In this document: one piece after another, positions 1 through 49,138 of the stretch
Numbering within the stretch: position 1 is the stretch's first letter
How the letters are laid out: each line of letters opens with the position of its first letter
Position numbers and translations under genes: made by a program
The notes under the pieces: generated by a model
What the model saw: only the letters and a program-made list of their open reading frames with translations
Told to the model about the DNA's origin: nothing
Databases searched by the model: none
Assembly (NCBI GenBank): GCA_017859655.1
Contig: JAFMMO010000001.1
Coordinates: 1-49,138 of the forward strand
Direction: 5' to 3'
Length of the DNA stretch: 49,138 nt
Source: Pseudomonadota bacterium
GTDB taxonomy: Bacteria > Planctomycetota > UBA8108 > UBA1146

Positions 1-96
1 CGCCCCCCCCTCCGACCGCCCTCCCCCGCCTCCGACGGGGGCGAGAGCCCCTTCTCCAGCGACGATCGCTCCCCCAGCCGCCGCGACCCCGTCGAA

Positions 97-124
97 TTGA
101 CAGGTAACGGGGCTGCGATACAAT
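97..124 (+). promoter_or_regulatory. sigma70-like promoter candidate (TTGACA - 16 nt - TACAAT)
   Basis: TTGACA at 97-102 and TACAAT at 119-124, a near-consensus pair that is conspicuous in this GC-rich background. The nearest downstream + gene starts at 542, which implies a ~410 nt leader or an unrecognised RNA. Confidence 0.3.
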
Positions 125-541
125 TTGGGCTGTCGAAGACGTCTATCCGTGGGATCGACGCGTTCTCCTCCCTAAAGGCGAACGAAGCCCGATCCACACC
201 CCCGTCGGCTCGTGCTCCCTTGCGTGCCCGCCCGCCTTCGGGCGACGTTCTCTCGATCGGCCCCCGCTCCTTCCGGGTCTGAAGGAGCCAGGGCGTGACT
301 CTCCCGGCGTCGACAGAGAGACGGTCCCCCCGCGAGGCGAGATCCCTCGGGGTGCCACGGCATCGTCCATCCGCCCCTCCGGCGGAGGGCGATGGGTCGG
401 AGCCTGTCCGGAGAGAGTGAAGTGACCTGAGAAGAGTTCCCGACCCGGGCCGCTGCTTCGCTCGCAGGCCGAGTCCGGTGCGGTGTTCGATTCCGAGGCT
501 GGTCCCACCCGTCCTCGGATCAACGGATAAGGAAGAGCGCG

Positions 542-2686
542 ATGCTGCGTCCGTCCCCCCTGACTCTCCCCTCGTGCCGACCGCTGGCCGCGATGCTCAT
601 CGTCATCGCGCTCGTCGTCGGCTCCTCCGCGATCGTCCGGGCCGACAGCTGCGCGGGACCGAACGAGGAGACCGGCTCATGCTCGCTCTCCCTGCGTGAC
701 TACCCGGGAGAGTACCCCTACGCGATGACCGTGGCCGGGACGACCCTCTATGTCGCCGACCTGCTCACCGGGCTCTACTACACCTTCGACGCGACCGACA
801 TCACGGCGCCGGGGGCCCTGGTGCCGCAGGCGGGCCCCATCGGTCCCGCCACCTACACGGGTCTCGCCCACAACACCTCGGACGGCCAGCTCTACTGGCT
901 CGTGGAGGGGAACCTCGGCGCCACGCTGGTGAAGAGCAACCTCGACGGGATGGTCGACACCCTGACCGCCCTCACCCCTCCCACCGCCGGCGGCTTCCTC
1001 TCCGGTCTCGCCTACGCGCCCGACACGAACAGCTTCTGGACCTTCGACATCCTCAACGACCAGCTGCTCAGCTTCTCGGCGGACGGGACCTTCGATCCGG
1101 CCGCGACCCTCGCGAGCCCGGGGACCTCCGCCTTCGGCGGTGCCTCCTACGGGCTCGGCCTGACCATGGTCCCGGCCGACAACCTCATCCCGACGGAGGA
1201 CTTCGACCTCCATGTCGCGGTCGGCTTCCCGAGCGACCTCCGCGCCCAGCGCGTCGAGCGGCTCGATCCGGACTCCCCGGCGAGCCCCGCGTTCGGAATC
1301 TCCTACGACCTCGACTCCTCGAACGACCTCACCGGCTGGATCACCGGCCTCGCCTACAACCCGGCGAACAACTCGCAATTCGTCGCGGACGCGGACCTGA
1401 TGCGCATCGTGGAGGTCCCGTCCCCCACCCTCGCCGTCGGCTCGGTCACCGACCTCGTCTGCCTCGCGCAGCCGAACGATGACGTCGTCCTCACCTGGAG
1501 CCTCCCCTCCCTCTCCACCTACACGAGCGTGGCGATCACCCGGGATGGCGAGCCGCTGACGAACACCACGCCGAGCACCCTCACCTTCACCGATCCCGAT
1601 GTCGCGGCGGGGGCACACCGCTACGGGATCCGCGTCTTCACCTCCGGGGGCGCCGAGCTGCCCGAGCGGACCTGCGATGTGATCGTCGGGTTCGGACGGC
1701 TCCTGAACGCCCGGACCCACGACGGCAGCGGCGCCTTCGCCGCGACGGTGATCGAGAGCACCGGGCAGGTCCTCGTCGCCGACCTCGCGGGCGGCGCAGC
1801 CCACCTCTACCCGAAGACCCTGAGCGGCGCGGGCGTGGCGCTGAGCAGCCCCTTCGCCGGACAGACCTCGGGAGTCGCCTGGAACGCCACCGACGACACC
1901 CTCCTCTGGCATGACGGAGCGGGGCAGCTTCAGAAGACCGACCTCCTCGGAAACGCCATCGGCACCGCGACGACCCTGTTCCCCCTGCCGGCCGAGCCGA
2001 CCGGGGACATCTCCTACTCCGCAGGGACCGGCTCCTACTACGGGATCAGCATCTCCGGCACCGAGTACTTCGAGTTCCTCGAGACCGGCGAGATCATCGC
2101 AACCTGCGCCTTCCCCGCCGTCGACGGTGAGGCGGGGGGCTTCGGCCAGGGGATCGCGGTGGCCACCAACACCACCCCGGTGATCCTGGACGCCCCGATC
2201 GGCCGGGCCTCCGGCGGAAAGACGGACCGGGTCTCCCGCCTGATCGACTGCGTCGACTCCGGGCTCTTCTACGAGACCGTCCCGACCACGCTGAGCGGCG
2301 CGATCGCCGGGATCGCCTGGACCCCGGCGGGCTCGAACGGCTTCGCCTCCGAGTACCTGATCGGATACGACACGAACACGATCTACGAGGTCTCCCTCGA
2401 CCTCTCATCGGTGGGCGATGACTTCCAGCGGGGAGACACCGATGGCGATGGCAGCCGCAACCTCGGAGACGCGGTCTGGCTGCTCCTCTATCTCTTCAAT
2501 GGCGGAGAGCTCTCCTGCCTCGACGCGGGGGATGCCAACGACGACGGCACCGTGAACACCGCGGATGTGATCACGATCCTGAACTTCCTCTTCCAGGGCG
2601 GGATCCCGATCGCGGAGCCCCTGGAGTGCGGATCGGATCCCTCCATCGACGCGCAGGTCTGCGACACCTACGAGTTCTGCGGCTAG
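542..2686 (+). CDS. secreted beta-propeller-repeat protein with Fn3-like module and C-terminal dockerin-like module
   Basis: ATG preceded by AAGGAAG. Signal peptide MLRPSPLTLPSCRPLAAMLIVIALVVGSSAIVRA/DS. Recurrent blade-like strands (TLYVADLLTGLYYTFD, DGQLYWLVEG, NSFWTFDILNDQLLSF, QVLVADLAGG, TLLWHDGAGQLQKTD). A Cys-flanked Fn3-like segment (DLVCLAQPNDDVVLTWS...HRYGIRVF...TCDVIV) is also present in both S8 proteases. C-terminus is GDTDGDGSRNLGDAVWLLLYLFNGG...C...GDANDDGTVNTADVITILNFLFQGG. Stop TAG. Confidence 0.85.
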   Translation: MLRPSPLTLPSCRPLAAMLIVIALVVGSSAIVRADSCAGPNEETGSCSLSLRDYPGEYPYAMTVAGTTLYVADLLTGLYYTFDATDITAPGALVPQAGPIGPATYTGLAHNTSDGQLYWLVEGNLGATLVKSNLDGMVDTLTALTPPTAGGFLSGLAYAPDTNSFWTFDILNDQLLSFSADGTFDPAATLASPGTSAFGGASYGLGLTMVPADNLIPTEDFDLHVAVGFPSDLRAQRVERLDPDSPASPAFGISYDLDSSNDLTGWITGLAYNPANNSQFVADADLMRIVEVPSPTLAVGSVTDLVCLAQPNDDVVLTWSLPSLSTYTSVAITRDGEPLTNTTPSTLTFTDPDVAAGAHRYGIRVFTSGGAELPERTCDVIVGFGRLLNARTHDGSGAFAATVIESTGQVLVADLAGGAAHLYPKTLSGAGVALSSPFAGQTSGVAWNATDDTLLWHDGAGQLQKTDLLGNAIGTATTLFPLPAEPTGDISYSAGTGSYYGISISGTEYFEFLETGEIIATCAFPAVDGEAGGFGQGIAVATNTTPVILDAPIGRASGGKTDRVSRLIDCVDSGLFYETVPTTLSGAIAGIAWTPAGSNGFASEYLIGYDTNTIYEVSLDLSSVGDDFQRGDTDGDGSRNLGDAVWLLLYLFNGGELSCLDAGDANDDGTVNTADVITILNFLFQGGIPIAEPLECGSDPSIDAQVCDTYEFCG
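2417..2683 (+). other. dockerin-like double Ca-binding-loop module (domain within CDS 542..2686)
   Basis: Two D-x-[DN]-x-D-G-x(5)-D-x(3)-L-x(2)-LF-x-GG repeats separated by a conserved Cys, then a Cys-containing tail. The same layout occurs at 18348-18596 and 32170-32427. Confidence 0.65.
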
Positions 2687-2709
2687 CGCGGAGCCCGACC
2701 GAGACCAGT

Positions 2710-2748
2710 GAAGGAGGCCCGGCGCGCGTGGCGCGCCGGGCCTCCTTC
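2710..2748. terminator. perfect 17-bp palindromic hairpin at a convergent junction (bidirectional terminator candidate)
   Basis: GAAGGAGGCCCGGCGCG cgtgg CGCGCCGGGCCTCCTTC. All 17 pairs are Watson-Crick. It lies between the stop at 2686 (+) and the stop at 2781 (-). No U-tract. Confidence 0.6.
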
Positions 2749-2780
2749 GCATCTCCCGCCTGCTCCCGCGGAGTCCGGGG

Positions 2781-3818
2781 TCAGCCGCTTGCGGTCTCCT
2801 CCTCCGGGAGGAGCGCCCGTACGAGGGCGGGGAGGGAGGTGTCGAGGCGGTAGTCCAGCGAGGAGTGATCGTCGTCGAACTCCTCGTAGCGGTGGGAGAC
2901 GCCGAGCGCCGCGAGTCTGCGGTGCAGGATCCGCGCGCCGTGGTGGAGCCGGTACTGATCCCGTCGACCGCAGTCGACGAAGAGGAACCGGAGGGAGCGC
3001 AGCGCCTCGTGGTGCCGCTCGACCATCTCGACGGGATCGTGCGCCAGCCAGCGTGCCCAGCGCTCCGGATCGAGCTCCCCCGTCTCGAGGTCGATGGGGA
3101 GATGGAATCCCAACGGCGCATCCGGATCGGGGTCGTAGGTGGCGGCCATGGCGATCGTCATCAACGCGTGGATCTCGCGCCCCGCGTGCTTCTGCTTCCG
3201 CTCGATCTCGGCGAGGAACTTCTCCACCGATCCCTCATGACGGGCGAGGACATCGACGAGGAGGGGGAAGTCGGGGAGATACCCGTAGAGGAAGTACATG
3301 TCCCCGGAGTGGCAGGCGACCCCGCCCCAGGTCTCCGGGTGGAGCATCCCGTGCACGAGCGCGCCGTAGCCCCCCGAGGACTTTCCGTAGACACCGCGGT
3401 GCTCGCGCCCCGGCAGGGTCCGATATCGACCGTCGATCCAGGGCACGAGCTCCTCCGTGAGATAGGTGGCCCACGGACCGACCGCGCTGGAGTCGATGTA
3501 CTGATTCCCCCCGAGGCGGGTGAAGCAGTCGGGGAGGACGACGATCGCGGGGGCCATGACGCCGGTCCCGATGAGGCGGTCGAGCCGCTCCGGCACATTC
3601 TCACTGAACCCGCTCCAGGAGATCCGCTTCAGACCGCTGCCGGTGAAGCCCGCGAGGTCGTAGAGGACGGGATAGCGCCCCTCCCCCCCGTCGTATCCCG
3701 CCGGCAGATAGACCGCGATCTCACGCGCGGTCGGATCTCCGAGGGGGTTCCCCGCGAGACAGATCGATTCGTGACGGACGAGCTCGACGCGTCCGCATTC
3801 TCCCGTGTGGCGACGCAT
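2781..3818 (-). CDS. alpha/beta-hydrolase 'putative esterase' family protein (enterochelin-esterase / esterase D-like)
   Basis: Nucleophile elbow GKSSGGYGA, plus YPVLYDLAGFTGSG and LPDCFTRLGGNQYIDS motifs. I chose the ATG at 3818 (MRRHTGE...) because GAGGAGG lies just upstream. The ORF track extends to 3986. Confidence 0.8.
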   Translation of the reverse strand: MRRHTGECGRVELVRHESICLAGNPLGDPTAREIAVYLPAGYDGGEGRYPVLYDLAGFTGSGLKRISWSGFSENVPERLDRLIGTGVMAPAIVVLPDCFTRLGGNQYIDSSAVGPWATYLTEELVPWIDGRYRTLPGREHRGVYGKSSGGYGALVHGMLHPETWGGVACHSGDMYFLYGYLPDFPLLVDVLARHEGSVEKFLAEIERKQKHAGREIHALMTIAMAATYDPDPDAPLGFHLPIDLETGELDPERWARWLAHDPVEMVERHHEALRSLRFLFVDCGRRDQYRLHHGARILHRRLAALGVSHRYEEFDDDHSSLDYRLDTSLPALVRALLPEEETASG

Positions 3819-4008
3819 GAGGGCCTCCTCCCGCTCCGCCGCCGTTCTACCGAATCGGCCCGAGGAGGGCATCCCCGGGGCGGCCGGAATCCCCCCAACC
3901 GACCGGAAAGGGTACTCCATGGCCGGATCACGGCTAGAATCCGAGACTCGCTCCCTGAAGCCCGGGGACGCCCAAAGCGACCCCACGAGACGGAAGAACG
4001 AGGCTCCG

Positions 4009-5730
4009 ATGACGACTCCGGTCCGAAACTACCTGGCCGCGGACTTCGCCCCGACCGAGCTCCCCGCCATCGAGGCCGTGCTCGCGGAGCTCAACTCTCG
4101 TGAGCTCCCGGATGCCGACGCCCTCGAGGGCTGGTGTCGGGACTACAGCGAGGTCTGCGCCTGCATGGCCGAGGAGGCGGCGCGCCGCTTCGTGGACCAC
4201 ACCTGCCACACCGAGGACGAGGCGATCACCGCCCGCTACATGGAGTGGGTCGAGGAGATCGCGCCCGTGCTGAAGGAGCGCTGCTTCCAGCTCGACCAGA
4301 GGCTCTCCGAGAGCCCCCATCTCGATCAGCTCGATGCCGGGGAGTTCTCGATGTGGATCCGATCCGTGCGGAACTCGAACGAGCTCTTCCGCACCGAGAA
4401 CATCCCCCTCGAGACCGAGGACACGAAGCTCGAGTCGAACTACGACAAGATGATCGGCGCGATGACGGTCGAGTTCGACGGGGAGACGCGGACCCTGCCC
4501 TTCATGGGGCGCGTCCTCGAAGAGACCGACCGGGACCGCCGCGAGCAGGCCTTCCGGGCGATCTGGGACCGCGTCCTCGAGGACGGCGACAGGATCGACG
4601 AGATCTTCGACCGTCAGCTGGAGCTCCGTCAGCAGATGGCGGTGAACGCGGGCTTCGATGAGTACCGAGCGCTCCGCTTCCGCAAGCTGGAGCGCTTCGA
4701 CTACACCCCCGAGGACTGCCTCGAGTTTCACGCCTCGATCGAGGCGGTGGCGGTCCCCCTCGTGCGCAAGCGCCTCGAGCGGCGTCGGGAGCAGCTCGGG
4801 CTCGAGAAGCTCCGCCCGTGGGACACCGCGGTCGACCCCCACGGGCGCGCCCCCCTCCGCCCCTTCGAGGGAGGAGACGCCCTGATCCACGGGTGCCGGC
4901 GGATGTTCCAGCAGGTCGACCCCGCGCTCGGTGAGCACTTCCAGATCCTCATGGACCACGACCTGCTCGACCTCGAGTCGAGGCCGGGGAAGGCGCCGGG
5001 GGGATATCAGTACTCCTTCCAGGAGACCCGCCGCCCGTTCATCTTCATGAACGCGGCCGGGCTCCAGCGGGACGTGGAGACCCTCCTTCACGAGGGGGGT
5101 CACGCGTTCCACTCGATCGAGTCGAACCACCACTCCCTGCTCTTCAACCGCGGGTATCCGATCGAGTTCGCCGAGGTGGCGAGCATGTCGATGGAGCTGC
5201 TCGCGGCGCCCCACCTCGGCGAGTTCTACGGCTCGGAGGAGGAGGTGCGTCGGGCCCGGATCGACCACCTCGAGGGGATCCTGAGCATCTTCCCGTGGGT
5301 CGCGATGATCGACGGGTTCCAGCACTGGCTCTACACCCACCCGGGGCACTCCCGTGACGAGCGCCGCGCGGCCTGGCTGGGGCTCATGGACCGGTTCTCG
5401 ACCGACATCGTCGATTGGACCGGCCTGGAGGAGGTCCGGGCGAGCCGCTGGAAGCGCCAGTCCCACCTCTTCGGTGTGCCCTTCTACTACGTCGAGTACG
5501 CGATCGCGCAGATCGGCTCGCTGCAGGTCTGGAAGAACTACCAGGAGGACCCCGCCGCTGCGGTGTCGCAGTACCGCCACGGGCTCTCCCTGGGGAACAC
5601 CCGCCCTCTCCCCGAGCTCTTCAGCGGCGCGGGGATCCGCTTCGACTTCTCGGAGGGGAACCTGCGGGAGCTGCTCACCCTTGTCGATGCCGAGATCGAG
5701 TCCCTCGAGAACCCGACTTCCGTCGCCTGA
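4009..5730 (+). CDS. pepF: M3-family oligoendopeptidase F
   Basis: Zinc motif LLHEGGHAFHS (HExxH) with the downstream EVASMSMELL glutamate region. Length and layout are typical of PepF/M3B. Start taken at the ATG at 4009 (MTTPVRNYL...). The upstream part of the ORF (3805-4008) is low-complexity. Confidence 0.85.
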   Translation: MTTPVRNYLAADFAPTELPAIEAVLAELNSRELPDADALEGWCRDYSEVCACMAEEAARRFVDHTCHTEDEAITARYMEWVEEIAPVLKERCFQLDQRLSESPHLDQLDAGEFSMWIRSVRNSNELFRTENIPLETEDTKLESNYDKMIGAMTVEFDGETRTLPFMGRVLEETDRDRREQAFRAIWDRVLEDGDRIDEIFDRQLELRQQMAVNAGFDEYRALRFRKLERFDYTPEDCLEFHASIEAVAVPLVRKRLERRREQLGLEKLRPWDTAVDPHGRAPLRPFEGGDALIHGCRRMFQQVDPALGEHFQILMDHDLLDLESRPGKAPGGYQYSFQETRRPFIFMNAAGLQRDVETLLHEGGHAFHSIESNHHSLLFNRGYPIEFAEVASMSMELLAAPHLGEFYGSEEEVRRARIDHLEGILSIFPWVAMIDGFQHWLYTHPGHSRDERRAAWLGLMDRFSTDIVDWTGLEEVRASRWKRQSHLFGVPFYYVEYAIAQIGSLQVWKNYQEDPAAAVSQYRHGLSLGNTRPLPELFSGAGIRFDFSEGNLRELLTLVDAEIESLENPTSVA

Positions 5731-5815
5731 GACGAACGCCGAACCCGCGGGCCAGCCGGACCCCTGCCCGCGACTCCCCGGGGCATCCCCGGAGAAACCG
5801 GAAAGGAACGACCCG

Positions 5816-6601
5816 ATGAAGATCCTCGCCTCCAAGGTGCGCCTCTGGAGCCTCGCCCTCCCCTTCCTCCTCTCCGCCGCTGCGTGCGACGCCCAGACGA
5901 CCCGCCCGAAGGAGCCGACTCCGCCGCCGGCGGAGAAGCCGGCGGACGATGGCGCGGCGAAGGAGGCGCCGAAGGCGGCCGCGAAGATCGACCCCGCGAT
6001 CCAGGCGGTGCGGGCCGCGATCGCCGGGCACAAGACCGGGGAGACTCCCAAGATCGACACCGCCAAGGCGAACTGGAAGCAGAGCCTGCCGAAGTTCCCC
6101 ACGGTCGCGTTCACCCCCGGCAAGACCTACACCTGGGTCCTCGAGACCTCCGAGGGGACGATCCGCATCAAGCTCCTCCCGGAAGTCGCGCCGAACCATG
6201 TCGCGAACTTCGTCTACCTCTCCGAGCTCGGGTTCTTCGACGGGCTGAAGTTCCACCGGGTGATCAACGGCTTCATGGCCCAGGGGGGCTGCCCCCGCGG
6301 GGACGGCCGGGGGAACCCCGGCTACCGCTTCGCCGGCGAGTACCCGCGTGAGAACGGTCAGCTCAAGGTGAAGCACAGCAAGCCGGGGCTCCTCTCGATG
6401 GCGAACGCCGGTCCCGGGACCGACGGCAGCCAGTTCTTCATCACCTTCGTCCCCACTCCCCACCTCGACGGCAAGCACACGATCTTCGGGGAGGTGGTCG
6501 GCGGCATGGATGTCGTGAAGACGCTGGAGAAGTCGGGGCAGCGCTCCGGCCGACCCCTCAAGGACCTCGGCATCAAGAAGGCCACGATCACGGTCGAGTG
6601 A
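5816..6601 (+). CDS. exported (lipoprotein-type) cyclophilin peptidyl-prolyl cis-trans isomerase
   Basis: MKILASKVRLWSLALPFLLSAAAC has a lipobox-like LSAAAC. Cyclophilin core motifs: FHRVINGFMAQGGCP, GLLSMANAGPGTDGSQFFITF, HTIFGEVV. Start is at the in-frame ATG at 5816; the ORF upstream of it overlaps pepF. Confidence 0.85.
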   Translation: MKILASKVRLWSLALPFLLSAAACDAQTTRPKEPTPPPAEKPADDGAAKEAPKAAAKIDPAIQAVRAAIAGHKTGETPKIDTAKANWKQSLPKFPTVAFTPGKTYTWVLETSEGTIRIKLLPEVAPNHVANFVYLSELGFFDGLKFHRVINGFMAQGGCPRGDGRGNPGYRFAGEYPRENGQLKVKHSKPGLLSMANAGPGTDGSQFFITFVPTPHLDGKHTIFGEVVGGMDVVKTLEKSGQRSGRPLKDLGIKKATITVE

Positions 6602-6650
6602 GGGAGCCCGAGCCCCTCCCGATCCGAACCACTCTCCTGACAGGAGCCCC

Positions 6651-7250
6651 ATGACCACCAGCCATCCGACGATCGACAGCGTCCGGCAGTACATCGAGGA
6701 GCAGAAGTCGAACGGGAGCATCGACACCTCGAGCGACAGCTGGAAGACGCGCCTCCCGCAGTTCCCCACGGTCGACTTCTCCGGTGGGACCTTTCACTGG
6801 GTGATCGAGACCGGCTTCGGCGAGATCCGCGTGAAGCTGATGCCGGAGACCGCGCCGAACCACGTCGCGAACTTCCTCTACCTGACCGAGCTCGGCTTCT
6901 TCGACGACCTCGACTTCCACCGCGTGATCCCGGGGTTCATGGCCCAGGGCGGGTGCCCGCTCGGCACCGGAACCGGGGACCCCGGCTATCGCTTCGCGGG
7001 GGAGTTCGACGGCGGCGTGAAGCATGACCGCGCGGGGCTGCTCTCGATGGCGAACGCCGGTCCGAACACCGACGGCAGCCAGTTCTTCCTGACCTTCACC
7101 CACACGCCCTGGCTCGATGGGAACCACACCATCTTCGGCGAGGTGGTCAGGGGCATGGAGGCGCTCCGTGAGCACGAGAGCCGGGGCACGCGTGATGGCG
7201 CTCCGGTCGAGCCCCTGCCGATGATCCGGGCCCGGATCGAGGTCGAGTAG
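6651..7250 (+). CDS. cyclophilin-type peptidyl-prolyl cis-trans isomerase (no signal peptide)
   Basis: FHRVIPGFMAQGGCP, GLLSMANAGPNTDGSQFFLTF, HTIFGEVV. Tandem paralog of the preceding gene. Confidence 0.9.
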   Translation: MTTSHPTIDSVRQYIEEQKSNGSIDTSSDSWKTRLPQFPTVDFSGGTFHWVIETGFGEIRVKLMPETAPNHVANFLYLTELGFFDDLDFHRVIPGFMAQGGCPLGTGTGDPGYRFAGEFDGGVKHDRAGLLSMANAGPNTDGSQFFLTFTHTPWLDGNHTIFGEVVRGMEALREHESRGTRDGAPVEPLPMIRARIEVE

Positions 7251-7273
7251 CCTCTCGCCTCTCCCGGAAACGC

Positions 7274-7312
7274 AAGGAGGATCGGACCTCGACTCGAGGT
7301 CCGATCCTCCTT
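7274..7312. terminator. perfect palindromic hairpin at a convergent junction (bidirectional terminator candidate)
   Basis: AAGGAGGATCGGACCTCGA c TCGAGGTCCGATCCTCCTT. 17-19 bp with no mismatch, between the stop at 7250 (+) and the stop at 7388 (-). Confidence 0.6.
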
Positions 7313-7320
7313 GTCCATCC

Positions 7321-7362
7321 CCCTCGCACGATCCCCCTCGCACGATCCGCCGCGCACGATCC
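7321..7362. repeat. 14-bp direct tandem repeat, 3 copies
   Basis: CCCTCGCACGATCC / CCCTCGCACGATCC / GCCGCGCACGATCC, immediately after the hairpin and intergenic. Confidence 0.7.
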
Positions 7363-7387
7363 GCCGAGCCCGACGCCGGGGAATCCC

Positions 7388-7957
7388 TCAGTTCATCCGC
7401 GGATCGATCGGCATCTCCGCGAACCAGGCGGCGCTCCCGCCCAGCCGACGCAGCGCGTCCCGCCACATCCGGCGGGAGTCGGACTCGAAGGCGAGCTCCG
7501 CGCTCGCTCCACCCCGGGCCACGACCCACGCTCCCTGCTCGATCTCCCGCGCGAGCTGCTCCTCGCCCCAGCCGGAGTAGCCGAGGAAGAAGCGGTAGTC
7601 GGACGGATCACCGTCGCCCGCCTCGAGGCGCCGCAGGGAGCCCTCGAGATCGACGAGGAGGTGCAGGTCACGCCCGACCTCCTCGACCGCCTCCTCCGGA
7701 GCCGCCCCGCGACGCAGGCCGAGGAGGCGCCCGTTCTCCACCGGCCCACCCTGGAGGACGCGCTCCTCCCCCGCCGGCCCGCCCGAGAGCGCGGGGAGGA
7801 CGGATCCGAGAGGCACCTCCATCGGGCGGTTCAGGATCAGCCCGAGGCTCCCCTCCGGGCCATGATCGCAGAGGACGATGACGGCGCGGCGGAAGTTCGG
7901 GTCCCCGAGGCCGGGGCTGGCGATGAGAAGGTCGCCCGGAGCGAGCGGGACGGTCAT
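7388..7957 (-). CDS. algH: YqgE/AlgH family protein (UPF0301)
   Basis: MTVPLAPGDLLIASPGLGDPNFRRAVIVLCDHGPEGSLGLILNRP...FLGYSGWGEEQLAREIEQGAW is the characteristic family signature. Start taken at the ATG at 7957. The rest of the 372-aa ORF is Arg/Ser/Pro junk. Confidence 0.85.
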   Translation of the reverse strand: MTVPLAPGDLLIASPGLGDPNFRRAVIVLCDHGPEGSLGLILNRPMEVPLGSVLPALSGGPAGEERVLQGGPVENGRLLGLRRGAAPEEAVEEVGRDLHLLVDLEGSLRRLEAGDGDPSDYRFFLGYSGWGEEQLAREIEQGAWVVARGGASAELAFESDSRRMWRDALRRLGGSAAWFAEMPIDPRMN

Positions 7958-8042
7958 GGACTCTCCTGTCGACGGACGAGGACTGTAAGGGTTCACCGCT
8001 CGGAGAGGGAGAGGTTCGCTCCCCGACCCCGGTCGGACCCTC

Positions 8043-9137
8043 TCAGCCACTCTCCGCCCGCGCCTCGAGCGCGTCGTGCCAGCGATGGAGCGCGACGAGC
8101 GAGGTGAGGTCGATCCGGTTGTGATGGGTGACGGGGACGAGGAGGGAGCTGGGCGCGCCGGCGCTGACATCGCGGAAGCGGAGCGGCACCTCGCGACCGG
8201 GGACATCCGGGCCGGTCCGCTCCTTGCCAAGAAGCTGGCGCTCCGCCCGCCCGAGGGAGCAGTCCTCCCACTCCCTTCGATGCCGGCGGCGGACCTCCAG
8301 GAGGAGATCGAGGTGCTCCAGCGTCTCTCCCGGCGACGGCAGGCGGTGCCACGCGAGCCGACGCCGGAGAAAGGGGAGGTCGAAGGTCCGCCCGTTGTAG
8401 GTGACGAGCAGCGTGGCTCCCTCCAACTCATCGAGGAGCTTCTCGAGCAGCGCCCGCTCCTGGGCGGCGTCGAAGGAGAAGAGCTGACGGATGCGGAGGC
8501 CGCCACGCTCCGGGCGGGCGATCCCCGCGAGGGCGATCTGCGCCTGCACTCCCAGCCCGGTCGTCTCGAGGTCGAAGTAGCGCACCTCCTCTCCGAAGGG
8601 GAGCCGGTCGGGGAAGTCCGGAGAGAAGTGATCGGACGGGGCGGTCGCCGGATCCACCCACTCGTCGACCTCCAGCGTCGCGGGATCGGGCCCGCCCCGG
8701 GAGCGCGCGACCGCCCGCCCCTCGACGCCCGCCATCCCCGCTTCGCCTGCCCCCCCCTCGCGGGCCCCGCTCCGGCGCGCCGCGCGCAGCCGGGACGCGC
8801 GGCGACGCGCCTCCCGGTCGAGGCGGGTCAGCGGGGAGCCCGGCCCCCGTCCGCTCCCCTCCGCTCCGGGAGCAGGCCCCTCCTCCGCCGGCGGCCTCTC
8901 CTGCCGCGCCCGCTCCCGCGCGGGCCCCAGCGGATCGACCGTCGGGCGGACGGGGACCCCGCCCCCGCGGAGGTCGCACGGGCTCGCGGGCGTCACCGCG
9001 CCGCGCTCCGCGGGAGGCGCCACCCGGTCGGGGGCTACGGGAGCCTCGTGCGCCCTCGCCTCCCCCCCCTTCGTCGCTCGCAGCGCGGCGAGGCGATCCT
9101 GAAGCTCGCGCCGTCGCCTCGGGAGAGCACCTCCCAT
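8043..9137 (-). CDS. mrfB: YprB/MrfB-like RNase H-fold exonuclease with long Arg/Ala/Pro/Gly-rich N-terminal region
   Basis: C-terminal half carries VRYFDLETTGLG (DEDD-type first motif), LVTYNGRTFDLPFLRRRL and HHNRIDLTSL. The ATG at 9137 overlaps the helicase stop (TGATG). It sits directly downstream of a YprA-like helicase, as in the Bacillus yprA-yprB (mrfAB) pair. Confidence 0.7.
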   Translation of the reverse strand: MGGALPRRRRELQDRLAALRATKGGEARAHEAPVAPDRVAPPAERGAVTPASPCDLRGGGVPVRPTVDPLGPARERARQERPPAEEGPAPGAEGSGRGPGSPLTRLDREARRRASRLRAARRSGAREGGAGEAGMAGVEGRAVARSRGGPDPATLEVDEWVDPATAPSDHFSPDFPDRLPFGEEVRYFDLETTGLGVQAQIALAGIARPERGGLRIRQLFSFDAAQERALLEKLLDELEGATLLVTYNGRTFDLPFLRRRLAWHRLPSPGETLEHLDLLLEVRRRHRREWEDCSLGRAERQLLGKERTGPDVPGREVPLRFRDVSAGAPSSLLVPVTHHNRIDLTSLVALHRWHDALEARAESG

Positions 9138-11656
9138 CAACCGACCTCCGCGGAGAAGCCGCGTCCCAGGCGGCGGATCGCCTTGCGGGCCTTCCGCTCG
9201 GTGCGCTCATCGAGCGGCTGCTCGATCTCTCCCGCGTGCTCCGGAGTGGCCATCGGGACCCCGTCGAGTCGCGGGACGTAGTCCGCGATGCCGAGGAGCC
9301 GGTGGATGAGGAAGCGGGTCGCCTCCTTGGGGTACGGATACTCGAGGATCGAGGGCTCCATGTAGGTCTCGACCCGGGAGCTCCCCGGCAGGACGCAGGC
9401 GGGGCACCCGGCCGGGCACTCGCACGCCTCCACCGCCTCCTTCACATCGGCGATGAGCTCCTCGTGCTTCTCGAACGCCACCTCGGAGTAGCCGATCCCC
9501 CCGGGGTACAGGTCGTAGAGGTAGATCCGCTCCCCGTCGATGAAGGTGTCGAGGTCGTTCGGATCGCACATCGCCCGGATGGAGGTCAGCTGCTGGAGGA
9601 GTCGCGCCACGCCGTGCATCCCCGAGCGGAGGAAGTCCGGACCGTGCTTCTCCGCCGCTCGGATGGTCTCGCCGGAGAGGATCACCGTGTGCGCGACGGT
9701 GTCGAGCCGGAGGGGAGGCAGGTCGATCTCCCCGTAGCCGATGTTCTCGGAGGTGTGGAAGCGGACCTTCTTGTAGCCCGTGATCCGCGTGATCACCTCG
9801 ACCTCCGCCAGCTCGGTGGCCGCGCCGGGGCGAGACTGCTCCTGCCAGAGCTCCTCGACCATCACGCGCTTCTGGCAGAGGGCCTGGGTGTAGTACCCGG
9901 TCTCGGTGCGGCGGATCTTCACGAGCTGGTTCTTCCAATCCATCTCCTCCACGAGAAAGGTGTCGGTCCGATGGATGTAGACCGCCCCCTCGTAGAGGCT
10001 CAGCATCGCGGCGACGTAGTCGAGCTCCCCGACGATCTGCTCCGCCCCGAGCTCGTAGATGGTGAAGTTCTCATCCGTGGCGGTCCGGAGCTTGACCTCG
10101 CTCGCCGGATAACCGGACTCCACGAAGTGCCACCGCCCCCCGGACTCGGCAAGGCGTCCCTCCTCCCCGATGAGGGTGAGCAGCGGCATCAGGTCCTCTC
10201 CGAAGAGGTCCTCATCCTCACGCCCGATCGGCAGCTCGTAGGCCGCGCAGACCAGATGGCGGACGAGGATGTACGGGTTCGACCACTCGATCGTCGCGTG
10301 CTCCGGGTTGCTGCCGAAGAGCGCCTCGGGGTGCCGGACGAAGTACTGATCGATCGGCTCCTGTCCGGCGATCAGGACCGCCAGGGAGGTCCGGCGCCGA
10401 CGGCCCGCGCGACCGATCTGCTGGAGGAAGCTCGACACGCTCCCGGGCCAGCCGACGACGAGGCAGGCATCCAGCTCCCCGATGTCGATTCCCATCTCGA
10501 GGGCGTTCGTCGAGACGACACCGCCGAGCTCACCGGAGAAGAGGCGCGCCTCGATCTTCCGTCGCTCGCTCGGGAGGTACCCGCTGCGGTAGGCCTCGAT
10601 CCGCCCCGCGACCTCGCGACCGACCTCGCCCTTCGCCCGCTCCCGGATGTAGCGGAGGATCAGCTCGACGGTGTTGCGGGTGCGACCGAAGCAGATCGTC
10701 TTCACATCGCGGCGGACCAACTCGGGGAGGAGCCGCACCGCCACGGAGGCGGGCCCCTTGCGATAGCGCGTGCCGTCGTCCCTCGTCTTCAGCGGGGGAT
10801 TCCAGAGGACGACCTCCTTGTCTCCCCGCGGCGCGCCGTCCTCGTCGACGACATGCACCGGGAGGCCGATGAGGCGCTCCGCGTGCTCGCCCGGGTTGGC
10901 GATCGTCGCGGAGGCGCCGATGAAGATGGGGTCCGCGCCATGGTGACGCGCGATCCGCCGGAGGCGGCGGAGCACGTTCCCGACATGGGAGCCGAAGATC
11001 CCCCGGAGGGTGTGCAGCTCGTCGACGATCACATAGCGGAGGTTCGCAAAGAGTCCGGCCCACCCCCCGTGGTGCGGCAGGATGGAGGCGTGGAGCATGT
11101 CCGGGTTCGTCAGGATGATGCGACCGTTCCGTCGAAGGCGTCTTCGCATGACCGGCTCGGTGTCGCCGTCGTAGACCCCGGCCTCGAGCTGCAGACCGAG
11201 GGACTCGATCCAGCCGGCGATCGAGCGATTCTGGTCCTGAGAGAGCGCCTTCGTCGGGAAGAGGTAGAGCGCGTAGGCGTTCTCCTCGCGGAGGACCGCA
11301 TCGAGGACGGGCAGGTGAAAGCAGAGGCTCTTCCCGCTCGCGGTGGCGGTGGAGACGACGACGCTCTCCCCCCGGGCTCGCCGCTCGCCGTCCGCCCCCG
11401 CGCCGAGGATCCGTGAGATCGCCTCACCCTGGTGGTGGTAGAGGGGCCACATCCCCCGCGCCTCCAGCTCCTCGACCAGCCGGGGGTGCAGCGGCGGAGC
11501 CTGTGCGGCGGGCCGCGCTTCGCAGCCGGAGAGATGGTGCACCGCTCGCACCTCCTCGGGGCGGGAGTGCCGCCGACGGATCCCCTCCAGAGCCTCCTCC
11601 ACCGGGACCGGCGAGAGCCCCTCTCCCGATCCGACCCCGCGCAACCGCTCGATCAT
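9137..11656 (-). CDS. mrfA: YprA/MrfA-like DEAD/DEAH-box helicase with C-terminal DUF1998 zinc module
   Basis: Walker A TATASGKS, DExH box VIVDELH, motif VSTNALEMGIDIG, QQIGRAGRR, and a C-terminal Cys cluster CECPAGCPACV. Start chosen at the ATG at 11656 (MIERLRG), which has GGGAGGGAGGA upstream. An alternative GTG lies at 11686. Confidence 0.85.
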   Translation of the reverse strand: MIERLRGVGSGEGLSPVPVEEALEGIRRRHSRPEEVRAVHHLSGCEARPAAQAPPLHPRLVEELEARGMWPLYHHQGEAISRILGAGADGERRARGESVVVSTATASGKSLCFHLPVLDAVLREENAYALYLFPTKALSQDQNRSIAGWIESLGLQLEAGVYDGDTEPVMRRRLRRNGRIILTNPDMLHASILPHHGGWAGLFANLRYVIVDELHTLRGIFGSHVGNVLRRLRRIARHHGADPIFIGASATIANPGEHAERLIGLPVHVVDEDGAPRGDKEVVLWNPPLKTRDDGTRYRKGPASVAVRLLPELVRRDVKTICFGRTRNTVELILRYIRERAKGEVGREVAGRIEAYRSGYLPSERRKIEARLFSGELGGVVSTNALEMGIDIGELDACLVVGWPGSVSSFLQQIGRAGRRRRTSLAVLIAGQEPIDQYFVRHPEALFGSNPEHATIEWSNPYILVRHLVCAAYELPIGREDEDLFGEDLMPLLTLIGEEGRLAESGGRWHFVESGYPASEVKLRTATDENFTIYELGAEQIVGELDYVAAMLSLYEGAVYIHRTDTFLVEEMDWKNQLVKIRRTETGYYTQALCQKRVMVEELWQEQSRPGAATELAEVEVITRITGYKKVRFHTSENIGYGEIDLPPLRLDTVAHTVILSGETIRAAEKHGPDFLRSGMHGVARLLQQLTSIRAMCDPNDLDTFIDGERIYLYDLYPGGIGYSEVAFEKHEELIADVKEAVEACECPAGCPACVLPGSSRVETYMEPSILEYPYPKEATRFLIHRLLGIADYVPRLDGVPMATPEHAGEIEQPLDERTERKARKAIRRLGRGFSAEVG

Positions 11657-11922
11657 CGCTGGTCCTCCCTCCCCGACCCCGTTCACCCGGAGGGGACGCC
11701 CGTGCCGGCGATCCCGCTCTGCGGCCCGTCCGCCCGTGAGCCCACCGCGGTGCCCCCCCGAGCGGAGCGGACCCTAACACAACCCGAACACCGGAACGAG
11801 GCCGAACCGGCCGTTCCCGGGGAGTCGGCCCCAGAGAGGTCAAGACGAACGGTTCAAGTCCGGATCGCGCTCCGTTATCCTCCGACGCCGCGTACGCCAG
11901 TTCCCCGGGGGAGGAGGAGCTC

Positions 11923-13245
11923 TTGCTCCGCGCCAGCCAATCGCCGCTTCGTCCGCTTCTGCCAGCGGGCGCCCGCTCCGTCGCGTCCGGAGCCCTTCGG
12001 CGACAGGTCCGGAGCGGCCCGCCCCGGCGGCGGACCCGCTCGTCACGCCTCCCCGCGCTCCTGCTCCCGCTCCTCCTCATCGGCTGCGGTGGAACCCCGG
12101 AGAAGCCGGACCCCTCGACGCCGAGCCGGGACACCGCTTCGTCCCTCACGCGCGCCAGCCTCGCGCTCGCGAGCGGTCGGACGGAGGAGGCGCGGCTCGC
12201 CTTCGCGCCCCTCACCTCCCCGGCGCAGCCCACCAGCGTCCGGGGCGAGGCCTTCCTCGGTCTGGGGCGGATCGCCCTGCGCACCGGCGAGCCCGAGCTC
12301 GCCGCCCGTCACCTCGACGACGCCCGCGCCCTGCTGCGGCGGAATCCCCTCGGTCCGACGGCGGAGCTCCTGTACGGGGATGCGCAGATGCGGCTCGGAC
12401 GCTTCCAATCCGGCACCACCGCGCTCCTCAACGCCTTCCCCTACCTCGTGGATGATCGGGACCGGCTCCGGGCGGCTTACCTCATCGATCAGACCCGTCG
12501 CTGTCTCGACCTCGAGCCCGTGGAGCCCTACGCCTCCCTCGCCCGGGGGAAGGAGTTCCCCGAGTACACCGACATCTTCGCTCCCTACCGCGTCGATCCC
12601 GCCACGATCGAGATCGCCCGCCCTCCGTCACGACCCCGCGTCGAGGCTCCCCCTCCGGCCGCGGCGCCACCGACGCTCTCCCTCATCGGGCGACGCGACT
12701 GGCGCGCCTCTCCCACGAGGAAGAACGTCGTCCCGAACCGCCGCCTGACCCGCATCACGATCCACCACACGGCGGATCAGGGGAGCATGGTCTCCCTCGG
12801 GAGCGACGACACGGAGGGGTACCTCCGCCGGCTCCAGAGCTACTTCCAGAAGACGAAGAAGTACGCGGACCTCCCGTACCACTTCCTCATTGCCAAGGAT
12901 GGCCGAGTCTTCGAAGGACGCCCGATCCAGTTCCAGGGAGCCCACGCCGGCGGTCGCAGCAATCAGGAGAACATCGGGATCGCGCTCATCGGGAACTTCG
13001 AGCGACGCGCCCCGAGCGAGCGACAGTTCGCGGCTCTCCAGCTCCTCGTCGACCAGCTCTCCCGCAAGCACGGGATCGCGAAGTCGAGGATCTACCCCCA
13101 CTGCGATCTCAAGGAGACCGACTGTCCCGGGGCGATCCTCGAGGGTCGCGTGCGGTCGCTCCTCGCGCTTCCCCCCGCGGAGGAAGGCCTCCCGGTGTGC
13201 GACCATCTCCACCCCTCGGCTCCGGGGGCGGTTCAGGTCGACTAG
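11923..13245 (+). CDS. lipoprotein with TPR-like N-terminal region and N-acetylmuramoyl-L-alanine amidase (Amidase_2/PGRP) domain
   Basis: TTG start with GGAGGAGG 8 nt upstream. Lipobox LLLIGCGG. Amidase_2 motifs ITIHHTA, LPYHFLIAKDGRVFEGR, GAHAGG..NQENIGIALIGNF, HCDL..TDCPG. Confidence 0.8.
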   Translation: MLRASQSPLRPLLPAGARSVASGALRRQVRSGPPRRRTRSSRLPALLLPLLLIGCGGTPEKPDPSTPSRDTASSLTRASLALASGRTEEARLAFAPLTSPAQPTSVRGEAFLGLGRIALRTGEPELAARHLDDARALLRRNPLGPTAELLYGDAQMRLGRFQSGTTALLNAFPYLVDDRDRLRAAYLIDQTRRCLDLEPVEPYASLARGKEFPEYTDIFAPYRVDPATIEIARPPSRPRVEAPPPAAAPPTLSLIGRRDWRASPTRKNVVPNRRLTRITIHHTADQGSMVSLGSDDTEGYLRRLQSYFQKTKKYADLPYHFLIAKDGRVFEGRPIQFQGAHAGGRSNQENIGIALIGNFERRAPSERQFAALQLLVDQLSRKHGIAKSRIYPHCDLKETDCPGAILEGRVRSLLALPPAEEGLPVCDHLHPSAPGAVQVD

Positions 13246-13292
13246 GCCTTCGGACTGCCGTCTGTGCGTATCGGACCGGAGCTTCAGACCGG

Positions 13293-13336
13293 AGCGTCCG
13301 CTCTCCAGGCACCGGACGCTGGACGACCGGTCGTCC
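13293..13336 (+). terminator. two adjacent GC-rich hairpins downstream of the amidase gene
   Basis: AGCGTCCG-12 nt-CGGACGCT at 13293-13320, followed by the 16-nt perfect palindrome GGACGACCGGTCGTCC at 13321-13336. No U-tract. Confidence 0.3.
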
Positions 13337-13699
13337 CCACTCGATCGCCCACCCCCGTTCCAGAGCCCGCCAACGCGCACCGGCCCGGAGCTGGAGAGCC
13401 CCGGCGCCTCCGATCGACTCCGGTCCGCTGATTGCTTGGGGAGTGAGGCCACCGGAGCGTGCGGGTCTCCCGCCCACCTCCACTCCCGCCGAGATCTCAC
13501 CTCGGGGACTCCTCCCCACTCCGTGCCCCGACCCGGCGCTTCGGTGTCTTGACGCGGCTCCCCATGTTCCCACTCGCGGCGCCGGAGACCCCCTTGGCGC
13601 TCCCTCACCGGTTCCTTGCTGAAGAGTCGACCGAAAGCGATTAGGCTCTTCGATGAGGTCGACGCCGGACCTCGCGGACTTCACCGGTGAGGAGGAAGG

Positions 13700-14026
13700 A
13701 TGATGGAGCTCTTCATTGCTCTCGCTCTTTCACTCGCGCTCGCGGGGAGGGCGGAGCTGGGCCTCTTCTCCTTCGGACGGAAGAAGGCCGAGGAGAAGGC
13801 TGCCGGGGAGCAGCGCCAGGAACGCCTGCGGGCGGAGCTCGAGTCGGAGCTCTCCTCACTTCAGGTCGAGCTCGACGCCCTCGCGGAGAAGCTCAACATC
13901 GAGCTGGAGAACGACCTGGGAGACCGGACGACGACGCTCTCCCGCTACCCCCGCCGGATCGTCGAGCTCAAGATCCGGATCGATGAGCTCGAGCGAGCCC
14001 TTCGGAAGCTCCAGAGCACCCCCTGA
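13700..14026 (+). CDS. small signal-peptide/membrane-anchored coiled-coil protein, unknown function
   Basis: Strong SD (GGTGAGGAGGAAGG) directly before ATGATG. Hydrophobic N-terminus MMELFIALALSLALAG, then a heptad-like charged helix (EEKAAGEQRQERLRAELESELSSLQVELDALAEKLNIELEN...IDELERALRKLQ). No homology recognised. Confidence 0.55.
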   Translation: MMELFIALALSLALAGRAELGLFSFGRKKAEEKAAGEQRQERLRAELESELSSLQVELDALAEKLNIELENDLGDRTTTLSRYPRRIVELKIRIDELERALRKLQSTP

Positions 14027-14347
14027 GGCCTCAAGCCCGGCTCCGGCCCCTCTCGGGCGGACACGCCGGGTCGGGGAGTAGGGGGTGGAGGCTCACCCGG
14101 AGGCGGGTAAAATACAAATGGGCAGAACTCCAGCCCCTGCGTCCCCTCCCGCCGAGTTCGTCGGCCCTCGGGCCGTCCGCTCCCGCCGGGGAGCGCCGCT
14201 CGCGAGAGGGAATCGCTGTGGACCGCCGTGGGCTCCCGGCCGGAGCTCATTACTGACGGACGCCAACATCTCCATCTCATCGCGCTTCCGCGCCGACCCG
14301 GCGAGGAGGCACGGACCTCTCTCCGGTCCGGGTGAGCAGGAGCACGC

Positions 14348-14373
14348 GGGTCTCTCCCCCGCGTGAGAGACCC
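14348..14373 (+). promoter_or_regulatory. perfect 9-bp hairpin in the 5' region of the large S8 protease gene
   Basis: GGGTCTCTC ccccgcgt GAGAGACCC, located 15-35 nt upstream of the candidate start codons 14388/14409. Confidence 0.25.
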
Positions 14374-14387
14374 GGTTCGCTCCTCGC

Positions 14388-17300
14388 GTGCCGGGGGAAG
14401 AGCCCGGCATGAGCCCACTCGGGTTCCCGAATCACGCCAACGGCACTGGCTCCCCATCGCCCCGGGAGCGCGCCGGGGCCCTGCGGTCCCCGCGCCCTGC
14501 GCGATCGATCCACCTCCAGCTGCAGCCTTGCGCGGTCGTCCTGCCCCCCGCGGTGCTCCCCGTCCTGACGGTGCTCCTCCTGACGGTGCTCCTCCTGACG
14601 GTGCTCCTCCTGACGGTGCTCGCCGCCCCCATCGCTCGCGCCGCCGAGCCGACCGCGCCCTCCGGCGTCGAGGGGGTGATCCTCGATCGCGGGCGATCCC
14701 TCACCCTGGTCCTCGATCCCACCGTCGTCTTCGTCCGCGTCCTTCCCGCCGCCGACGGGCGCGGGAGCTCGGATCCTCTCCTCGAGCTGCAGCGCCTGAC
14801 CGACGATCCCCTCTTCGAGGCCCCGACTCCCGAGGACATCCTCGAGTACCCCGGGCTCCTGCGCCTGCGCTTCCACGAGGAGACCACGGTCCCGGCGCGC
14901 CTCCTCGCCTTCGAGCGCCTCGCCGGGCTGCCCCGAACGGAGTGGGCCAGCGGCAACTTCCAGGACCCCGCCCGACCGTGGGAGCGGGCCTGGATGATCC
15001 CCACCCCGCAGATCGTCGTCTCCCTCGATGAGAGCGCGGCGAACCGTCGACTCGCCGAGCTTCTGGCCCTCACCGATCTGCCGGGCGGCGCCCGCCTCAC
15101 CCTCGACCGCGCGCTCCATGGGCCGCGACCGACCTTCGTCCTGCACACCGGCGCCGCCGCGCTCGATTCGTTTCGGGTCGCAGAGGTGGTGGCGGGACTC
15201 CCGGGGGTCGTCGCGGCGCAACCCGAGTTCATCCGTCGCCTCGAGTCCCACGGCACCCCCAGCGACACCCTCTTCCTGACCCAGTGGAACCTCCAGAACA
15301 CCGGCCAGCACGGAGGGACACCCGGGGCCGACATCCGGGCCGTTCCTGCGTGGGACATCGAGACCGGCTCCAGCGCGATCACCGTTGCGGTCATCGACGA
15401 AGGGGTCGATCACAGCCACCCCGACCTGGCCCCCCAGATGGTCGCGGGGTACGACGCGGTGACGGTCCCGACCGGCGGGCCGGGCTCCTCGCTGCCGGGG
15501 CAGGCGGACCCGGAGGATGCCCACGGGACCGCATGCGCCGGGATCATCGGCTCGAACGGGAACAACGGCATCGGCACCGCCGGAGTCTGCTGGAGCGTCT
15601 CCATCCTCCCGATCCGGATCGGGTTCGGGGAGTTCTGGACTCAGGACTCGTGGATCGCGGACGGCATCTCCGCCGCCGTCTCCCTCGGCGCGGATGTTCT
15701 CTCCAACTCCTGGGGGGGCGGGAGCCCCACCCCCATCGTCGATGCCGCGATCACCGCGGCGGTGACGAGCGGCCGTGGGGGCCTCGGCTGCCCGAGCGTC
15801 TTCTCCAGCGGCAACGCGGACATCGGGGAGATCGCCTATCCCGCCTCCCACGACCTGACCATCGCGGTCGGCGCGACCAGCCCCTGCGACGAGCGAAAGA
15901 GCCCGACCTCCTGCGATGGGCAGTGGTGGTGGGGGTCCCAGTTCGGTCCGGAGCTCGACCTCGTCGCTCCCGGTCCCTTCGTCACCACGACCGACAACTC
16001 CGGAGGGGCCGGCTACGCCGCCGGCAACTTCGTCGAGTTCTCCGGGACCTCCGCCGCCTGCCCCCATGTGGCGGGGGCCGCGGCGCTCGCCCTCTCGCTG
16101 AACCCGAGCCTCTCGGCCGCCGAGCTCCGCGACCTGCTCCAGTCGAGCGCGCGGGACGAGGTCGGCCCGCCCGCCGAGGACATCCCCGGCTGGGATCCCT
16201 ACATGGGCCACGGGCGCCTCGACCTGCTCCAGTTGCTCCTCTCCATGGGAGGAGGAACCCTCCCTCCCGGCGACTTCAGCTGCACGGCCGAGGGAGAGGA
16301 CGCCCTCCTCGAGTGGACGAACCCGGAGGTCTACGACCAGCTCCTCATCACCCGAAACCAGGTCCTCATCGCCAGCCTCCCCGGAGACGCGACCTCCTAC
16401 CTCGACCTCGCACCCGGGCTCGGGCTCCAACGCTACAAGGTGGCAGGGGTCACGGCAGCCGGCACGAGCCCCCGCACCGCGTGCGCCTCGATCGTCCTGG
16501 GGACCCCGACCGACCTCGTGTGGAGCCCGGCGCAGGGCTCGGTGCCGGGAGGGGCTCCGATCGCGGAGGCGCTCGTCTCCCTCGGGCGCGTCCCGGTGCT
16601 CGTCTCCGACCTCGCGGACGCCGGCGCCCTCGAAGCCTACGAGACGATCTGGGTGAACCTCGGGGTCTTCAACACCTCGGGGCCGAGCGGCAAGCATGTC
16701 CTGACCGCTTCGGAGGGGCAGGCCCTCGACGGGTACCTCGCGGCGGGGACCCCGGAGTCCCCGAGGTTCCTCTACCTCGAGGGCGCGGACACCTGGTTCT
16801 TCGACCCCCCCACGACCCTCCACTCCCGCTTCGGCATCGTCTCCAACTGCGATGGCTTCCCGACCCCGCAGCTCTCGATGATCTCCGGACTGCCGGGACC
16901 GCCCTGTTCCTTCGACACGCTGCAGTACGGCTATGTGGGAGAGGACGCGTTCATCGACCATCTGGAGGTGGCCCCGGGGAGCGGAGCGCAGCGGATCCTC
17001 GAGAATGATCCGCCCATCTTCGGCGTCGCGATCTCTCGCCAGTCGACGGGTCACGCGACGATCGGAGCGAGCTGGGAGCTGGCGGGCGTCGAGCCGGGCG
17101 GGAGTGATGTGCGCGACTTCGTCGCTGCGGCGCTGACCTGCTGGGGTGTCTCCTTCGATCTGGACCCGCACCCCACTCCGGTGTCGATCAACTCCTGCGT
17201 GGCGGTCAGCTCGACGAGTCAGCTGAGCTGGAACAACGGCGATCTGTACGACGAGATCCACGTGCTGCGGGACGGGGACCTGATCGCGGTCCTGCCGGGA

Positions 17301-18599
17301 GACGCCGGTGTCGCGATCGATCCGGTCGCCCACTCCGGCGTCAATGTCTACGAGGTGATCGGGATCTTCAGCGGGCTCCCGGCGGCCCCCGCCGTGTGCA
17401 GCGTCGACCACTCCGTGCCGAGCAACACGATCGAGGTCCCGCAGCTGCTCGTCGAGATCGGCGCGGCGATCGACCTCCCGGTCCTCGCTCACCACTCCCT
17501 CCCTCTGGAGGGATTCACGATCTCGGTCGTCTATGATCCGGGGGTCCTCGACCTCACGCAGGCGACCATGGCGGGAACCGAGCTCGAGGCGGCGGGCGCG
17601 GGGTACTTCGCTCCGCAGATCGATCCGGTGAACGGCGTCATCACCATCGCCGCCGTCATCGATCCCGTCCCCCCGGTGACCGGATCGATTCCTCCCGGAG
17701 ATGATCACGTGATCGTCCGACTCCTCGGTCAGCTCGCCCCTTCGGCGACCGTCGGCGCCAGCACGTCCGTCGAGATTCCGCAGAGCGTGGGCAGCCCGGC
17801 GGTGACCTCGATCTTCCTGCAAGGAGGAATGGTCGGCCACGAGCCCCAGAGGGTTTCCGGCTCGGTCACCGTCGTCGAGAATCTGGACCTCAGGCTCGAG
17901 GTCGCGGGGGACACCTCACAGCCGGGGGGAGGCGCCTCGACCCCGGTCCTGCTGACCACCGACCGCCCCCTCGTCGCCTACAGCTTCGGCCTCCCGTGGT
18001 CCGCCGATCAGCTCGCGCCGACCGGCGCCACCCTCGTGGGGACCGTCGGGGAGTCCGCCGCCTTCGCCCTGGTGACCATCGACCCCGTGGCGGAGGCGAT
18101 CACCGCTTCGGTGATCATCGACACGAGCGAGCCCTACGACCTGGTGATCCCCCCCGGAGCGGACTACCTGGCCCTGCAGGTCGAGTGGCTCGTCGACGCG
18201 CTGCTCCCGGCTCCCGCGGAGATCGTCATCCCGGTCGCGTCCGGTCTCGGCTCGCCACCGGTCGCGGTCGCGTTCACCGGCGCGAACAACCAGAATGTCG
18301 TCCCCCTGACCCTCGCCGGGACGATCCTCGTGCTGCCGAATCAGCGCTTCTTCCTGCGGGGAGATGCGAACGACGACGGAACGATCACCCTCGCCGACCC
18401 GATCGCACTGCTCTCCCATCTCTTTCAGGGCGTGCTCATCCCCTGCGAGGATGCAGGAGACGCGAACGATGATGGGATGGTCGACATCTCGGACGCGGTC
18501 TTCGTTCTGCAGCACCTCTTCACCGGAGGTCCCCCCCCCGAGCTCCCGTGGCCCGTCGCGGGGAGCGACCCGACGGCCGACACGCTCGGCTGCAGCTGA
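14388..18599 (+). CDS. giant secreted subtilisin-like (S8) serine protease with Fn3-like module, ~220-aa shared module, two cohesin-like modules and a C-terminal dockerin-like module
   Basis: Catalytic triad motifs AVIDEGVDHSHPDL (Asp), HGTACAGII (His) and GTSAACPHVAGAAAL (Ser). Long hydrophobic N-terminal signal. The C-terminal modules are listed as separate features. GTG start at 14388; the alternative ATG at 14409 (MSPLG) has a G/A-rich stretch upstream. Confidence 0.9.
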   Translation: MPGEEPGMSPLGFPNHANGTGSPSPRERAGALRSPRPARSIHLQLQPCAVVLPPAVLPVLTVLLLTVLLLTVLLLTVLAAPIARAAEPTAPSGVEGVILDRGRSLTLVLDPTVVFVRVLPAADGRGSSDPLLELQRLTDDPLFEAPTPEDILEYPGLLRLRFHEETTVPARLLAFERLAGLPRTEWASGNFQDPARPWERAWMIPTPQIVVSLDESAANRRLAELLALTDLPGGARLTLDRALHGPRPTFVLHTGAAALDSFRVAEVVAGLPGVVAAQPEFIRRLESHGTPSDTLFLTQWNLQNTGQHGGTPGADIRAVPAWDIETGSSAITVAVIDEGVDHSHPDLAPQMVAGYDAVTVPTGGPGSSLPGQADPEDAHGTACAGIIGSNGNNGIGTAGVCWSVSILPIRIGFGEFWTQDSWIADGISAAVSLGADVLSNSWGGGSPTPIVDAAITAAVTSGRGGLGCPSVFSSGNADIGEIAYPASHDLTIAVGATSPCDERKSPTSCDGQWWWGSQFGPELDLVAPGPFVTTTDNSGGAGYAAGNFVEFSGTSAACPHVAGAAALALSLNPSLSAAELRDLLQSSARDEVGPPAEDIPGWDPYMGHGRLDLLQLLLSMGGGTLPPGDFSCTAEGEDALLEWTNPEVYDQLLITRNQVLIASLPGDATSYLDLAPGLGLQRYKVAGVTAAGTSPRTACASIVLGTPTDLVWSPAQGSVPGGAPIAEALVSLGRVPVLVSDLADAGALEAYETIWVNLGVFNTSGPSGKHVLTASEGQALDGYLAAGTPESPRFLYLEGADTWFFDPPTTLHSRFGIVSNCDGFPTPQLSMISGLPGPPCSFDTLQYGYVGEDAFIDHLEVAPGSGAQRILENDPPIFGVAISRQSTGHATIGASWELAGVEPGGSDVRDFVAAALTCWGVSFDLDPHPTPVSINSCVAVSSTSQLSWNNGDLYDEIHVLRDGDLIAVLPGDAGVAIDPVAHSGVNVYEVIGIFSGLPAAPAVCSVDHSVPSNTIEVPQLLVEIGAAIDLPVLAHHSLPLEGFTISVVYDPGVLDLTQATMAGTELEAAGAGYFAPQIDPVNGVITIAAVIDPVPPVTGSIPPGDDHVIVRLLGQLAPSATVGASTSVEIPQSVGSPAVTSIFLQGGMVGHEPQRVSGSVTVVENLDLRLEVAGDTSQPGGGASTPVLLTTDRPLVAYSFGLPWSADQLAPTGATLVGTVGESAAFALVTIDPVAEAITASVIIDTSEPYDLVIPPGADYLALQVEWLVDALLPAPAEIVIPVASGLGSPPVAVAFTGANNQNVVPLTLAGTILVLPNQRFFLRGDANDDGTITLADPIALLSHLFQGVLIPCEDAGDANDDGMVDISDAVFVLQHLFTGGPPPELPWPVAGSDPTADTLGCS
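14565..14624 (+). repeat. 15-bp in-frame tandem repeat (3 perfect + 1 diverged copy) encoding the signal-peptide hydrophobic core
   Basis: CTGACGGTGCTCCTC occurs three times (14565-14609), then CTGACGGTGCTCGCC. A degenerate copy lies just upstream. Translation is ...LTVLLLTVLLLTVLLLTVLAAP. Confidence 0.9.
17430..17880 (+). other. cohesin-like module 1 (domain within the S8 protease)
   Basis: IEVPQLLVEIGAAIDLPVLAHHSLPLEGFTISVVYDPGVLDLTQATMAG...GVITIAAVID...VIVRLLGQL...SGSVTVV follows the type-I cohesin pattern: a G-x-V-x-[VL]PV strand, then a [FY]-x-[ILV]-x-YDP-x-[VL]L strand, and a terminal G-x-[IV]-x-V. Confidence 0.55.
17889..18335 (+). other. cohesin-like module 2 (domain within the S8 protease)
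   Basis: LRLEVAGDTSQPGGGASTPVLLTTDRPLVAYSFGLPWSADQLAPTGATLVG...AITASVIID...YLALQVEW...AGTILVL has the same strand pattern as module 1 but is more diverged. Confidence 0.45.
18348..18596 (+). other. dockerin-like module (domain within the S8 protease)
   Basis: FFLRGDANDDGTITLADPIALLSHLFQG...C.DAGDANDDGMVDISDAVFVLQHLFTGGPPPELPWPVAGSDPTADTLGCS. Confidence 0.65.
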
Positions 18600-18611
18600 G
18601 AGCGCGCCCCC

Positions 18612-19028
18612 TCAGATCATCCAGTCCGGCTCGTCCTCCTCCGGAGGCTCGATGACGTTTCCCTCGTCGATGCCGCCGGAGGAGCCGAGGTCGTCCGGAT
18701 CCCCGGCATCGAAGTCCATGTCGTCGGATGGGGGGTCCGCGCCGCCGTAGCGGTTCCGTCGGGCGATCCCCTCCCGGACCTCCCGCTGGTACTCGAGGCG
18801 GAGGCGCTCGTACTCCTCGGGCGAGATGTCATCCGCCTCGACGATCCGCCCCTCCATCCCCTCCTTGTGCAGCCGGATCAGGAACGGAATGCACCACCCG
18901 CAGCCGGTCCCCGCGCCGAAGCACTCCGAGACCTGGGAGGCCCGCCGGGGGCTCCGCTGGCGGATGAAGTTCACGATCTTCCGCTTCTTGACGCGGAAGC
19001 AGTAGCAGACCAGATCGTCGAGTTCCAT
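18612..19028 (-). CDS. bfd: BFD-like [2Fe-2S]-binding domain protein with acidic C-terminal tail
   Basis: The N-terminus VCYCFRVKKRKIVNFI...CFGAGTGCGWCIPFL gives the C-x-C...C-x2-C pattern of bacterioferritin-associated ferredoxin. The C-terminal ~45 aa are Asp/Glu/Pro-rich. Confidence 0.75.
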   Translation of the reverse strand: MELDDLVCYCFRVKKRKIVNFIRQRSPRRASQVSECFGAGTGCGWCIPFLIRLHKEGMEGRIVEADDISPEEYERLRLEYQREVREGIARRNRYGGADPPSDDMDFDAGDPDDLGSSGGIDEGNVIEPPEEDEPDWMI

Positions 19029-19111
19029 GGCGGCACTCTACCCGATCGCCGCCCCGTGCGCTCCGCACCCGGTTCCGCAATAATGCGGGCCCGACCGGGA
19101 GAGGAGCCCCC

Positions 19112-20143
19112 ATGGCCGACCTTCGATCCGACACCGTGACCCACCCGACCGAGGCGATGTACGAGGCCCTCCGCGCGGCCCCGCTCGGGGATGATGTGTT
19201 CGGGGACGACCCGACGGTGAATGCGCTCGAGGAGGAGGCCGCCGCCCTCCTCGGCAAGGAGGCCGCCATCTTCACCCCCACGGGCACCATGGCGAACTCC
19301 ATCGCGATCGCGGTCTCGACCCGCCCCGGGGATGAGATGATCCTCATGGAGGACAGCCACATCTTCCTCTACGAGGCGGGGGGCTCCGCCCGCCTGTGGG
19401 GAGTGCACGCGCGCCCGCTCCCGGCCGCGTCCGGGGTCCTCACCCCGGAGGCGGTCCGCGCGGTGATCCGGGCGGACGACCCGCATCACCCCCGGACCCG
19501 ACTCGTCTGCCTCGAGAACACGCACAACATGCAGGGCGGGCGGGTCGTCCCCACGGAAGCGATCGAGGCGGTCGCGGAGGTCTGCCGATCGGAGGGGCTC
19601 CACCTCCATCTGGACGGCGCGCGCCTCTTCCACGCGGCGGTCGCCCTCGGCGTTCCTCCCGCGGAGGTCGCACGCCCGGTCGACACCGTCAGCGCCTGCT
19701 TCTCGAAGGGCCTCTCCTGCCCGGCCGGGAGCATCCTCGCCGGGTCCGCGTCGGCGATCACCGAGGCGCGGCGGGTTCGGAAGGTGCTGGGAGGAGGGAT
19801 GAGGCAGGTGGGCATTCTCGCCGCGCCGGCCCGCGTCGCCCTGCAGCGCGGGATCGACCGCCTCCGAGAGGATCACCTCCGGTGCTCCCGCCTCGCCGAG
19901 GGACTCCGCCCCCTCGCCGGCGCCACGCTCAACCCGGATCCACCCCAGAGCAACATCCTCTTCGTCCGGTTCGAGGGTCTCGATGGCGCCGGTCACGAGT
20001 CCCTCGTGGAGAAGCTCGGGGAGCGGGGAGTGCGCGCCCTGACCGCCGGGCATCGGGGCATCCGCCTCGTGACCCACCGCCAGATCGCCGACGGCGATGT
20101 CGAGCGGACCATCGAGGCGTTCCACGCCCTCCGGGCGGAGTGA
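19112..20143 (+). CDS. ltaE: low-specificity L-threonine aldolase (PLP-dependent)
   Basis: MADLRSDTVTHPTEAMYEALRAAPLGDDVFGDDPTVNALEEEAAALLGKEAAIFTPTGTMANSIAI is the canonical N-terminal signature. The FSKGL lysine region is present. Confidence 0.9.
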   Translation: MADLRSDTVTHPTEAMYEALRAAPLGDDVFGDDPTVNALEEEAAALLGKEAAIFTPTGTMANSIAIAVSTRPGDEMILMEDSHIFLYEAGGSARLWGVHARPLPAASGVLTPEAVRAVIRADDPHHPRTRLVCLENTHNMQGGRVVPTEAIEAVAEVCRSEGLHLHLDGARLFHAAVALGVPPAEVARPVDTVSACFSKGLSCPAGSILAGSASAITEARRVRKVLGGGMRQVGILAAPARVALQRGIDRLREDHLRCSRLAEGLRPLAGATLNPDPPQSNILFVRFEGLDGAGHESLVEKLGERGVRALTAGHRGIRLVTHRQIADGDVERTIEAFHALRAE

Positions 20144-20446
20144 CTCGCAAGGACGCAAGCCTATCAATCGAAAGGACTTGTGGAGATTCGTCCGCGAGCC
20201 GCCTGCCGCTTCCGAACCCGGGGTCCGCGGGGATACCTTCCCCATGCAACCCAGCCCCCCCCTCCGGGATCGGACCTCACCATGTGTTACTCTCCTGAGA
20301 GCCCGCGTTGCTCCTCCACCGCCCCCGCCCGCGGCTCGTCCGCGCGCTCGGGGAGCCGGAGCGCCCGGATCATTCCCCTGCGACCGTCGCGGGCGGACTC
20401 CGGGGTGTCGTCCCCGTCCCCGACCCGAAGGAGCGCGAGCCCCGCA

Positions 20447-21064
20447 ATGGATCCCCGAACCCCCGACCCCTCCCCGGAGGAGAGCGCGGGGGAGCTCCTC
20501 CCGCTCACCGACCGCGACGACGCCACCCTGGCGCGCGCGGCGGGACAGGGGGACGAGGCTTCCTTCCGCACTCTCATCGAGCGCTACGAGCGCCTCCTGT
20601 TCAAGATCGCCCTGCGCAAGGCGGGAAACCGGGCCGACGCCGAGGACATCGTTCAGGATGTCTGCATGCACGCGTGGCGCTCCCTTGCGAAGATCCGGGA
20701 TCCGCAGGCCTTCCTCGGCTGGCTCATGGCGATCGCCCACAACCGCGCCAACCGCTACTGTGATCGCCGCCGGCGAAAGGTCGTCGTCCTCGACGAGGCG
20801 CGGCGGACCCTCGAGGAGCGCGCCCGCGCCCGCGCCGAGCGCGCGGAGGCGGATGAGGACGGCGGGGAGCTGGTCCGCCGGCTCCCGGATGAGATGCGCC
20901 TCGCCCTCAGCTGGAAGTACCTCGACGGGTGCTCCTACGAGGAGATCGGCGAGCGCCTCGACATGAGCTTTCACCAGGTCGACTACCTGCTCCGCCGAGC
21001 CAAGGCGGCGCTCCGTCGTGAAGTCGAGCGCGTCGAGCGCTCCGGAGAGGAGGGACTCGCATGA
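20447..21064 (+). CDS. ECF-type RNA polymerase sigma factor (sigma-70 family, group 4)
   Basis: Region 2 (FRTLIERYERLLFKIALRKAGNRADAEDIVQDVCMHAWRSL) and region 4 (LRLALSWKYLDGCSYEEIGERLDMSFHQVDYLLRRAKAALR). ATG at 20447 with GAAGGAG upstream. The stop overlaps the next start (ATGA at 21061-21064). Confidence 0.9.
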   Translation: MDPRTPDPSPEESAGELLPLTDRDDATLARAAGQGDEASFRTLIERYERLLFKIALRKAGNRADAEDIVQDVCMHAWRSLAKIRDPQAFLGWLMAIAHNRANRYCDRRRRKVVVLDEARRTLEERARARAERAEADEDGGELVRRLPDEMRLALSWKYLDGCSYEEIGERLDMSFHQVDYLLRRAKAALRREVERVERSGEEGLA

Positions 21065-21855
21065 TGTCCGCTCTCGAATCCTGCCGCTGGGTCCGGACCC
21101 AGCTTCCCCGCTTCCTCGACGGGGAGCTCGCCCCCGACCTCGAGACCCGCGTGTCCGGGCATCTCGACCGCTGCGCCGCCTGTCGGGCCGAGCTCGCCGT
21201 GGAGCGGGATCTCCTCCTCGACACCCTCGAGCTGCTCTCCCCCACCCGGCCGCCGCAGGGGATGGTCGACGCGGTGATGGCGCGGATCGCGGAAGAGGCG
21301 GCCGGCGCCCCCGCCCCGACCCCCGTCATCCCCGTCCTGAGGCCGCGCAGGAGGGCTTTCGGCCCCTCCCTGGCCGCGGCCGCCCTCCTCGCGTTCGTCG
21401 TCTGGGCGATCTCGGGCGACAATGGAGGAGGAGCCCCCTCGGTCGGACCGAGCGGGCCCCTCGCGATGCTCGAGAGCGGCGGTCCCGGCCCCACGGTCGA
21501 CGGCCCCGGCCTCGGCGATCTGGGAACGGCGATCTCCGAGGAGGAGGCCCTCTTCGGCGCGGAGAACCGGAGCGAGTCGACGACGATCGAGCTCGTCCGC
21601 TTCGATGTGAACGCGGACGAGCAGTTCGACCAGCGCGACCTCGATGCCCTCAACCGGCATCTCACCGAGGGGATCGCGATCGCCTGCCCGGCCGCCGCGG
21701 ATGTCGACGAGGATGGCTGGCTGACGCCTCAGGACTCGATCCGGGCCTTCCAGCACTTCTCCACCGGAGAGATCGAGGTCTCCTCGGCGATCAGCCGCAC
21801 CGTCGAGTACGACATCGGGGGTCCCCTCCACTGCTCGTACCAGGCCTGTCCCTGA
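21061..21855 (+). CDS. membrane-spanning anti-sigma factor (zf-HC2 / HxxxCxxC type) with extracytoplasmic dockerin-like module
   Basis: Translationally coupled to the ECF sigma gene. N-terminal HLDRCAACRAEL motif. One TM segment (FGPSLAAAALLAFVVWAI). C-terminal DVNADEQFDQRDLDALNRHL ... DVDEDGWLTPQDSIRAFQHF. Confidence 0.8.
   Translation: MMSALESCRWVRTQLPRFLDGELAPDLETRVSGHLDRCAACRAELAVERDLLLDTLELLSPTRPPQGMVDAVMARIAEEAAGAPAPTPVIPVLRPRRRAFGPSLAAAALLAFVVWAISGDNGGGAPSVGPSGPLAMLESGGPGPTVDGPGLGDLGTAISEEEALFGAENRSESTTIELVRFDVNADEQFDQRDLDALNRHLTEGIAIACPAAADVDEDGWLTPQDSIRAFQHFSTGEIEVSSAISRTVEYDIGGPLHCSYQACP
21601..21780 (+). other. dockerin-like double Ca-loop module in the anti-sigma factor
   Basis: Two D-x-[ND]-x-D-x(5,6)-D-x(3)-[LF]-x(2)-[HF] repeats separated by a Cys-containing linker (IAIAC). 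Confidence 0.5.
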
Positions 21856-21973
21856 TCGACCGAGATCCGGCGCGAGACTTTCGAGAGCCCCCCACCCCGT
21901 CGGACCGCGGGTCCGCCGGGGTGACATCCGTTCCTCCTCCCCGGAGGTCCGGACCTGAAGCGAACCGCACGAG

Positions 21974-23500
21974 GTGGGAGTGAGCCCCGTGTCCCGACGA
22001 TCGATCCTTCTCGCCGTCACCGCCCTCGCCGGCGTCGCCCTGCTCGTGGGAGAGTCCTCCCCGGCCGCGGCGGAGAGACCCGCCGTCCGCGTCCCGGGGG
22101 ATGAGTCCGCGCCCCCGAAGGCCGACGATGCGCCGTCCGGAGACGAGGCGAGCGAGAGCGCGGAGGCGCTCGCCCTCCTCTACACGATCCACAACGAGGG
22201 ATACATCGAGCCCTGCGGCTGACCGAAGAAGAAGGTGAAGCTGGGCAGTTTGGCCCGGCGCAAGACGTACCTCGACAGCGTGGCCACCGAGGGGATCGAT
22301 CCGGTCCTCGTCGATGGCGGAGACTGGCTCTTCGAGCTCGGCAACGTCCGGATGAACAAGTTCGCCGAGCGTCAGCTGCGCCAGAAGGCGGAGCTCATCG
22401 TCGACGCCTACAACGAGTTCGGGTACGACGCCGCCGCGATCGGGGAGCACGACCTCGCCTTCGGGATCGAGTTCGTCGAGGCGCTCGCCGCGCGCGCGCG
22501 CTTCCCCTTCCTCTGCGCGAATCTCCTCCGGGACGGCGCCCCCATCTTCCCCGGCTCGACCGTCATCGAGCGGGCCGGGTTCCGCGTCGGCGTCATCGCG
22601 ATCCTCATGGAGCTCCCCGACCGCTTCCTCGAGAAGTACTCCCCGGGGCTCACCGTCGGGAGCCACCGGGAGGCGCTCGCCCGCGAGCTGGAGAAGCTCG
22701 GGGATGAGGTCGACACGGTGGTCCTCCTCGGCCATGTCGAGCAGACCGACATCATGGAGATCGCGGACACGGTGAAGGGGATCGACTTCATCCTCCACCC
22801 CGCGGGGTTCTCCGGGAACGAGCCGACCTGGATCAACGACGGCGAGGAGATCACCGAGCGGAACGGGAAGGTCCTGCTGAAGATCAGCGGTCAGGGCTCC
22901 ACCGTCGGCCGGCTCGACCTCTACCCCTCGGAGCGGGGCGCGCCCTGGCACAACTTCGCCGAGGAGCCGCAGGCGACCGGGAACCTCTACTTCCCGACGC
23001 TGACCCGACTCGCGAGCCACATCGGGAAGCACCCCGGGATCGACGCCCTCGTGAACGAGTTCCTCAAGGGGACCCGCTACCGGGGCTTCACCGAGGAGGA
23101 CCTGACCTTCGTCCCGGCGACCGACTACCTGACCGCCGACACCTGCAGCGTCTGTCACCTTGAGCAGGCGGAGTTCTGGCGCGGCACGGGACACGGCAAG
23201 GCCTACCAGACCCTCGTCGATGCCGAGAGCCAGTTCCGCTACGACTGCATCTCCTGCCACGTGCTCGGCTACGGCGAGACCTTCGTGGATGCCCACGCCG
23301 TGGGTCCGTACAAGGATGTCCAGTGCGAGTCGTGCCACGGGAAGAACCCGCAGCATCCGACCGCCCCGGCGGACCACCCGTGGCCCAAGGTGAACACCGA
23401 GACCTGCTGGTCCTGTCACGACCCGAGGGTCACCCGTGTCCCGTTCGATGTGAGCGCCGGCCTGCCGGCGGTGACCTGTCCGCCCCTGAAGCGGAACTGA
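21974..23500 (+). CDS. exported degenerate 5'-nucleotidase/metallophosphoesterase-like protein fused to a tetraheme cytochrome c; candidate selenoprotein with in-frame TGA (Sec) at 22220-22222
   Basis: ORFs 21974-22222 and 22235-23500 share one frame and are separated only by the TGA. The sole signal peptide (SRRSILLAVTALAGVALLVG) is upstream of the TGA, while the four CxxCH heme sites that need export are downstream (TCSVCH, DCISCH, QCESCH, TCWSCH). Alignment to the downstream paralog: YTIHNEGYIEPCG*PKKKVKLGSLARRKTYL versus YSVNVTGEIDVCGCKRKKVRQGSITRRGSYI, so the TGA falls on a conserved Cys. Confidence 0.7.
22240..22259 (+). promoter_or_regulatory. SECIS-like hairpin downstream of the in-frame TGA
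   Basis: GCUGGGC AGUUUG GCCCGGC: a 7-bp stem (one G-U pair) with a 6-nt apical loop containing GU. The stem starts 17 nt after the UGA and the loop about 24 nt after it, which is within the spacing generally described for bacterial SECIS elements. Confidence 0.5.
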
Positions 23501-23595
23501 TCCTGAGAAGAGAGACCCCGCCGGTCCGCCCTCCGGGAGCGGGCCCGTGCACAGTGAACGAGCCCCGTGCCCCGCACGGGATGGAGGCCCAAGGG

Positions 23596-25113
23596 ATGAA
23601 CCCGACCCGCGACAACGGTCCGACCCGCCCCCCGCTCTGGGTGGCGCTCGCCCTCCTCCTCGGAGGACTGCTGCTGCTGACCCTCGGTGACGAGCCACGC
23701 GCCGAGGCGGCGATGGGACCGCTGGTGATCCCCGCGAGCGTCGATGACGACATTCGCAACGTCTTCGTCGTCTACTCCGTGAACGTGACGGGGGAGATCG
23801 ATGTCTGCGGCTGCAAGCGCAAGAAGGTCCGCCAGGGCTCGATCACGCGCCGCGGCAGCTACATCCGTCAGGCCCGTCACCTGCACCCGTCGCTCGTCGC
23901 CCTCGACGCGGGGAACACCCTGGTCGGCCCGGACGACAAGCGCACCACCGACCTCGAGCTCGCCCAGACGATGGAGAAGGCGAAGGTCCTGATCGAGTCG
24001 TACAACCGTCTCGGCTACGCCGCGATGGGAATCGGGAACTTCGACCTCCTCCTCGGGATGGAGCGCCTCCGCGAGCTCCAGAAGATGGCGAGCTTCCCCC
24101 TGATCTGCGCGAACCTCGTCGACGCCGAGTCGGGAGAGCCGGTCTTCCCCCCCACCCATGAGGTGGAGTCGGGGGGAGTGCGGATCGGCCTGCTCGGACT
24201 CACCCTCGAGGGGATCCCGCAGTACTACCTCGACAAGGCCTCCCCGGATCGCTCCCTGCGCACCCGGGACGTGATCGAGACCGCGCGGCAGTACGTGCCG
24301 GCGCTCGCGGAGCGGAACGATGTGGTCGTGGTCTTCTCGATCAACGATGTCGACCGGAACCGGGAGCTCGCCGAGCAGGTGGAGGGGATCGACTTCCTCG
24401 TCGATCCGCTCATCGAGCTCGGCAACCACAAGCTCTGGGTCGATGACGACAAGCTCATCGAGTCGAAGGCCGACACGAACATCCTGCGCATGGACGCCCA
24501 GGGGGCCCGCGTCGGGACCCTCGACATCTTCGTCCGGCCGAAGCCGAGCCGCCCGATCGTCGATGGGTCCACGGGAGAGGTCCCTCCCGGTCGCAGCGAG
24601 TACTGGTTCGAGAAGATCTCCCTCGAGCCGCACATGCTCGAGGACCCCGAGATCGTCGCCCTCGTCGATGCCTATCGGGCCCAGGCGAGCATCGTCGATG
24701 TCGCCAAGCTGCCGCCGATGCCCCACAAGGACCGTTACCTCACCGCGGACACCTGCAAGGCCTGCCACACCGAGCAGTACGACTTCTGGAAGCGCACGAC
24801 CCACGCCGACGCCTTCGCGAGCCTCGAGGAGACCGGCGATCAGTGGCGCCAGGACTGCATCCCCTGCCATGTCCTCGGCTACGGTCAGGCGTTCCTCGCA
24901 CCGGCGGACGCCGAGCCGTACAAGGATGTCCAGTGCGAGAACTGCCACGGCCTCAATCCCCAGCACCCGCTCGACCCGAAGGGGAACCCGTGGCCGAAGA
25001 TCGAGGAGAAGAGCTGCCTCGTCTGCCACAACAAGGAGCAGACCCGGAGCGACTTCCACTTCTTCAAGGAGAAGCCGAAGATCGCGTGCCCGCCGCTTCA
25101 GCGGACGCCCTGA
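23596..25113 (+). CDS. exported degenerate 5'-nucleotidase/metallophosphoesterase-like protein fused to a tetraheme cytochrome c (Cys-containing paralog)
   Basis: ATG at 23596 with GGAGG 9 nt upstream (alternative ATG at 23581). Signal/TM segment LWVALALLLGGLLLLTLG. The motif GEIDVCGCKRKKV replaces the DxH metal motif. DAGNTLVG and GIGNFD are remnants of phosphoesterase motifs II/III. Four CxxCH sites (TCKACH, DCIPCH, QCENCH, SCLVCH). Confidence 0.85.
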   Translation: MNPTRDNGPTRPPLWVALALLLGGLLLLTLGDEPRAEAAMGPLVIPASVDDDIRNVFVVYSVNVTGEIDVCGCKRKKVRQGSITRRGSYIRQARHLHPSLVALDAGNTLVGPDDKRTTDLELAQTMEKAKVLIESYNRLGYAAMGIGNFDLLLGMERLRELQKMASFPLICANLVDAESGEPVFPPTHEVESGGVRIGLLGLTLEGIPQYYLDKASPDRSLRTRDVIETARQYVPALAERNDVVVVFSINDVDRNRELAEQVEGIDFLVDPLIELGNHKLWVDDDKLIESKADTNILRMDAQGARVGTLDIFVRPKPSRPIVDGSTGEVPPGRSEYWFEKISLEPHMLEDPEIVALVDAYRAQASIVDVAKLPPMPHKDRYLTADTCKACHTEQYDFWKRTTHADAFASLEETGDQWRQDCIPCHVLGYGQAFLAPADAEPYKDVQCENCHGLNPQHPLDPKGNPWPKIEEKSCLVCHNKEQTRSDFHFFKEKPKIACPPLQRTP

Positions 25114-25135
25114 GTCGTCCGCTCGGCTCGGATGA

Positions 25136-25177
25136 GAAGGAGGGGGTGGAGGCCGGGCGGCCTCCACCCCCTCCTTC
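25136..25177. terminator. perfect 19-bp palindromic hairpin at a convergent junction (bidirectional terminator candidate)
   Basis: GAAGGAGGGGGTGGAGGCC gggc GGCCTCCACCCCCTCCTTC, between the stop at 25113 (+) and the stop at 25198 (-). Confidence 0.6.
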
Positions 25178-25197
25178 CATCTCCGGCCCCCCCGGCC

Positions 25198-26580
25198 TCA
25201 GGACCCGGCGGGACCGATCCGCCAGACCGGATCCGGGAGCCGCAGGACCTCATCCGCGCTCCCCACTCCTTCGAGACTCGATCCCCCCGCATCGATGCCA
25301 TCCACCCCCACCGACCAGAGCAGCCGGCGGGCCCGGTCGTAGCGGAGAGGCTCCCCGCTGAACGGATCGAGGGGGAGGGCGTCGAGGGACGGAGTGGCCG
25401 CGAGGAGGCTCTCGAGGTCGGGGGGCAGCTCTCCGTGCACGCGACGGTAGCGGCCCAGGGCGACCATCGTGCATCCGACACTCTCGAGGAGGGCCACCGA
25501 CTCCACCTGCTCGAAGCGGCCGGCGAAGCCGGGGAGGATGATGTCGAGGAAGCGGACCCCCGCGTTCCCCTGAACGAGCACCTGCCAGAGGGGGGTCTTC
25601 TCCGGAGGGGCGGGAGCGGGTCGGCTCCGTCGCTCGACCGGAGTGAGACGCACCTCCTCGATGAGCGCGCGGAAGTGATCGGCGAGGAGCGCCCGCGTCG
25701 CGTTCGGCTTGAAGAAGGGTCCGGCCAGCGCGACCTCCTGCTGGACGGTGCTGCGGTGCTCCGGAGCGCAGATCGTGTTCGCGCTCGTCCAGTACTCATG
25801 CCGAAGGCTCTCGGCGAAGCGCTCCCGCAGCCGCGGTCCCGCCGGCGGGCGGGCGAGGAGGCGCCCCTCCACCTCCGGATCGAGGGGGGGCCCATCAGGG
25901 TCGATGCTCTCCTGCGCGAGGGCGATGAGCTGCTCCCACGCGGGGCGATGGACCGCGATCCCCACGAGCATCCAGATCAGCGCGGTGTTCCCCTCGTTCA
26001 CGGTCCGATCGGCGAGCCGGATCCCCCTCTCGATCCGGCGCGAGCTCTCGGCGAGATCCCCATCGAGGCGCGCGGCGAGCCCCCACACCCGGATCGCCAT
26101 GGCGAGGTCGCGGATCCCCGAGATCTCGGGGATCGGATCGAGGAAGGTCTCCAGGCTCTCGACCCCGAAGACCGGCAGGTCGAGCGCGGCATCGACCGCG
26201 GGGGCGCTCGGCCCGCCCGCCTCGATGAGCTCTTCGAGGACGGCGCGCTCGACGCTCCACGCCTCGGGATCGAGAGGTGTCGGACCGAAGGGGTCGGCTG
26301 CCCCCGCCTCGATGCGGTCATCGAACCACGACTCGGCTCGCTCCGCCGCGCGCCCGAGGCGGTCGAGCTCCTCGACCGCGGTCTGCACGGTCCCGGGAGG
26401 ATTCCGGACGGGAGTCGGCTCGAGGTCGGCATCGTCGATCGGGGGGATGTCCTGCAGCCAGACTGCCGCGGCGGCGACAAAGAGCAGGAGGAGCAGCCCG
26501 CACCCGATCCATCCCCGCCTCTTCGAGCTTCGCATCCCGTCCGTGGGGCAATCCTCGGTCGGCGCGAGGTCGGCTTCCAT
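25198..26580 (-). CDS. N-terminally membrane-anchored helical protein, unknown function
   Basis: ATG at 26580 with GAAGGAG 8 nt upstream. TM segment GWIGCGLLLLLFVAAAAVWL. The rest has protein-like, non-repetitive composition, ending in a DPFSGEPLRYD motif that resembles pseudopilin-type DPWG motifs. No family recognised. Confidence 0.6.
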   Translation of the reverse strand: MEADLAPTEDCPTDGMRSSKRRGWIGCGLLLLLFVAAAAVWLQDIPPIDDADLEPTPVRNPPGTVQTAVEELDRLGRAAERAESWFDDRIEAGAADPFGPTPLDPEAWSVERAVLEELIEAGGPSAPAVDAALDLPVFGVESLETFLDPIPEISGIRDLAMAIRVWGLAARLDGDLAESSRRIERGIRLADRTVNEGNTALIWMLVGIAVHRPAWEQLIALAQESIDPDGPPLDPEVEGRLLARPPAGPRLRERFAESLRHEYWTSANTICAPEHRSTVQQEVALAGPFFKPNATRALLADHFRALIEEVRLTPVERRSRPAPAPPEKTPLWQVLVQGNAGVRFLDIILPGFAGRFEQVESVALLESVGCTMVALGRYRRVHGELPPDLESLLAATPSLDALPLDPFSGEPLRYDRARRLLWSVGVDGIDAGGSSLEGVGSADEVLRLPDPVWRIGPAGS

Positions 26581-26710
26581 GGCTGCAGCTCCTTCTCTGG
26601 TTCCGGTTTCCCAAGGAGAGACTCACCGATCGGAGTGGGGAAGGGAAGCCCCTCCGGTGCCCATCCACCCGCTCTCCGGTTAGGGTGCGCGCTCCGAAAC
26701 CGGAGGAATC

Positions 26711-29401
26711 ATGGTCCCCATCCACATCCGTGTCCTTCTCACCACCCTCGCCCTCCTTGGCAGCCTCACCTCCGCTCGGCTCCCCGCCGCGGAGGAGTTT
26801 CAATCCCGCTTCGAGGAGCAGGTCGACCGGATCTGGGTCGGACCGGAGTTCCAGGCGTGCCGTCATCAGGACTGGCGGGTGAGGGGCGGCTGGCTCGAGT
26901 GCGCCGAGGCGCGGGCCCGCTACCCGATGCGCACCTGCTCCCTCCTCGCCCGGGAGATCGATCCCGCCCGGGGAGGCTTCTCCCTTCGGGCCGAGGTGCG
27001 TCCCATCACGAGCGAGCCGACCACCGCGCCGCGGGCCGCGGGGTTCCTCGTGGGAGTCGGGGACCTCGACACGGACCCGCGGCTGCGGGCGCTGGTGCAG
27101 GGGGTGCCCGCCCCCGGAGGCGGTCTCCTCGCGGTCGTCGACGAGCGGGGGAGGGCCTCCTTTCGCGACTTCTCCACGCGGCCGGCGCGGGTCGGCTTCT
27201 GGAGCATCGATGGGCCCCTCGCGGAAGATGCCTGCGGGCCGCTCCCCGGCGTGACCCTCCAGGGGGAGGGACTCGAGGGGAGCTGGCAGGATGAGCATCT
27301 CCTCCTCGTGCTCGAGGTCGAGACCGCCGCCGCGGAGACGGTGCGGCTCACCCTGAGAGTGCTGCGCGACGGGGGCGACGAGCTCTCCCGCGCCGTGGTC
27401 GATGGCATCCCGAGGGCGCGCCTCGCCGGCTCGATCTCCCTCCTCAGTCACGGCGGCGGCGCCGGGCACGGCTTCCGGCGGGTGAGGCTGGACGGTCCGG
27501 GCGTCGTCGACACCCCGGAGAGCACGGTCGGTCCCGTGATCGGAGTGTTCTACACCGTCGACCCCGACGCCCTGAAGCTGACCGCCCAGCTCCCGCCCCT
27601 CGGCCCCGAGGATCCTCCGACCGCGGAGCTGCAGCTGCTCGGGGATGACGGAGAGTGGACAACGGTGGCGACCGCTCCCCGTCGGCCCCTCTCCGACACC
27701 TGCCACTTCCGGGTCGACCGCCACCCCGCGGTCCGGGATACGGCGTTTCGCGTCGTCACGGCCCTCGCCCGGCGCGAGGGGGAGCCGCTCCGCTACACCT
27801 ACGACGGCACGATTCGAGGAGAGCCGGCCTCGGGGGACCCCCTCGACATCGCCCTGATCAGCTGCGTGAAGAACTACACCGGCGACCTCGCCTGGAGCTC
27901 GAGCCGGATCTGGTATCCCCACGCGGAGGTGGTCGATGCGATCCTCGCGAGCGAGCCCGACCTGCTCCTCTGCGCCGGGGACCAGATCTACGAGGGGGAC
28001 CTCAGCGGGCCGGACCGATCATCGGAGACCGCGACACGCCTCGACTTCCAGACGAAGTGGCAGCGCTTCCTCCTCGCCTTCGGATCGATCACCCGCTGCA
28101 CCCCCACCGTCGTCATCCCGGATGATCACGATGTCTTCCACGGGAACCTGTGGGGGGCCGGGAACGAGCGCGGGCCGGCCGTGAAGGGGATGACGGTCCA
28201 GGACCGCGGGGGCTACAAGCTCTCCCCGGAGCTCGTGAACATGGTCCACGACGCCCAGACCGGCCATCTCCCCGACCCGGTCGACCCGGCTCCGATCGCC
28301 GGAGGGATCCGTCCCTACTTCACCCGCCTCGAGTACGGAGGGCTGTCCCTCGCGATCATCGGGGATCGAATGTGGAAGAGCGCACCGAGCGTCGTCCTCC
28401 CCGAGGGGCAGATCGTCAATGGCTGGGCCCGGAACCCCGAGTTCGACTGGGTCCGCGACGGGGATCCTCCCGGGGCGGTCCTCCTCGGCGAGCGGCAGGA
28501 GTCTTTCCTCGCGGACTGGGTCGTCGACTACTCCCACGAGGCGCGCTGGAAGGTCCTCCTCGGGCAGAGCGTCTTCGCGAACGTCGCGACCCTGCCCCCC
28601 CCGGCGAACTCCGATGCCGTGGTCCCCGGGCTCCCGATGCCGGAGAAGGGGGAGTACCCCGAGGGGGAGCTCGTCGCCGCCGACGGGGACTCGAACGGCT
28701 GGCCGCGGACGCCCCGCAACCGCGCCGTCGGCATCCTGACCCGGGGCTCGGCGCTGCACCTCAGCGGTGACCAGCATCTCGCGAGCGTCATCCGCTATGG
28801 GATCGACCGGCCGGGAGATGCCGGGATCGCCTTCGGAGGCCCCTCGGTCGCGAACACCTGGCCCCGTCGGTGGTTCCCCTCCACTCCCGGCCTGAACCGC
28901 GCCCCCGGCGCTCCGGCGTACACCGGTGACTTCCTGGACGGCTTCGGCAACCCGATGCGCGTCCTCGCCGTCGCGAACCCGGCGAAGACCGGCCGGGAGC
29001 CCGCGCTCCTGCACGACCGGGTCCCCGGGTTCGCCCTCGTCCGCCTCGACCCGGGAAGCTCATCGGTCACCCTGGAGTGCTGGCCTCGCGGCGTCGACCC
29101 TCTCGACCCGGAGGCGCAGCAGTACTCCGGCTGGCCGATCACGATCTCGGCGCGGGAGCTCGATGGGCGGGAGCCCTGGGGGACCCTCATCCCGGTGACC
29201 TCTCCTCCCGATCGCGCCGTCCCCCTCGTCGTGCGCGTCCGTCGGGAGCCGGGCGGCGAGATCATCGCGGCGCGCCGCCTCGCTCCCGGGGAGACCTGGC
29301 ACCCCCCCGTCTTTGAGCCGGGGACCTACACCGTCGAGAGCGGCGACGGAGAGGGGCCCTGGCGGGTGAGCCGGGGTCAGGGCGCCGTTCCCCGCCGCTG
29401 A
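26711..29401 (+). CDS. secreted PhoD-like metallophosphatase with large N-terminal domain of unknown function
   Basis: GGAGGAATC precedes the ATG. Signal peptide MVPIHIRVLLTTLALLGSLTSARLPAA. Phosphoesterase motifs LLLCAGDQIYEGD, VVIPDDHDVFHGNLWG and HLSGDQHLASV. Confidence 0.7.
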   Translation: MVPIHIRVLLTTLALLGSLTSARLPAAEEFQSRFEEQVDRIWVGPEFQACRHQDWRVRGGWLECAEARARYPMRTCSLLAREIDPARGGFSLRAEVRPITSEPTTAPRAAGFLVGVGDLDTDPRLRALVQGVPAPGGGLLAVVDERGRASFRDFSTRPARVGFWSIDGPLAEDACGPLPGVTLQGEGLEGSWQDEHLLLVLEVETAAAETVRLTLRVLRDGGDELSRAVVDGIPRARLAGSISLLSHGGGAGHGFRRVRLDGPGVVDTPESTVGPVIGVFYTVDPDALKLTAQLPPLGPEDPPTAELQLLGDDGEWTTVATAPRRPLSDTCHFRVDRHPAVRDTAFRVVTALARREGEPLRYTYDGTIRGEPASGDPLDIALISCVKNYTGDLAWSSSRIWYPHAEVVDAILASEPDLLLCAGDQIYEGDLSGPDRSSETATRLDFQTKWQRFLLAFGSITRCTPTVVIPDDHDVFHGNLWGAGNERGPAVKGMTVQDRGGYKLSPELVNMVHDAQTGHLPDPVDPAPIAGGIRPYFTRLEYGGLSLAIIGDRMWKSAPSVVLPEGQIVNGWARNPEFDWVRDGDPPGAVLLGERQESFLADWVVDYSHEARWKVLLGQSVFANVATLPPPANSDAVVPGLPMPEKGEYPEGELVAADGDSNGWPRTPRNRAVGILTRGSALHLSGDQHLASVIRYGIDRPGDAGIAFGGPSVANTWPRRWFPSTPGLNRAPGAPAYTGDFLDGFGNPMRVLAVANPAKTGREPALLHDRVPGFALVRLDPGSSSVTLECWPRGVDPLDPEAQQYSGWPITISARELDGREPWGTLIPVTSPPDRAVPLVVRVRREPGGEIIAARRLAPGETWHPPVFEPGTYTVESGDGEGPWRVSRGQGAVPRR

Positions 29402-29568
29402 CGGCTCGCGATCCGCCGACGCGGGGGCAGAGGGACGGACGAGGGGTCGGGGGGGCCGATGGGCGGAAATCCCCGCCCCCTGCGGTACGATGGAGAGCGC
29501 GGACCTCCGCCGGCTGGGGGGTGTCCCCCGCCGGCCGCTCGCACCCGCCTTCTGCCGAGGAGCCCCCG

Positions 29569-32430
29569 ATGTCCCTCACTCCCGCCCACTCCCGAAGAGC
29601 GGCAGCGACCGCGCGCGGGGCGGCCGGAGGGCGGACGCTGCTGCCTCTGCTGGGGGTGCTCATCCTGCTGGCTTCGCCGGTCGTGGCGAACGACCCGTCC
29701 TCGGCGAGGGGGGCATCCGCCCCGCTCCCCCGGAGCTCGGTCCATGGACTCCGGATCCCCGATCGACTGGCGCTCATCATGGAGGAGCCGGGTCCCCGGC
29801 TCCCCGACTCCCTTGTGTCCACCCTCGCCTCCCATCGGAGTCGGGCCACCCTCGCGGAGGGGCACCCGCGCCTCTGGTTCATCGAGCTCCCCGCGGAGGA
29901 AGCGCCGGTGCAGCACCGCGCTCAGCACCGTGCACAGCGCCGGGAGCTCCTCCGGGAGCTCCGAGCCCTCCCCGAGGTCCGGTGCATCGGTGAGGTCCAT
30001 GAGAACTCCGCTGCGGTCGGTCTCCGCGAGCCGGTGCTCGTGATTCCGCTCCCGGAGCTCCTCGTCGAGCTCTCGTCGGGAGCATCGAGGGAGGAAATCG
30101 CGGCGCGACTCGCGGCGATCGGGCTCGAGCACGTCGCCCACTTCCCCTCCCTCCGGGGAGGCATCCTCCACCTCCGGCATGGAGGTCTCCCCGCGGAGAG
30201 CGCCGCTCTGGCCGCGCAGATCTCCGGTTGGGACGGGATCCACAGCGCGGAGGTGAACGTCCTCGAGGGCTTCCCCCCCCTGAGCATTCCGAACGACCCT
30301 CTCTTCCCGCAGCAGTGGTCTCTGAGGAACACGGGCCAGGGAGGGGGCTGGACCCCCGGCGCCGATCTGAACGCTCCCTCCGCGTGGGACCTCGCCACCG
30401 GCGACCCCTCGGTGACCATCGCGATCATCGATGAGGGGGTCGATGTCACGCACCCCGACCTCGCCTCTCGGGTGTTGCCGGGGCACGACGCCACCGACCA
30501 GCCCTCCCCCGCCGCGATCCCCGGGAACTGCGCCCCCGCGGACGAGCACGGCACCGCGTGCGCGGGGATCGCGGCCGCCGCCGGGAACGACGGCGCCGGC
30601 ATGACGGGTGTCTGCTGGAACGCCTCGATCCTGCCGGTGCGGGTGGGCTACGGCGCCTACTGGTCCCAGCTCTCGTGGCAGGTCGATGCGATCACCTGGG
30701 CCGCGGATCAGGGCGCGGACATCCTCTCGAACTCCTGGGGGAGCTCGATCCCCTCCGCGTCGGTCCGCTCCGCCATCGAGTACGCGACGACGAGCGGCCG
30801 CGGCGGACTCGGCGCCGTCGTCCTCTTCGCCGCGGGAAACAGCGACGGCCCGATCGTCTACCCCGCGAAGCACCCCGCCGCGATCGCGGTCGGAGCGAGC
30901 AGCCCCTGCGACGAGCGCTGCAGCCCGGCCTCCTGCGACAACGAGGTCTTCTGGGGGAGCTGCCACGGCCTCGAGCTCGATCTCGTCGCCCCCGGAGCGG
31001 CGCTCGTGACCGCCGACAATGTCGGTCCCGCGGGGGGTGGCGCCGGGGACTACCTCTTCGGCTTCAACGGGACCTCCGCCGCCTGCCCTCATGTGGCGGG
31101 CGCGGCCGCGCTCCTGCTCTCCCTCCGCCCCGACCTCGATGCGGTGCAGGTGCGGAGCCACCTCATCTCCGCCGGACGCGACCTTGTCGGAGTCCCGGCC
31201 GAGGACACCAGCGGCTGGGATCCGTACATGGGCTGGGGGCGTCTCGATCTCCGCCTCCTCCTCGAGTCCGCGCTCGGGCCCGCTCCCCCCGGGAGCCTGA
31301 CCTGCACGCCGAGCGGCACCGCCGTCCTCCTCGAGTGGACCGTCCCGCCCGGTGTCTCCTACGACCACTACGAGCTGCGGCGAAACGGAGATCTCATCGC
31401 CGCGGTCCCTGGCGACGCCCTGCTCCACACCGAGCCCGCGCTCCCCCCCGGGAGCCATCAGTACGCTCTCCGCGGCGTCGCCTCGGGGGTGCGCACGCCG
31501 ATGGCGACCTGCACGACCTTCGTCTCCGGCGGAGCGAGCGATCTCGTCTGGACCCCTCCGACCGCGGTCGGTCCGGTCGACGGCGGGGCGGCGATCTCCG
31601 CCGCGCTCATCGCGAACGGCCGTACCCCCGTGGCGACGGAGGACCTCCTCTCCGTCGGTGACCTGGACCCCTTCTCCCGGATCTGGGTCACCCTCGGCAC
31701 GAGCCCCGCGAAGCATGTCCTGAGCGAGCCCGAGGCGGCGCTCCTCCTCGACTACCTGACGAACGGCGTCGGAGGCTCGAGCCTCTACCTCGAGGGCGCC
31801 GACACCTGGGTGGAGGATCCCGTGACGAGCCTCCATCCGCTCTTCGGGATCGACGGGTCCTTCGGGGGCCTCGCCGACCTCGACACGATCACCGGCGTCG
31901 ACATCGGCGTCGCCGATCTCTCCGGACTCTCCATGGACTACGACGGGGAGAACAGCTCCATCGACCGACTGATCCCCGTCCCTCCTGCGGCGACGCTGTT
32001 GCGGAACGGACCGACGAGCGTCTACGACGTGGCGATCCACCGGGAGACTATCGAGTATCGCACCATCGGGGCCAGCCTCGAGTTCGGGGGGCTTCAGGAG
32101 AGCGGGGGAGCGACCCGAGCCGCAGTGATGGCGGAGCTCCTCGCGGCGCTCACCGGACCCTCGACCCCGTTCCTGCGCGGGGATGCGGACGGCAGCGGAT
32201 CGATCGATGTCGCCGACGCGATCCTGATCCTGGAGCAGCTGTTCCTCGGAGGCGGCAGCAGTTGCCTCGACGCGCTCGATGTGAACGACAGCGGCAGCCT
32301 GAACATCGCCGATGCCATCGCGGCCCTCGGATACCTCTTCTCCGGCGCCGCTCCCCCCGCTCCGCCCTTCCCCACCCCGGGCCCGGATCCGACCGACAAC
32401 GACCCGCTCGACTGCGCCTCCTGGCCCTGA
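29569..32430 (+). CDS. secreted subtilisin-like (S8) serine protease with Fn3-like module, ~220-aa shared module and C-terminal dockerin-like module
   Basis: GAGGAG precedes the ATG at 29569. Signal peptide RTLLPLLGVLILLASPVVA. Triad motifs IAIIDEGVDVTHPDL, HGTACAGIAAA and GTSAACPHVAGAAAL. Same post-catalytic architecture as the 14388 gene but without the cohesin-like modules. Confidence 0.9.
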   Translation: MSLTPAHSRRAAATARGAAGGRTLLPLLGVLILLASPVVANDPSSARGASAPLPRSSVHGLRIPDRLALIMEEPGPRLPDSLVSTLASHRSRATLAEGHPRLWFIELPAEEAPVQHRAQHRAQRRELLRELRALPEVRCIGEVHENSAAVGLREPVLVIPLPELLVELSSGASREEIAARLAAIGLEHVAHFPSLRGGILHLRHGGLPAESAALAAQISGWDGIHSAEVNVLEGFPPLSIPNDPLFPQQWSLRNTGQGGGWTPGADLNAPSAWDLATGDPSVTIAIIDEGVDVTHPDLASRVLPGHDATDQPSPAAIPGNCAPADEHGTACAGIAAAAGNDGAGMTGVCWNASILPVRVGYGAYWSQLSWQVDAITWAADQGADILSNSWGSSIPSASVRSAIEYATTSGRGGLGAVVLFAAGNSDGPIVYPAKHPAAIAVGASSPCDERCSPASCDNEVFWGSCHGLELDLVAPGAALVTADNVGPAGGGAGDYLFGFNGTSAACPHVAGAAALLLSLRPDLDAVQVRSHLISAGRDLVGVPAEDTSGWDPYMGWGRLDLRLLLESALGPAPPGSLTCTPSGTAVLLEWTVPPGVSYDHYELRRNGDLIAAVPGDALLHTEPALPPGSHQYALRGVASGVRTPMATCTTFVSGGASDLVWTPPTAVGPVDGGAAISAALIANGRTPVATEDLLSVGDLDPFSRIWVTLGTSPAKHVLSEPEAALLLDYLTNGVGGSSLYLEGADTWVEDPVTSLHPLFGIDGSFGGLADLDTITGVDIGVADLSGLSMDYDGENSSIDRLIPVPPAATLLRNGPTSVYDVAIHRETIEYRTIGASLEFGGLQESGGATRAAVMAELLAALTGPSTPFLRGDADGSGSIDVADAILILEQLFLGGGSSCLDALDVNDSGSLNIADAIAALGYLFSGAAPPAPPFPTPGPDPTDNDPLDCASWP
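32170..32427 (+). other. dockerin-like module (domain within S8 protease 2)
   Basis: FLRGDADGSGSIDVADAILILEQLFLGGGSSCLDALDVNDSGSLNIADAIAALGYLFSGAAPPAPPFPTPGPDPTDNDPLDCASWP. Confidence 0.65.
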
Positions 32431-32560
32431 TCCCCCGGGAACCGATCCCCACCCCGCCGGGATCACCGGGGCTGCCGGGCGCTTCGTGCTATCCTCCGCG
32501 CGGAGGCGCCGGACCGGCAGGCGCCCCTCCGGCCGTCCCCCTCCCCGGTGCGAGGTCTCC

Positions 32561-33988
32561 TTGAAGCGCTCTTCCGCCCATCGCCCCTTCGTCGTCGTCG
32601 GTGGAGGCGTCTCCGGCCTCGCCGCGGCGGCGACCCTCGTCGGCGCCGAGCCCGCCTCCGGCATATCGGTGATCGTCTGCGAGCGCGAAGGCGAGCTCGG
32701 CGGCAAGGCGCGGACCCTCGAGCTCGACGACTTCCGGATCGAGACCGGCCCGGTCACCTTCCTCGATGACACCCCGGCCCTCACCGAGTGCATCCGCGCG
32801 GCGGGACTGGAGGAGGAGCGGGTGCGGGCGCAGCGGGTCGCCGGGCGTCGCTTCCTGATCCGCGCGGGGAGGATGCGGGAGGTGCCGGCCCACCCGCTCC
32901 GGTTCATCCGATCCGGGCCGCTCGGACTCCCCGGCCTGCTCCGCCTCCTCGCCGAGCCCCTCGTCCCCCGCGCCGCGCCGGACCGTGTCCGGGATGAGAC
33001 GGTGGAGGCCTTCGCCCGCCGCCGACTCGGGGCGCGCGCGGCGGAGCGCCTCGTGACGCCCCTCGTCCGCGGGGTCTGGGCGGGGGATCCCGCGCAGCTC
33101 TCCGTGGTCTCCGCGTTCCCCCGCTGGGCGGAGCTGGAGCGAACTCACGGCTCCCTGCTGCGGGGGATGCTCGCCGGACGACGCGGAGGCGCGGCGGGGG
33201 CGGAGCCCCGGGAGCTGGGGAGCCGCGCGCCGAGCTCGTTTCGCGGGGGAATCGAGGCGCTGCCGCGCGCCCTCGCCGCGCTCCCCGGAGTGGAGGTGCG
33301 TCTCCGCACGACCGTTCGATCGATCACCCGGGCAGGGCAGGAGTGGAGGGTCGAAGGGTCCGTCGGGCCTCCCATCGAAGCGGCCGGCGTGATCCTCGCC
33401 GGGGAGGCGCGACCGATGGCCGCGCTGCTGGCACCGACCGCGCCGCGGACCGCCCAGGCCCTCCGCACCCTCCACTCACCGCCGGTGACGATCGTGGCCC
33501 TCGGCTACCCCGCCGCCTCGGCGGCGCGGTTCCCGGAGGGATTTGGCGCCCTCGCGGCCCCCGGCGCCGGCGTACGGCTCCTCGGCACCCTGTGGGATGG
33601 GAGGATCTTCCCCGACCGCTCCCCCCCCGGCCAACTCCTCGTCCGGGTGATCTACGGGGGATCGGTGGACCCCGAGAGCGCGGCGCTCGACGACGACAGG
33701 CTCGCGGCGCTCGCCCACTCCGAGCTCGATCGTCTCCTCGGACTCCCCGAGCCCCCCCGGCTCTCCCATGTCATCCGGTGGTCCGAGGCGATCCCCCAGT
33801 ACGACCTCGCTCATCTCACCCGGCGGGAGACGGCGGAGGAGGAGCTCGCTTCTCTGCCGGGACTGGAGCTCGCCGGGACCGCGCTGAGCGGCGTCTCCTT
33901 CGGGAAGGCGGTCGAGGCGGGGACGGCGGCGGCGGCGCGGCTCCTCGCCACACGGGCGAGGGGTGCGTCCGCCCCGGGTCCCGACTAG
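32561..33988 (+). CDS. hemY: FAD-dependent protoporphyrinogen/coproporphyrinogen oxidase (HemY type)
   Basis: Dinucleotide-binding VVVGGGVSGLAAA, then EGELGGKART, FLIRAGRM..VP, and C-terminal LELAGTALSGVSFGKAVEAG. The start is uncertain. I chose the in-frame TTG at 32561 just before the Rossmann motif. The ORF upstream of it overlaps the preceding gene and is low-complexity. Confidence 0.75.
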   Translation: MKRSSAHRPFVVVGGGVSGLAAAATLVGAEPASGISVIVCEREGELGGKARTLELDDFRIETGPVTFLDDTPALTECIRAAGLEEERVRAQRVAGRRFLIRAGRMREVPAHPLRFIRSGPLGLPGLLRLLAEPLVPRAAPDRVRDETVEAFARRRLGARAAERLVTPLVRGVWAGDPAQLSVVSAFPRWAELERTHGSLLRGMLAGRRGGAAGAEPRELGSRAPSSFRGGIEALPRALAALPGVEVRLRTTVRSITRAGQEWRVEGSVGPPIEAAGVILAGEARPMAALLAPTAPRTAQALRTLHSPPVTIVALGYPAASAARFPEGFGALAAPGAGVRLLGTLWDGRIFPDRSPPGQLLVRVIYGGSVDPESAALDDDRLAALAHSELDRLLGLPEPPRLSHVIRWSEAIPQYDLAHLTRRETAEEELASLPGLELAGTALSGVSFGKAVEAGTAAAARLLATRARGASAPGPD

Positions 33989-34003
33989 CGGCGGGCGGTG
34001 GCG

Positions 34004-34495
34004 TCAGGACTTGCGGCGGGAGCGCCTCTCCTGGGTGCGCTGGCGACCCTCCGAGAAGCGGCGACGCTCCTCATCGTTCTGCGGGTCCACCGGGGGCACC
34101 GTGGTCGGGCGGCCATCCTCGTCGAGGGCGACGAAAGTGAGGTAGGCGCTCGAGGTGTGGGTGAGGACCCCGGTGTGCGGGTGTTCCCCGAGCACCTTGA
34201 CCCCGACCTCCATCGAGGTGCTGCCGGTGCAATTCACCGAGGCCTTCAGCAGCATGAAGTGTCCCTCGGGGATGGAGTGCAGGAACTCCACATGGTCCAT
34301 GGCGGCGGTGACCACCGGTCGGCGGCAGTGGCGGATCGCCGTCATGGCGCAGATCAGGTCCATGGCGTGGAGGACCTTGCCGCCGAGGACGTTCCCGTGG
34401 GTGTTCGTGTCGTTGGGCAGGATCAGCTCCCGGGTCTCGACCTGACTCTCCGCCGGCGCCCGCGGCGGTGGGCTCGCCCCTCCCTTGTCGCTCAT
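34004..34495 (-). CDS. acyl-CoA thioesterase (hotdog fold, YciA/Acot-like)
   Basis: ILPNDTNTHGNVLGGKVLHAMDLICAMTA, VVTAAMDHVEFLHSIPEG, STSMEVGVKV. The ATG at 34495 overlaps the polX stop (ATGA). Confidence 0.8.
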   Translation of the reverse strand: MSDKGGASPPPRAPAESQVETRELILPNDTNTHGNVLGGKVLHAMDLICAMTAIRHCRRPVVTAAMDHVEFLHSIPEGHFMLLKASVNCTGSTSMEVGVKVLGEHPHTGVLTHTSSAYLTFVALDEDGRPTTVPPVDPQNDEERRRFSEGRQRTQERRSRRKS

Positions 34496-36246
34496 GAGAT
34501 CCCCGCTCGGTTGCGGCGCGCCCGCAGGCGCCCCAGGTAGCGCTCGATCGGCCAGGTGTTCGTGACCTGCTCGGAGGTGAGGCCCGCCTTGCGGGCGACA
34601 CCGATGCCGTGGCGGACATCGTCGATCCCCGCGATCGAGTGCGCGTCGGGGTGGATCCCGACCTCGACTCCGAGGTCCCGCACCCGCCCCCCCCACCGCC
34701 AGTCGAGGTCGAGGCGGTGCGGGCTCGCGTTGATCTCGACGATGACCCCCTCCTCCGCGGCGACCGAGAGCAGGTGCTCCATGTCGCAGTCGTAAGGATC
34801 CCGCCGCAGGAGGAGGCGCCCGGTGGGGTGCCCCCAGACGGTGGTGAAGGGGCTGCGGAGCGCCCGCTCGATGCGGGCGGTCTGGGTCTCCCGGTCGAGG
34901 GAGAAGTTCGCGTGGACCGAGGCGACGACATAGTCCAGCTCGGCGAGGACCTCATCCGGGTAGTCGAGGGAGCCGTCGGGGAGGATGTCGGACTCGATCC
35001 CGTGGAGGATGGTGATGTCGTCGAACTCCTCGTTCAGCGCATCGACCTCCGCCCGCTGTTCGCGGAGCTCCGCGATGGAGAGTCCCCCGGCGTAGGAGGC
35101 GGTCCTCGAGTGGTCCGCGGTGCCGTAGTACTCCCACCCCTTCGACCGCGCCGCCTCGACCATCTCCCTCAGGGAGTTCCGGCCGTCCGACCAGGTGCTG
35201 TGGTTGTGGAGGATCCCGCGGAGGTCCCCCACCTCGACGAGCGTCGGGAAGGACTCGGTCTCCGCGCCCTGCTCCACTTCGCCCAGGTCCTCCCGCAGCT
35301 CCGGCGGGACCGGCGCGAGGTCGAGAGCGCGGAAGATCGCGTCCTCGTCGGCGGTCTCGATCCGCTCATCCTCCGCATCCCCATCCGCGACCCGCCAGAG
35401 GCCGTACTCGTTCAGCTTCCACCCGCGGTCCTTCGCGAGCTGCCGGAGGCGGGTGTTGTGCTCCTTCGACCCCGTGAAGTAGTGGAGGGCCGCCGGGAAC
35501 TCGATCGGCGCGACGATGCGGAGGTCGACCCCGATCCCCTCGCTTGAGACCACCCGGCACTTCTTCCTTCCCTCCGCCGCGACCGACTCGATCCCCGGGC
35601 TCCCGAGGAAGGCGGCGCGGGCCGGCTCCCCGTCCTCCGCCGCGACGAGGATGTCGACATCGCCGATCGTCTCCCGCCGGCGTCGGAGGCTGCCGGCGAT
35701 CGCCGCGCGCTGCACCCCCGGCGCGCTCTCGACGGCGAGGAGGAAGCGGGCCGCCACCTCCTCGGCGACATGGGTGAGGGAGCGGCCGGCGAACTTCTTC
35801 ATCCGCTCGATCCCGGCGAGGATGTCCGCCTCGCTTTTCGGGCCGAAGCCCTTGAGACCCCGTACCTGCTCCTGGCGGAGGGCCGCCTCGAGCTCGGCGA
35901 TGCGGGTGATCCCCAGCCCCTCCCAGATCGCCCGAACCTTCTTCGGCCCGACCCCGGGAATGCGAAGCCACTCGAGGAGCTCCGCCGGGACGGAGGCTCG
36001 GATCTCCGCGGCCTCGGCGGACGATCCCCCGGTCACCGCCTCCTCGATGATGGCAGCGAGGGAGCTCCCGATCCCCCGGATGGAGGTGACCTCCCCCGCC
36101 TCGACGAGGCCGGCGAGGTCTCCCTGCCAGGACTCGAGGCTGCGCGCCCCGTTGCGGAAGGCGCGCACCCGATGGCCGTTCGCGCCGGCGATCTCGAGGA
36201 TGTCCGCCAGCTCGAGGAGCTCGTGCACGATCTCGATCGTCTGCAT
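34492..36246 (-). CDS. polX: family X DNA polymerase with C-terminal PHP phosphoesterase domain
   Basis: N-terminal HhH region (IVHELLELADILEIAGANGHRVRAFRNGARSLE; IRGIGSSLAAIIEE; IPGVGPKKVRAIWEG). Pol-beta palm GSLRRRRETIGDVDILV. PHP motifs LHNHSTWSDG, ADHS, GIESD and HPTGR. Confidence 0.9.
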   Translation of the reverse strand: MQTIEIVHELLELADILEIAGANGHRVRAFRNGARSLESWQGDLAGLVEAGEVTSIRGIGSSLAAIIEEAVTGGSSAEAAEIRASVPAELLEWLRIPGVGPKKVRAIWEGLGITRIAELEAALRQEQVRGLKGFGPKSEADILAGIERMKKFAGRSLTHVAEEVAARFLLAVESAPGVQRAAIAGSLRRRRETIGDVDILVAAEDGEPARAAFLGSPGIESVAAEGRKKCRVVSSEGIGVDLRIVAPIEFPAALHYFTGSKEHNTRLRQLAKDRGWKLNEYGLWRVADGDAEDERIETADEDAIFRALDLAPVPPELREDLGEVEQGAETESFPTLVEVGDLRGILHNHSTWSDGRNSLREMVEAARSKGWEYYGTADHSRTASYAGGLSIAELREQRAEVDALNEEFDDITILHGIESDILPDGSLDYPDEVLAELDYVVASVHANFSLDRETQTARIERALRSPFTTVWGHPTGRLLLRRDPYDCDMEHLLSVAAEEGVIVEINASPHRLDLDWRWGGRVRDLGVEVGIHPDAHSIAGIDDVRHGIGVARKAGLTSEQVTNTWPIERYLGRLRARRNRAGIS

Positions 36247-36285
36247 TCCTGGCTCTCCCTGCTCATTCCGCGGTCGGAGGGTGGG

Positions 36286-38907
36286 TCATCGCCCCCCGGC
36301 CTCCGCGAGTCGCCGCTCCACCTCCGCGGCCCGCCGCGAAACCCGCGCGTCCGGCGCGCGCTCCCGCGGCCAGTCCCGTCGGAAGACGCCCCACTCCTCG
36401 CGGGCGCGCGTCTCCTCCCCCGCCTCGGACAGGGCGAGCACCCGCTCCAGCCTCCCGAAGAGGACCAGCTCCGGCCACGGGTGGAAGCGCAGATCATCGG
36501 CGACGACGCGCAGGCCGGCAAGGGAGTCCGCCGCCGTCCGCGGATCACCGGCGAGGCGGGAGCGGCGCGCCGCCGCGAGGAGGGAGAAGCCATCGGCGAG
36601 GCGCCCCGCCCGGGAGTCGACGGGCCAGGCCTCCCCCTCCGGGAGCACGAGATCCTCGAGGAGGGATCGCTCGATGGCCGCCCGCAGGATCACCGTCTCC
36701 GGCCGTCCCGGCTCCAGCTGCTCGGCACGCTCCAGGGCGCGCAGAGCCGCCTCGGTCGAGCCTCGGAGGACCTCCAGCGCGGCCTCCACCCGGGACGCCC
36801 GCCCCGGATCGGCGCGGTCGACGATCTCTCCGGCCCGGGCGAGCGCGGCCTCGAACTCGCCCCCCAGCGCGAGGGCGAAGGCGGTGGCGACGGCATCTTC
36901 GGTCGACGCGGCGGGACGGCGGGCCGCGCCGGCGGCCGCCGCGAGGCGACCGGTCTGGGCGAGGAAGGGGACGCGCAGGCGGGCCTCCGGCCCGTCGACC
37001 TCCGCCTCGATGATGCGATCGCGGAAGGAGGCGATCGCCTCGTCCCTCGGGCCGAGCGCGAGGCGCCGGGCATGCTCGAGTCGGACCGCCTCGGTGGTGC
37101 GAACCGGGCCTTCGAGGAGGCGCAGGCGATCGAGGGCGCCCCCCATCTCGGGGATGCTCCCCCGCCGCCACGCGAGCTCCACCCGGATCCGGGCGACCCA
37201 GGGCTCGATCGGGCCGGGGTCCTCCGCACTCCTCCCGAGCCGCTCCGTGAGGCGGGCATCGGACTCGCGGGGGTCGAGGATCGCGAGGAGGAGGTCGACC
37301 CGACGAGCCACGGGATGGTCCGCTCCCCAGCGGAGAGCGCGTCCGCGCACGGGGATGGAAAGGACATCGTCGAGGAGGCGAGCAGGGACGCTGTCGGTTC
37401 CGCTCAGGGGGGAGAGGAGGGCGGCGGCCTCGTCAACGCGACCCTCGCAGAGGCGCAGGGCGGCCATCCAGCCGGTCGCCTCCGGGAAGGCCCCGGCGCT
37501 CGCTCGGGCCCGGGAGAGGAGAGCCAACGCCTCACCCCGCGCCTCTCCCGTCGCGCTGCGGACCCCCTCGACGAAGAGGAGGAGCGCCTCCTCCGGTCGC
37601 CCGGCGATCGGCCCGGGGCTCTCTCCGAGGATCGCGGTCGCGACCGACGTCGCGAGGGGGAGGGCGCCCGCCCCGAAGGCGCTCCCGGCTCGACCGTTCG
37701 GTCCTCTCCAGCTCGCGCGCCACTCCCCGGTCCCGGCGGCGCTCCCCCCGATCTCGACCGTGCCGGTGATCGGCGTCCCGTCCCCCGGAGCGAGCAGCGC
37801 GCTCCCCGGGTCCGCCTTGGCGGTGAGGAGACGCAGGAGATCCGCGACCGTCCCGGCGGCGGCGCTCTCCTCTCCGCCGGGGCCGGTCCACGCCCCGATC
37901 GTCGGGGCGCCCGCGGCGATCTCCGCTCCCCCGCCGGGAGACCCGATCCCGAGCCACCCTCCGACCCGCACCCCGACCTCGTCCCTGGCGCTCACGGCGA
38001 TGAGCACGAGGAGACCGAGGAGGAGGGCGCCCGGGAGAGGGAAGCGACGACCCTCCGCGGCGCGCCGGCGCAGGCGGAAGATCCGCTCGAGCTCGAGGAG
38101 GTCGACGTCGCGGCCGACCGGCTCGCGGGAGAGCAGCCGGGCGATTCGATCGGAGAGCTCGCTCGGCAGGTCCGGGCGCAACTCCCGAGCGCGCGGGGCG
38201 GGGTTCCGTTGGAGCGCACGCACCTCGGTCTCGTCCCCCTTCTCCCCTCCGAAGGGGAGCGTACCGGTGGCGAGCTCGAAGAGGAGCACGCCGAGGGCGA
38301 AGCGATCGGTCGCGGGGGTCCGCGGCTCCCCCCGAAGGAGCTCCGGTGCCATGTAGGCCGGAGTCCCCCAGATCTCCCCCGGGGCGATCTCCTCATCCGC
38401 CACGGAGAGTCCGAAGTCGAGGAGCTTCGCCCGCCCCGGCTCCCCCGCGACGACGATGTTGTCCGCCTTGAGGTCCCCGTGGACGATCCCCCCCTCGTGG
38501 GCGTGCGCCACCGCCCCGGTGATGTCGCGCCCGAGGCGCAGCAGATCGAGGAGGGGGAGCTCGCCTTCCCGGAGGCGGGCGCGGAGGGTCGGCCCCTCCA
38601 CCCACTCGAAGGCGATGAACGCGAGGCCGGTGCGGGAGTCGACCCCCGCTTCGTACACCTGGGCGATGCGGGGGTGGGAGAGGCGGGAGACATGGCGCGC
38701 CTCCTCGATCAGCGCGAGGGCTCCCCCGGGCTCGTCGAGGACCTTGATCGCGACGATCCGGTCGAGGGTCGTGTCGGTCGCCCGGCAGACGGTCCCCACC
38801 CCTCCGCGCGCGACCACCGACTCGATCCGATACTGCTCGATCGTGGCGGGCTCGAAGCCCCCCCCGCTCGGGCGCGAGGGGGGAGGGGCCCCCGGATCAT
38901 CGGCCAT
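36286..38907 (-). CDS. Hanks-type Ser/Thr protein kinase with one TM segment and large helical-repeat (TPR-like) C-terminal domain
   Basis: Kinase motifs ARGGVGTV, AIKVL, HGDLKADNIVV, DFGLS and GTPAYMAPE. TM segment GALLLGLLVLIAVSA. The ATG at 38907 overlaps the rimK 3' end by 11 nt. Confidence 0.85.
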   Translation of the reverse strand: MADDPGAPPPSRPSGGGFEPATIEQYRIESVVARGGVGTVCRATDTTLDRIVAIKVLDEPGGALALIEEARHVSRLSHPRIAQVYEAGVDSRTGLAFIAFEWVEGPTLRARLREGELPLLDLLRLGRDITGAVAHAHEGGIVHGDLKADNIVVAGEPGRAKLLDFGLSVADEEIAPGEIWGTPAYMAPELLRGEPRTPATDRFALGVLLFELATGTLPFGGEKGDETEVRALQRNPAPRARELRPDLPSELSDRIARLLSREPVGRDVDLLELERIFRLRRRAAEGRRFPLPGALLLGLLVLIAVSARDEVGVRVGGWLGIGSPGGGAEIAAGAPTIGAWTGPGGEESAAAGTVADLLRLLTAKADPGSALLAPGDGTPITGTVEIGGSAAGTGEWRASWRGPNGRAGSAFGAGALPLATSVATAILGESPGPIAGRPEEALLLFVEGVRSATGEARGEALALLSRARASAGAFPEATGWMAALRLCEGRVDEAAALLSPLSGTDSVPARLLDDVLSIPVRGRALRWGADHPVARRVDLLLAILDPRESDARLTERLGRSAEDPGPIEPWVARIRVELAWRRGSIPEMGGALDRLRLLEGPVRTTEAVRLEHARRLALGPRDEAIASFRDRIIEAEVDGPEARLRVPFLAQTGRLAAAAGAARRPAASTEDAVATAFALALGGEFEAALARAGEIVDRADPGRASRVEAALEVLRGSTEAALRALERAEQLEPGRPETVILRAAIERSLLEDLVLPEGEAWPVDSRAGRLADGFSLLAAARRSRLAGDPRTAADSLAGLRVVADDLRFHPWPELVLFGRLERVLALSEAGEETRAREEWGVFRRDWPRERAPDARVSRRAAEVERRLAEAGGR

Positions 38908-39820
38908 CGGCACCGTCCTCCCCCCGAGAGCGCGCCCGGGCGTGCAGCTCCTCAAGGAGGACGATCGCCTCGCCCGCGAGGTCGAGCCCGGTGGCCCCCT
39001 CGATCCCCTCGAGACCGGGGGAGCCGTTCACCTCGACCACCACCGGTCCCTCCGGACCGGCGAGGAGGTCGACCCCCGCGAAGCGCAGCCCGACCGCGCG
39101 GGTCGCGGCGAGGGCGACCTCGCGCTCCTCGGCGGACGGCACGATCGGCTCCGCCGCCCCCCCGCGATGGAGGTTCGGCCGGAACTCCCCGGCCCGCGCC
39201 CGGCGGCGGATGGCGGCGACGACCCGATCTCCGACGACGAGGAGGCGCCGATCCTCCCCGCGGGCGGTCGCGATGAACTCCTGCACGAGGTGATCCCGTC
39301 CTGTGACGATGAGACTCTCGAGGATCGCCACGGCGGTCGCGGTCGTCTCCGCCAGCATGACGCCGCGTCCCTGGGCGCCGCTCGTCGGCTTGATGACCAC
39401 CGGCGCCCCCCCCACCGCCGCGACGGCGCGATCGAGGTGGTCGAGGTCCTTCGCGAAGATCGTCCGCGGGGTGGGGAGCCCGGCCGCCACGAGGCGCTCC
39501 GCGGTGCGGAGCTTGTCCTGGGCGACCGCCATGCCGTCGAGGTCGTTCAGCGGAGTCGCCCCTGCGGCGATGAGGCACCGCCCGAGGGAGAGGGCGAGGG
39601 ATGGCAGGTAGGCCCCCAGGCGGGGAATGAGCGCGTCCAGCGGAGGGAGCTCCACCCCATCGAGCAGGAGCGCCGGCCGGGGAGCGGCGGCACCGCCGAG
39701 GATCACGGCGCCGTCCAGAAGGCGGAGCGGGACCATCTCATGCCCGCGCCGCTCCCCCGCCGCGATGAAGCGGGAGGTGGTCGAAAGCTCGATGTCCTTG
39801 GAGATGAGCCCGATCCGCAT
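38897..39820 (-). CDS. rimK: RimK-family ATP-grasp alpha-L-glutamate ligase
   Basis: MRIGLISKD..., VVIKPTSGAQGRGVMLAE, HLVQEFI, AGVDLL....PVVVEVNGSPGLEGIE. Confidence 0.85.
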   Translation of the reverse strand: MRIGLISKDIELSTTSRFIAAGERRGHEMVPLRLLDGAVILGGAAAPRPALLLDGVELPPLDALIPRLGAYLPSLALSLGRCLIAAGATPLNDLDGMAVAQDKLRTAERLVAAGLPTPRTIFAKDLDHLDRAVAAVGGAPVVIKPTSGAQGRGVMLAETTATAVAILESLIVTGRDHLVQEFIATARGEDRRLLVVGDRVVAAIRRRARAGEFRPNLHRGGAAEPIVPSAEEREVALAATRAVGLRFAGVDLLAGPEGPVVVEVNGSPGLEGIEGATGLDLAGEAIVLLEELHARARSRGEDGADGR

Positions 39821-39957
39821 CGGCCGACCTCTCCGTCCATCCCTCGGGTGGAGACAGGGGTTCCCGCGCCGACGGGAAGCGGGGCCCCGTCGCGGGATCG
39901 GGGGGAGGGTAAATCAGCGGGTGGGAGAAGTCATGACGATCCCCGGCGGATCGGGGC

Positions 39958-40533
39958 TCAGGCGCGGCTGAGGTCGAGCACGGAGTCGTACGCCATGCTC
40001 GCGGAGCGCTTCTCCGCGGTCTCGGCGTTGTAGATCGAGAACTCCTTCACCTCACAGCCGTAGCAGTGAAGGCTGATCGCCATCTCCTCCCGGTCCGCGT
40101 TCGCCATCCGATGGATGTCCACGTGCGGAGGGAAGACGGTGCCGACCGAGCCGGCGGCCCCGATGAAGGTCTCCACCGGCATCAGGCAGCGGTGTCCCTC
40201 GATGTCGGATTCCCCGTAGTTGACGAACTTCATCCGACCGCGGGCCACCCCGAGCACGCCCCAGCTGGGATGGTCGTGCAGGGGAGTGCCCTGACCCGGC
40301 CGCCAGACGAGGGCGAGCATCGAGTAGCGATCGGCGGGGTCGACATGGATGAGGTGTCGGGAGTACTTCTGCTCTCCCGGCGGGAGCTGGGCGAGCTCCG
40401 TCTCGAGGGCATGGGGAAGGAAGCGCTCGAGGACCTCGATGGTCCCGTTGATCCGGTCCCGATCGGAGGACCAGCGCTCGACGACGCCGTCCATCTCCGC
40501 CACGAGGGCGTTCAGGGTGCGAATGCCAACCAT
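39958..40533 (-). CDS. cysteine dioxygenase type I-like cupin protein
   Basis: YSRHLIHVDPADRYSMLALVWRPGQGTPLHDHPSWGVLGVARGRM. ATG at 40533 with GAAGGAAGGA upstream. Confidence 0.7.
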   Translation of the reverse strand: MVGIRTLNALVAEMDGVVERWSSDRDRINGTIEVLERFLPHALETELAQLPPGEQKYSRHLIHVDPADRYSMLALVWRPGQGTPLHDHPSWGVLGVARGRMKFVNYGESDIEGHRCLMPVETFIGAAGSVGTVFPPHVDIHRMANADREEMAISLHCYGCEVKEFSIYNAETAEKRSASMAYDSVLDLSRA

Positions 40534-40787
40534 GGGCGAATCCTTCCTTCGCTCCCGCTCCCTCGACCTCGCGGAGCCGGCCCCTGCCGCCTCGGGATCG
40601 AGCCCCCGGGGGCTTCTCCGACCCTTCCAAGGTATCGCTCCCGCCCCGACCCGACAAGCGTCGCAGGGCCTCGGAGGCTTGATGCGGGGGAGATTCACCC
40701 CCAAGATCAGCGGGTCCTCTCGCCCTCTCCCCCCGACGGGGGCCCCGCGCGGGCGTCGACGACCATCCTCCCACCACGGAGTCCCCG

Positions 40788-41237
40788 ATGGCCTTCTCCC
40801 GGATCCTCCTCCCGACCGACTTCTCGGAGTTCTCCCTCGCCGCCTGCTCCCCCGCGATCGAGCTGGCCCGCGCCTTCGACGGCCGCATCGACCTCCTCTT
40901 CGTCCTCGAGGACCTCCCCCCGGTCCCCATCGCGACCTTCGAGCACCTGCCCTTCGGGACCACCGAGCGCTTCTACGAGGAGTCGCGAGGACGGGCCGCC
41001 GAGACGATGGAGGAGACGGTGCTCGCGCGGATCCCCGAGGCGGTCCGCGGGGAGAGCCACATCCTGCGGGGGCCCGCGGCGCACACCATCGTCCAGGCCG
41101 CCCGGGACTTCGGCACCGACCTGATCGTCGTGTCGACCCACGGTCGCTCCGGCCTGAAGAACGCTCTCCTCGGGAGTGTCACCGAGAGGATCGTCCGCAC
41201 CGCGCCCTGTCCGGTCCTCACGGTCCGGGGCGAGTGA
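40788..41237 (+). CDS. universal stress protein (UspA family)
   Basis: FSRILLPTDFSEFS..., DLIVVSTHGRSGLKNALLGSVTERIVRTAPCPVLTV. Confidence 0.9.
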   Translation: MAFSRILLPTDFSEFSLAACSPAIELARAFDGRIDLLFVLEDLPPVPIATFEHLPFGTTERFYEESRGRAAETMEETVLARIPEAVRGESHILRGPAAHTIVQAARDFGTDLIVVSTHGRSGLKNALLGSVTERIVRTAPCPVLTVRGE

Positions 41238-42540
41238 CGCCAGCCTCGGTCTCCCGCCGGGAGCGCACCTCGCGACCGAGCTGAAGCGCGGTGACCCCCG
41301 CGATCACGGCGTAGAGCAGGCCGACCCCGACCGGGCCAGCGACCCATCCCCCCCCGCGGGTCGCCGCGAGGAGCGCGAAGAGATGCGCGCCGACGACATC
41401 CCCTCCCCGGTAGACGAGGGTGTCGATGCAGGCCTTCGTCTTGTACTTCGCCTCGTCCCCCACGACCGTGAAGACGACATTGCGCGTCGGGGCGGCGAGC
41501 CCGTAGGCGAAGGAGCGCCGCGTCGCCTCGAAGGCGAGCAGCGCGCCGAACACCGGCGCGCTCGCGACGAGCAGGAAGCCGAGGGCGTAGACCGCGGGGA
41601 GGAGGAGCAGCGTCCCCCCGATCCCGAGCCCGCGCACCAGCAGGCGGAACCCGAGGAGCTGCAGGAGGAGGGTCAGCGCCTGGGTCGCGGTGTCGGTCCG
41701 GGCGAAGAGCGCGCGACGGGCCTCGTCCGTGACCTCGGCGGTCGCGACCCACTCCGCGCGGAGGAAGTAGGCGAGGGACGCGCAGACGGTGAGGAGGAAG
41801 GTGAGGGTCGCCGCGCGGCGAAGGAGCGGCTGACGGACGAGCTCGACCGCCCCCGCGAGCACGGAGCCGCCGACGGGGGCATCCCCTCCCCCGGGATCCC
41901 CCCGGCGCCCGACCGCCCGGGCGCACGGCACGGTGCCGAGGAGGAGCGCGGTGGAGAGGAGGAGCAGGCCCTCGATCGCCCAGCTCCCCGCCAGCCGGGC
42001 GGTCAGCTGGGAGCCGATGATCCCCCCCACGCTCCCGAAGGCGGAGATCACCCCGAAGAGCCGGAGCCCCGCCGGATGGGACCATCGATCCGCCATCAGG
42101 CTCCAGAAGATCGAGACGACGAAGAGGTTGAAGACCGATACCCAGACGAAGAACACCCTCCCGATCGCCACGCTCCACTCGGGTCGCGCCCGGAACAGGA
42201 CCGCGAACCCGAGGAGCTGGAACGCGAAGAGGAGCGTGCTCCCCACGACGAAGCGGGACCTCCCGACCCGGGAGACGATCGCGCCGTGGATCGGGGTCAG
42301 GACGAGCATGGCGAGGAAGGTGGCGAGGAAGAGCGCGGCGAGGGTCGAGGAGTCTCCGGCGATCCCGGCGGTGTCCCGCAGGGGCCGGAGGATCGAGTAG
42401 CCGCAGAGGAGCAGGAAGAAGTAGGCCCCGCTCGCGAGGAGCAGCTGCCCCTCGGTCGGCCCGTTCGACTCGGGAGGCCCGGAGCGCGCTGGCTGCCCGG
42501 GGGACCCGGCGGACGGCGCCGCCGGCTCGACATCGCTCAA
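41218..42540 (-). CDS. multi-pass membrane transporter resembling the TLC/AAA (ATP:ADP antiporter-like) branch of MFS
   Basis: About 11-12 hydrophobic segments. FFLLLCGYSILRPLRDTAG and VFNLFVVSIFWSLMADRWS..GLRLFGVISAFGSVGGIIG resemble the TLC-family N-terminal and FW..fA motifs. TTG start with GGAGGAG upstream, 4 nt after the thiI stop. The 3' end overlaps usp by 20 nt. Confidence 0.6.
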   Translation of the reverse strand: MSDVEPAAPSAGSPGQPARSGPPESNGPTEGQLLLASGAYFFLLLCGYSILRPLRDTAGIAGDSSTLAALFLATFLAMLVLTPIHGAIVSRVGRSRFVVGSTLLFAFQLLGFAVLFRARPEWSVAIGRVFFVWVSVFNLFVVSIFWSLMADRWSHPAGLRLFGVISAFGSVGGIIGSQLTARLAGSWAIEGLLLLSTALLLGTVPCARAVGRRGDPGGGDAPVGGSVLAGAVELVRQPLLRRAATLTFLLTVCASLAYFLRAEWVATAEVTDEARRALFARTDTATQALTLLLQLLGFRLLVRGLGIGGTLLLLPAVYALGFLLVASAPVFGALLAFEATRRSFAYGLAAPTRNVVFTVVGDEAKYKTKACIDTLVYRGGDVVGAHLFALLAATRGGGWVAGPVGVGLLYAVIAGVTALQLGREVRSRRETEAGVTRPGP

Positions 42541-42544
42541 GGCC

Positions 42545-43810
42545 TCACTCCTCCCCGGGCGGCTCCCGATCGAGATCGGGGAGGGTCACCACCTCGGTTC
42601 GGGAGTGGACCTCCTCCAGCTCCTCGGACAGGTCGAGGGCGGCCTCGATCTCACGGACCTCCTCCACGGTCCCATCGGTGACCGGTCGCCGCGGGAGCAG
42701 GTACCCGCAGCAGTCGGCGTGAGGCTCGGTGCTCACCTCGTAGGTCCCGATCCGGCGGGCCTCCTCCACGATCTCCTCCTTGTCGTAGCTGAGGAGGGGG
42801 CGGAGGAGCGGCAGGGCGACGGTCTCGTCGAGGACCGCGAGGTTCTCGAGGGTCTGACTCGCGACCTGAGCGAGGTTCTCCCCGCTCCCGAGCGCCTTGC
42901 ACTGGTTCCAGCCCGCGATCCGGGCGGCGATCCGCAGCATCGACCGCCGATAGAGCATCACCCTCCACCGGGCCGGCGCGTCCTGCACGATCCGCTGCTG
43001 CAGCAGCCCCAGCGGCACCAGATGGAGCTTCGAGCGCATCCGATGGCGGGTGAGGATGTTCGCGAGCTCGGTGGTCTTCTCGATGCTCGAGCGATCGGTG
43101 AAGGGGCTGGAGTGGAAGTGCACGAACTGCAGGTGGCAACCGCGGCGCAGGAGCCGCTCCGCCGCGACCGGGGAGTCGATCCCTCCGGAGAGCATGTGGA
43201 GGACCCGACCCGCGGTCCCGGTGGGGAGCCCCCCCGGTCCGGAGATCCGCTCCCGGGAGAGGATCACCTCCCGGTTCAGGATGAGGACGGAGAACTCGAC
43301 CTCCGGGGCGCGGAGGTCGACCCGCGCCCCGCTCCGCTCTCCGACGATCGCGCCGAGGCGGACCATCAGGTCCTGGGAGCGATGAGGATAGCTCTTCTGG
43401 ATCCGGCGGCAGCGGATGGCGAAGCTCTCGAAGCCGCCCTCTCCCGCCCACTCGGCCAGCCGCGCTTCGATCGGGCCGAGGTCCCAGCCGAAGCGCTCGA
43501 TCGGCAGGACATGCGAGACCCCATGCACGCGGGAGAGCCGGCGGAGCAGCTCGCCCCGATCGCCGTCGAGTTCCTGGTCGATCCGGAGCCGTCCGTAGAT
43601 GCGATGGATCCCCATCACGCGGAGCCCGCGGAGTGTGTAGTGGAGGTTGCGGACGAGGCGGGTCTCGAAGTACGGGCGGTTCCCCTTCTTGAGGCCGACC
43701 TCCCCGTAGTGCACGAAGTAGCTCCGCCCCCGTCGAAGGGGCGGAGGCTTGGGCGGGGAATGCTCCGGCTCCGTTGCGGGACGCGGCGCCTCGGTCGGAT
43801 GGTCGGTCAT
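42545..43810 (-). CDS. thiI: tRNA 4-thiouridine synthase ThiI (THUMP + PP-loop, no rhodanese domain seen)
   Basis: YFVHYGEVGLKKGNRPYFE, PP-loop LSGGIDSPVAA and VHFHSSPF. Start taken at the ATG at 43810 (MTDHPTE). Confidence 0.85.
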   Translation of the reverse strand: MTDHPTEAPRPATEPEHSPPKPPPLRRGRSYFVHYGEVGLKKGNRPYFETRLVRNLHYTLRGLRVMGIHRIYGRLRIDQELDGDRGELLRRLSRVHGVSHVLPIERFGWDLGPIEARLAEWAGEGGFESFAIRCRRIQKSYPHRSQDLMVRLGAIVGERSGARVDLRAPEVEFSVLILNREVILSRERISGPGGLPTGTAGRVLHMLSGGIDSPVAAERLLRRGCHLQFVHFHSSPFTDRSSIEKTTELANILTRHRMRSKLHLVPLGLLQQRIVQDAPARWRVMLYRRSMLRIAARIAGWNQCKALGSGENLAQVASQTLENLAVLDETVALPLLRPLLSYDKEEIVEEARRIGTYEVSTEPHADCCGYLLPRRPVTDGTVEEVREIEAALDLSEELEEVHSRTEVVTLPDLDREPPGEE

Positions 43811-43862
43811 CGGTGCCGCTCGCTCCCCGGGTCGACGCCGCGCGAGGCGGCGGACGAGATCG

Positions 43863-43891
43863 ATTGCAAAGCCCCGCCCTCGACCGTGAGA
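43863..43891 (+). promoter_or_regulatory. sigma70-like promoter candidate (TTGCAA - 17 nt - TGAGAT)
   Basis: Lies in the divergent thiI / thioesterase intergenic region, about 45 nt upstream of the TTG start at 43938. The -10 match is weak. Confidence 0.2.
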
Positions 43892-43937
43892 TGCGTCAGC
43901 CCGCCAAGCCCGGCGCCCACTCCTCCGGAGGTGCACC

Positions 43938-44420
43938 TTGAACGACCCGAGCCCGAGCCACGCCCCGTCCGAGGGGGACGGAACCCCCGGCGGACGCATC
44001 TTCCGCCGACCGCACCGCGTGGCGTTCGCGGACGTCGATGCGGCCGGGATCGTGTACTATCCCAGACTGCTTCACTACTGTCATCTGACCTTCGAGGAGT
44101 TCCTCATCGCGGCGGGCGCGGGGCCCTATCCCCGGTGGCTGCAGGTGGAGCGCCTCGGGTTCCCGACCGTTCATCTCGAGGTCGACTTCCAGCGACCGGT
44201 CGAGTTCGGCGCTCCCCTCGAGATGACCGCGCGGGTCGAGCGGATCGGCGGGAAGTCGGTGACCTTCATCTTCGAGGGTCTGCGCGAGGAGGACTCGGTC
44301 GCGTTCCGAGCCCGCGTGGTGAAGGCGTGCGCGACGATGGATGGCGGCGAGGCCCGGGAGATCCCGGATGCGCTGCGCCGGATCCTCTCCGAGTACCTCG
44401 TCGAAGGAGGCCCCGCTTGA
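43938..44420 (+). CDS. 4-hydroxybenzoyl-CoA thioesterase (YbgC-like) hotdog protein
   Basis: HRVAFADVDAAGIVYYPRLLHYCHLTFEEF. TTG start with GGAGG 6 nt upstream. The stop overlaps the queE start (TTGA). Confidence 0.75.
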   Translation: MNDPSPSHAPSEGDGTPGGRIFRRPHRVAFADVDAAGIVYYPRLLHYCHLTFEEFLIAAGAGPYPRWLQVERLGFPTVHLEVDFQRPVEFGAPLEMTARVERIGGKSVTFIFEGLREEDSVAFRARVVKACATMDGGEAREIPDALRRILSEYLVEGGPA

Positions 44421-45115
44421 GCGACTCCACTCCCGTTCGGCGCGGCGCGACCACGGTGCGCGTCTCGGAGATCTACCCATCGATCCAGGGAGAGTCGACC
44501 CACGCCGGCCGCCCCTGCGTCTTCGTCCGGCTCACGGGCTGCCCGCTGCGCTGCACCTGGTGCGACACGACCTACGCCTTCGTCGGCGGCGAGCATCGCG
44601 AGATCCCCGCCGTGGTGGCGGAGGCGCTCTCCTTCGGCATCGGGCTGGTGGAGGTGACCGGCGGCGAGCCCCTCGCGCAGCGCAGCGCCCTCCCCCTGCT
44701 CACGTCCCTCTGCGATGCCTTCGATGAGGTCCTGCTGGAGACCTCCGGCTCCGAGCCGATCGAGGAGGTGGACCCGAGGGTCCGTCGGATCATCGACCTG
44801 AAGGCGCCGGGGAGCGGCGAGGTGGAGCGAAACCGGGAGGAGAACCTCGACCACCTCCGCCCGGGGGATGAGCTGAAGGTCGTGCTCGCCGACCGCGCCG
44901 ACTACGAGTGGGCCCGGGAGCGGATCGCCGACCCGCGCATCGCCCCGCACCTCTCCAGCCGGGAGGGCTGGGGGCTGCCGCTCCACTTCTCACCGGTCCA
45001 TGGGGTCCTGGACCCGCGCGAGCTGGCGGAGTGGATCGTGGAGGATCGCCTGCCGGCGCGCCTCCAGCTTCAGCAGCACAAGTACGTCTGGGATCCGGAG
45101 GCCCGAGGAGTATGA
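44417..45115 (+). CDS. queE: 7-carboxy-7-deazaguanine synthase (radical SAM)
   Basis: VSEIYPSIQGESTHAGRPCVFVRLTGCPLRCTWCDT (Cx3Cx2C) and VEVTGGEPL. TTG at 44417 with GAAGGAGG 6 nt upstream. The long ORF 42605-45115 upstream of this point is antisense to thiI. Confidence 0.85.
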   Translation: MSDSTPVRRGATTVRVSEIYPSIQGESTHAGRPCVFVRLTGCPLRCTWCDTTYAFVGGEHREIPAVVAEALSFGIGLVEVTGGEPLAQRSALPLLTSLCDAFDEVLLETSGSEPIEEVDPRVRRIIDLKAPGSGEVERNREENLDHLRPGDELKVVLADRADYEWARERIADPRIAPHLSSREGWGLPLHFSPVHGVLDPRELAEWIVEDRLPARLQLQQHKYVWDPEARGV

Positions 45116-45510
45116 GTCGAGACGACCGTCGCTCCGACCCGCAGGTCGTCGAGCTGGCCCACCGCTTCACCTTCGAGGCCGCGCACTACCTGCCCCGGGT
45201 GCCGGAGGGGCACAAGTGCCGGCGGCTGCACGGGCACTCCTTCGCCGCGACGATCGTGGTGCGGGGACCGATCGACCCGGAGATGGGCTGGCTCGTCGAC
45301 TACGCGGAGATCAAGGGCGCGGTGGCGCCCCTGCGGGAGATGCTCGACCACCACCTCCTCAACGAGGTGGAGGGGCTGGAGAACCCCACCTCCGAGGTGA
45401 TCGCCGTCTGGCTCTGGGATCGCCTGCTCCCGAGCCTCCCGATCCTCGCGGAGGTGAGGGTCGAGGAGACCTGCAACAACGGCTGCGCCTACCGGGGCGG
45501 GTCGATTTGA
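45112..45510 (+). CDS. queD: 6-carboxy-5,6,7,8-tetrahydropterin synthase
   Basis: FTFEAAHYLP....HKCRRLHGHSF, WLVDYAEIK, LDHHLLNEVEGLENPTSEVIAVWLW. The ATG overlaps the queE stop (ATGA). Confidence 0.9.
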   Translation: MSRDDRRSDPQVVELAHRFTFEAAHYLPRVPEGHKCRRLHGHSFAATIVVRGPIDPEMGWLVDYAEIKGAVAPLREMLDHHLLNEVEGLENPTSEVIAVWLWDRLLPSLPILAEVRVEETCNNGCAYRGGSI

Positions 45511-45562
45511 TCCATCGCCCCCGCAGGGGCGCGACTCGGGATGGGCGGAACGGAGCGAGCTC

Positions 45563-47386
45563 ATGTGCGGCATCTTCGGGATCTCCGGAACGCGGGATGT
45601 GGCCCCGCTCCTCATCGAGGGGCTCGCCCGCCTCGAGTACCGCGGCTACGACTCCTGCGGCATGGCGGTGATCGACGACGAGGGTCGGCTCGCGCTTCGC
45701 AAGGGCGCGGGCGAGGTGCGGGTGGTCGCGCGGGAGGAGCGGTTCGAGGAGCTGTCCGGCCTCTCCGGCCTGGGACACACCCGGTGGGCGACCCACGGGC
45801 GGGTCTCCCGGGTGAACGCCCACCCCCACACCGACAGCTACGGCGAGGTCGCGATCGTCCACAACGGGATCCTCGAGAACCACGACGAGCTGCGGAGGAG
45901 CCTCGGGGAGAAGGGACACGCGTTCGTCTCGGAGACCGACTCGGAGGTGATCGCCCACCTCATCGAGGAGGAGCTGCGCGGCGCCGACGACCTCGTCGCC
46001 GCCGTCCGCGGGGCGGGGCGGGCGCTGCGGGGCACCTACGGGATCGGGGTCATCTCCGCCCGGCATCCCGGGGTCCTCATCGCCCTGCGCCGGGAGAGCC
46101 CCCTGCTCGTCGGACTCGGGGATGACTTCACCTGCTTCGCCTCCGATCCCCTCGCGTTCGCCCCCCTCACCGACCGGGTCCTCTACCTGGAGGATGGAGA
46201 GCTCGCCGTCGTCGAGCCCGGGGGCGCGAAGCTGCTCTCCATCGAGAGCGGGGAGCCGATCGAGCGGGAGCGCGTCGTCCTGAACCTCGCCGAGCGCACC
46301 GCGAGCCACGATGGCTTCCCCGACTACATGTCGAAGGAGATCCATGAGAACGCCGCGGTCGCGCGGACCGCGCTCTCTCTGGATGAGGAGGAGATCCTCG
46401 GGCTCGTCGTCGAGCTCGAGCGGGCGCCGCGCTCGATCCTCACCGGGATCGGCACGAGCCACTACGTGGCGGTGATGGCCCAGTACGTCCTCTCCGAGCT
46501 CGGGGGGCGCTTCTTCCCCGCCGTCAGCTCGGATGAGCTCCCCTACCTCGCCCGCTTCGATGCGGACACCCACATCCTCGCGATCAGTCAGTCCGGGGAG
46601 ACCTACGACACCCTTAAGGCCCTCCGACGGGCGAAGCGGGCGGGAGCTCGGACCACCGCCATCCTGAACGTCCCCAGCTCATCGATGGCCCGCGAGACGG
46701 ACCACTCCGTCGACCAGCGGGCGGGAGCCGAGATCTGCGTCCTGTCGACGAAGTCGACGATGTCCCAGCTGGTGATCCTCCACCGCGTGGCGATCACCCT
46801 CGGGGAGAGATCGGGGCACCTCGATCGGGCGAGCGCCGACGCCGCCCGGGAGGAGCTGGAGGGACTCCCCTCCCTCCTCGACGAGCTCTGGTCCCGCTCC
46901 CACGCCCCGCTGCGCGACCTCGCCCTGCGCCTGAGCGTGATCCGGAACTGGTTCTTCCTCGGGCGCGGGGTCCACCACGGCCTCGCCCTCGAGGCGGCGC
47001 TGAAGTTCAAGGAGGTCACCTACTGCCACGCGGAGGGGATGCCGGCCGGAGCCCTGAAGCACGGGACGATCAGTCTGATCGACGAGGCGATGCACACCGC
47101 GATCTTCCTCCCCGGTCCGGAGGACCCGGAGCTCCGCCAGCAGGGAATCGGGGCGGTCACCGAGATCAACGCGAGGGGGGGCCGGGTGATCGCCTTCCAG
47201 CCTGAGGGGTGCGAGGATCCGATCGGTCTGTTCGAGTCCGTGATCGAGACGCCTCGGGCCGGGCGGATCGCCTCTCCCCTCCTCGGGCTGATGCAGGCGC
47301 AGCTCTTCGCCTACTACACCGCGCGCGCCCTCGGGAGGAACGTGGACAAGCCCCGCTCCCTGGCGAAGTCGGTCACGGTCGGCTGA
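45563..47386 (+). CDS. glmS: glutamine--fructose-6-phosphate aminotransferase
   Basis: MCGIFG N-terminal nucleophile, GHTRWATHG, two SIS domains (ISQSGETYDTL), C-terminal LAKSVTVG-type end. Confidence 0.95.
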   Translation: MCGIFGISGTRDVAPLLIEGLARLEYRGYDSCGMAVIDDEGRLALRKGAGEVRVVAREERFEELSGLSGLGHTRWATHGRVSRVNAHPHTDSYGEVAIVHNGILENHDELRRSLGEKGHAFVSETDSEVIAHLIEEELRGADDLVAAVRGAGRALRGTYGIGVISARHPGVLIALRRESPLLVGLGDDFTCFASDPLAFAPLTDRVLYLEDGELAVVEPGGAKLLSIESGEPIERERVVLNLAERTASHDGFPDYMSKEIHENAAVARTALSLDEEEILGLVVELERAPRSILTGIGTSHYVAVMAQYVLSELGGRFFPAVSSDELPYLARFDADTHILAISQSGETYDTLKALRRAKRAGARTTAILNVPSSSMARETDHSVDQRAGAEICVLSTKSTMSQLVILHRVAITLGERSGHLDRASADAAREELEGLPSLLDELWSRSHAPLRDLALRLSVIRNWFFLGRGVHHGLALEAALKFKEVTYCHAEGMPAGALKHGTISLIDEAMHTAIFLPGPEDPELRQQGIGAVTEINARGGRVIAFQPEGCEDPIGLFESVIETPRAGRIASPLLGLMQAQLFAYYTARALGRNVDKPRSLAKSVTVG

Positions 47387-47419
47387 CCACGGACGGCGAG
47401 GCTCCCCGGTGGCTCCCCT

Positions 47420-47683
47420 TCACCCCCCCCTCCTACCGGCGCGCCAGAGCCGGTTTGCGAGGAGGATGGTGGGGAGCGCCACGAGCGCAATGAGGGTGCG
47501 GTCGAGGCGCAGGACTCTGGCCGGGTCTCCATCGAGGCTCTCCTCCGGGCCGCTCGCCCGCAGCTCGAACCAGAGCAGCACCGACCAGAGCAGCAGACGG
47601 TGGACGATCACGGCCCCGAGGAACAGGGCGAGGATCCCCCCCATCCGCCGCATCGGTCCCGGAGGCGGAGCCTCATCCGCCAC
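47420..47683 (-). CDS. small two-TM membrane protein, unknown function
   Basis: GTG start 3 nt after the stop of the upstream 5'-nucleotidase gene. Two hydrophobic segments (GGILALFLGAVIVHRLLLWSVLLWF; TLIALVALPTILLA). No homology recognised. Confidence 0.4.
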   Translation of the reverse strand: MADEAPPPGPMRRMGGILALFLGAVIVHRLLLWSVLLWFELRASGPEESLDGDPARVLRLDRTLIALVALPTILLANRLWRAGRRGG

Positions 47684-47686
47684 GGC

Positions 47687-49138
47687 CTAGACCGACTCGA
47701 GCTCGTGCGGGAGGTAGTCCATCGCGGAGCGGAAGTAGTGGTTCGGGGGATAGAAGCTCAGGTTCGTCGCCCGGCTCGTGTAGGTGCAGGCGAAGTCCTC
47801 GAGCTGCCGGCCGAAGTAGGTGAGCTCGTTCCCCGCCCGGAACAGCGAGCCCCAGTGCGGGTTGGTCGCGAGGCTCAGACGGGAGCGGAGCCGCTCCCGC
47901 TGCCGGATGAACTGGTTCAGCGTCTTCATTGCCTGCTTCCGCGAGGCAAGGCACTCGTCCTTGAGGCGCGTGAGGAGCTCCGCGTGCTCCTCGTCGAGCG
48001 GGAGCCGGTCGAGGCTCGACTCGATCGACTTCCAGTGCATCACCTCACGCTCGGTGATCGTGCGTCGCTCGTCGGTCTCCTTCAGCTGCTGCACCATCCC
48101 GGGGAGGGCGGACTGCACGGTCAGCTCCTCCTCGAGCTCGGGCACGATGAGCATCGTGCGCCAGTAGGTGTTCCGCTTCGAGGAGATCAGGTCGGCGTAG
48201 ATGTGGTCTCCGACGTAGAGGACGTTCGGTCCCCGGACGCCGAGGCGCTCCTCCAGCTCCAGGATGTTCCCCTCGTGCATCACGTGGGGGGCGATGCCCT
48301 GGGTGGACGGGGGTGCGGGGTTCGAGCGCTTGAAGTACCCCGGCTTGCGGGCGAGCACGATCACCTGATCGAACAGCTCCAGCCAGGAGGTCTCCTCCGG
48401 TCCGCCGAGCCGCCCGAGGGTCGGGTTCATCATGGCGCAGGTGTAGGACCACTCAGAGTTCGTCAGCAGGAAGACCTTCTTCCCGTTGGCGCGCAGCCAG
48501 CGGAGGAGGTGCTCGGTGTGGGGATCCACATGGAGATAGTCGAGGGGGCTCGCGGTGATCACCGACTTGAGCGATCCATCCCGGTGCACCATGTCGGTGT
48601 GCTTGCGGATCACCTTCCAGAGCTTCTCGTAGCCGCCCGCCTCGATCTTCGGCGCGAGCCCGCTGTAGATGCAGGTCTCGGGCATCGCGAAGGCGCTGTC
48701 CATCTGGAGGAAGCGCATGCCCTCGGTGACATGGGGGATCACATCCGCATCGCCGTAGGTCTCGCGCTTCTGGCGCGCGGTGAGCTTCGTCGGACCGTGG
48801 TACGCGTGCAGGACGTGCCCGTAGCGGTCGGTCTTGAGGACATTGCCGAGCTTGATGTCGACGATCAGCCCCTTGCGGGCGAAGGAGAGGTCCGGGAGGT
48901 CCTCGAACCACTCCCTCGGGAAGCTCTCATGCTCGATCAGTCGATCGATGACGAGGCGCATCGCGAGGCCATCGAGCATCTCGGTGTTGTAGACCGCGAG
49001 GGTGTGGTCGAAGTCGAACCCGACCGCCTTGACCTTGTCGAAGCGCAGCGTGCGGTTCGTGAAGATGGCGTGCTGGTTGTCGACGACCGGACTGCGGATC
49101 GAGGTGGAGACGAGGTCGTACCACCACGGGCGCCCCTG
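47687..49138 (-). CDS. HAD-superfamily 5'-nucleotidase of the cN-II (PF05761-like) type, 5' end outside the window
   Basis: The reading frame stays open to the window edge. Reverse translation of 48980-49138 gives ...IFTNRTLRFDKVKAVGFDFDHTLAVYNTEMLDG, with HAD motif I DFDHT. Downstream motifs are LLTNSEW and YVGDHIYADL. Stop TAG at 47687. Confidence 0.8.
   Translation of the reverse strand, partial: QGRPWWYDLVSTSIRSPVVDNQHAIFTNRTLRFDKVKAVGFDFDHTLAVYNTEMLDGLAMRLVIDRLIEHESFPREWFEDLPDLSFARKGLIVDIKLGNVLKTDRYGHVLHAYHGPTKLTARQKRETYGDADVIPHVTEGMRFLQMDSAFAMPETCIYSGLAPKIEAGGYEKLWKVIRKHTDMVHRDGSLKSVITASPLDYLHVDPHTEHLLRWLRANGKKVFLLTNSEWSYTCAMMNPTLGRLGGPEETSWLELFDQVIVLARKPGYFKRSNPAPPSTQGIAPHVMHEGNILELEERLGVRGPNVLYVGDHIYADLISSKRNTYWRTMLIVPELEEELTVQSALPGMVQQLKETDERRTITEREVMHWKSIESSLDRLPLDEEHAELLTRLKDECLASRKQAMKTLNQFIRQRERLRSRLSLATNPHWGSLFRAGNELTYFGRQLEDFACTYTSRATNLSFYPPNHYFRSAMDYLPHELESV

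Follow-up and report, generated by a model that had tools for sequence, protein, structure and literature searches.

Introduction

Among the bacterial 'Lego' systems from which extracellular enzyme complexes are assembled, cohesin-dockerin pairs are understood best, and the knowledge about them stems almost entirely from cellulolytic Firmicutes. Canonically, a cohesin requires Ca2+ to bind a dockerin, which it does with high affinity on its 8-3-6-5 face. A 49-kb stretch of DNA (49,138 nucleotides, the window in the following) from an uncultured Planctomycetota bacterium encodes a subtilisin-like protease for which an initial annotation had proposed two cohesin-like segments and a dockerin-like end on one chain, with three further dockerin-bearing genes nearby. 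This raises the question whether such a protein would be a scaffold, a client of a scaffold or neither, and whether its modules are what they were taken for.

Architecture of the protease

The protease gene is present as annotated (Table 1), and its GC3 of 0.90 is of coding type. An NCBI protein that is 99% identical to the gene product starts at the ATG at 14409. The hydrophobic N-terminal region contains a perfect tandem repeat of 15 bp in 3.9 copies (14563-14621), which encodes LLLTV repeats and differs in copy number from that in the NCBI protein P0151. Peptidase_S8 (PF00082) matches aa 329-593 with E 9e-50. The triad residues are found in the motifs VIDEGVD (Asp337, 15396-15398), AHGTACAG (His379, 15522-15524) and GTSAACPH (Ser555, 16050-16052); domain match and triad order Asp-His-Ser are thus those of an S8 subtilase, and catalysis is predicted. 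The three motifs are also kept in a second S8 protease of the window, with which the initial annotation had suggested a shared module; the homology of both proteins extends over 723 aa with 46% identity. Pfam gave no match in the cysteine-bounded modules, for which the label 'Fn3-like' of the initial annotation is provisional, nor in the shared ~220-aa module or the N-terminal pro-region.

Table 1 Positions of the protease modules and of associated genes within the window. Coh, cohesin; Doc, dockerin.
Feature	Position	Strand	Basis and remarks
S8 protease ORF with Coh-Coh-Doc tail	14388..18599	+	1403 aa from GTG start
Signal-peptide or signal-anchor region	14508..14642	+	long, hydrophobic, ends ARA/AEP; read from sequence
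Peptidase_S8 catalytic domain	15372..16166	+	Pfam, triad motifs
First cysteine-bounded module, about 75-80 aa	16275..16496	+	conserved in paralogous protease
~220-aa module common to both S8 proteases	16497..17147	+	sequence comparison with paralogue
Second copy of ~75-aa cysteine-bounded module	17187..17411	+	33% identity with the module of the paralogue, E 2e-7
Cohesin module 1, aa 1015-1164	17430..17879	+	family HMM boundaries, AF2 and Foldseek, family profile
Cohesin module 2, aa 1170-1317	17895..18338	+	family HMM boundaries, paralogy with module 1; directly adjoins dockerin
Dockerin, two Ca-loop/helix repeats	18348..18596	+	Pfam, alignment with solved dockerins, AF2
S8 protease paralogue without cohesins	29521..32430	+	dockerin tail at 32158-32418
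714-aa secreted protein, family without assignment	542..2686	+	dockerin tail at 2414-2665
ECF-type sigma factor, Sigma70_r2 and r4_2	20180..21064	+	overlaps start of anti-sigma gene
zf-HC2 anti-sigma factor	21061..21855	+	one transmembrane segment, extracytoplasmic dockerin-like domain at 21580-21807

Two divergent cohesins

The segments originally placed at 17430-17880 and 17889-18335 coincide with the domains delimited by the family HMM (17430-17879 and 17895-18338). They are paralogues (28% identity, E 7e-9, BLASTP). Of the two Pfam families expected for the C-terminal part, Dockerin_1 was matched on the isolated tail (27.1 bits), while Cohesin (PF00963) gave no direct match to either module, even at E up to 1. 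This empty scan is the point in favour of another β-sandwich family such as Big, CARDB or Fn3, which would overturn the cohesin assignment. We regard such an identity as hardly credible for three reasons. First, a family profile of 54 modules, with modules 1 and 2 as its first two rows, found cohesin chains almost exclusively in the PDB: 16 of 20 matches were solved cohesins, among them 4uyp_A (E 2.8e-4, the best), 5lxv_A (4e-4), 1g1k_A (4e-3) and 1aoh_A (0.02), and the best match covered about 120 of 151 positions. Second, full-length orthologues exceed the gathering score of Pfam Cohesin (26.0 bits for P0001 and 25.9 bits for P0152 at a cut-off of 24.1), with the match in P0001 sitting at the position of module 2; a more distant S8 relative (P0208) reaches 32.5 bits, and Pfam Cohesin was matched in 17 of 86 relatives with a best E of 3e-8, so that orthologues and relatives reach or approach the Pfam threshold. 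Third, when module 1 as modelled by AF2 (pLDDT 96.5, pTM 0.90) was compared with the PDB by Foldseek, the best 50 matches listed were cohesins throughout (best E 1.4e-8). The TM scores were mostly about 0.7-0.77, up to 0.77 when normalized to the query, and the matches span types I, II and III as well as non-cellulosomal cohesins of A. fulgidus and C. perfringens. Module 2 was modelled with pLDDT 92-98 within the three-module chain. According to these models, the modules have the nine-stranded flattened β-sandwich (jelly-roll) of about 140-150 residues that characterizes cohesins.

Because the direct Pfam scan was empty and the family profile and the orthologues do match, the homology is transitive and established at profile level. 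Profiles and models together identify both segments as divergent but genuine cohesin-homologous modules of cohesin fold, as the initial annotation had suspected.

The dockerin tail

The C-terminal end, likewise recognized by the initial annotation, is identified by its sequence and model as a two-repeat Ca-loop dockerin, for which cohesin binding is predicted. Its repeat loops are GDANDDGTITLAD and GDANDDGMVDISD. The isolated tail exceeds the Dockerin_1 (PF00404) cut-off of 22.9 bits, but in a scan of the full protein its score is only 14.4 bits. A phmmer search of the PDB aligned both repeats with type I dockerins (2y3n_B, E 1.0e-3; 1daq_A and 2mte_A, E 1.2e-3). Two segments of ~22 residues, each an EF-hand-like Ca loop of the pattern D-x-[DN]-x-[DN]-G with D at position 12 plus a helix, are found as in type I dockerins; in the three-module model the helices span residues 332-343 and 363-375 with a short one at 350-353, and 10-residue blocks have a pLDDT of 84-98. 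The second repeat and a family-specific C-terminal extension, PPxPxPxxGxDPTxDxLxC, are flanked by the conserved Cys1353 (linker) and Cys1402 (C-terminal), between which a disulfide is predicted. About 5 residues lie between cohesin 2 and the dockerin, which is essentially no linker.

These family-specific traits could also point away from docking. The cohesin-fold modules might bind a non-dockerin ligand such as a glycan, a peptide substrate or an envelope component, and the tail could be a Ca-binding stabilizer or a tag for export or anchoring. The strongly conserved loop DxxPPFxGxxIPPG is specific for the modules of this family, no counterpart being stated for classical cohesins, the extension of the tail carries an invariant Cys pair, and the fold matches include modules of C. 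perfringens glycosidases (2jh2, 2vo8, 2w1n), examples of non-cellulosomal cohesin-fold modules whose partners may be others. However, binding of dockerin-like partners is established for the C. perfringens modules, cohesin and dockerin occur strictly together in the family, and several dockerin-only proteins are encoded in the same genome region, a pattern of receptor and ligand. We therefore consider a non-dockerin ligand very improbable.

A C-terminal cassette in Planctomycetota

A word-indexed homologue search gave no matches with the two-module region and 9 short fragments only with the 54-module profile; homologues were recovered by exhaustive HMMER search. The C-terminus of 131 of 150 representative homologues, and hence of at least 131 proteins, consists of one to four cohesins followed by a dockerin, while the N-terminal parts vary. 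The order Coh-Coh-Doc (56) is about as frequent as Coh-Doc (54), followed by three (12) and four cohesins (6) before the dockerin. Thus, cohesin(1-4) plus dockerin is a fixed C-terminal cassette, which is new here. Public records label the cassette proteins as 'hypothetical', 'dockerin repeat' or 'VCBS'. Pfam matches in 86 shorter homologues include PKD, FG-GAP, TIG and matrixin, and Dockerin_1 was matched in 32 of these 86. Many homologues, dozens of them stand-alone, comprise just a signal peptide, one to three cohesins and the dockerin, and are thus built like adaptor scaffoldins. One subfamily has cohesins only and bears C-terminal hydrophobic segments; its members are candidate anchors. 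The family is apparently confined to Planctomycetota MAGs or has its centre there. This breadth rests on source names, because a scan of GTDB genomes with the single protein yielded 8 loci only, the nearest in Planctomycetota MAG_451_bin-10 (52% identity).

The tight geometry of the cassette bears on the question of where its dockerin binds. Across the 131 proteins, a median of just 1 aa separates the last cohesin from the dockerin, and the tail ends at most 15 aa from the C-terminus in 130 of 132. Since linkers are usual in cellulosomes, cohesin 2 and the dockerin may be a fixed structural dyad. In that case the cohesin would pack onto its own adjoining dockerin, similar to the X module in type II X-dockerin dyads or in an auto-inhibitory manner, and would not serve as receptor for other proteins; the cassette would be one C-terminal unit for attachment or stability, and the protease a client of a complex and not its scaffold. 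This is consistent with the single cohesin before the dockerin in 54 of 150 homologues. It is also consistent with the sequence class of the dockerin-adjacent cohesins: the nearest neighbour of a last cohesin was another last cohesin in 127 of 131 cases, that of an upstream cohesin another upstream one in 93 of 99, and the effect holds below 40% identity (0.86 vs 0.27). However, the signal fades below 30% identity and may largely mirror orthology, and so we read the positional classes as a tendency only; a clean separation of dockerin-adjacent and upstream cohesins into functional types was downgraded for the same reason. The three-module AF2 model aligns along the Coh9-X-Doc fragment of C. 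thermocellum CipA, which together with a cohesin dyad of A. cellulolyticus headed the Foldseek matches; the X module, however, has a different, Ig-like fold. The pTM of this model, 0.65, would be above the expectation for three independent domains of which the largest makes up 0.38 of the chain, and the figure itself neither favours nor excludes a contact in cis. As the upstream module 1 is left unexplained and would still be a candidate receptor, we consider a purely intramolecular role of the cassette unlikely, if worth taking seriously.

Alternatively, in line with the self-assembly suggested by the initial annotation, the dockerin could bind the cohesins of further copies of the same protein in trans, resulting in head-to-tail, branched protease arrays. 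Cohesins and dockerin are combined on a single chain, and nearly all cohesin-bearing relatives also bear a dockerin, a pattern that would permit daisy-chaining. Moreover, the dockerin repeats, as read from the sequence, are nearly symmetrical (GDANDDG loops, xHLF helices) and resemble dockerins with a dual binding mode. On the other hand, characterized scaffoldins avoid self-aggregation by a resident dockerin that differs in specificity from the resident cohesins, as in CipA, where the cohesins are of type I and the dockerin of type II. Furthermore, the two cohesins of the protease are just 28% identical, and therefore different partners are suggested. Homotypic self-assembly thus appears distinctly unlikely to us.

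Genomic neighbourhood

The three additional dockerin genes named by the initial annotation were recovered, so that the window holds four dockerins and two cohesins. The dockerins are carried by the two S8 proteases, one protein of unassigned family and one anti-sigma factor, whose domain scores 27.1 bits with Dockerin_1 and is also present in the loci L001, L002 and L003. Pfam revealed no GH or CBM domains among the 21 predicted proteins of the window; the integration of GH and CBM which marks a cellulosome in the strict sense is absent within these 49 kb. We considered the clustering of the dockerin genes as proof of a functional operon and downgraded it, because the entire block is syntenic in relatives (42-45% identity), housekeeping genes included, with a helicase, an amidase, a threonine aldolase, PolX and ThiI. 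The linkage is therefore unspecific, and the clustering is weak evidence of a functional link among the dockerin genes.

The dockerin on the anti-sigma factor permits a more far-reaching reading. The Coh(n)-Doc unit would be a Planctomycetota-specific, disulfide-clasped cassette that builds a branched network at the cell envelope, joining proteases and adhesin-like proteins and tethered by membrane-anchored cohesin-only proteins. The anti-sigma dockerin would plug into this network, and its assembly state, or cleavage by the S8 protease, would govern the ECF sigma factor. Sensing by RsgI/SigI in C. thermocellum is a conceptual parallel to such dockerin-based control. If true, this would be a cohesin-dockerin-based route of transmembrane signalling with a docking module as sensor; we consider the combination quite improbable.

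Proposed role

As a Coh-Coh-Doc cassette makes up its C-terminal 390 residues, we propose that the predicted active, Sec-exported subtilisin-family protease is an adaptor scaffoldin that carries an enzyme of its own in a non-cellulolytic, protein-degrading assembly. We assign a probability of roughly 0.55 to this reading. The dockerin would dock the protease in a Ca2+-dependent manner onto a cohesin of another cassette protein or of a membrane-anchored cohesin protein. Each of the two cohesins would take up one dockerin-bearing partner; candidates are the paralogous protease without cohesins (29521-32430) and the 714-aa secreted protein (542-2686). In this way, several enzymes would be gathered at or close to the cell envelope in a complex that degrades proteins. 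These recruitment steps are inferred by analogy to the ScaN-type Coh-Coh-Doc adaptor scaffoldins and the ScaO/ScaP peptidase scaffoldins.

The findings point to a family of cohesins in Planctomycetota that is large, highly divergent and for the most part unannotated. These cohesins are fused with a distinctive dockerin, and proteases and adhesin-like proteins bear Coh(n)-Doc as a portable C-terminal unit. Should the modules bind as expected, they would be clonable components with which the so far hypothetical 'planctosome' could be tested in marine and freshwater planctomycetes, and synthetic biology would gain further cohesin-dockerin pairs that are orthogonal to those in use. In this case, the conserved dockerin-bearing anti-sigma factor could connect the assembly of the complex with gene regulation. 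If the modules do not bind, the family would represent a cohesin-dockerin pair that became fixed as an intramolecular structural unit.

Comparison with known systems

The initial annotation had overstated the novelty of the design. The 'unconventional' scaffoldins ScaO/ScaP of Acetivibrio cellulolyticus, Clostridium alkalicellulosi, Bacteroides cellulosolvens and A. mesophilus, all cellulosome-producing Bacillota, already join an S8 peptidase to FN3, cohesin and dockerin modules (PMC3413522, PMC6780208, PMC11557425). In WP_128706311.1 of A. mesophilus, a Coh1-Doc1 bi-domain unit at the C-terminus accompanies an S8 peptidase and three FN3 repeats; ZP_09462124 is another sequence of the ScaO/ScaP type. 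Like these, the window protein unites an S8 subtilisin-like peptidase, at least one cohesin and a dockerin in a single secreted polypeptide, which makes it a peptidase-bearing scaffoldin by architecture; spacers of FN3 type are found in ScaO/ScaP. In contrast to the Bacillota with true cellulosomes, the host here is a planctomycete and no GH/CBM genes were found in the window. Further differences are cohesins too divergent for Pfam, a Cys-clasped C-terminal extension of the dockerin, its attachment to the cohesin without linker, and the absence of galactose-oxidase and Rhs modules. The likeness is one of described architecture, for which homology or convergent domain shuffling could both account.

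The adaptor scaffoldins ScaN2-4 of C. alkalicellulosi and ScaC of R. flavefaciens consist of a signal peptide and Coh-Coh-Doc (PMC6780208). Their module order is identical to that of the C-terminal 390 aa and of the dozens of stand-alone relatives. Unlike in these adaptors, the cassette is appended as a unit to enzymes and other domains.

At the level of structure, the best full-length matches of the three-module model were CipA Coh9-X-DocII (3kcp, 4fl4) and the type II dyad of A. cellulolyticus ScaA (3l8q), with E about 1e-12 over 362-389 columns. They share tandem β-sandwich modules, and CipA also ends in a dockerin, next to which an Ig-like X module takes the place of the cohesin. The sequences are 10-14% identical, and the query-normalized TM of 0.29-0.33 is low because the domain arrangement differs.

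For freshwater Planctomycetes (Nemodlikiaceae), a peptide-degrading cohesin-dockerin complex, the 'planctosome', was already hypothesized by Andrei et al. 2019 (ISME J, PMC6461901). Its components are an LTD-anchored protein bearing P-domains and a single cohesin, an adaptor of the type Doc-HYR-Coh, and metallopeptidases of M12B and M14 tagged with dockerins (PMC6461901). In both cases planctomycete cohesin and dockerin proteins without link to cellulose are proposed to bring peptidases together at the surface of the cell, and both models are purely bioinformatic. None of the planctosome components (LTD-anchored cohesin, Doc-HYR-Coh, M12B/M14) was found among the proteins of the window, and the scaffold itself is an S8 serine protease with Coh-Coh-Doc. 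The Cloacimonadota 'Ca. Stygibacter' encodes dockerin-bearing S8 and C25 peptidases and a cohesin scaffoldin (PMC8542988). Here too, a dockerin-tagged S8 peptidase in a non-Bacillota MAG was inferred to be part of a cellulosome-like complex that degrades polypeptides (PMC8542988); its cohesins, however, are located on a separate, non-catalytic scaffoldin of 3,755 aa with CBMs and a T9SS-type CTD, and not on the protease. The design of a protease scaffoldin is therefore known in kind, from ScaO/ScaP and from the planctosome proposed in 2019, and the protein described here is a divergent variant of it.

Proposed role of the S8 protease

We propose that the S8 protease is an enzyme-bearing adaptor scaffoldin, which both docks and recruits within a non-cellulolytic, proteolytic assembly at the cell envelope, and we hold this reading to be slightly better than an even bet (probability about 0.55). 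Its dockerin would dock in a Ca2+-dependent manner into a cohesin of another cassette protein or of an anchored cohesin protein, while its two divergent cohesins would recruit partners with a dockerin tag, for instance the paralogous protease.

Identity of the C-terminal modules

The two segments of ~150 amino acids ahead of the C-terminal tail are paralogues (28% identity, E 7e-9), and neither is matched directly by Pfam, even at E up to 1. A word-indexed search with the two-module region gave zero homologues; HMMER, run exhaustively over 1.84 billion representatives, gave 234 proteins at a threshold of E ≤ 1e-3, of which 37 reached E ≤ 1e-10. Among 86 shorter relatives, Pfam recognizes Cohesin in 17 (best E 3e-8) and Dockerin_1 in 32. 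The full-length orthologues P0001 (26.0 bits, matched where module 2 lies, residues 1110-1179) and P0152 (25.9 bits) exceed the Pfam Cohesin gathering score of 24.1 bits, and P0208, a more distant S8 relative, reaches 32.5 bits. A profile was built from 54 diverse instances of the module; run against all PDB sequences, it retrieved 20 chains, 16 of them cohesins, with 4uyp_A (E 2.8e-4) and 5lxv_A (E 4e-4) at the top and ~120 of 151 positions aligned. Using the same alignment, AlphaFold2 modelled module 1 with pLDDT 96.5 and pTM 0.90, and all 50 matches listed by Foldseek against the PDB are cohesins (best E 1.4e-8, query-normalised TM up to 0.77). Among those listed are R. flavefaciens ScaC, A. 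cellulolyticus ScaB Coh6, C. cellulolyticum CipC and C. thermocellum CipA, OlpA and OlpC. Cohesins of types II and III are represented as well, and so are the non-cellulosomal ones from A. fulgidus and C. perfringens.

These four independent lines (Pfam in relatives, orthologue scores, PDB profile and fold) identify the modules as cohesins, in agreement with the initial annotation. A direct HMM scan sustained only the dockerin part of that annotation (Dockerin_1, 27.1 bits for the isolated tail) and returned no Cohesin match in either segment; structure prediction upheld the cohesin part. Membership of a different beta-sandwich family was also considered; the PDB profile (16 of 20 chains) and Foldseek (all matches listed) speak against it, and the view that the modules are not cohesins at all is effectively refuted. 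That such cohesin-fold modules bind ligands other than dockerins is very improbable in our estimation. A six-frame scan with the family HMM found no cohesin in the window other than these two. Throughout the family, the cohesin modules have a near-invariant loop (DxxPPFxGxxIPPG) between predicted strands 6 and 7.

The protease and its paralogue

The S8 protease ORF has a GC3 of 0.90, like the genuine genes of this window of ~70% G+C. An NCBI protein, P0151 (‘MAG: S8 family serine peptidase [Planctomycetota bacterium]’), is 99% identical and starts at an ATG seven codons 3' of our GTG; this match places the window in a genome of uncultured Planctomycetota. The N-terminus reads as a long hydrophobic stretch ending at ARA|AEP, a Sec signal peptide or perhaps a signal anchor. 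In its hydrophobic core, a tandem repeat encodes LLLTV units, of which P0151 has one fewer, indicating copy-number polymorphism within a signal peptide. Pfam places Peptidase_S8 at residues 329-593 (E 9e-50), and the Asp337, His379 and Ser555 motifs are intact here and also present in the paralogue; the secreted protease is catalytically plausible.

The earlier view of a shared ~220-aa module proved correct: a second S8 protease has it within a homologous span that also takes in the pro-region, the catalytic domain and one ~75-aa Cys-bounded module. The dockerin tails of the two proteases are 49% identical. The paralogue has neither the second ~75-aa module nor the two cohesins. No Pfam match was obtained for the ~75-aa modules, initially called Fn3-like, or for the ~220-aa module. 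The former is common to the three secreted dockerin proteins, and the latter also occurs in many relatives.

Features of the window discussed in the text
Feature	Position	Strand	Remarks
714-aa secreted protein	542-2686		family unassigned
Its dockerin	2414-2665		tail HMM 85 bits
S8 protease ORF	14388-18599	+	1403 aa, GTG start
Tandem repeat	14563-14621		perfect, 15 bp, 3.9 copies
~75-aa Cys-bounded modules	16275-16496, 17187-17411	+	C...L.W...I.R.G..I...Y.D...G...Y.V...C
~220-aa module	16497-17147	+	common to both S8 paralogues; counterpart within 29521-32430
Cohesin modules 1 and 2	17430-17879, 17895-18338	+	
Dockerin of S8 protease	18336-18596		tail HMM 120 bits
ECF sigma factor and zf-HC2 anti-sigma factor	20180-21855	+	
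Dockerin of anti-sigma factor	21580-21807		tail HMM 32 bits
Two adjacent multihaem cytochrome genes	22235-25113		Cytochrome_C554, MtrC/MtrF-like motifs
Block between cytochrome genes and PolX	~25198-34000		460-aa gene, PhoD-like phosphatase, paralogous protease
460-aa gene	within ~25198-34000	-	family unassigned
PhoD-like phosphatase	26711-29401		
Paralogous S8 protease	29521-32430	+	46% identity to S8 protease over aa 203-916
Dockerin of paralogous S8 protease	32158-32418		tail HMM 105 bits

Dockerin tails

The last 83 residues of the S8 protease contain two Ca-loop/helix repeats, GDANDDGTITLADPIALLSHLF and GDANDDGMVDISDAVFVLQHLF. They align to solved type I dockerins across both repeats (E ~1e-3), and the Dockerin_1 score of the isolated tail compares with 14.4 bits in the full protein (cut-off 22.9). 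In the AlphaFold2 model of the Coh-Coh-Doc region, dockerin helices occupy residues 332-343, 350-353 and 363-375, with pLDDT of 84-98 in ten-residue blocks. Unlike classical dockerins, the tail carries a conserved extension, PPxPFPxxGxDPTxDxLxC, and a linker Cys and a C-terminal Cys that are invariant in a 29-sequence alignment; the pair suggests a disulfide clasp.

Scanning the window with an HMM derived from the family tails gave four dockerins; the dockerin end of the protease and the further dockerin-bearing proteins annotated initially all stand. The Pfam Dockerin_1 scores are slightly below threshold for the paralogue (21.2 bits) and the 714-aa protein (22.8 bits), and 27.1 bits for the anti-sigma factor. 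Positions 10 and 11 of each repeat, the specificity determinants of type I dockerins, hold small or hydrophobic pairs in the three secreted proteins (LA/IS, VA/IA, LG/TA) and QR/PQ in the anti-sigma factor. To judge from these residues, the secreted three probably form one shared specificity group and the anti-sigma dockerin another.

A C-terminal cohesin-dockerin cassette

Modules and tails were mapped on the best 150 representatives (local jackhmmer). One cohesin precedes the dockerin in 54 proteins, two in 56, three in 12 and four in 6; 19 are cohesin-only, many of them cut by contig ends, and 3 are more complex. In 130 of 132 proteins no more than 15 residues follow the dockerin tail, and a median of 1 residue separates the dockerin from the last cohesin. 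The parts N-terminal to the cassette vary: they are S8 proteases and, by Pfam in the 86 shorter homologues, PKD, FG-GAP, TIG, CarboxypepD_reg and one matrixin. In roughly one case in four, the cassette is preceded by nothing but the ~30 residues of a signal peptide. Cohesin(n) plus dockerin is thus a portable C-terminal unit. All named members are Planctomycetota MAG proteins; their labels are hypothetical, ‘dockerin type I repeat-containing’ and ‘VCBS repeat-containing’, and none mentions a cohesin.

Of 131 dockerin-adjacent cohesins, 127 have another dockerin-adjacent cohesin as their nearest neighbour among other proteins, and 93 of 99 upstream cohesins have another upstream one, so cohesins tend to form separate sequence classes by position. 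The signal holds among matches below 40% identity and is lost below 30%, so orthology may account for some of it. Such a position-specific class, the 1-aa gap and the pTM of 0.65 for the whole Coh-Coh-Doc model (mean pLDDT 93.6), which is above expectation for three free domains, would also fit a linker-less cis or structural dyad of last cohesin and dockerin, X-Doc-like or auto-inhibited; we regard this as unlikely. Homotypic head-to-tail polymerisation, the ‘self-assembly’ of the initial annotation, gains from the presence of a dockerin on almost every cohesin protein, but conflicts with the usual rule that the cohesins and the dockerin resident on one protein differ in specificity, and appears quite unlikely. 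The interpretation of the Coh-Coh-Doc protease as an adaptor in a larger assembly is plausible.

In a cohesin-only subfamily outside the window (P0056, P0097, P0102, P0105, P0139), the signal peptide is followed by a single cohesin, a PKD-like region, C-terminal hydrophobic segments, a lipobox-like CGGGGGG motif and a conserved tail of ~50 aa. By this layout its members could be membrane anchors for dockerin-bearing proteins; none is encoded within the 49-kb window. Dockerin-tailed ORFs lie a few kb apart on other contigs, assigned to Planctomycetota or uncultured bacterium (locus L008, from the same MAG as L003, at 6191-6451 and 14507-14767; L005 at 2102-2818 and 4833-5093), and one such ORF also has a cohesin. 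These clusters suggest a large number of such genes in each genome.

Gene neighbourhood and anti-sigma factor

The orthologous loci L001 (45% identity) and L002 (42% identity) share the gene order of the window: M3 peptidase, PPIases, helicase, amidase, S8 protease, BFD-like protein, threonine aldolase, ECF sigma factor, zf-HC2 anti-sigma factor and multihaem cytochromes. The housekeeping genes are just as syntenic, so proximity alone is no argument for a functional link. The cytochrome genes directly follow the sigma/anti-sigma pair, also in L001 and L002. L002, though otherwise syntenic, lacks the stretch with the paralogous protease and the PhoD-like gene, which marks the block as a lineage-specific insertion.

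The dockerin-like domain of the anti-sigma factor, as initially annotated, is real by its Pfam score and is kept in L001 (17385-17609), L002 (16726-16983) and L003 (14314-14562). It is extracytoplasmic, C-terminal of the only transmembrane segment. It lacks the C-terminal extension of the family, and its presumed recognition positions carry other residues. That this factor reads out the cassette network, the most novel of the readings considered, is improbable. Among the papers listed by a shallow search of the anti-sigma, dockerin and cohesin literature, which concern RsgI-type CBM or PA14 sensors, none was seen to describe a dockerin-bearing anti-sigma factor.

Comparison with known systems

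The joining of S8 peptidase, cohesins and dockerin in one chain is of a known kind. ScaO/ScaP of A. cellulolyticus, like related proteins from C. alkalicellulosi, B. cellulosolvens and A. mesophilus, unite FN3, cohesin(s) and a dockerin with an S8 subtilisin-like peptidase (PMC3413522, PMC6780208, PMC11557425), one such relative with a C-terminal Coh1-Doc1 unit, and the adaptor scaffoldins ScaN2-4 are SIGN-Coh-Coh-Doc (PMC6780208). In Cloacimonadota, dockerin-tagged S8 peptidases with a separate scaffoldin have been inferred (PMC8542988). For Planctomycetes, Andrei et al. 2019 described cohesin/dockerin proteins unrelated to cellulose and proposed a peptide-degrading ‘planctosome’ (PMC6461901), whose LTD anchor, Doc-HYR-Coh adaptor and M12B and M14 peptidases are different components from the Coh-Coh-Doc S8 protease. 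We consider the novelty moderate: the case differs from the known systems in its phylum, in cohesins so divergent that Pfam misses them and databases leave them unannotated, in a Coh-Doc fusion that lacks a linker and forms a portable C-terminal cassette, in a dockerin extension with a predicted Cys clasp, and in the conserved dockerin on an ECF anti-sigma factor.

Follow-up and report, generated by a model that had tools for sequence, protein, structure and literature searches.

UshA-like proteins carrying a Sec residue are known from metagenomic surveys. A selenoprotein named 'COG0737 UshA-like, CxU' was counted in marine metagenomes in 76 Sec and 92 Cys forms, and was placed among the 20 major selenoprotein families of the GOS ocean data (2008; PMC2398784). 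It also appears in the lists of reviews (PMC9312934, PMC13188914), and an earlier first description was not found in the main text of PMC1088965 or PMC1976440. In NCBIfam the family is modelled by NF041198, 'UshA-like (seleno)protein' (UshA_like_PCGU), with a curated equivalog cutoff of 275 bits. Among multiheme cytochromes, the selenoprotein MccSep/ExtKL of Geobacter, which has five hemes, was shown in 2026 to be a polysulfide reductase (PMC13510729).

Here we describe a gene on the plus strand of a stretch of 49,138 nucleotides (the window, meaning the whole stretch that was analysed) which we assign with high confidence to the 'UshA-like (seleno)protein' (PCGU) family, as a single gene whose product is an exported selenoprotein. 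Two open reading frames, 21974-22222 (82 aa, with a hydrophobic N-terminus) and 22235-23500 (421 aa), lie in the same frame, and the TGA at 22220-22222 is the sole interruption of a frame of 508 codons, so that the original prediction of two frames split only by this codon is borne out by the coordinates. The start codon is uncertain, as GTG codons at 21974, 21980 and 21989 are all in frame. The gene has the following features:

21974..23500, plus strand: whole selenoprotein gene (508 codons, one of them Sec83), encoding a divergent UshA-like (seleno)protein
21974..22072, plus strand: signal-peptide-like N-terminus, a hydrophobic stretch in the translation, with presumed cleavage between MGVSPVSRRSILLAVTALAGVALLVGESSPAAA and the following E
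22211..22222, plus strand: codons CCC TGC GGC TGA of the P-C-G-U motif, the Sec codon being TGA 22220-22222
23498..23500, plus strand: true terminator, likewise TGA, at an end point shared by orthologous proteins

The sequence around the interruption reads E-P-C-G-[TGA]-P (22208-22225), and the P-C-G-U/C motif is found across homologs as well. Equivalent hydrophobic N-termini lie 5' of the TGA in the orthologs. We propose that the UGA at 22220-22222 would be read as selenocysteine during translation by the standard bacterial mechanism, and that TGA elsewhere in the genome, including the end of this same gene, would terminate.

The protein, scored with U read as C, matches NF041198 with 270.7 bits (E = 2e-80), 4.3 bits short of the equivalog cutoff, and because of this near miss we class it as a divergent homolog, rather than a strict equivalog, of NF041198. 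For planctomycete Sec orthologs the scores are 258-266 bits, also under 275, whereas the Cys-type paralog encoded just downstream (278.6 bits) and the reconstructed Sec homologs from Latescibacterota, Desulfobacterota and Acidobacteriota (359-375 bits) are above it. The match extends over both halves of the protein, the N-terminal half to positions 16-265 of the model (165 bits) and the C-terminal half to positions 401-510 (104.8 bits), and the length of 508 aa is close to the 519 positions of the model. As in NF041198, a UshA-like N-domain is followed by a CxxCH-rich C-terminal region, P-C-G-U/C stands in the loop after the first UshA-like strand, and Sec alternates with Cys among family members. 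The window protein and its planctomycete relatives differ from other members by two extra residues between U and the GS/GG-L motif, by a Cys paralog that always comes next in tandem and by an ECF sigma/anti-sigma pair upstream. The original prediction had not recognised a listed selenoprotein family, but the family was already listed, both as NF041198 and in the three papers cited above. It had also called the protein a cytochrome fusion; the tetraheme part is indeed present, but there is no special fusion, since NF041198 itself spans the CxxCH region. The gene is thus a mis-annotated member of a catalogued family, and represents neither a new selenoprotein family nor a new recoding mechanism.

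Assignment to other described families was considered and rejected. Scores were 33.6 bits to UshA (cutoff 600), 41.1 bits to SoxB (TIGR04486, cutoff 550) and 29.1 bits to NF049981, 'UshA-like (seleno)protein family 2' (cutoff 140), and the model for MccSep/ExtKL (NF040886, cutoff 250) gave no match to the Sec protein and 11.2 bits to the paralog. NF049981 resembles the present family in its UshA-like fold and in a Sec near the N-terminus; it has a CxxU motif where the window protein has CxU, and its 262-position model includes no heme domain.

Public annotation treats the TGA as a terminator. The best 24 database matches are all proteins of 378-452 aa beginning just past the TGA. The named GenBank entries are 415-421 aa "multiheme c-type cytochrome" proteins, and P0001, an NCBI MAG protein 99% identical to the product of the window gene, is cut down in the same way to a 421-aa "multiheme c-type cytochrome". 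Every planctomycete ortholog recovered had been cut at the TGA by public gene callers. This would agree with a real stop, that is, with a pseudogene or with a secreted stub of 82 aa plus a cytoplasmic heme protein of 421 aa starting at GTG 22235, and TGA is a normal terminator in this genome. We nevertheless consider a real stop very improbable. The annotated starts vary among orthologs (MKLGS.., MGSL.., MTYL.., MARRATL..), as would be expected of gene-caller artefacts. The downstream frame alone has no export signal, yet attachment of its hemes requires the periplasm. Its fold would be incomplete as well: the opening strand of the UshA-like domain is encoded 5' of the TGA, with the CGU loop at the TGA itself, so the two frames cannot be independent proteins.

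The homologs argue against a stop as well. A genome scan yielded 481 confirmed relatives in many phyla. The codon in the TGA column was read in 80 species-level loci together with the loci collected earlier, and among the raw hits it was TGA in 63, TGC or TGT in 52 and TAA or TAG in none. After filtering and removal of duplicates, 56 distinct homologs with TGA, from at least eight phyla, and 32 with TGC or TGT were left, again with no TAA or TAG; they belong to Planctomycetota, Latescibacterota, Desulfobacterota, Acidobacteriota, Eisenbacteria, Myxococcota and others. These numbers come from a motif scan that detects solely homologs with C-G-[C or stop], a motif that at least one relative, L083, lacks. 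Were the TGA a nonsense mutation, its persistence in a single column with conserved flanks, always as TGA, would not be expected in as many as 56 distinct sequences drawn from many phyla. Orthologs at 38-64% identity carry TGA in the same column with conserved surroundings (..HN.GY[IV]EPCG-TGA-PK[KR].IKLGSL..), and they show neither truncation nor frameshift, the outcomes that would have marked a pseudogene. The alignment with the adjacent paralog could be reproduced too: EPCG[TGA]PKKKVKLGSLARR of the window protein stands opposite DVCGCKRKKVRQGSITRR of the protein encoded at 23596-25113 (35% identity over 450 residues, E = 1e-96), which places the TGA opposite the second Cys of the C-G-C of the paralog, as originally predicted. 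A selenoprotein gene is generally expected to have its in-frame UGA opposite Cys in homologs and conserved sequence on either side, as is seen here, and we regard the comparative evidence for Sec as strong and the pattern of TGA in this column as far beyond what chance would be expected to give.

The same comparison bears on the quality of the sequence. A single base change turns TGA into TGC or TGT, and the source of the window is a metagenomic assembly (P0059 is on a 49.6-kb Logan contig), so that an assembly or sequencing error in this contig could be imagined. However, the independent MAG protein P0001 ends at the same point, and all 12 distinct planctomycete orthologs, from independent assemblies, have TGA in the column, making such an error barely conceivable.

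We then considered whether the region downstream of the TGA could form a SECIS element. The original prediction had placed a 7-bp hairpin with a GU-containing loop of 6 nt there, starting 17 nt after the UGA; it is present, and it is part of the minimum-free-energy fold:

22240..22259, plus strand: SECIS-like hairpin GCUGGGC / AGUUUG / GCCCGGC, with stem 22240-22246/22253-22259 and loop AGUUUG at 22247-22252

SECIS predictors of the bSECISearch type look for a stem-loop that closely follows the UGA and has a G where its apical loop begins. In the window, the hairpin just past the UGA has a G within the first two positions of its loop; counted from the U of the UGA, this G is at 29 nt and the U after it at 30 nt, and the best hairpin has an energy of -12.9 kcal/mol. 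For DNA of 71% GC this fold energy is ordinary (z = -1.12 for the single sequence), so that taken alone it is not evidence. No SECIS or relevant family was found with Rfam, either in the whole window at gathering thresholds or in 22190-22300 with E up to 10. The coding-region hairpin of E. coli fdhF is similar in that it follows right after the UGA and exposes G and U at the start of its apical loop. These stand at +23/+24 in fdhF and at +29/+30 in the window loop AGUUUG, in which no bulged U is evident and for which SelB binding is putative. Relative to other family members, the two extra residues after U move the SECIS loop of the window gene 6 nt further downstream. In many members from outside the planctomycetes the loop is GGUCU and its G and U stand at +23/+24, as in the E. 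coli fdhF SECIS.

Comparison among homologs is more informative. For each sequence we took the best hairpin whose loop starts 18-35 nt from the UGA; the Cys set comprised 31 sequences here, as one of the 32 was lost to a stricter filter. A G was found in the first two loop positions in 56/56 TGA forms and in 11/31 Cys forms, and a stem of at least 6 bp in 42/56 and 4/31, respectively. Mean hairpin energies were -8.3 kcal/mol for TGA forms and -3.1 kcal/mol for Cys forms (Mann-Whitney p = 2.5e-8, a value that ignores shared ancestry). A hairpin 22-32 nt downstream, with G at the loop start, thus characterises the TGA carriers and is mostly missing in Cys carriers. The pairing register chosen in the original prediction fits the window and two orthologs (L006, L008) perfectly; across the orthologs it was rejected, with 64% of cells pairing and no covariation. 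Most of them fit once the register is moved one or two positions, the window register being displaced relative to theirs, and in the moved register 89% of cells pair in the 12 planctomycete orthologs as against 31-52% in slid controls. Covariation in the planctomycete clade amounts to one compensatory pair (G-C to C-G). The hairpin is therefore kept in TGA orthologs, the outcome on which the original prediction depended.

These results also bear on which residue is inserted. Readthrough of the UGA might instead insert a standard residue (Trp, Cys, Arg or Gly), through suppressor or near-cognate decoding or in response to a local signal other than SelB/SECIS. The inserted residue is not identifiable from sequence alone, the energy of the single hairpin is unremarkable, and Sec machinery was seen neither in the 49-kb window, where selA, selB, selD and tRNA-Sec were looked for, nor in 60 homologous loci, where we looked for tRNA-Sec and Sec machinery. 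The window gave no tRNA or Rfam matches at all; in L035 a 92-nt 'tRNA-Pro' reported by ARAGORN was examined as a tRNA-Sec candidate and dismissed as a false positive. Complete gene sets for Sec insertion are found in some Planctomycetes (PMC4807772). Against insertion of a standard residue, the homologs show only Cys at the recoded column, which is the classical signature of Sec, a G at the loop start with SECIS-like spacing is present in all TGA forms, curation at NCBI treats the family as selenoproteins, and TGA terminates every neighbouring gene checked. We therefore judge readthrough with a standard residue to be quite improbable. Recoding appears local, as originally proposed: all seven surrounding ORFs checked, including the Sec gene itself (23498-23500), end in TGA, and in a scan of the window for stops flanked on either side by strong coding signal, position 22220 was the only one on the plus strand. 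Two minus-strand candidates, TGA at 36288 and TAG at 47689, were rejected as ordinary gene junctions. Judging from sequence comparison, selenocysteine is almost certainly what the in-frame TGA specifies in this exported, enzyme-like tetraheme protein, and the comparative tests that were run agree with the original reading, in which local recoding of UGA gives a single exported protein with C-G-U and a tetraheme region at its C-terminus. The hairpin at 22240-22259 would bring in SelB with GTP and Sec-tRNA(Sec).

The selenoprotein would consist of a signal peptide, a 5'-nucleotidase/UshA-like domain, with C81-G82-U83 carried on the loop after its first strand, and a c554-like domain with four c-type heme sites:

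22145..22960, plus strand: UshA/5'-nucleotidase-like N-terminal domain, residues about 58-329, from the match to NF041198 positions 16-278
23144..23419, plus strand: tetraheme c554-like domain with four CxxCH (Pfam PF13435, E = 6e-11)
23144-23158, 23246-23260, 23324-23338 and 23405-23419, plus strand: CxxCH sites C391-H395, C425-H429, C451-H455 and C478-H482

The four CxxCH sites announced for the downstream part are thus all in place, and every Cys and His in them is invariant in our alignments (A1-A3). Cytochrome c554 (PDB 1bvb) matches the heme domain with E = 1e-17. In the Pfam scan of the Sec protein only cytochrome families were found, with no match to PF02872 or PF00149. The UshA-like fold is supported by the family profile, which matches 5'-nucleotidase PDB chains with E = 1e-27, and by a predicted structure of the Cys paralog, used here as a stand-in for the Sec protein, which matches 5'-nucleotidases, and the structures 3ivd, 1ush, CD73 and 2wdc, in Foldseek with E = 6e-23; the CGC loop of this model has a pLDDT of 56.

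With UshA, CD73 and SoxB the window protein shares the calcineurin-like metallophosphoesterase fold over roughly 330 N-terminal residues, together with the motifs ..LEP.., GG[LV]ARR, a D-G-G-D region and FP.L.AN. In contrast to these hydrolases, its family does not conserve the His of DxH, the Asn-His of GNHE or the motif-V His, and it alone carries the C-G-U/C motif. The profile-to-PDB alignment sets HTNDTH against ysvnnk, GNHEF against gelDL and GGHSH against dplie, and the His and Asn of these motifs are outside the invariant or nearly invariant columns, so that the dimetal ligands and catalytic Asp-His (DxH, GD, GNH[ED], H and GH motifs) are not retained. Unlike UshA, the protein has a tetraheme domain in place of the nucleotide-binding PF02872 domain. 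The position of the C-G-U/C motif in the alignment suggests that it is next to the former metal site.

Lack of conservation at the canonical phosphoesterase residues suggests a redox role, and the protein would most likely be a periplasmic redox enzyme. The C-x-U pair may be its reactive centre, for example by forming a selenenylsulfide in a catalytic cycle or by binding a substrate or metal, and the four hemes would serve as the route by which electrons reach or leave this centre. We take MccSep, the sole multiheme selenoprotein with demonstrated activity, as the best functional analogy. Both are exported multiheme c-type cytochromes with one Sec in a G-U-P loop, belong to families with Sec and Cys forms and have been split at the UGA in annotation. 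They show no homology beyond the heme motifs: MccSep has five hemes and the window protein four, and Sec lies in MccSep in a C-terminal Ig-like domain, beside a His/Cys-ligated heme and with no C-x-U, whereas Sec83 is in the N-terminal UshA-like domain. From this analogy and the kinship with SoxB, one might guess that the substrate is a sulfur or selenium compound.

The surroundings of the gene, all on the plus strand, are as follows:

20180-21064, plus strand: putative ECF-type sigma factor ORF, start uncertain, identified by synteny
21061-21855, plus strand: putative anti-sigma ORF, identified by synteny
23596..25113, plus strand: tandem Cys-type paralog, 505 aa, with C71-G72-C73 and the C73 codon TGC at 23812-23814

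The sigma/anti-sigma pair of the window was identified by synteny with L001 and L004, where genes with Sigma70_r2/r4 and zf-HC2 domains are immediately 5' of the orthologous gene. The tandem of Sec gene and Cys gene is conserved in L001, L004, L006, L008-L010, L012, L013, L015, L017 and L018, and the downstream paralog may be a conserved partner or an isoenzyme. No universal partner gene across phyla was found among the homologous loci, linkage being clade-specific only; the sigma/anti-sigma pair and the paralog are linked to the gene specifically in Planctomycetota. A large NapC/NirT-like multiheme cytochrome is encoded close by in seven loci (Desulfobacterota and unclassified bins). CCG-domain Fe-S oxidoreductases are scattered among the neighbours of homologs.

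The planctomycete Sec clade lies a few bits under the NCBIfam cutoff, and a lower cutoff or a clade-specific model would mend the records, which in turn would improve estimates of how often selenium is used by Planctomycetota of marine and sediment habitats. In the literature the family appears only in lists. With a hydrolase fold devoid of the catalytic residues, a C-x-U motif and four hemes, this widespread family is a good target for biochemistry, the more so because another multiheme selenoprotein has proved to be a polysulfide reductase. As a tentative proposal, which we hold to be possible rather than probable, UshA-like PCGU proteins may form an uncharacterised class of periplasmic redox enzymes whose phosphoesterase fold has lost the dimetal chemistry and acquired a reactive Cys-x-Sec centre wired to four hemes, present in Planctomycetota as an obligate Sec/Cys pair under ECF sigma control. 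If this were true, an inorganic sulfur or selenium substrate would be possible, and the family could represent a second, unrelated heme-linked selenoenzyme in sulfur or selenium cycling.

The gene at 21974-23500 (hereafter the Sec gene) is very likely a selenoprotein gene, in which an in-frame TGA at codon 83 would be read as selenocysteine (Sec) within a P-C-G-U motif. The elements concerned are:

21974-23500, plus strand: Sec gene, 508 codons including the Sec codon
22220-22222, plus strand: in-frame TGA
22240-22259, plus strand: hairpin downstream of the TGA
23596-25113, plus strand: tandem paralog with C-G-C at the matching place (Cys paralog), 505 aa

The ORFs at 21974-22222 and 22235-23500 lie in the same frame, and the TGA is the only stop across 21974-23500, exactly as the original prediction placed them. 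The upstream part (82 codons) has a hydrophobic, signal-peptide-like start and ends in ...LLYTIHNEGYIEPCG, and the downstream part begins with PKKKVKLGSLARR and carries four CxxCH heme-attachment motifs at its end. In this stretch of 71% G+C, TGA is also an ordinary stop: it terminates all seven nearby ORFs that were checked, the Sec gene itself included, and therefore any recoding at 22220-22222 must be local and not genome-wide, as had been argued.

Three in-frame GTG codons (21974, 21980 and 21989) are possible starts of the Sec gene. A Shine-Dalgarno-like stretch, GGUGGGAG, lies 8 nt before GTG 21989, from which the protein would begin MSRRSILL, and the start at 21974 chosen by the ORF tool may be too far upstream. 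The S-R-R-S-I-L-L of the signal peptide (R8-R9, 21995-22000) loosely resembles a twin-arginine (Tat) motif, which would be odd on a c-type cytochrome; since the arginine pair is missing from orthologs, the resemblance is probably due to chance.

The Cys paralog is full-length and aligns with the Sec protein at 35% identity over 450 residues (E = 1e-96). Because it runs uninterrupted with C-G-C at the site, the TGA falls opposite its second Cys, as the earlier alignment had indicated.

When the readthrough Sec protein was used as query against a large protein collection, the 24 top matches (99% to 36% identity, 378-452 aa, ~74-83% query coverage) all began a few residues past the TGA position, the footprint of gene callers halting at a conserved in-frame stop. 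In each of three of these lineages, the DNA has upstream a short ORF that encodes a signal peptide and ends in ..HN.GY[IV]EPCG, then TGA, then in-frame PK[KR].IKLGSL... In a search that took a single genome for each species, 481 relatives were confirmed, from which we retained the best 80 loci. Across all loci, a motif scan found a stop at the Sec column in 63 occurrences, every one of them TGA, and TGC or TGT in 52. After removal of off-family matches and duplicates, the comparison of Cys with TGA at this column called for by the original prediction gave 56 TGA and 32 Cys forms, in a scan that demanded C-G-[C or stop] and so could not count other residues. TGA forms occur in Planctomycetota, Latescibacterota, Desulfobacterota, Acidobacteriota, Eisenbacteria, Myxococcota, Blastocatellia and other unclassified bins. 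One homologous locus, L083 (Latescibacteria UBA2968, ~6989-7100), has no C-G-C/U at the aligned place (..ILEAGKPGSLSRR..), and therefore this motif is not universal in the wider family. L026 (QMSR01000145.1), a contig of 3.4 kb assigned to a 'Thermoplasmata archaeon' bin, carries a TGA-type member near-identical to Desulfobacterota sequences, which is probably a binning error and not an archaeal copy.

The predicted hairpin was recovered within the minimum free energy fold of the 56 nt from the UGA, in which 22240-22246 pairs with 22253-22259 around the loop AGUUUG. Its energy is ordinary for its composition (z = -1.12) and no Rfam model matches it; the support for it is comparative. For each family member we took the most stable simple hairpin with a loop start 18-35 nt from the U of the UGA, and found that it tracks the TGA.

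Hairpin features in TGA and Cys forms (one of the 32 Cys forms was removed by a slightly stricter filter)
Feature; TGA forms; Cys forms
G within first two loop positions; 56/56; 11/31
At least 6 contiguous base pairs; 42/56; 4/31
Mean hairpin energy; -8.3 kcal/mol (n=56); -3.1 kcal/mol (n=31)

The difference gave a Mann-Whitney p = 2.5e-8, with sequences counted as independent despite shared ancestry. In many members outside the Planctomycetota the loop is GGUCU and its G and U lie at +23/+24, as in the E. coli fdhF SECIS. The hairpin is also retained among 12 planctomycete orthologs, where 89% of cells pair in a stem of 7 bp that encloses a GU[UC] loop, against 31-52% in slid controls, and one stem position is G-C in 6 sequences and C-G in 5. 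In the window, L006 and L008 the register is slightly shifted and 7/7 pairs form; G22248 and U22249 are unpaired in either register.

The original prediction did not recognise a listed selenoprotein family, but one has been on record since at least 2008: the 'COG0737, UshA-like' CxU selenoprotein is among the 20 major selenoprotein families of the Global Ocean Sampling data, where 76 forms with Sec and 92 homologs with Cys were counted (PMC2398784). It is listed in two reviews (PMC9312934, PMC13188914), the later of which gives the curated NCBI model NF041198 for it. Our literature search found no paper on its function. While Pfam matches only the C-terminal cytochrome c554-type region of the Sec protein, its best NCBIfam match is NF041198 ('UshA_like_PCGU, UshA-like (seleno)protein'; 270.7 bits, E = 2e-80, cutoff 275); the Cys paralog scores 278.6 bits, above the cutoff. 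Scanned separately, the UshA-like domain matches model positions 16-265 and the heme region 401-510. Both domains of the proposed 'tetraheme cytochrome fusion' are thus present, in what is the normal architecture of the family. Sec homologs reconstructed from Latescibacterota, Desulfobacterota and Acidobacteriota reach 359-375 bits and an Eisenbacteria homolog 280.7, while a Blastocatellia (273.1) and a Myxococcales (257.8) homolog lie slightly below the cutoff, as do two planctomycete Sec orthologs (258.6 and 266.2). The Sec gene belongs to a divergent branch slightly below the curated threshold. With scores of 258-271 bits, the planctomycete Sec clade may never trigger the selenoprotein rule, which may explain the shortened GenBank entries: the 24 matches stand in public records as 378-452 aa proteins with starts after the TGA, the named GenBank entries among them as 'multiheme c-type cytochrome' or 'hypothetical protein', and the first is an NCBI MAG protein 99% identical to 22235-23500.

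An AlphaFold2 model of the Cys paralog (pLDDT 87, pTM 0.80; CGC loop weak, 56) matches 5'-nucleotidases, CD73 and SoxB over its N-terminal ~330 residues (Foldseek, E to 6e-23), and the family profile matches PDB sequences of 5'-nucleotidases (E = 1e-27) and cytochrome c554 (E = 1e-17). Compared with the 5'-nucleotidases, the UshA-like domain, here joined to a four-heme domain, keeps the fold and has lost the hydrolase motifs: the columns of the DxH His, the GNHE Asn-His and the motif-V His are variable, and the family alignments have none of them among their invariant or nearly invariant positions. The domain would no longer be a phosphoesterase. In the alignment, C-G-U occupies the loop after strand one and what was once the DxH motif, and by homology would adjoin the old metal site.

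In Planctomycetota a Sec-type gene is always followed by a Cys-type paralog (~35% identity; window 21974-25113, L001, L004, L006, L008-L010, L012, L013, L015, L017, L018), and in closer relatives the conserved order is ECF sigma factor, zf-HC2 anti-sigma factor, Sec-type gene, Cys-type paralog. The Sec/Cys division there is a paralog division, with TGA in 12/12 distinct Sec-clade genes and Cys in all paralog-clade genes. The arrangement suggests that the two proteins form a regulated unit, perhaps as a heterodimer. Members also lie side by side in non-planctomycete L035 (TGA forms at 9681, plus strand, and 11633, minus strand), L059 (TGA forms at 10157 and 11579, both plus) and L070 (a Cys form at 2831, then a Sec form at 3986), and therefore paired copies are not limited to Planctomycetota. 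No universal neighbour was found among the family loci compared across phyla. In seven loci from Desulfobacterota and unclassified bins (L023-L026, L038, L040, L043), a NapC/NirT-like multiheme cytochrome, identified from sequence by eye (~738 aa, N-terminal membrane helix, many CxxCH), lies ~2-3 kb away on the strand opposite the selenoprotein gene, and is a candidate electron donor. CCG-domain Fe-S oxidoreductases occur near scattered loci.

In the proposed mechanism, SelB- and SECIS-dependent insertion would place Sec at residue 83, the protein would be exported and its hemes attached in the periplasm, and C-x-U would have a redox role served by the hemes. Complete Sec-insertion gene sets have been described in some Planctomycetes (PMC4807772), so the trait is plausible in the phylum; no tRNA was found in the 49-kb window. 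Activity has been demonstrated for another multiheme selenoprotein, MccSep/ExtKL, a pentaheme polysulfide reductase (PMC13510729). The Sec protein and its paralog differ from it in family: its model NF040886, with a cutoff of 250, gave no hit to the Sec protein and 11 bits to the paralog. Sulfur or selenium chemistry for the Sec protein would be only an analogy.

The selenocysteine site is real and well supported, but is a rediscovery within a known selenoprotein family. What our analysis adds to that family is a planctomycete clade whose members are systematically mis-annotated, the conservation of the Sec/Cys tandem, and evidence against a phosphoesterase identity of the fold.

Follow-up and report, generated by a model that had tools for sequence, protein, structure and literature searches.

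A tandem pair of UshA-like tetraheme proteins, one of them a predicted selenoprotein, as candidate periplasmic heme-(seleno)thiol oxidoreductases

Two paralogous genes, here called gene A and gene B, follow an ECF σ/anti-σ gene pair on the same strand of the Planctomycetota contig analyzed (Table 1; "the window" denotes the whole 49,138-nucleotide stretch of DNA). As an earlier note made from the sequence had described, they are tandem paralogs whose products are both exported and carry four CxxCH motifs each, and the C-G-C/U motif is found in both, as C-G-U in gene A and as C-G-C in gene B. The c554-like tetraheme module and the terminal C-P-P-L reported in the same note are likewise present in the two proteins, with matches to Pfam PF13435 (E values of 5.8e-11 and 4.8e-13) whose scores of 43.6 and 50.3 bits exceed the gathering threshold of 20.8.

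Table 1. Features of the locus, with positions in the window
Feature	Position	Strand	Evidence or remark
ECF-type σ factor gene	20447..21064	+	Pfam Sigma70_r2 5e-17, Sigma70_r4_2 9e-10
Anti-σ gene: N-terminal zf-HC2, one hydrophobic segment, dockerin-like outer domain	21061..21855	+	zf-HC2 1.3e-9, Dockerin_1 5e-6
Gene A, predicted selenoprotein, 508 aa	21974..23500	+	Signal peptide, degenerate 5'-nucleotidase N-domain, c554-type tetraheme C-domain
Gene A signal peptide or N-terminal anchor (...SRRSILLAVTALAGVALLVGESSPAAA)	21974..22072	+	Read from translation
Gene A C-G-U codons, TGC GGC TGA	22214..22222	+	TGA 22220-22222 = predicted Sec83
SECIS-like hairpin GCUGGGC-AGUUUG-GCCCGGC	22240..22259	+	RNA fold; G-U in loop
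Gene A heme 1, CSVCH	23144..23158	+	Invariant in 95/95 homologs
Gene A heme 2, CISCH	23246..23260	+	Aligns with c554 heme II (via gene B motif aligned to c554)
Gene A heme 3, CESCH	23324..23338	+	
Gene A heme 4, CWSCH	23405..23419	+	
Gene A terminal C-P-P-L, Cys502	23477..23488	+	His in most family members
Gene B, Cys paralog, 505 aa, architecture as gene A	23596..25113	+	Contains ...EIDVCGCKRKKVRQGSITRR...
Gene B C-G-C codons (Cys71, Gly72, Cys73)	23806..23814	+	Invariant in alignment A2
Gene B heme 1, CKACH	24754..24768	+	
Gene B heme 2, CIPCH, c554 heme II equivalent	24856..24870	+	
Gene B heme 3, CENCH	24934..24948	+	
Gene B heme 4, CLVCH	25015..25029	+	
Gene B terminal C-P-P-L, Cys498 at His/Cys ligand position	25087..25098	+	

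Gene A consists of two ORFs in the same frame (21974-22222 and 22235-23500) with a single TGA (22220-22222) between them, and the read-through product of 508 amino acids (506 if translation starts at the GTG at 21980, which is the gene callers' choice on near-identical contigs) contains ...YIEPCG-U-PKKKVKLGSLARR.... Whereas the downstream ORF alone holds four CxxCH motifs without a signal peptide, the read-through product also includes the signal peptide needed for heme attachment, which is one of the reasons why we read the TGA as a selenocysteine codon. This codon is kept in all nine gene A orthologs (47 to 64% identity) with synonymous changes around it, GC3 is of the coding type on either side (0.90 and 0.92), and in the paralog alignment the TGA falls on the second Cys of the gene B C-G-C. 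It is also the sole credible in-frame TGA of this kind in the 49-kb window. These patterns lead us to infer that gene A encodes a true selenoprotein, with its UGA read as Sec83. A SECIS-like hairpin begins 18 nt after the UGA, its loop 24 nt after it. Each of the nine gene A orthologs retains a hairpin, in one or the other of two registers; pairing extends to 83% of cells and includes one G-C to C-G double change, but statistical support is weak, as 49 of 500 shuffles reach the observed pairing value. The fold energy is unremarkable (z = -0.02), and an Rfam search returned no SECIS family. The twin Arg of its signal peptide showed no conservation across the ortholog N termini.

Gene A and gene B are not new as a family, since they belong to NCBIfam NF041198, "UshA-like (seleno)protein" (UshA_like_PCGU). 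The family has been listed since 2008 as the selenoprotein "COG0737 UshA-like, CxU" (Zhang & Gladyshev, PMC2398784) and was relisted in later reviews (PMC9312934, PMC13188914); NF041198 is a computational prediction only, and the literature gives no function or structure for any member. Against its profile, gene B scores 278.6 bits, above the cutoff of 275, and gene A, with U entered as C, scores 270.7 bits, about 4 short of it. In each protein the match extends over the two domains of this profile (16-278 and 350/402-518 of 519), the four CxxCH motifs of its C-terminal part are present, and the family motif P-C-G-U/P-C-G-C appears as E-P-C-G-U in gene A and as D-V-C-G-C, with V for P, in gene B. 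We consider it very probable that gene A is a selenoprotein gene and gene B its Cys paralog, both of family NF041198.

To what was known of the family, we add an invariance across 95 homologs, the loss of the dimetal site, a predicted open heme 2, a His/Cys switch in the tail, and an old duplication behind an ECF pair. All of the 95 distinct homologs carry C-G-[CU] and four heme motifs (95/95 each), the Gly between the two Cys is likewise invariant, and a Pro precedes the motif in 78; orthologs lacking the C-G-C motif, whose existence would have spoken against the earlier note, were thus not encountered in this set. The codon at the Sec position is TGA in 45 homologs and TGC or TGT in 50, spread over several phyla, and Sec is confined to the second position of C-G-C/U, the first never being Sec. 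Overall, when grouped at 50% identity, UshA-like C-G-U/C cytochromes from many phyla fall into some 5,000 clusters.

With the rest of NF041198, the proteins studied here have in common the UshA-like N-terminal part, the four-heme C-terminal part, the C-G-U/C motif, and the alternation of Sec and Cys. Their Planctomycetota clade differs in that the Cys copy has V or T in place of the P that precedes the motif, G-S rather than G-G stands before the helix, a K/R-rich stretch follows the motif, the tail ligand is Cys rather than His, and a tandem Sec and Cys pair is conserved. Such tandem copies occur in 9 of the 13 clade loci, and in a tenth (L013) the Cys copy is preceded by a family member that runs off the contig end. 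Sec copies and Cys copies form two reciprocally monophyletic clades; the pair is the product of an old Planctomycetota duplication. Since the two paralogs have been retained as a tandem pair, they probably act together.

The N-terminal domain keeps a 5'-nucleotidase fold but has lost the two-metal center. The fold, proposed earlier from the sequence, was recovered by Foldseek (matches to 3ivd, UshA, and CD73, with E values of 1e-19 to 1e-21) and by a profile search against the PDB (5'-nucleotidase match, E value of about 1e-28 to 5e-28). The quoted remnants of motifs II and III (DGGDWLF/DAGNTLV and GEHDLAFG/GNFDLLLG) could also be located and align with the GD and GNH[DE] of canonical 5'-nucleotidases. 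Of the seven dimetal ligands scored (D-x-H, G-D, G-N-H, H, and G-H-x-H), gene A keeps three and gene B only one, and no homolog keeps more than five. An intact dimetal site, for which the earlier note had suggested an HMM search, was looked for and its complete ligand set was found in 0 of the 95 homologs; a Pfam search with both proteins returned no match to Metallophos (PF00149) at E ≤ 1. The nucleotide-binding C-domain 5_nucleotid_C was found in neither protein, the tetraheme module being in its place. The two proteins share with UshA, CD73, CpdB/YfkN, and SoxB the N-domain fold, the motif II/III remnants, the G-G-x-A-R-R helix, and the interdomain helix, and differ from them in the incomplete dimetal ligands and the missing 5_nucleotid_C domain. 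The analogy with SoxB, which the earlier note had drawn as an inference, found no specific support: the scores against TIGR04486 (41.1 and 51.7 bits) are far below its cutoff of 550, and among the PDB matches SoxB is weaker than ordinary 5'-nucleotidases.

The position of D-x-H in the canonical alignment is taken by H-N-E in gene A and by N-V-T in gene B, directly before the conserved Gly, and C-G-C/U lies 8 to 10 residues after the D position in the same loop, between strand 1 and helix 1. The suggestion that C-G-C/U replaces D-x-H is therefore correct insofar as the dimetal site is degenerate, but a residue-for-residue substitution has to be rejected, both for this downstream location and because some homologs carry both motifs, retaining D-V-H-G alongside P-C-G-U. 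The AlphaFold model of gene B (pLDDT of 84.9, pTM of 0.80) is weakest in exactly this C-G-C loop, with a pLDDT of about 60 and values below 50 at residues 75 to 77.

The C-terminal module has four CxxCH motifs, a matching spacing, and the PF13435 match in common with cytochrome c554 (1bvb/1ft5) and with the N-terminal module of MccA, OTR, and OcwA. While c554 is a free-standing electron carrier of ammonia oxidation, the module here is fused behind a 5'-nucleotidase-like domain; equivalents of the distal H27 and H102 of c554 are kept, and the lack of a conserved distal ligand at the second heme is a further shared feature, whereas one distal His is replaced by Cys in this clade. Across the 95 homologs there are three conserved distal ligands for four hemes. 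Besides C-G-C/U, the only invariant potential ligands are the CxxCH motifs, H403, and H457, and the C-terminal ligand position is always either His, as in most members, or Cys, as in the C-P-P-L of this clade. Because this position is His in most of the family, Cys502 is predicted to be the distal ligand of heme 4. In the alignment to c554 (1bvb), the heme without a conserved distal ligand falls on c554 heme II, and heme 2 of our proteins, as the sole heme of this kind, would be left open. The heme II position is penta-coordinate and of the catalytic type in c554, MccA, and OTR (PMC9250108).

Precedents are offered by related c554 modules that are joined to TlpA-like C-P-H-C domains and, on the biochemical side, by MccSep (ExtKL, GSU2937-2936; PDB 9wt8/9wt9), a periplasmic multiheme Sec enzyme characterized in 2026 that reduces polysulfide and selenite (PMC13510729). 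Like the proteins described here, MccSep is a periplasmic multiheme c-type cytochrome whose gene is split at the UGA by gene callers, and its Sec sits on a G-U-P loop provided by a non-heme domain, with a His/Cys-ligated heme and basic residues nearby (PMC13510729). However, MccSep binds five hemes, includes an Ig-like domain, and has its Cys ligand and its Sec at distant places in the sequence. In our proteins, Sec is the second residue after Cys, the two being carried by a 5'-nucleotidase fold, and Cys ligation is predicted for heme 4 rather than for the presumed catalytic heme 2. Membership in the MccSep family was rejected (the NF040886 cutoff is 250 bits, and only gene B gave a score, of 11 bits), so that MccSep is an analogue and not a relative. 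His/Cys-ligated c-type hemes are also known from TsdA, SoxAX, and DsrJ of sulfur metabolism, and a thiolate-ligated heme is predicted here from the His-to-Cys switch in the tail; a Cys-Sec redox pair close in sequence occurs in the G-C-U-G of thioredoxin reductase, although that enzyme uses flavin, not heme. None of these four systems is related in sequence to our proteins.

Upstream, the σ factor has regions 2 and 4 only and its partner carries an N-terminal HxxxCxxC (H-LDR-C-AA-C, in ...SGHLDRCAACRAEL...), which together define an ECF/zinc-binding anti-σ pair; the two genes share 4 bases. In 11 of the 13 clade loci, the cytochrome gene(s) are preceded, at a distance of 0.8 to 2.6 kb, by a homolog of the σ gene, and the pair probably switches gene A and gene B on. 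It had been described as a redox-type pair, of which the pair itself, its strand, and the HxxxCxxC stand, whereas the redox type is unproven: the membrane segment and the dockerin-like outer domain of the anti-σ factor point to an envelope sensor and away from a thiol switch of the RsrA type. Beyond this clade, the genomic contexts are heterogeneous across phyla and mostly nonrespiratory (Bat/VWA/DUF4159 operons, DUF1573, and housekeeping genes).

By analogy with MccSep, redox rather than hydrolytic chemistry appears to be the likeliest function of both proteins. The same preference over nucleotide hydrolysis had been voiced in the earlier note, and the lost dimetal site and the MccSep precedent speak for it, but the contexts surveyed across phyla contained no pointer to a sulfur or selenium substrate. 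For the reading as a whole, we lean toward a periplasmic heme-(seleno)thiol oxidoreductase, that is, a heme-wired Cys/Sec redox enzyme. Its catalytic center would be the invariant C-G-U/C-G-C pair in the loop after strand 1, combined with heme 2. The Sec or Cys nucleophile would attack an oxidized small substrate, the neighboring Cys would resolve or hold the adduct, and electrons from the periplasmic pool would reduce this adduct by way of hemes 1, 3, and 4. In MccSep, a Sec loop of a non-heme domain beside a His/Cys heme would provide the parallel for such a reduction, there of polysulfide and selenite. In the Planctomycetota clade, the K/R-rich stretch behind the motif would favor anionic substrates and Cys instead of His would serve as the distal ligand of heme 4. 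It is tempting to go further and speculate, quite tentatively, that a large class of periplasmic enzymes uses a dead 5'-nucleotidase domain to offer a Cys-Sec pair to an open c554-type heme in a reaction new to enzyme families, and that in the Planctomycetota clade the Sec and Cys proteins are obligate partners in a heteromer that contains a thiolate-ligated heme and is controlled by envelope stress (ECF). If this is true, the new class could use its hemes to drive the reduction or the oxidation of a small species, be it of sulfur, of selenium, or of another kind.

Alternatively, C-G-C/U might bind a metal such as Cu(I) beside heme 2 in an MccA-like heme c-copper site, where Cys and Sec would coordinate the metal and not act as redox-active nucleophiles. 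In MccA, Cu(I) is held by a pair of Cys thiolates, the C-x-C motifs of copper chaperones bind Cu(I), and a Cys-Gly-Cys binds Ni in acetyl-CoA synthase; the Gly of our motif is invariant. In addition, the c554 module is nearest to that of MccA in published phylogenies, and the active heme of MccA is at the same position (PMC9250108). We nevertheless consider a metal site unlikely, given that no further conserved metal-ligand residues accompany C-G-C/U, that Sec at the second position only is typical of a nucleophile with a resolving Cys, and that copper-handling genes were absent from all genomic contexts examined.

A heme-coupled Dsb/TlpA analogue, i.e., a thiol-disulfide relay for envelope proteins or low-molecular-weight thiols instead of an enzyme of inorganic sulfur or selenium, is distinctly unlikely in our judgment, despite several observations that fit it. 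In P0037 and P0045, a related c554 module is joined to a C-P-H-C domain of the TlpA/AhpC-like kind, one family member has a DsbA-like domain (P0113), and verrucomicrobial members stand at the end of BatA/VWA/DUF4159 operons; Bat operons have been linked to periplasmic reducing power. The wide distribution of NF041198, which includes lineages that we take to be mostly aerobic, its housekeeping contexts, and an ECF control suggestive of a role in envelope stress point in the same direction. On the other hand, hemes are one-electron carriers and we know of no heme-driven protein disulfide reductase, and small-molecule chemistry would better account for an open heme of the catalytic type and for the switch between His and Cys as ligand.

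The proteins could also be plain periplasmic electron carriers, with the 5'-nucleotidase-like domain serving as a scaffold and C-G-C forming a structural vicinal disulfide. CD73 has a structural disulfide, Cys51-Cys57, in the equivalent loop; in the alignment, the first Cys of its segment CVDASRC stands opposite the second Cys of C-G-C. Cytochrome c554 itself carries electrons (PMC9250108). This is very unlikely, however, as Sec is costly and yet found at exactly the C-G-U position in 45 Sec forms, and C-G-C/U, unlike the drifting remainder of the former active site, is fixed in 95 of 95 homologs, which speaks for catalysis.

Finally, that the TGA is a true stop, leaving a pseudogene or two genes, or that the N-domain is still a phosphoesterase, is almost certainly wrong: gene callers do split gene A into products of about 80 and 413 to 421 amino acids, the 49-kb window holds neither Sec machinery genes (selA/selB/selD) nor a tRNA-Sec, and three canonical ligand residues remain in gene A, but the same split recurs in 9 orthologs and 36 members of other phyla, where the protein sequence is conserved both before and after the TGA, the downstream part has no export signal, and no member has the full set of ligands.

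The two ORFs of the predicted selenoprotein gene A share one frame and are parted only by a TGA codon, and reading through it yields a 508-aa protein. This protein begins with a hydrophobic signal segment, continues with ...LYTIHNEGYIEPCG-U-PKKKVKLGSLARR..., and carries four CxxCH motifs toward its C terminus, which ends in ...AVTCPPLKRN. On near-identical contigs, the 5' piece is called from the GTG that corresponds to position 21980. Gene B, the cysteine paralog, carries ...EIDVCGCKRKKVRQGSITRR... and ends in ...KIACPPLQRTP; over their full length the two proteins share 34% identity, with 27.8% across the N-domain and 49.2% across the heme domain. What the earlier note had read directly from the DNA is thus correct: both genes, their motifs, the terminal C-P-P-L, and the upstream pair of ECF σ factor and anti-σ factor genes are all present.

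Coordinates of gene A, gene B, and neighboring features
Feature	Position	Strand	Remarks
Subtilase (Peptidase_S8) gene	14367-18599	+	Very large, ~1,410 aa
Fer2_BFD protein gene	18612-19028	-	Small
ECF-type σ factor gene	20447-21064	+	Directly upstream of the pair
Anti-σ factor gene	21061-21855	+	Overlaps the σ factor gene; H-LDR-C-AA-C, hydrophobic segment, dockerin-like distal part
Gene A, 5' ORF	21974-22222	+	82 codons; same frame as the 3' ORF
Gene A, TGA	22220-22222	+	Read through in the 508-aa protein
Gene A, 3' ORF	22235-23500	+	421 codons
Hairpin after UGA	22240-22259	+	GCUGGGC-AGUUUG-GCCCGGC
Spacer A/B	23501-23595		95 nt; G+C-rich inverted repeat CCCGTGC...GCACGGG just 5' of the gene B start
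Gene B	23596-25113	+	505 aa, layout as gene A; 95 bases downstream of it
460-aa protein gene	25198-26580	-	No Pfam match
PhoD-like phosphatase gene	26711-29401	+	896 aa
Subtilase (Peptidase_S8) gene	29317-32430	+	Very large, ~1,037 aa
PF05761 gene	47687-49138	-	Runs off the window end

Several observations argue that the UGA of gene A is very probably decoded as selenocysteine (Sec). The window has a G+C content of ~70%, and third-position G+C is coding-like on either side of the TGA (0.90 and 0.92). The codon aligns with the second cysteine of the C-G-C motif of gene B and is found at the same place in all nine recovered gene A orthologs (47 to 64% identity), whose flanking codons differ synonymously and encode a conserved peptide to the left and right of it. 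In a set of 95 distinct homologs spanning many phyla, the codon is TGA in 45 and TGC or TGT in 50, always at the second (Cys/Sec) position of C-G-x. Furthermore, the downstream ORF alone has no export signal and c-type heme is attached outside the cytoplasm, so that only the read-through product makes biological sense. This TGA is the only credible in-frame case of its kind in the window; a second one (36286, minus strand) was rejected as merely the junction of two adjacent genes. Tat export was likewise rejected, because the gene A orthologs lack a conserved twin arginine and proteins that receive c-type heme must be exported by the Sec pathway.

The RNA downstream of the UGA gave a less uniform picture. 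The loop of the hairpin starts 24 nt after the UGA and contains G-U, and the hairpin is kept in all nine orthologs in one of two registers (83% of cells paired), with one pair switching from G-C to C-G; covariation among these nine is statistically weak, as 49 of 500 shuffles reach the observed value. The fold energy after the gene A UGA was no better than that of shuffles (z = -0.02), a comparison of fold energies 3' of Sec and of Cys codons showed no distinction between the two, Rfam and tRNA scans of the window returned no match, and the window contains neither tRNA-Sec nor sel genes. A near-identical hairpin, CUGGGC-GGUCU-GUCCAG, is present in many Sec forms of other phyla, over the codons for L-G-G-L-S-R. 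It sits 12 to 30 nt after the TGA in homolog loci L023, L038, L047, L050, L065, L075, L078, and L079, which belong to distant lineages (Gammaproteobacteria, Desulfobulbia, and others) and encode L-G-G-L-S-R/K there; Cys-form genes encode the same peptide through other codons, without such a hairpin.

The N-terminal domain is a degenerate 5'-nucleotidase. A Pfam search of both proteins gave no Metallophos domain; profile searches against the PDB matched 5'-nucleotidases at an E value of 5e-28, and a Foldseek search with the AlphaFold model of gene B (pLDDT 84.9, pTM 0.80) retrieved UshA, CD73, and relatives at E values of ~1e-20, with 5'-nucleotidases alone matched in the PDB and no closer structure. 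We then compared metal ligands by aligning the 95 homologs with four canonical 5'-nucleotidases. Motif V is absent from both proteins, and no family member keeps more than five of the seven canonical ligands, which indicates that the dimetal center is gone, as the earlier note had inferred. The same note took C-G-C/U to replace the D-x-H ligands; instead, the motif lies 8 to 10 residues after the D position, in a loop between strand 1 (residues 54 to 61) and helix 1 (82 to 96) of the gene B model, and some family members retain D-V-H-G alongside P-C-G-U. Its analogy with SoxB found no specific support: SoxB is no closer than ordinary nucleotidases, and a SoxB-type function was rejected on scores of 41 to 52 bits against a cutoff of 550.

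Canonical 5'-nucleotidase metal ligands and their counterparts
Canonical	Gene A	Gene B
D-x-H	H-N-E	N-V-T
G-D	G-D	G-N
G-N-H	G-E-H	G-N-F
Motif IV His	H	I
Ligands kept, of 7	3	1

What the family does conserve was counted over the 95 sequences (gene B numbering). In the N-domain, the invariant or near-invariant positions are the Gly after old motif I, C71-G72-C73/U, G81 and R/K85 of the G-G-L-x-R-R helix, D104, G106, the D/E that replaces the Glu/Asp of G-N-H-[DE], and N173; C-G-C/U are the only invariant residues among them able to ligate or react at a heme. The heme domain holds the four CxxCH motifs and two further invariant histidines, H403 and H457. Among the remaining His, Met, Lys, Tyr, and Cys columns of this domain, only one exceeds 60%, a C-terminal position ~11 residues past a conserved Phe, which is His in 64 and Cys in 31 of the 95 sequences. 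This strict His/Cys alternation is as expected of a heme axial ligand. The Cys is the C of C-P-P-L and occurs in all 22 sequences of the Planctomycetota clade around genes A and B; outside the clade it is confined to Sec forms (9 of 36, versus 0 of 37 Cys forms; Fisher p = 0.001, phylogeny ignored).

Alignment of gene B with cytochrome c554 (1bvb) places CKACH on C11-C14-H15, H403 on H27, CIPCH on C60-C63-H64 (heme II), and CENCH on C88-C91-H92. In c554, we take H27, H102, and H179 to be the distal ligands of hemes III, I, and IV, respectively, and heme II to be five-coordinate. Together with the ligand columns, this alignment gives three conserved distal ligands for four hemes in the family, and the heme predicted to be left without one is the second, CISCH in gene A and CIPCH in gene B. 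In c554, the heme-copper sulfite reductase MccA, and the c554-module cytochrome OTR, a penta-coordinated heme occupies the heme II module position, and catalysis takes place at such a heme (PMC9250108); heme 2 is thus probably the catalytic heme. The tetraheme module takes the place of the 5'-nucleotidase C-terminal domain, with the linker helix retained (351 to 364, gene B model). In genuine 5'-nucleotidases, the active-site face of the N-domain lies under the closed C-terminal domain, and we infer that heme 2 is faced by the C-G-C/U loop, where the model has its lowest confidence within the folded N-domain (pLDDT ~60).

The closest functional precedent for the family is MccSep of Geobacter sulfurreducens, a periplasmic pentaheme selenoenzyme whose gene, like gene A, is split at its UGA by gene callers (PMC13510729). 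There, a D-G-U-P loop of a non-heme domain puts Sec beside a His/Cys-ligated heme, Arg and Lys residues favor anionic substrates, and polysulfide, or less well selenite, is reduced through a Se-(S/Se)-S intermediate that is in turn reduced by the hemes (PMC13510729). We lean, with modest confidence, toward reading the family as heme-wired Cys/Sec redox enzymes; that a nucleophile acts in them on a small substrate, inorganic or of low molecular weight, is a more tentative part of this reading. By analogy with MccSep, Sec83 of gene A or Cys73 of gene B would be the nucleophile, the Cys two residues before it would act as a resolving or heme-proximal partner, and hemes 1, 3, and 4 would wire the site to the electron pool of the periplasm. 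The motif is followed by a K/R-rich stretch (P-K-K-K-V-K, K-R-K-K-V-R) that would fit an anionic substrate, and the predicted thiolate-ligated heme 4 of the clade would, as in cytochromes that handle sulfur, lower one step along this wire. Indirect support for a heme-thiol redox mechanism comes from other architectures: P0037 and P0045 fuse related c554 modules to TlpA/AhpC-like C-P-H-C domains, and the 1207-aa family member P0113 (also P0123 and P0128) carries a DsbA-like domain between two UshA-like domains (motifs G-P-C-E-C in the first and A-C-G-C in the second), ahead of its tetraheme module. P0037, P0045, and also P0057 each have two such thioredoxin-fold domains and two c554-like tetraheme modules, a further layout in which hemes and thiols are combined; the sole source label among them is a generic "peroxiredoxin" on P0057.

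Alternatively, C-G-C/U might bind a metal beside heme 2, as in MccA, which is a serious alternative, albeit an unlikely one. Somewhat less likely still is a relay between protein or low-molecular-weight thiols and disulfides, which would fit the Bat/VWA/DUF4159 operon context in Verrucomicrobiota, the housekeeping contexts elsewhere, and ECF control. A plain electron carrier whose disulfide is structural would hardly justify the cost of Sec and appears improbable. A true stop codon or a residual phosphatase agrees so poorly with the conservation data that we give it hardly any weight.

In a neighbor-joining tree, the 22 Planctomycetota sequences form one clade, whose 9 Sec forms and 13 Cys forms separate into two monophyletic groups, a pattern that points to one old duplication, after which one copy would have carried Sec and the other Cys. 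Both copies stand in tandem, Sec form first, in 9 of the 13 clade loci; at L013, a tenth locus, the contig end cuts the family member ahead of the Cys form and leaves its Sec status unreadable, and in three (L015, L018, and L019) the Cys form is alone. The retention of both paralogs suggests non-redundant roles, and the two proteins possibly form a heteromer. An ECF σ factor gene lies upstream in 11 of the 13 loci, the anti-σ factor gene directly preceding the cytochrome gene(s). A promoter and terminator scan of 20100-25400 found neither a σ70 promoter nor an intrinsic terminator, which would agree with co-transcription with the σ/anti-σ pair as well as with transcription that depends on the ECF factor; inspection by eye showed no ECF-type promoter motif in common.

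A cross-phylum survey of genomic contexts returned lineage-specific neighbors (Bat/VWA/DUF4159, DUF1573, cystathionine enzymes, and housekeeping genes) and no shared operon naming a substrate. In Verrucomicrobiota and some Planctomycetota, a Cys-form gene is the last of a conserved operon, following genes for BatA/VWA (~690 aa), VWA (~730 aa), a ~960-aa coiled-coil membrane protein, and DUF4159 (~230 aa) (L045, L049, L061 to L063, L066, L068, L071, L081, L084 to L086, and L088). In Thermoguttaceae and Pirellulales, a gene for a DUF1573/HYDIN-type Ig-like protein lies immediately upstream of the family gene (L053, L057, L067, L076, and L090), and P0253 is a fusion of such a protein to a family protein.

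The family itself is already catalogued, and most of the interpretation in the earlier note is sound. Gene B scores 278.6 bits against NF041198 (UshA_like_PCGU, "UshA-like (seleno)protein"; cutoff 275), and gene A, with U entered as C, scores 270.7 bits, below the cutoff. This profile (519 positions) matches the N-terminal domain and, separately, the heme region, indicating that the fusion is the usual architecture. As "COG0737, UshA-like, CxU," the family was a major selenoprotein family in the GOS ocean survey, with 76 Sec sequences (PMC2398784), which makes it one of the commoner families of predicted selenoproteins in metagenomes from the ocean; later selenoprotein reviews list it as well. 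Our literature search returned only list entries for it, with no function assigned and no experimental work. The present finding is a correct, independent rediscovery of a catalogued but uncharacterized selenoprotein family rather than a categorically new one. A profile search of 1.84 billion cluster representatives (50% identity) gave 4,960 clusters at E <= 1e-30, and species-representative genomes hold at least 509 loci, in Planctomycetota, Verrucomicrobiota, Acidobacteriota, Desulfobacterota, Myxococcota, Eisenbacteria, Armatimonadota, some Gammaproteobacteria, and other groups. Public annotations mostly truncate Sec forms to ~413 to 421 aa, and if nothing beyond the ordinary reading is true, the locus is a selenoprotein gene that is correctly recognized but mis-called, split or truncated in such annotations. 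What makes the finding valuable is how large and obscure the family is, together with the new precedent of MccSep and a specific, testable active-site picture with a probable catalytic heme, residues to mutate, a natural His/Cys ligand switch, and a natural Sec/Cys pair. The 2026 work on MccSep showed that a whole respiratory step can be carried by one such periplasmic enzyme with several hemes and Sec (PMC13510729), and the family is an obvious candidate to be studied next in the same way.

Around the pair, two subtilase genes flank the region, and the order of the 460-aa protein gene and then the PhoD-like phosphatase gene is kept in near-identical contigs and in ortholog loci at 62% identity (L001 to L008). 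The gene at the window end matches PF05761 (E value of 1e-114), a HAD-type cytosolic 5'-nucleotidase family better known from eukaryotes and unrelated to the UshA fold.
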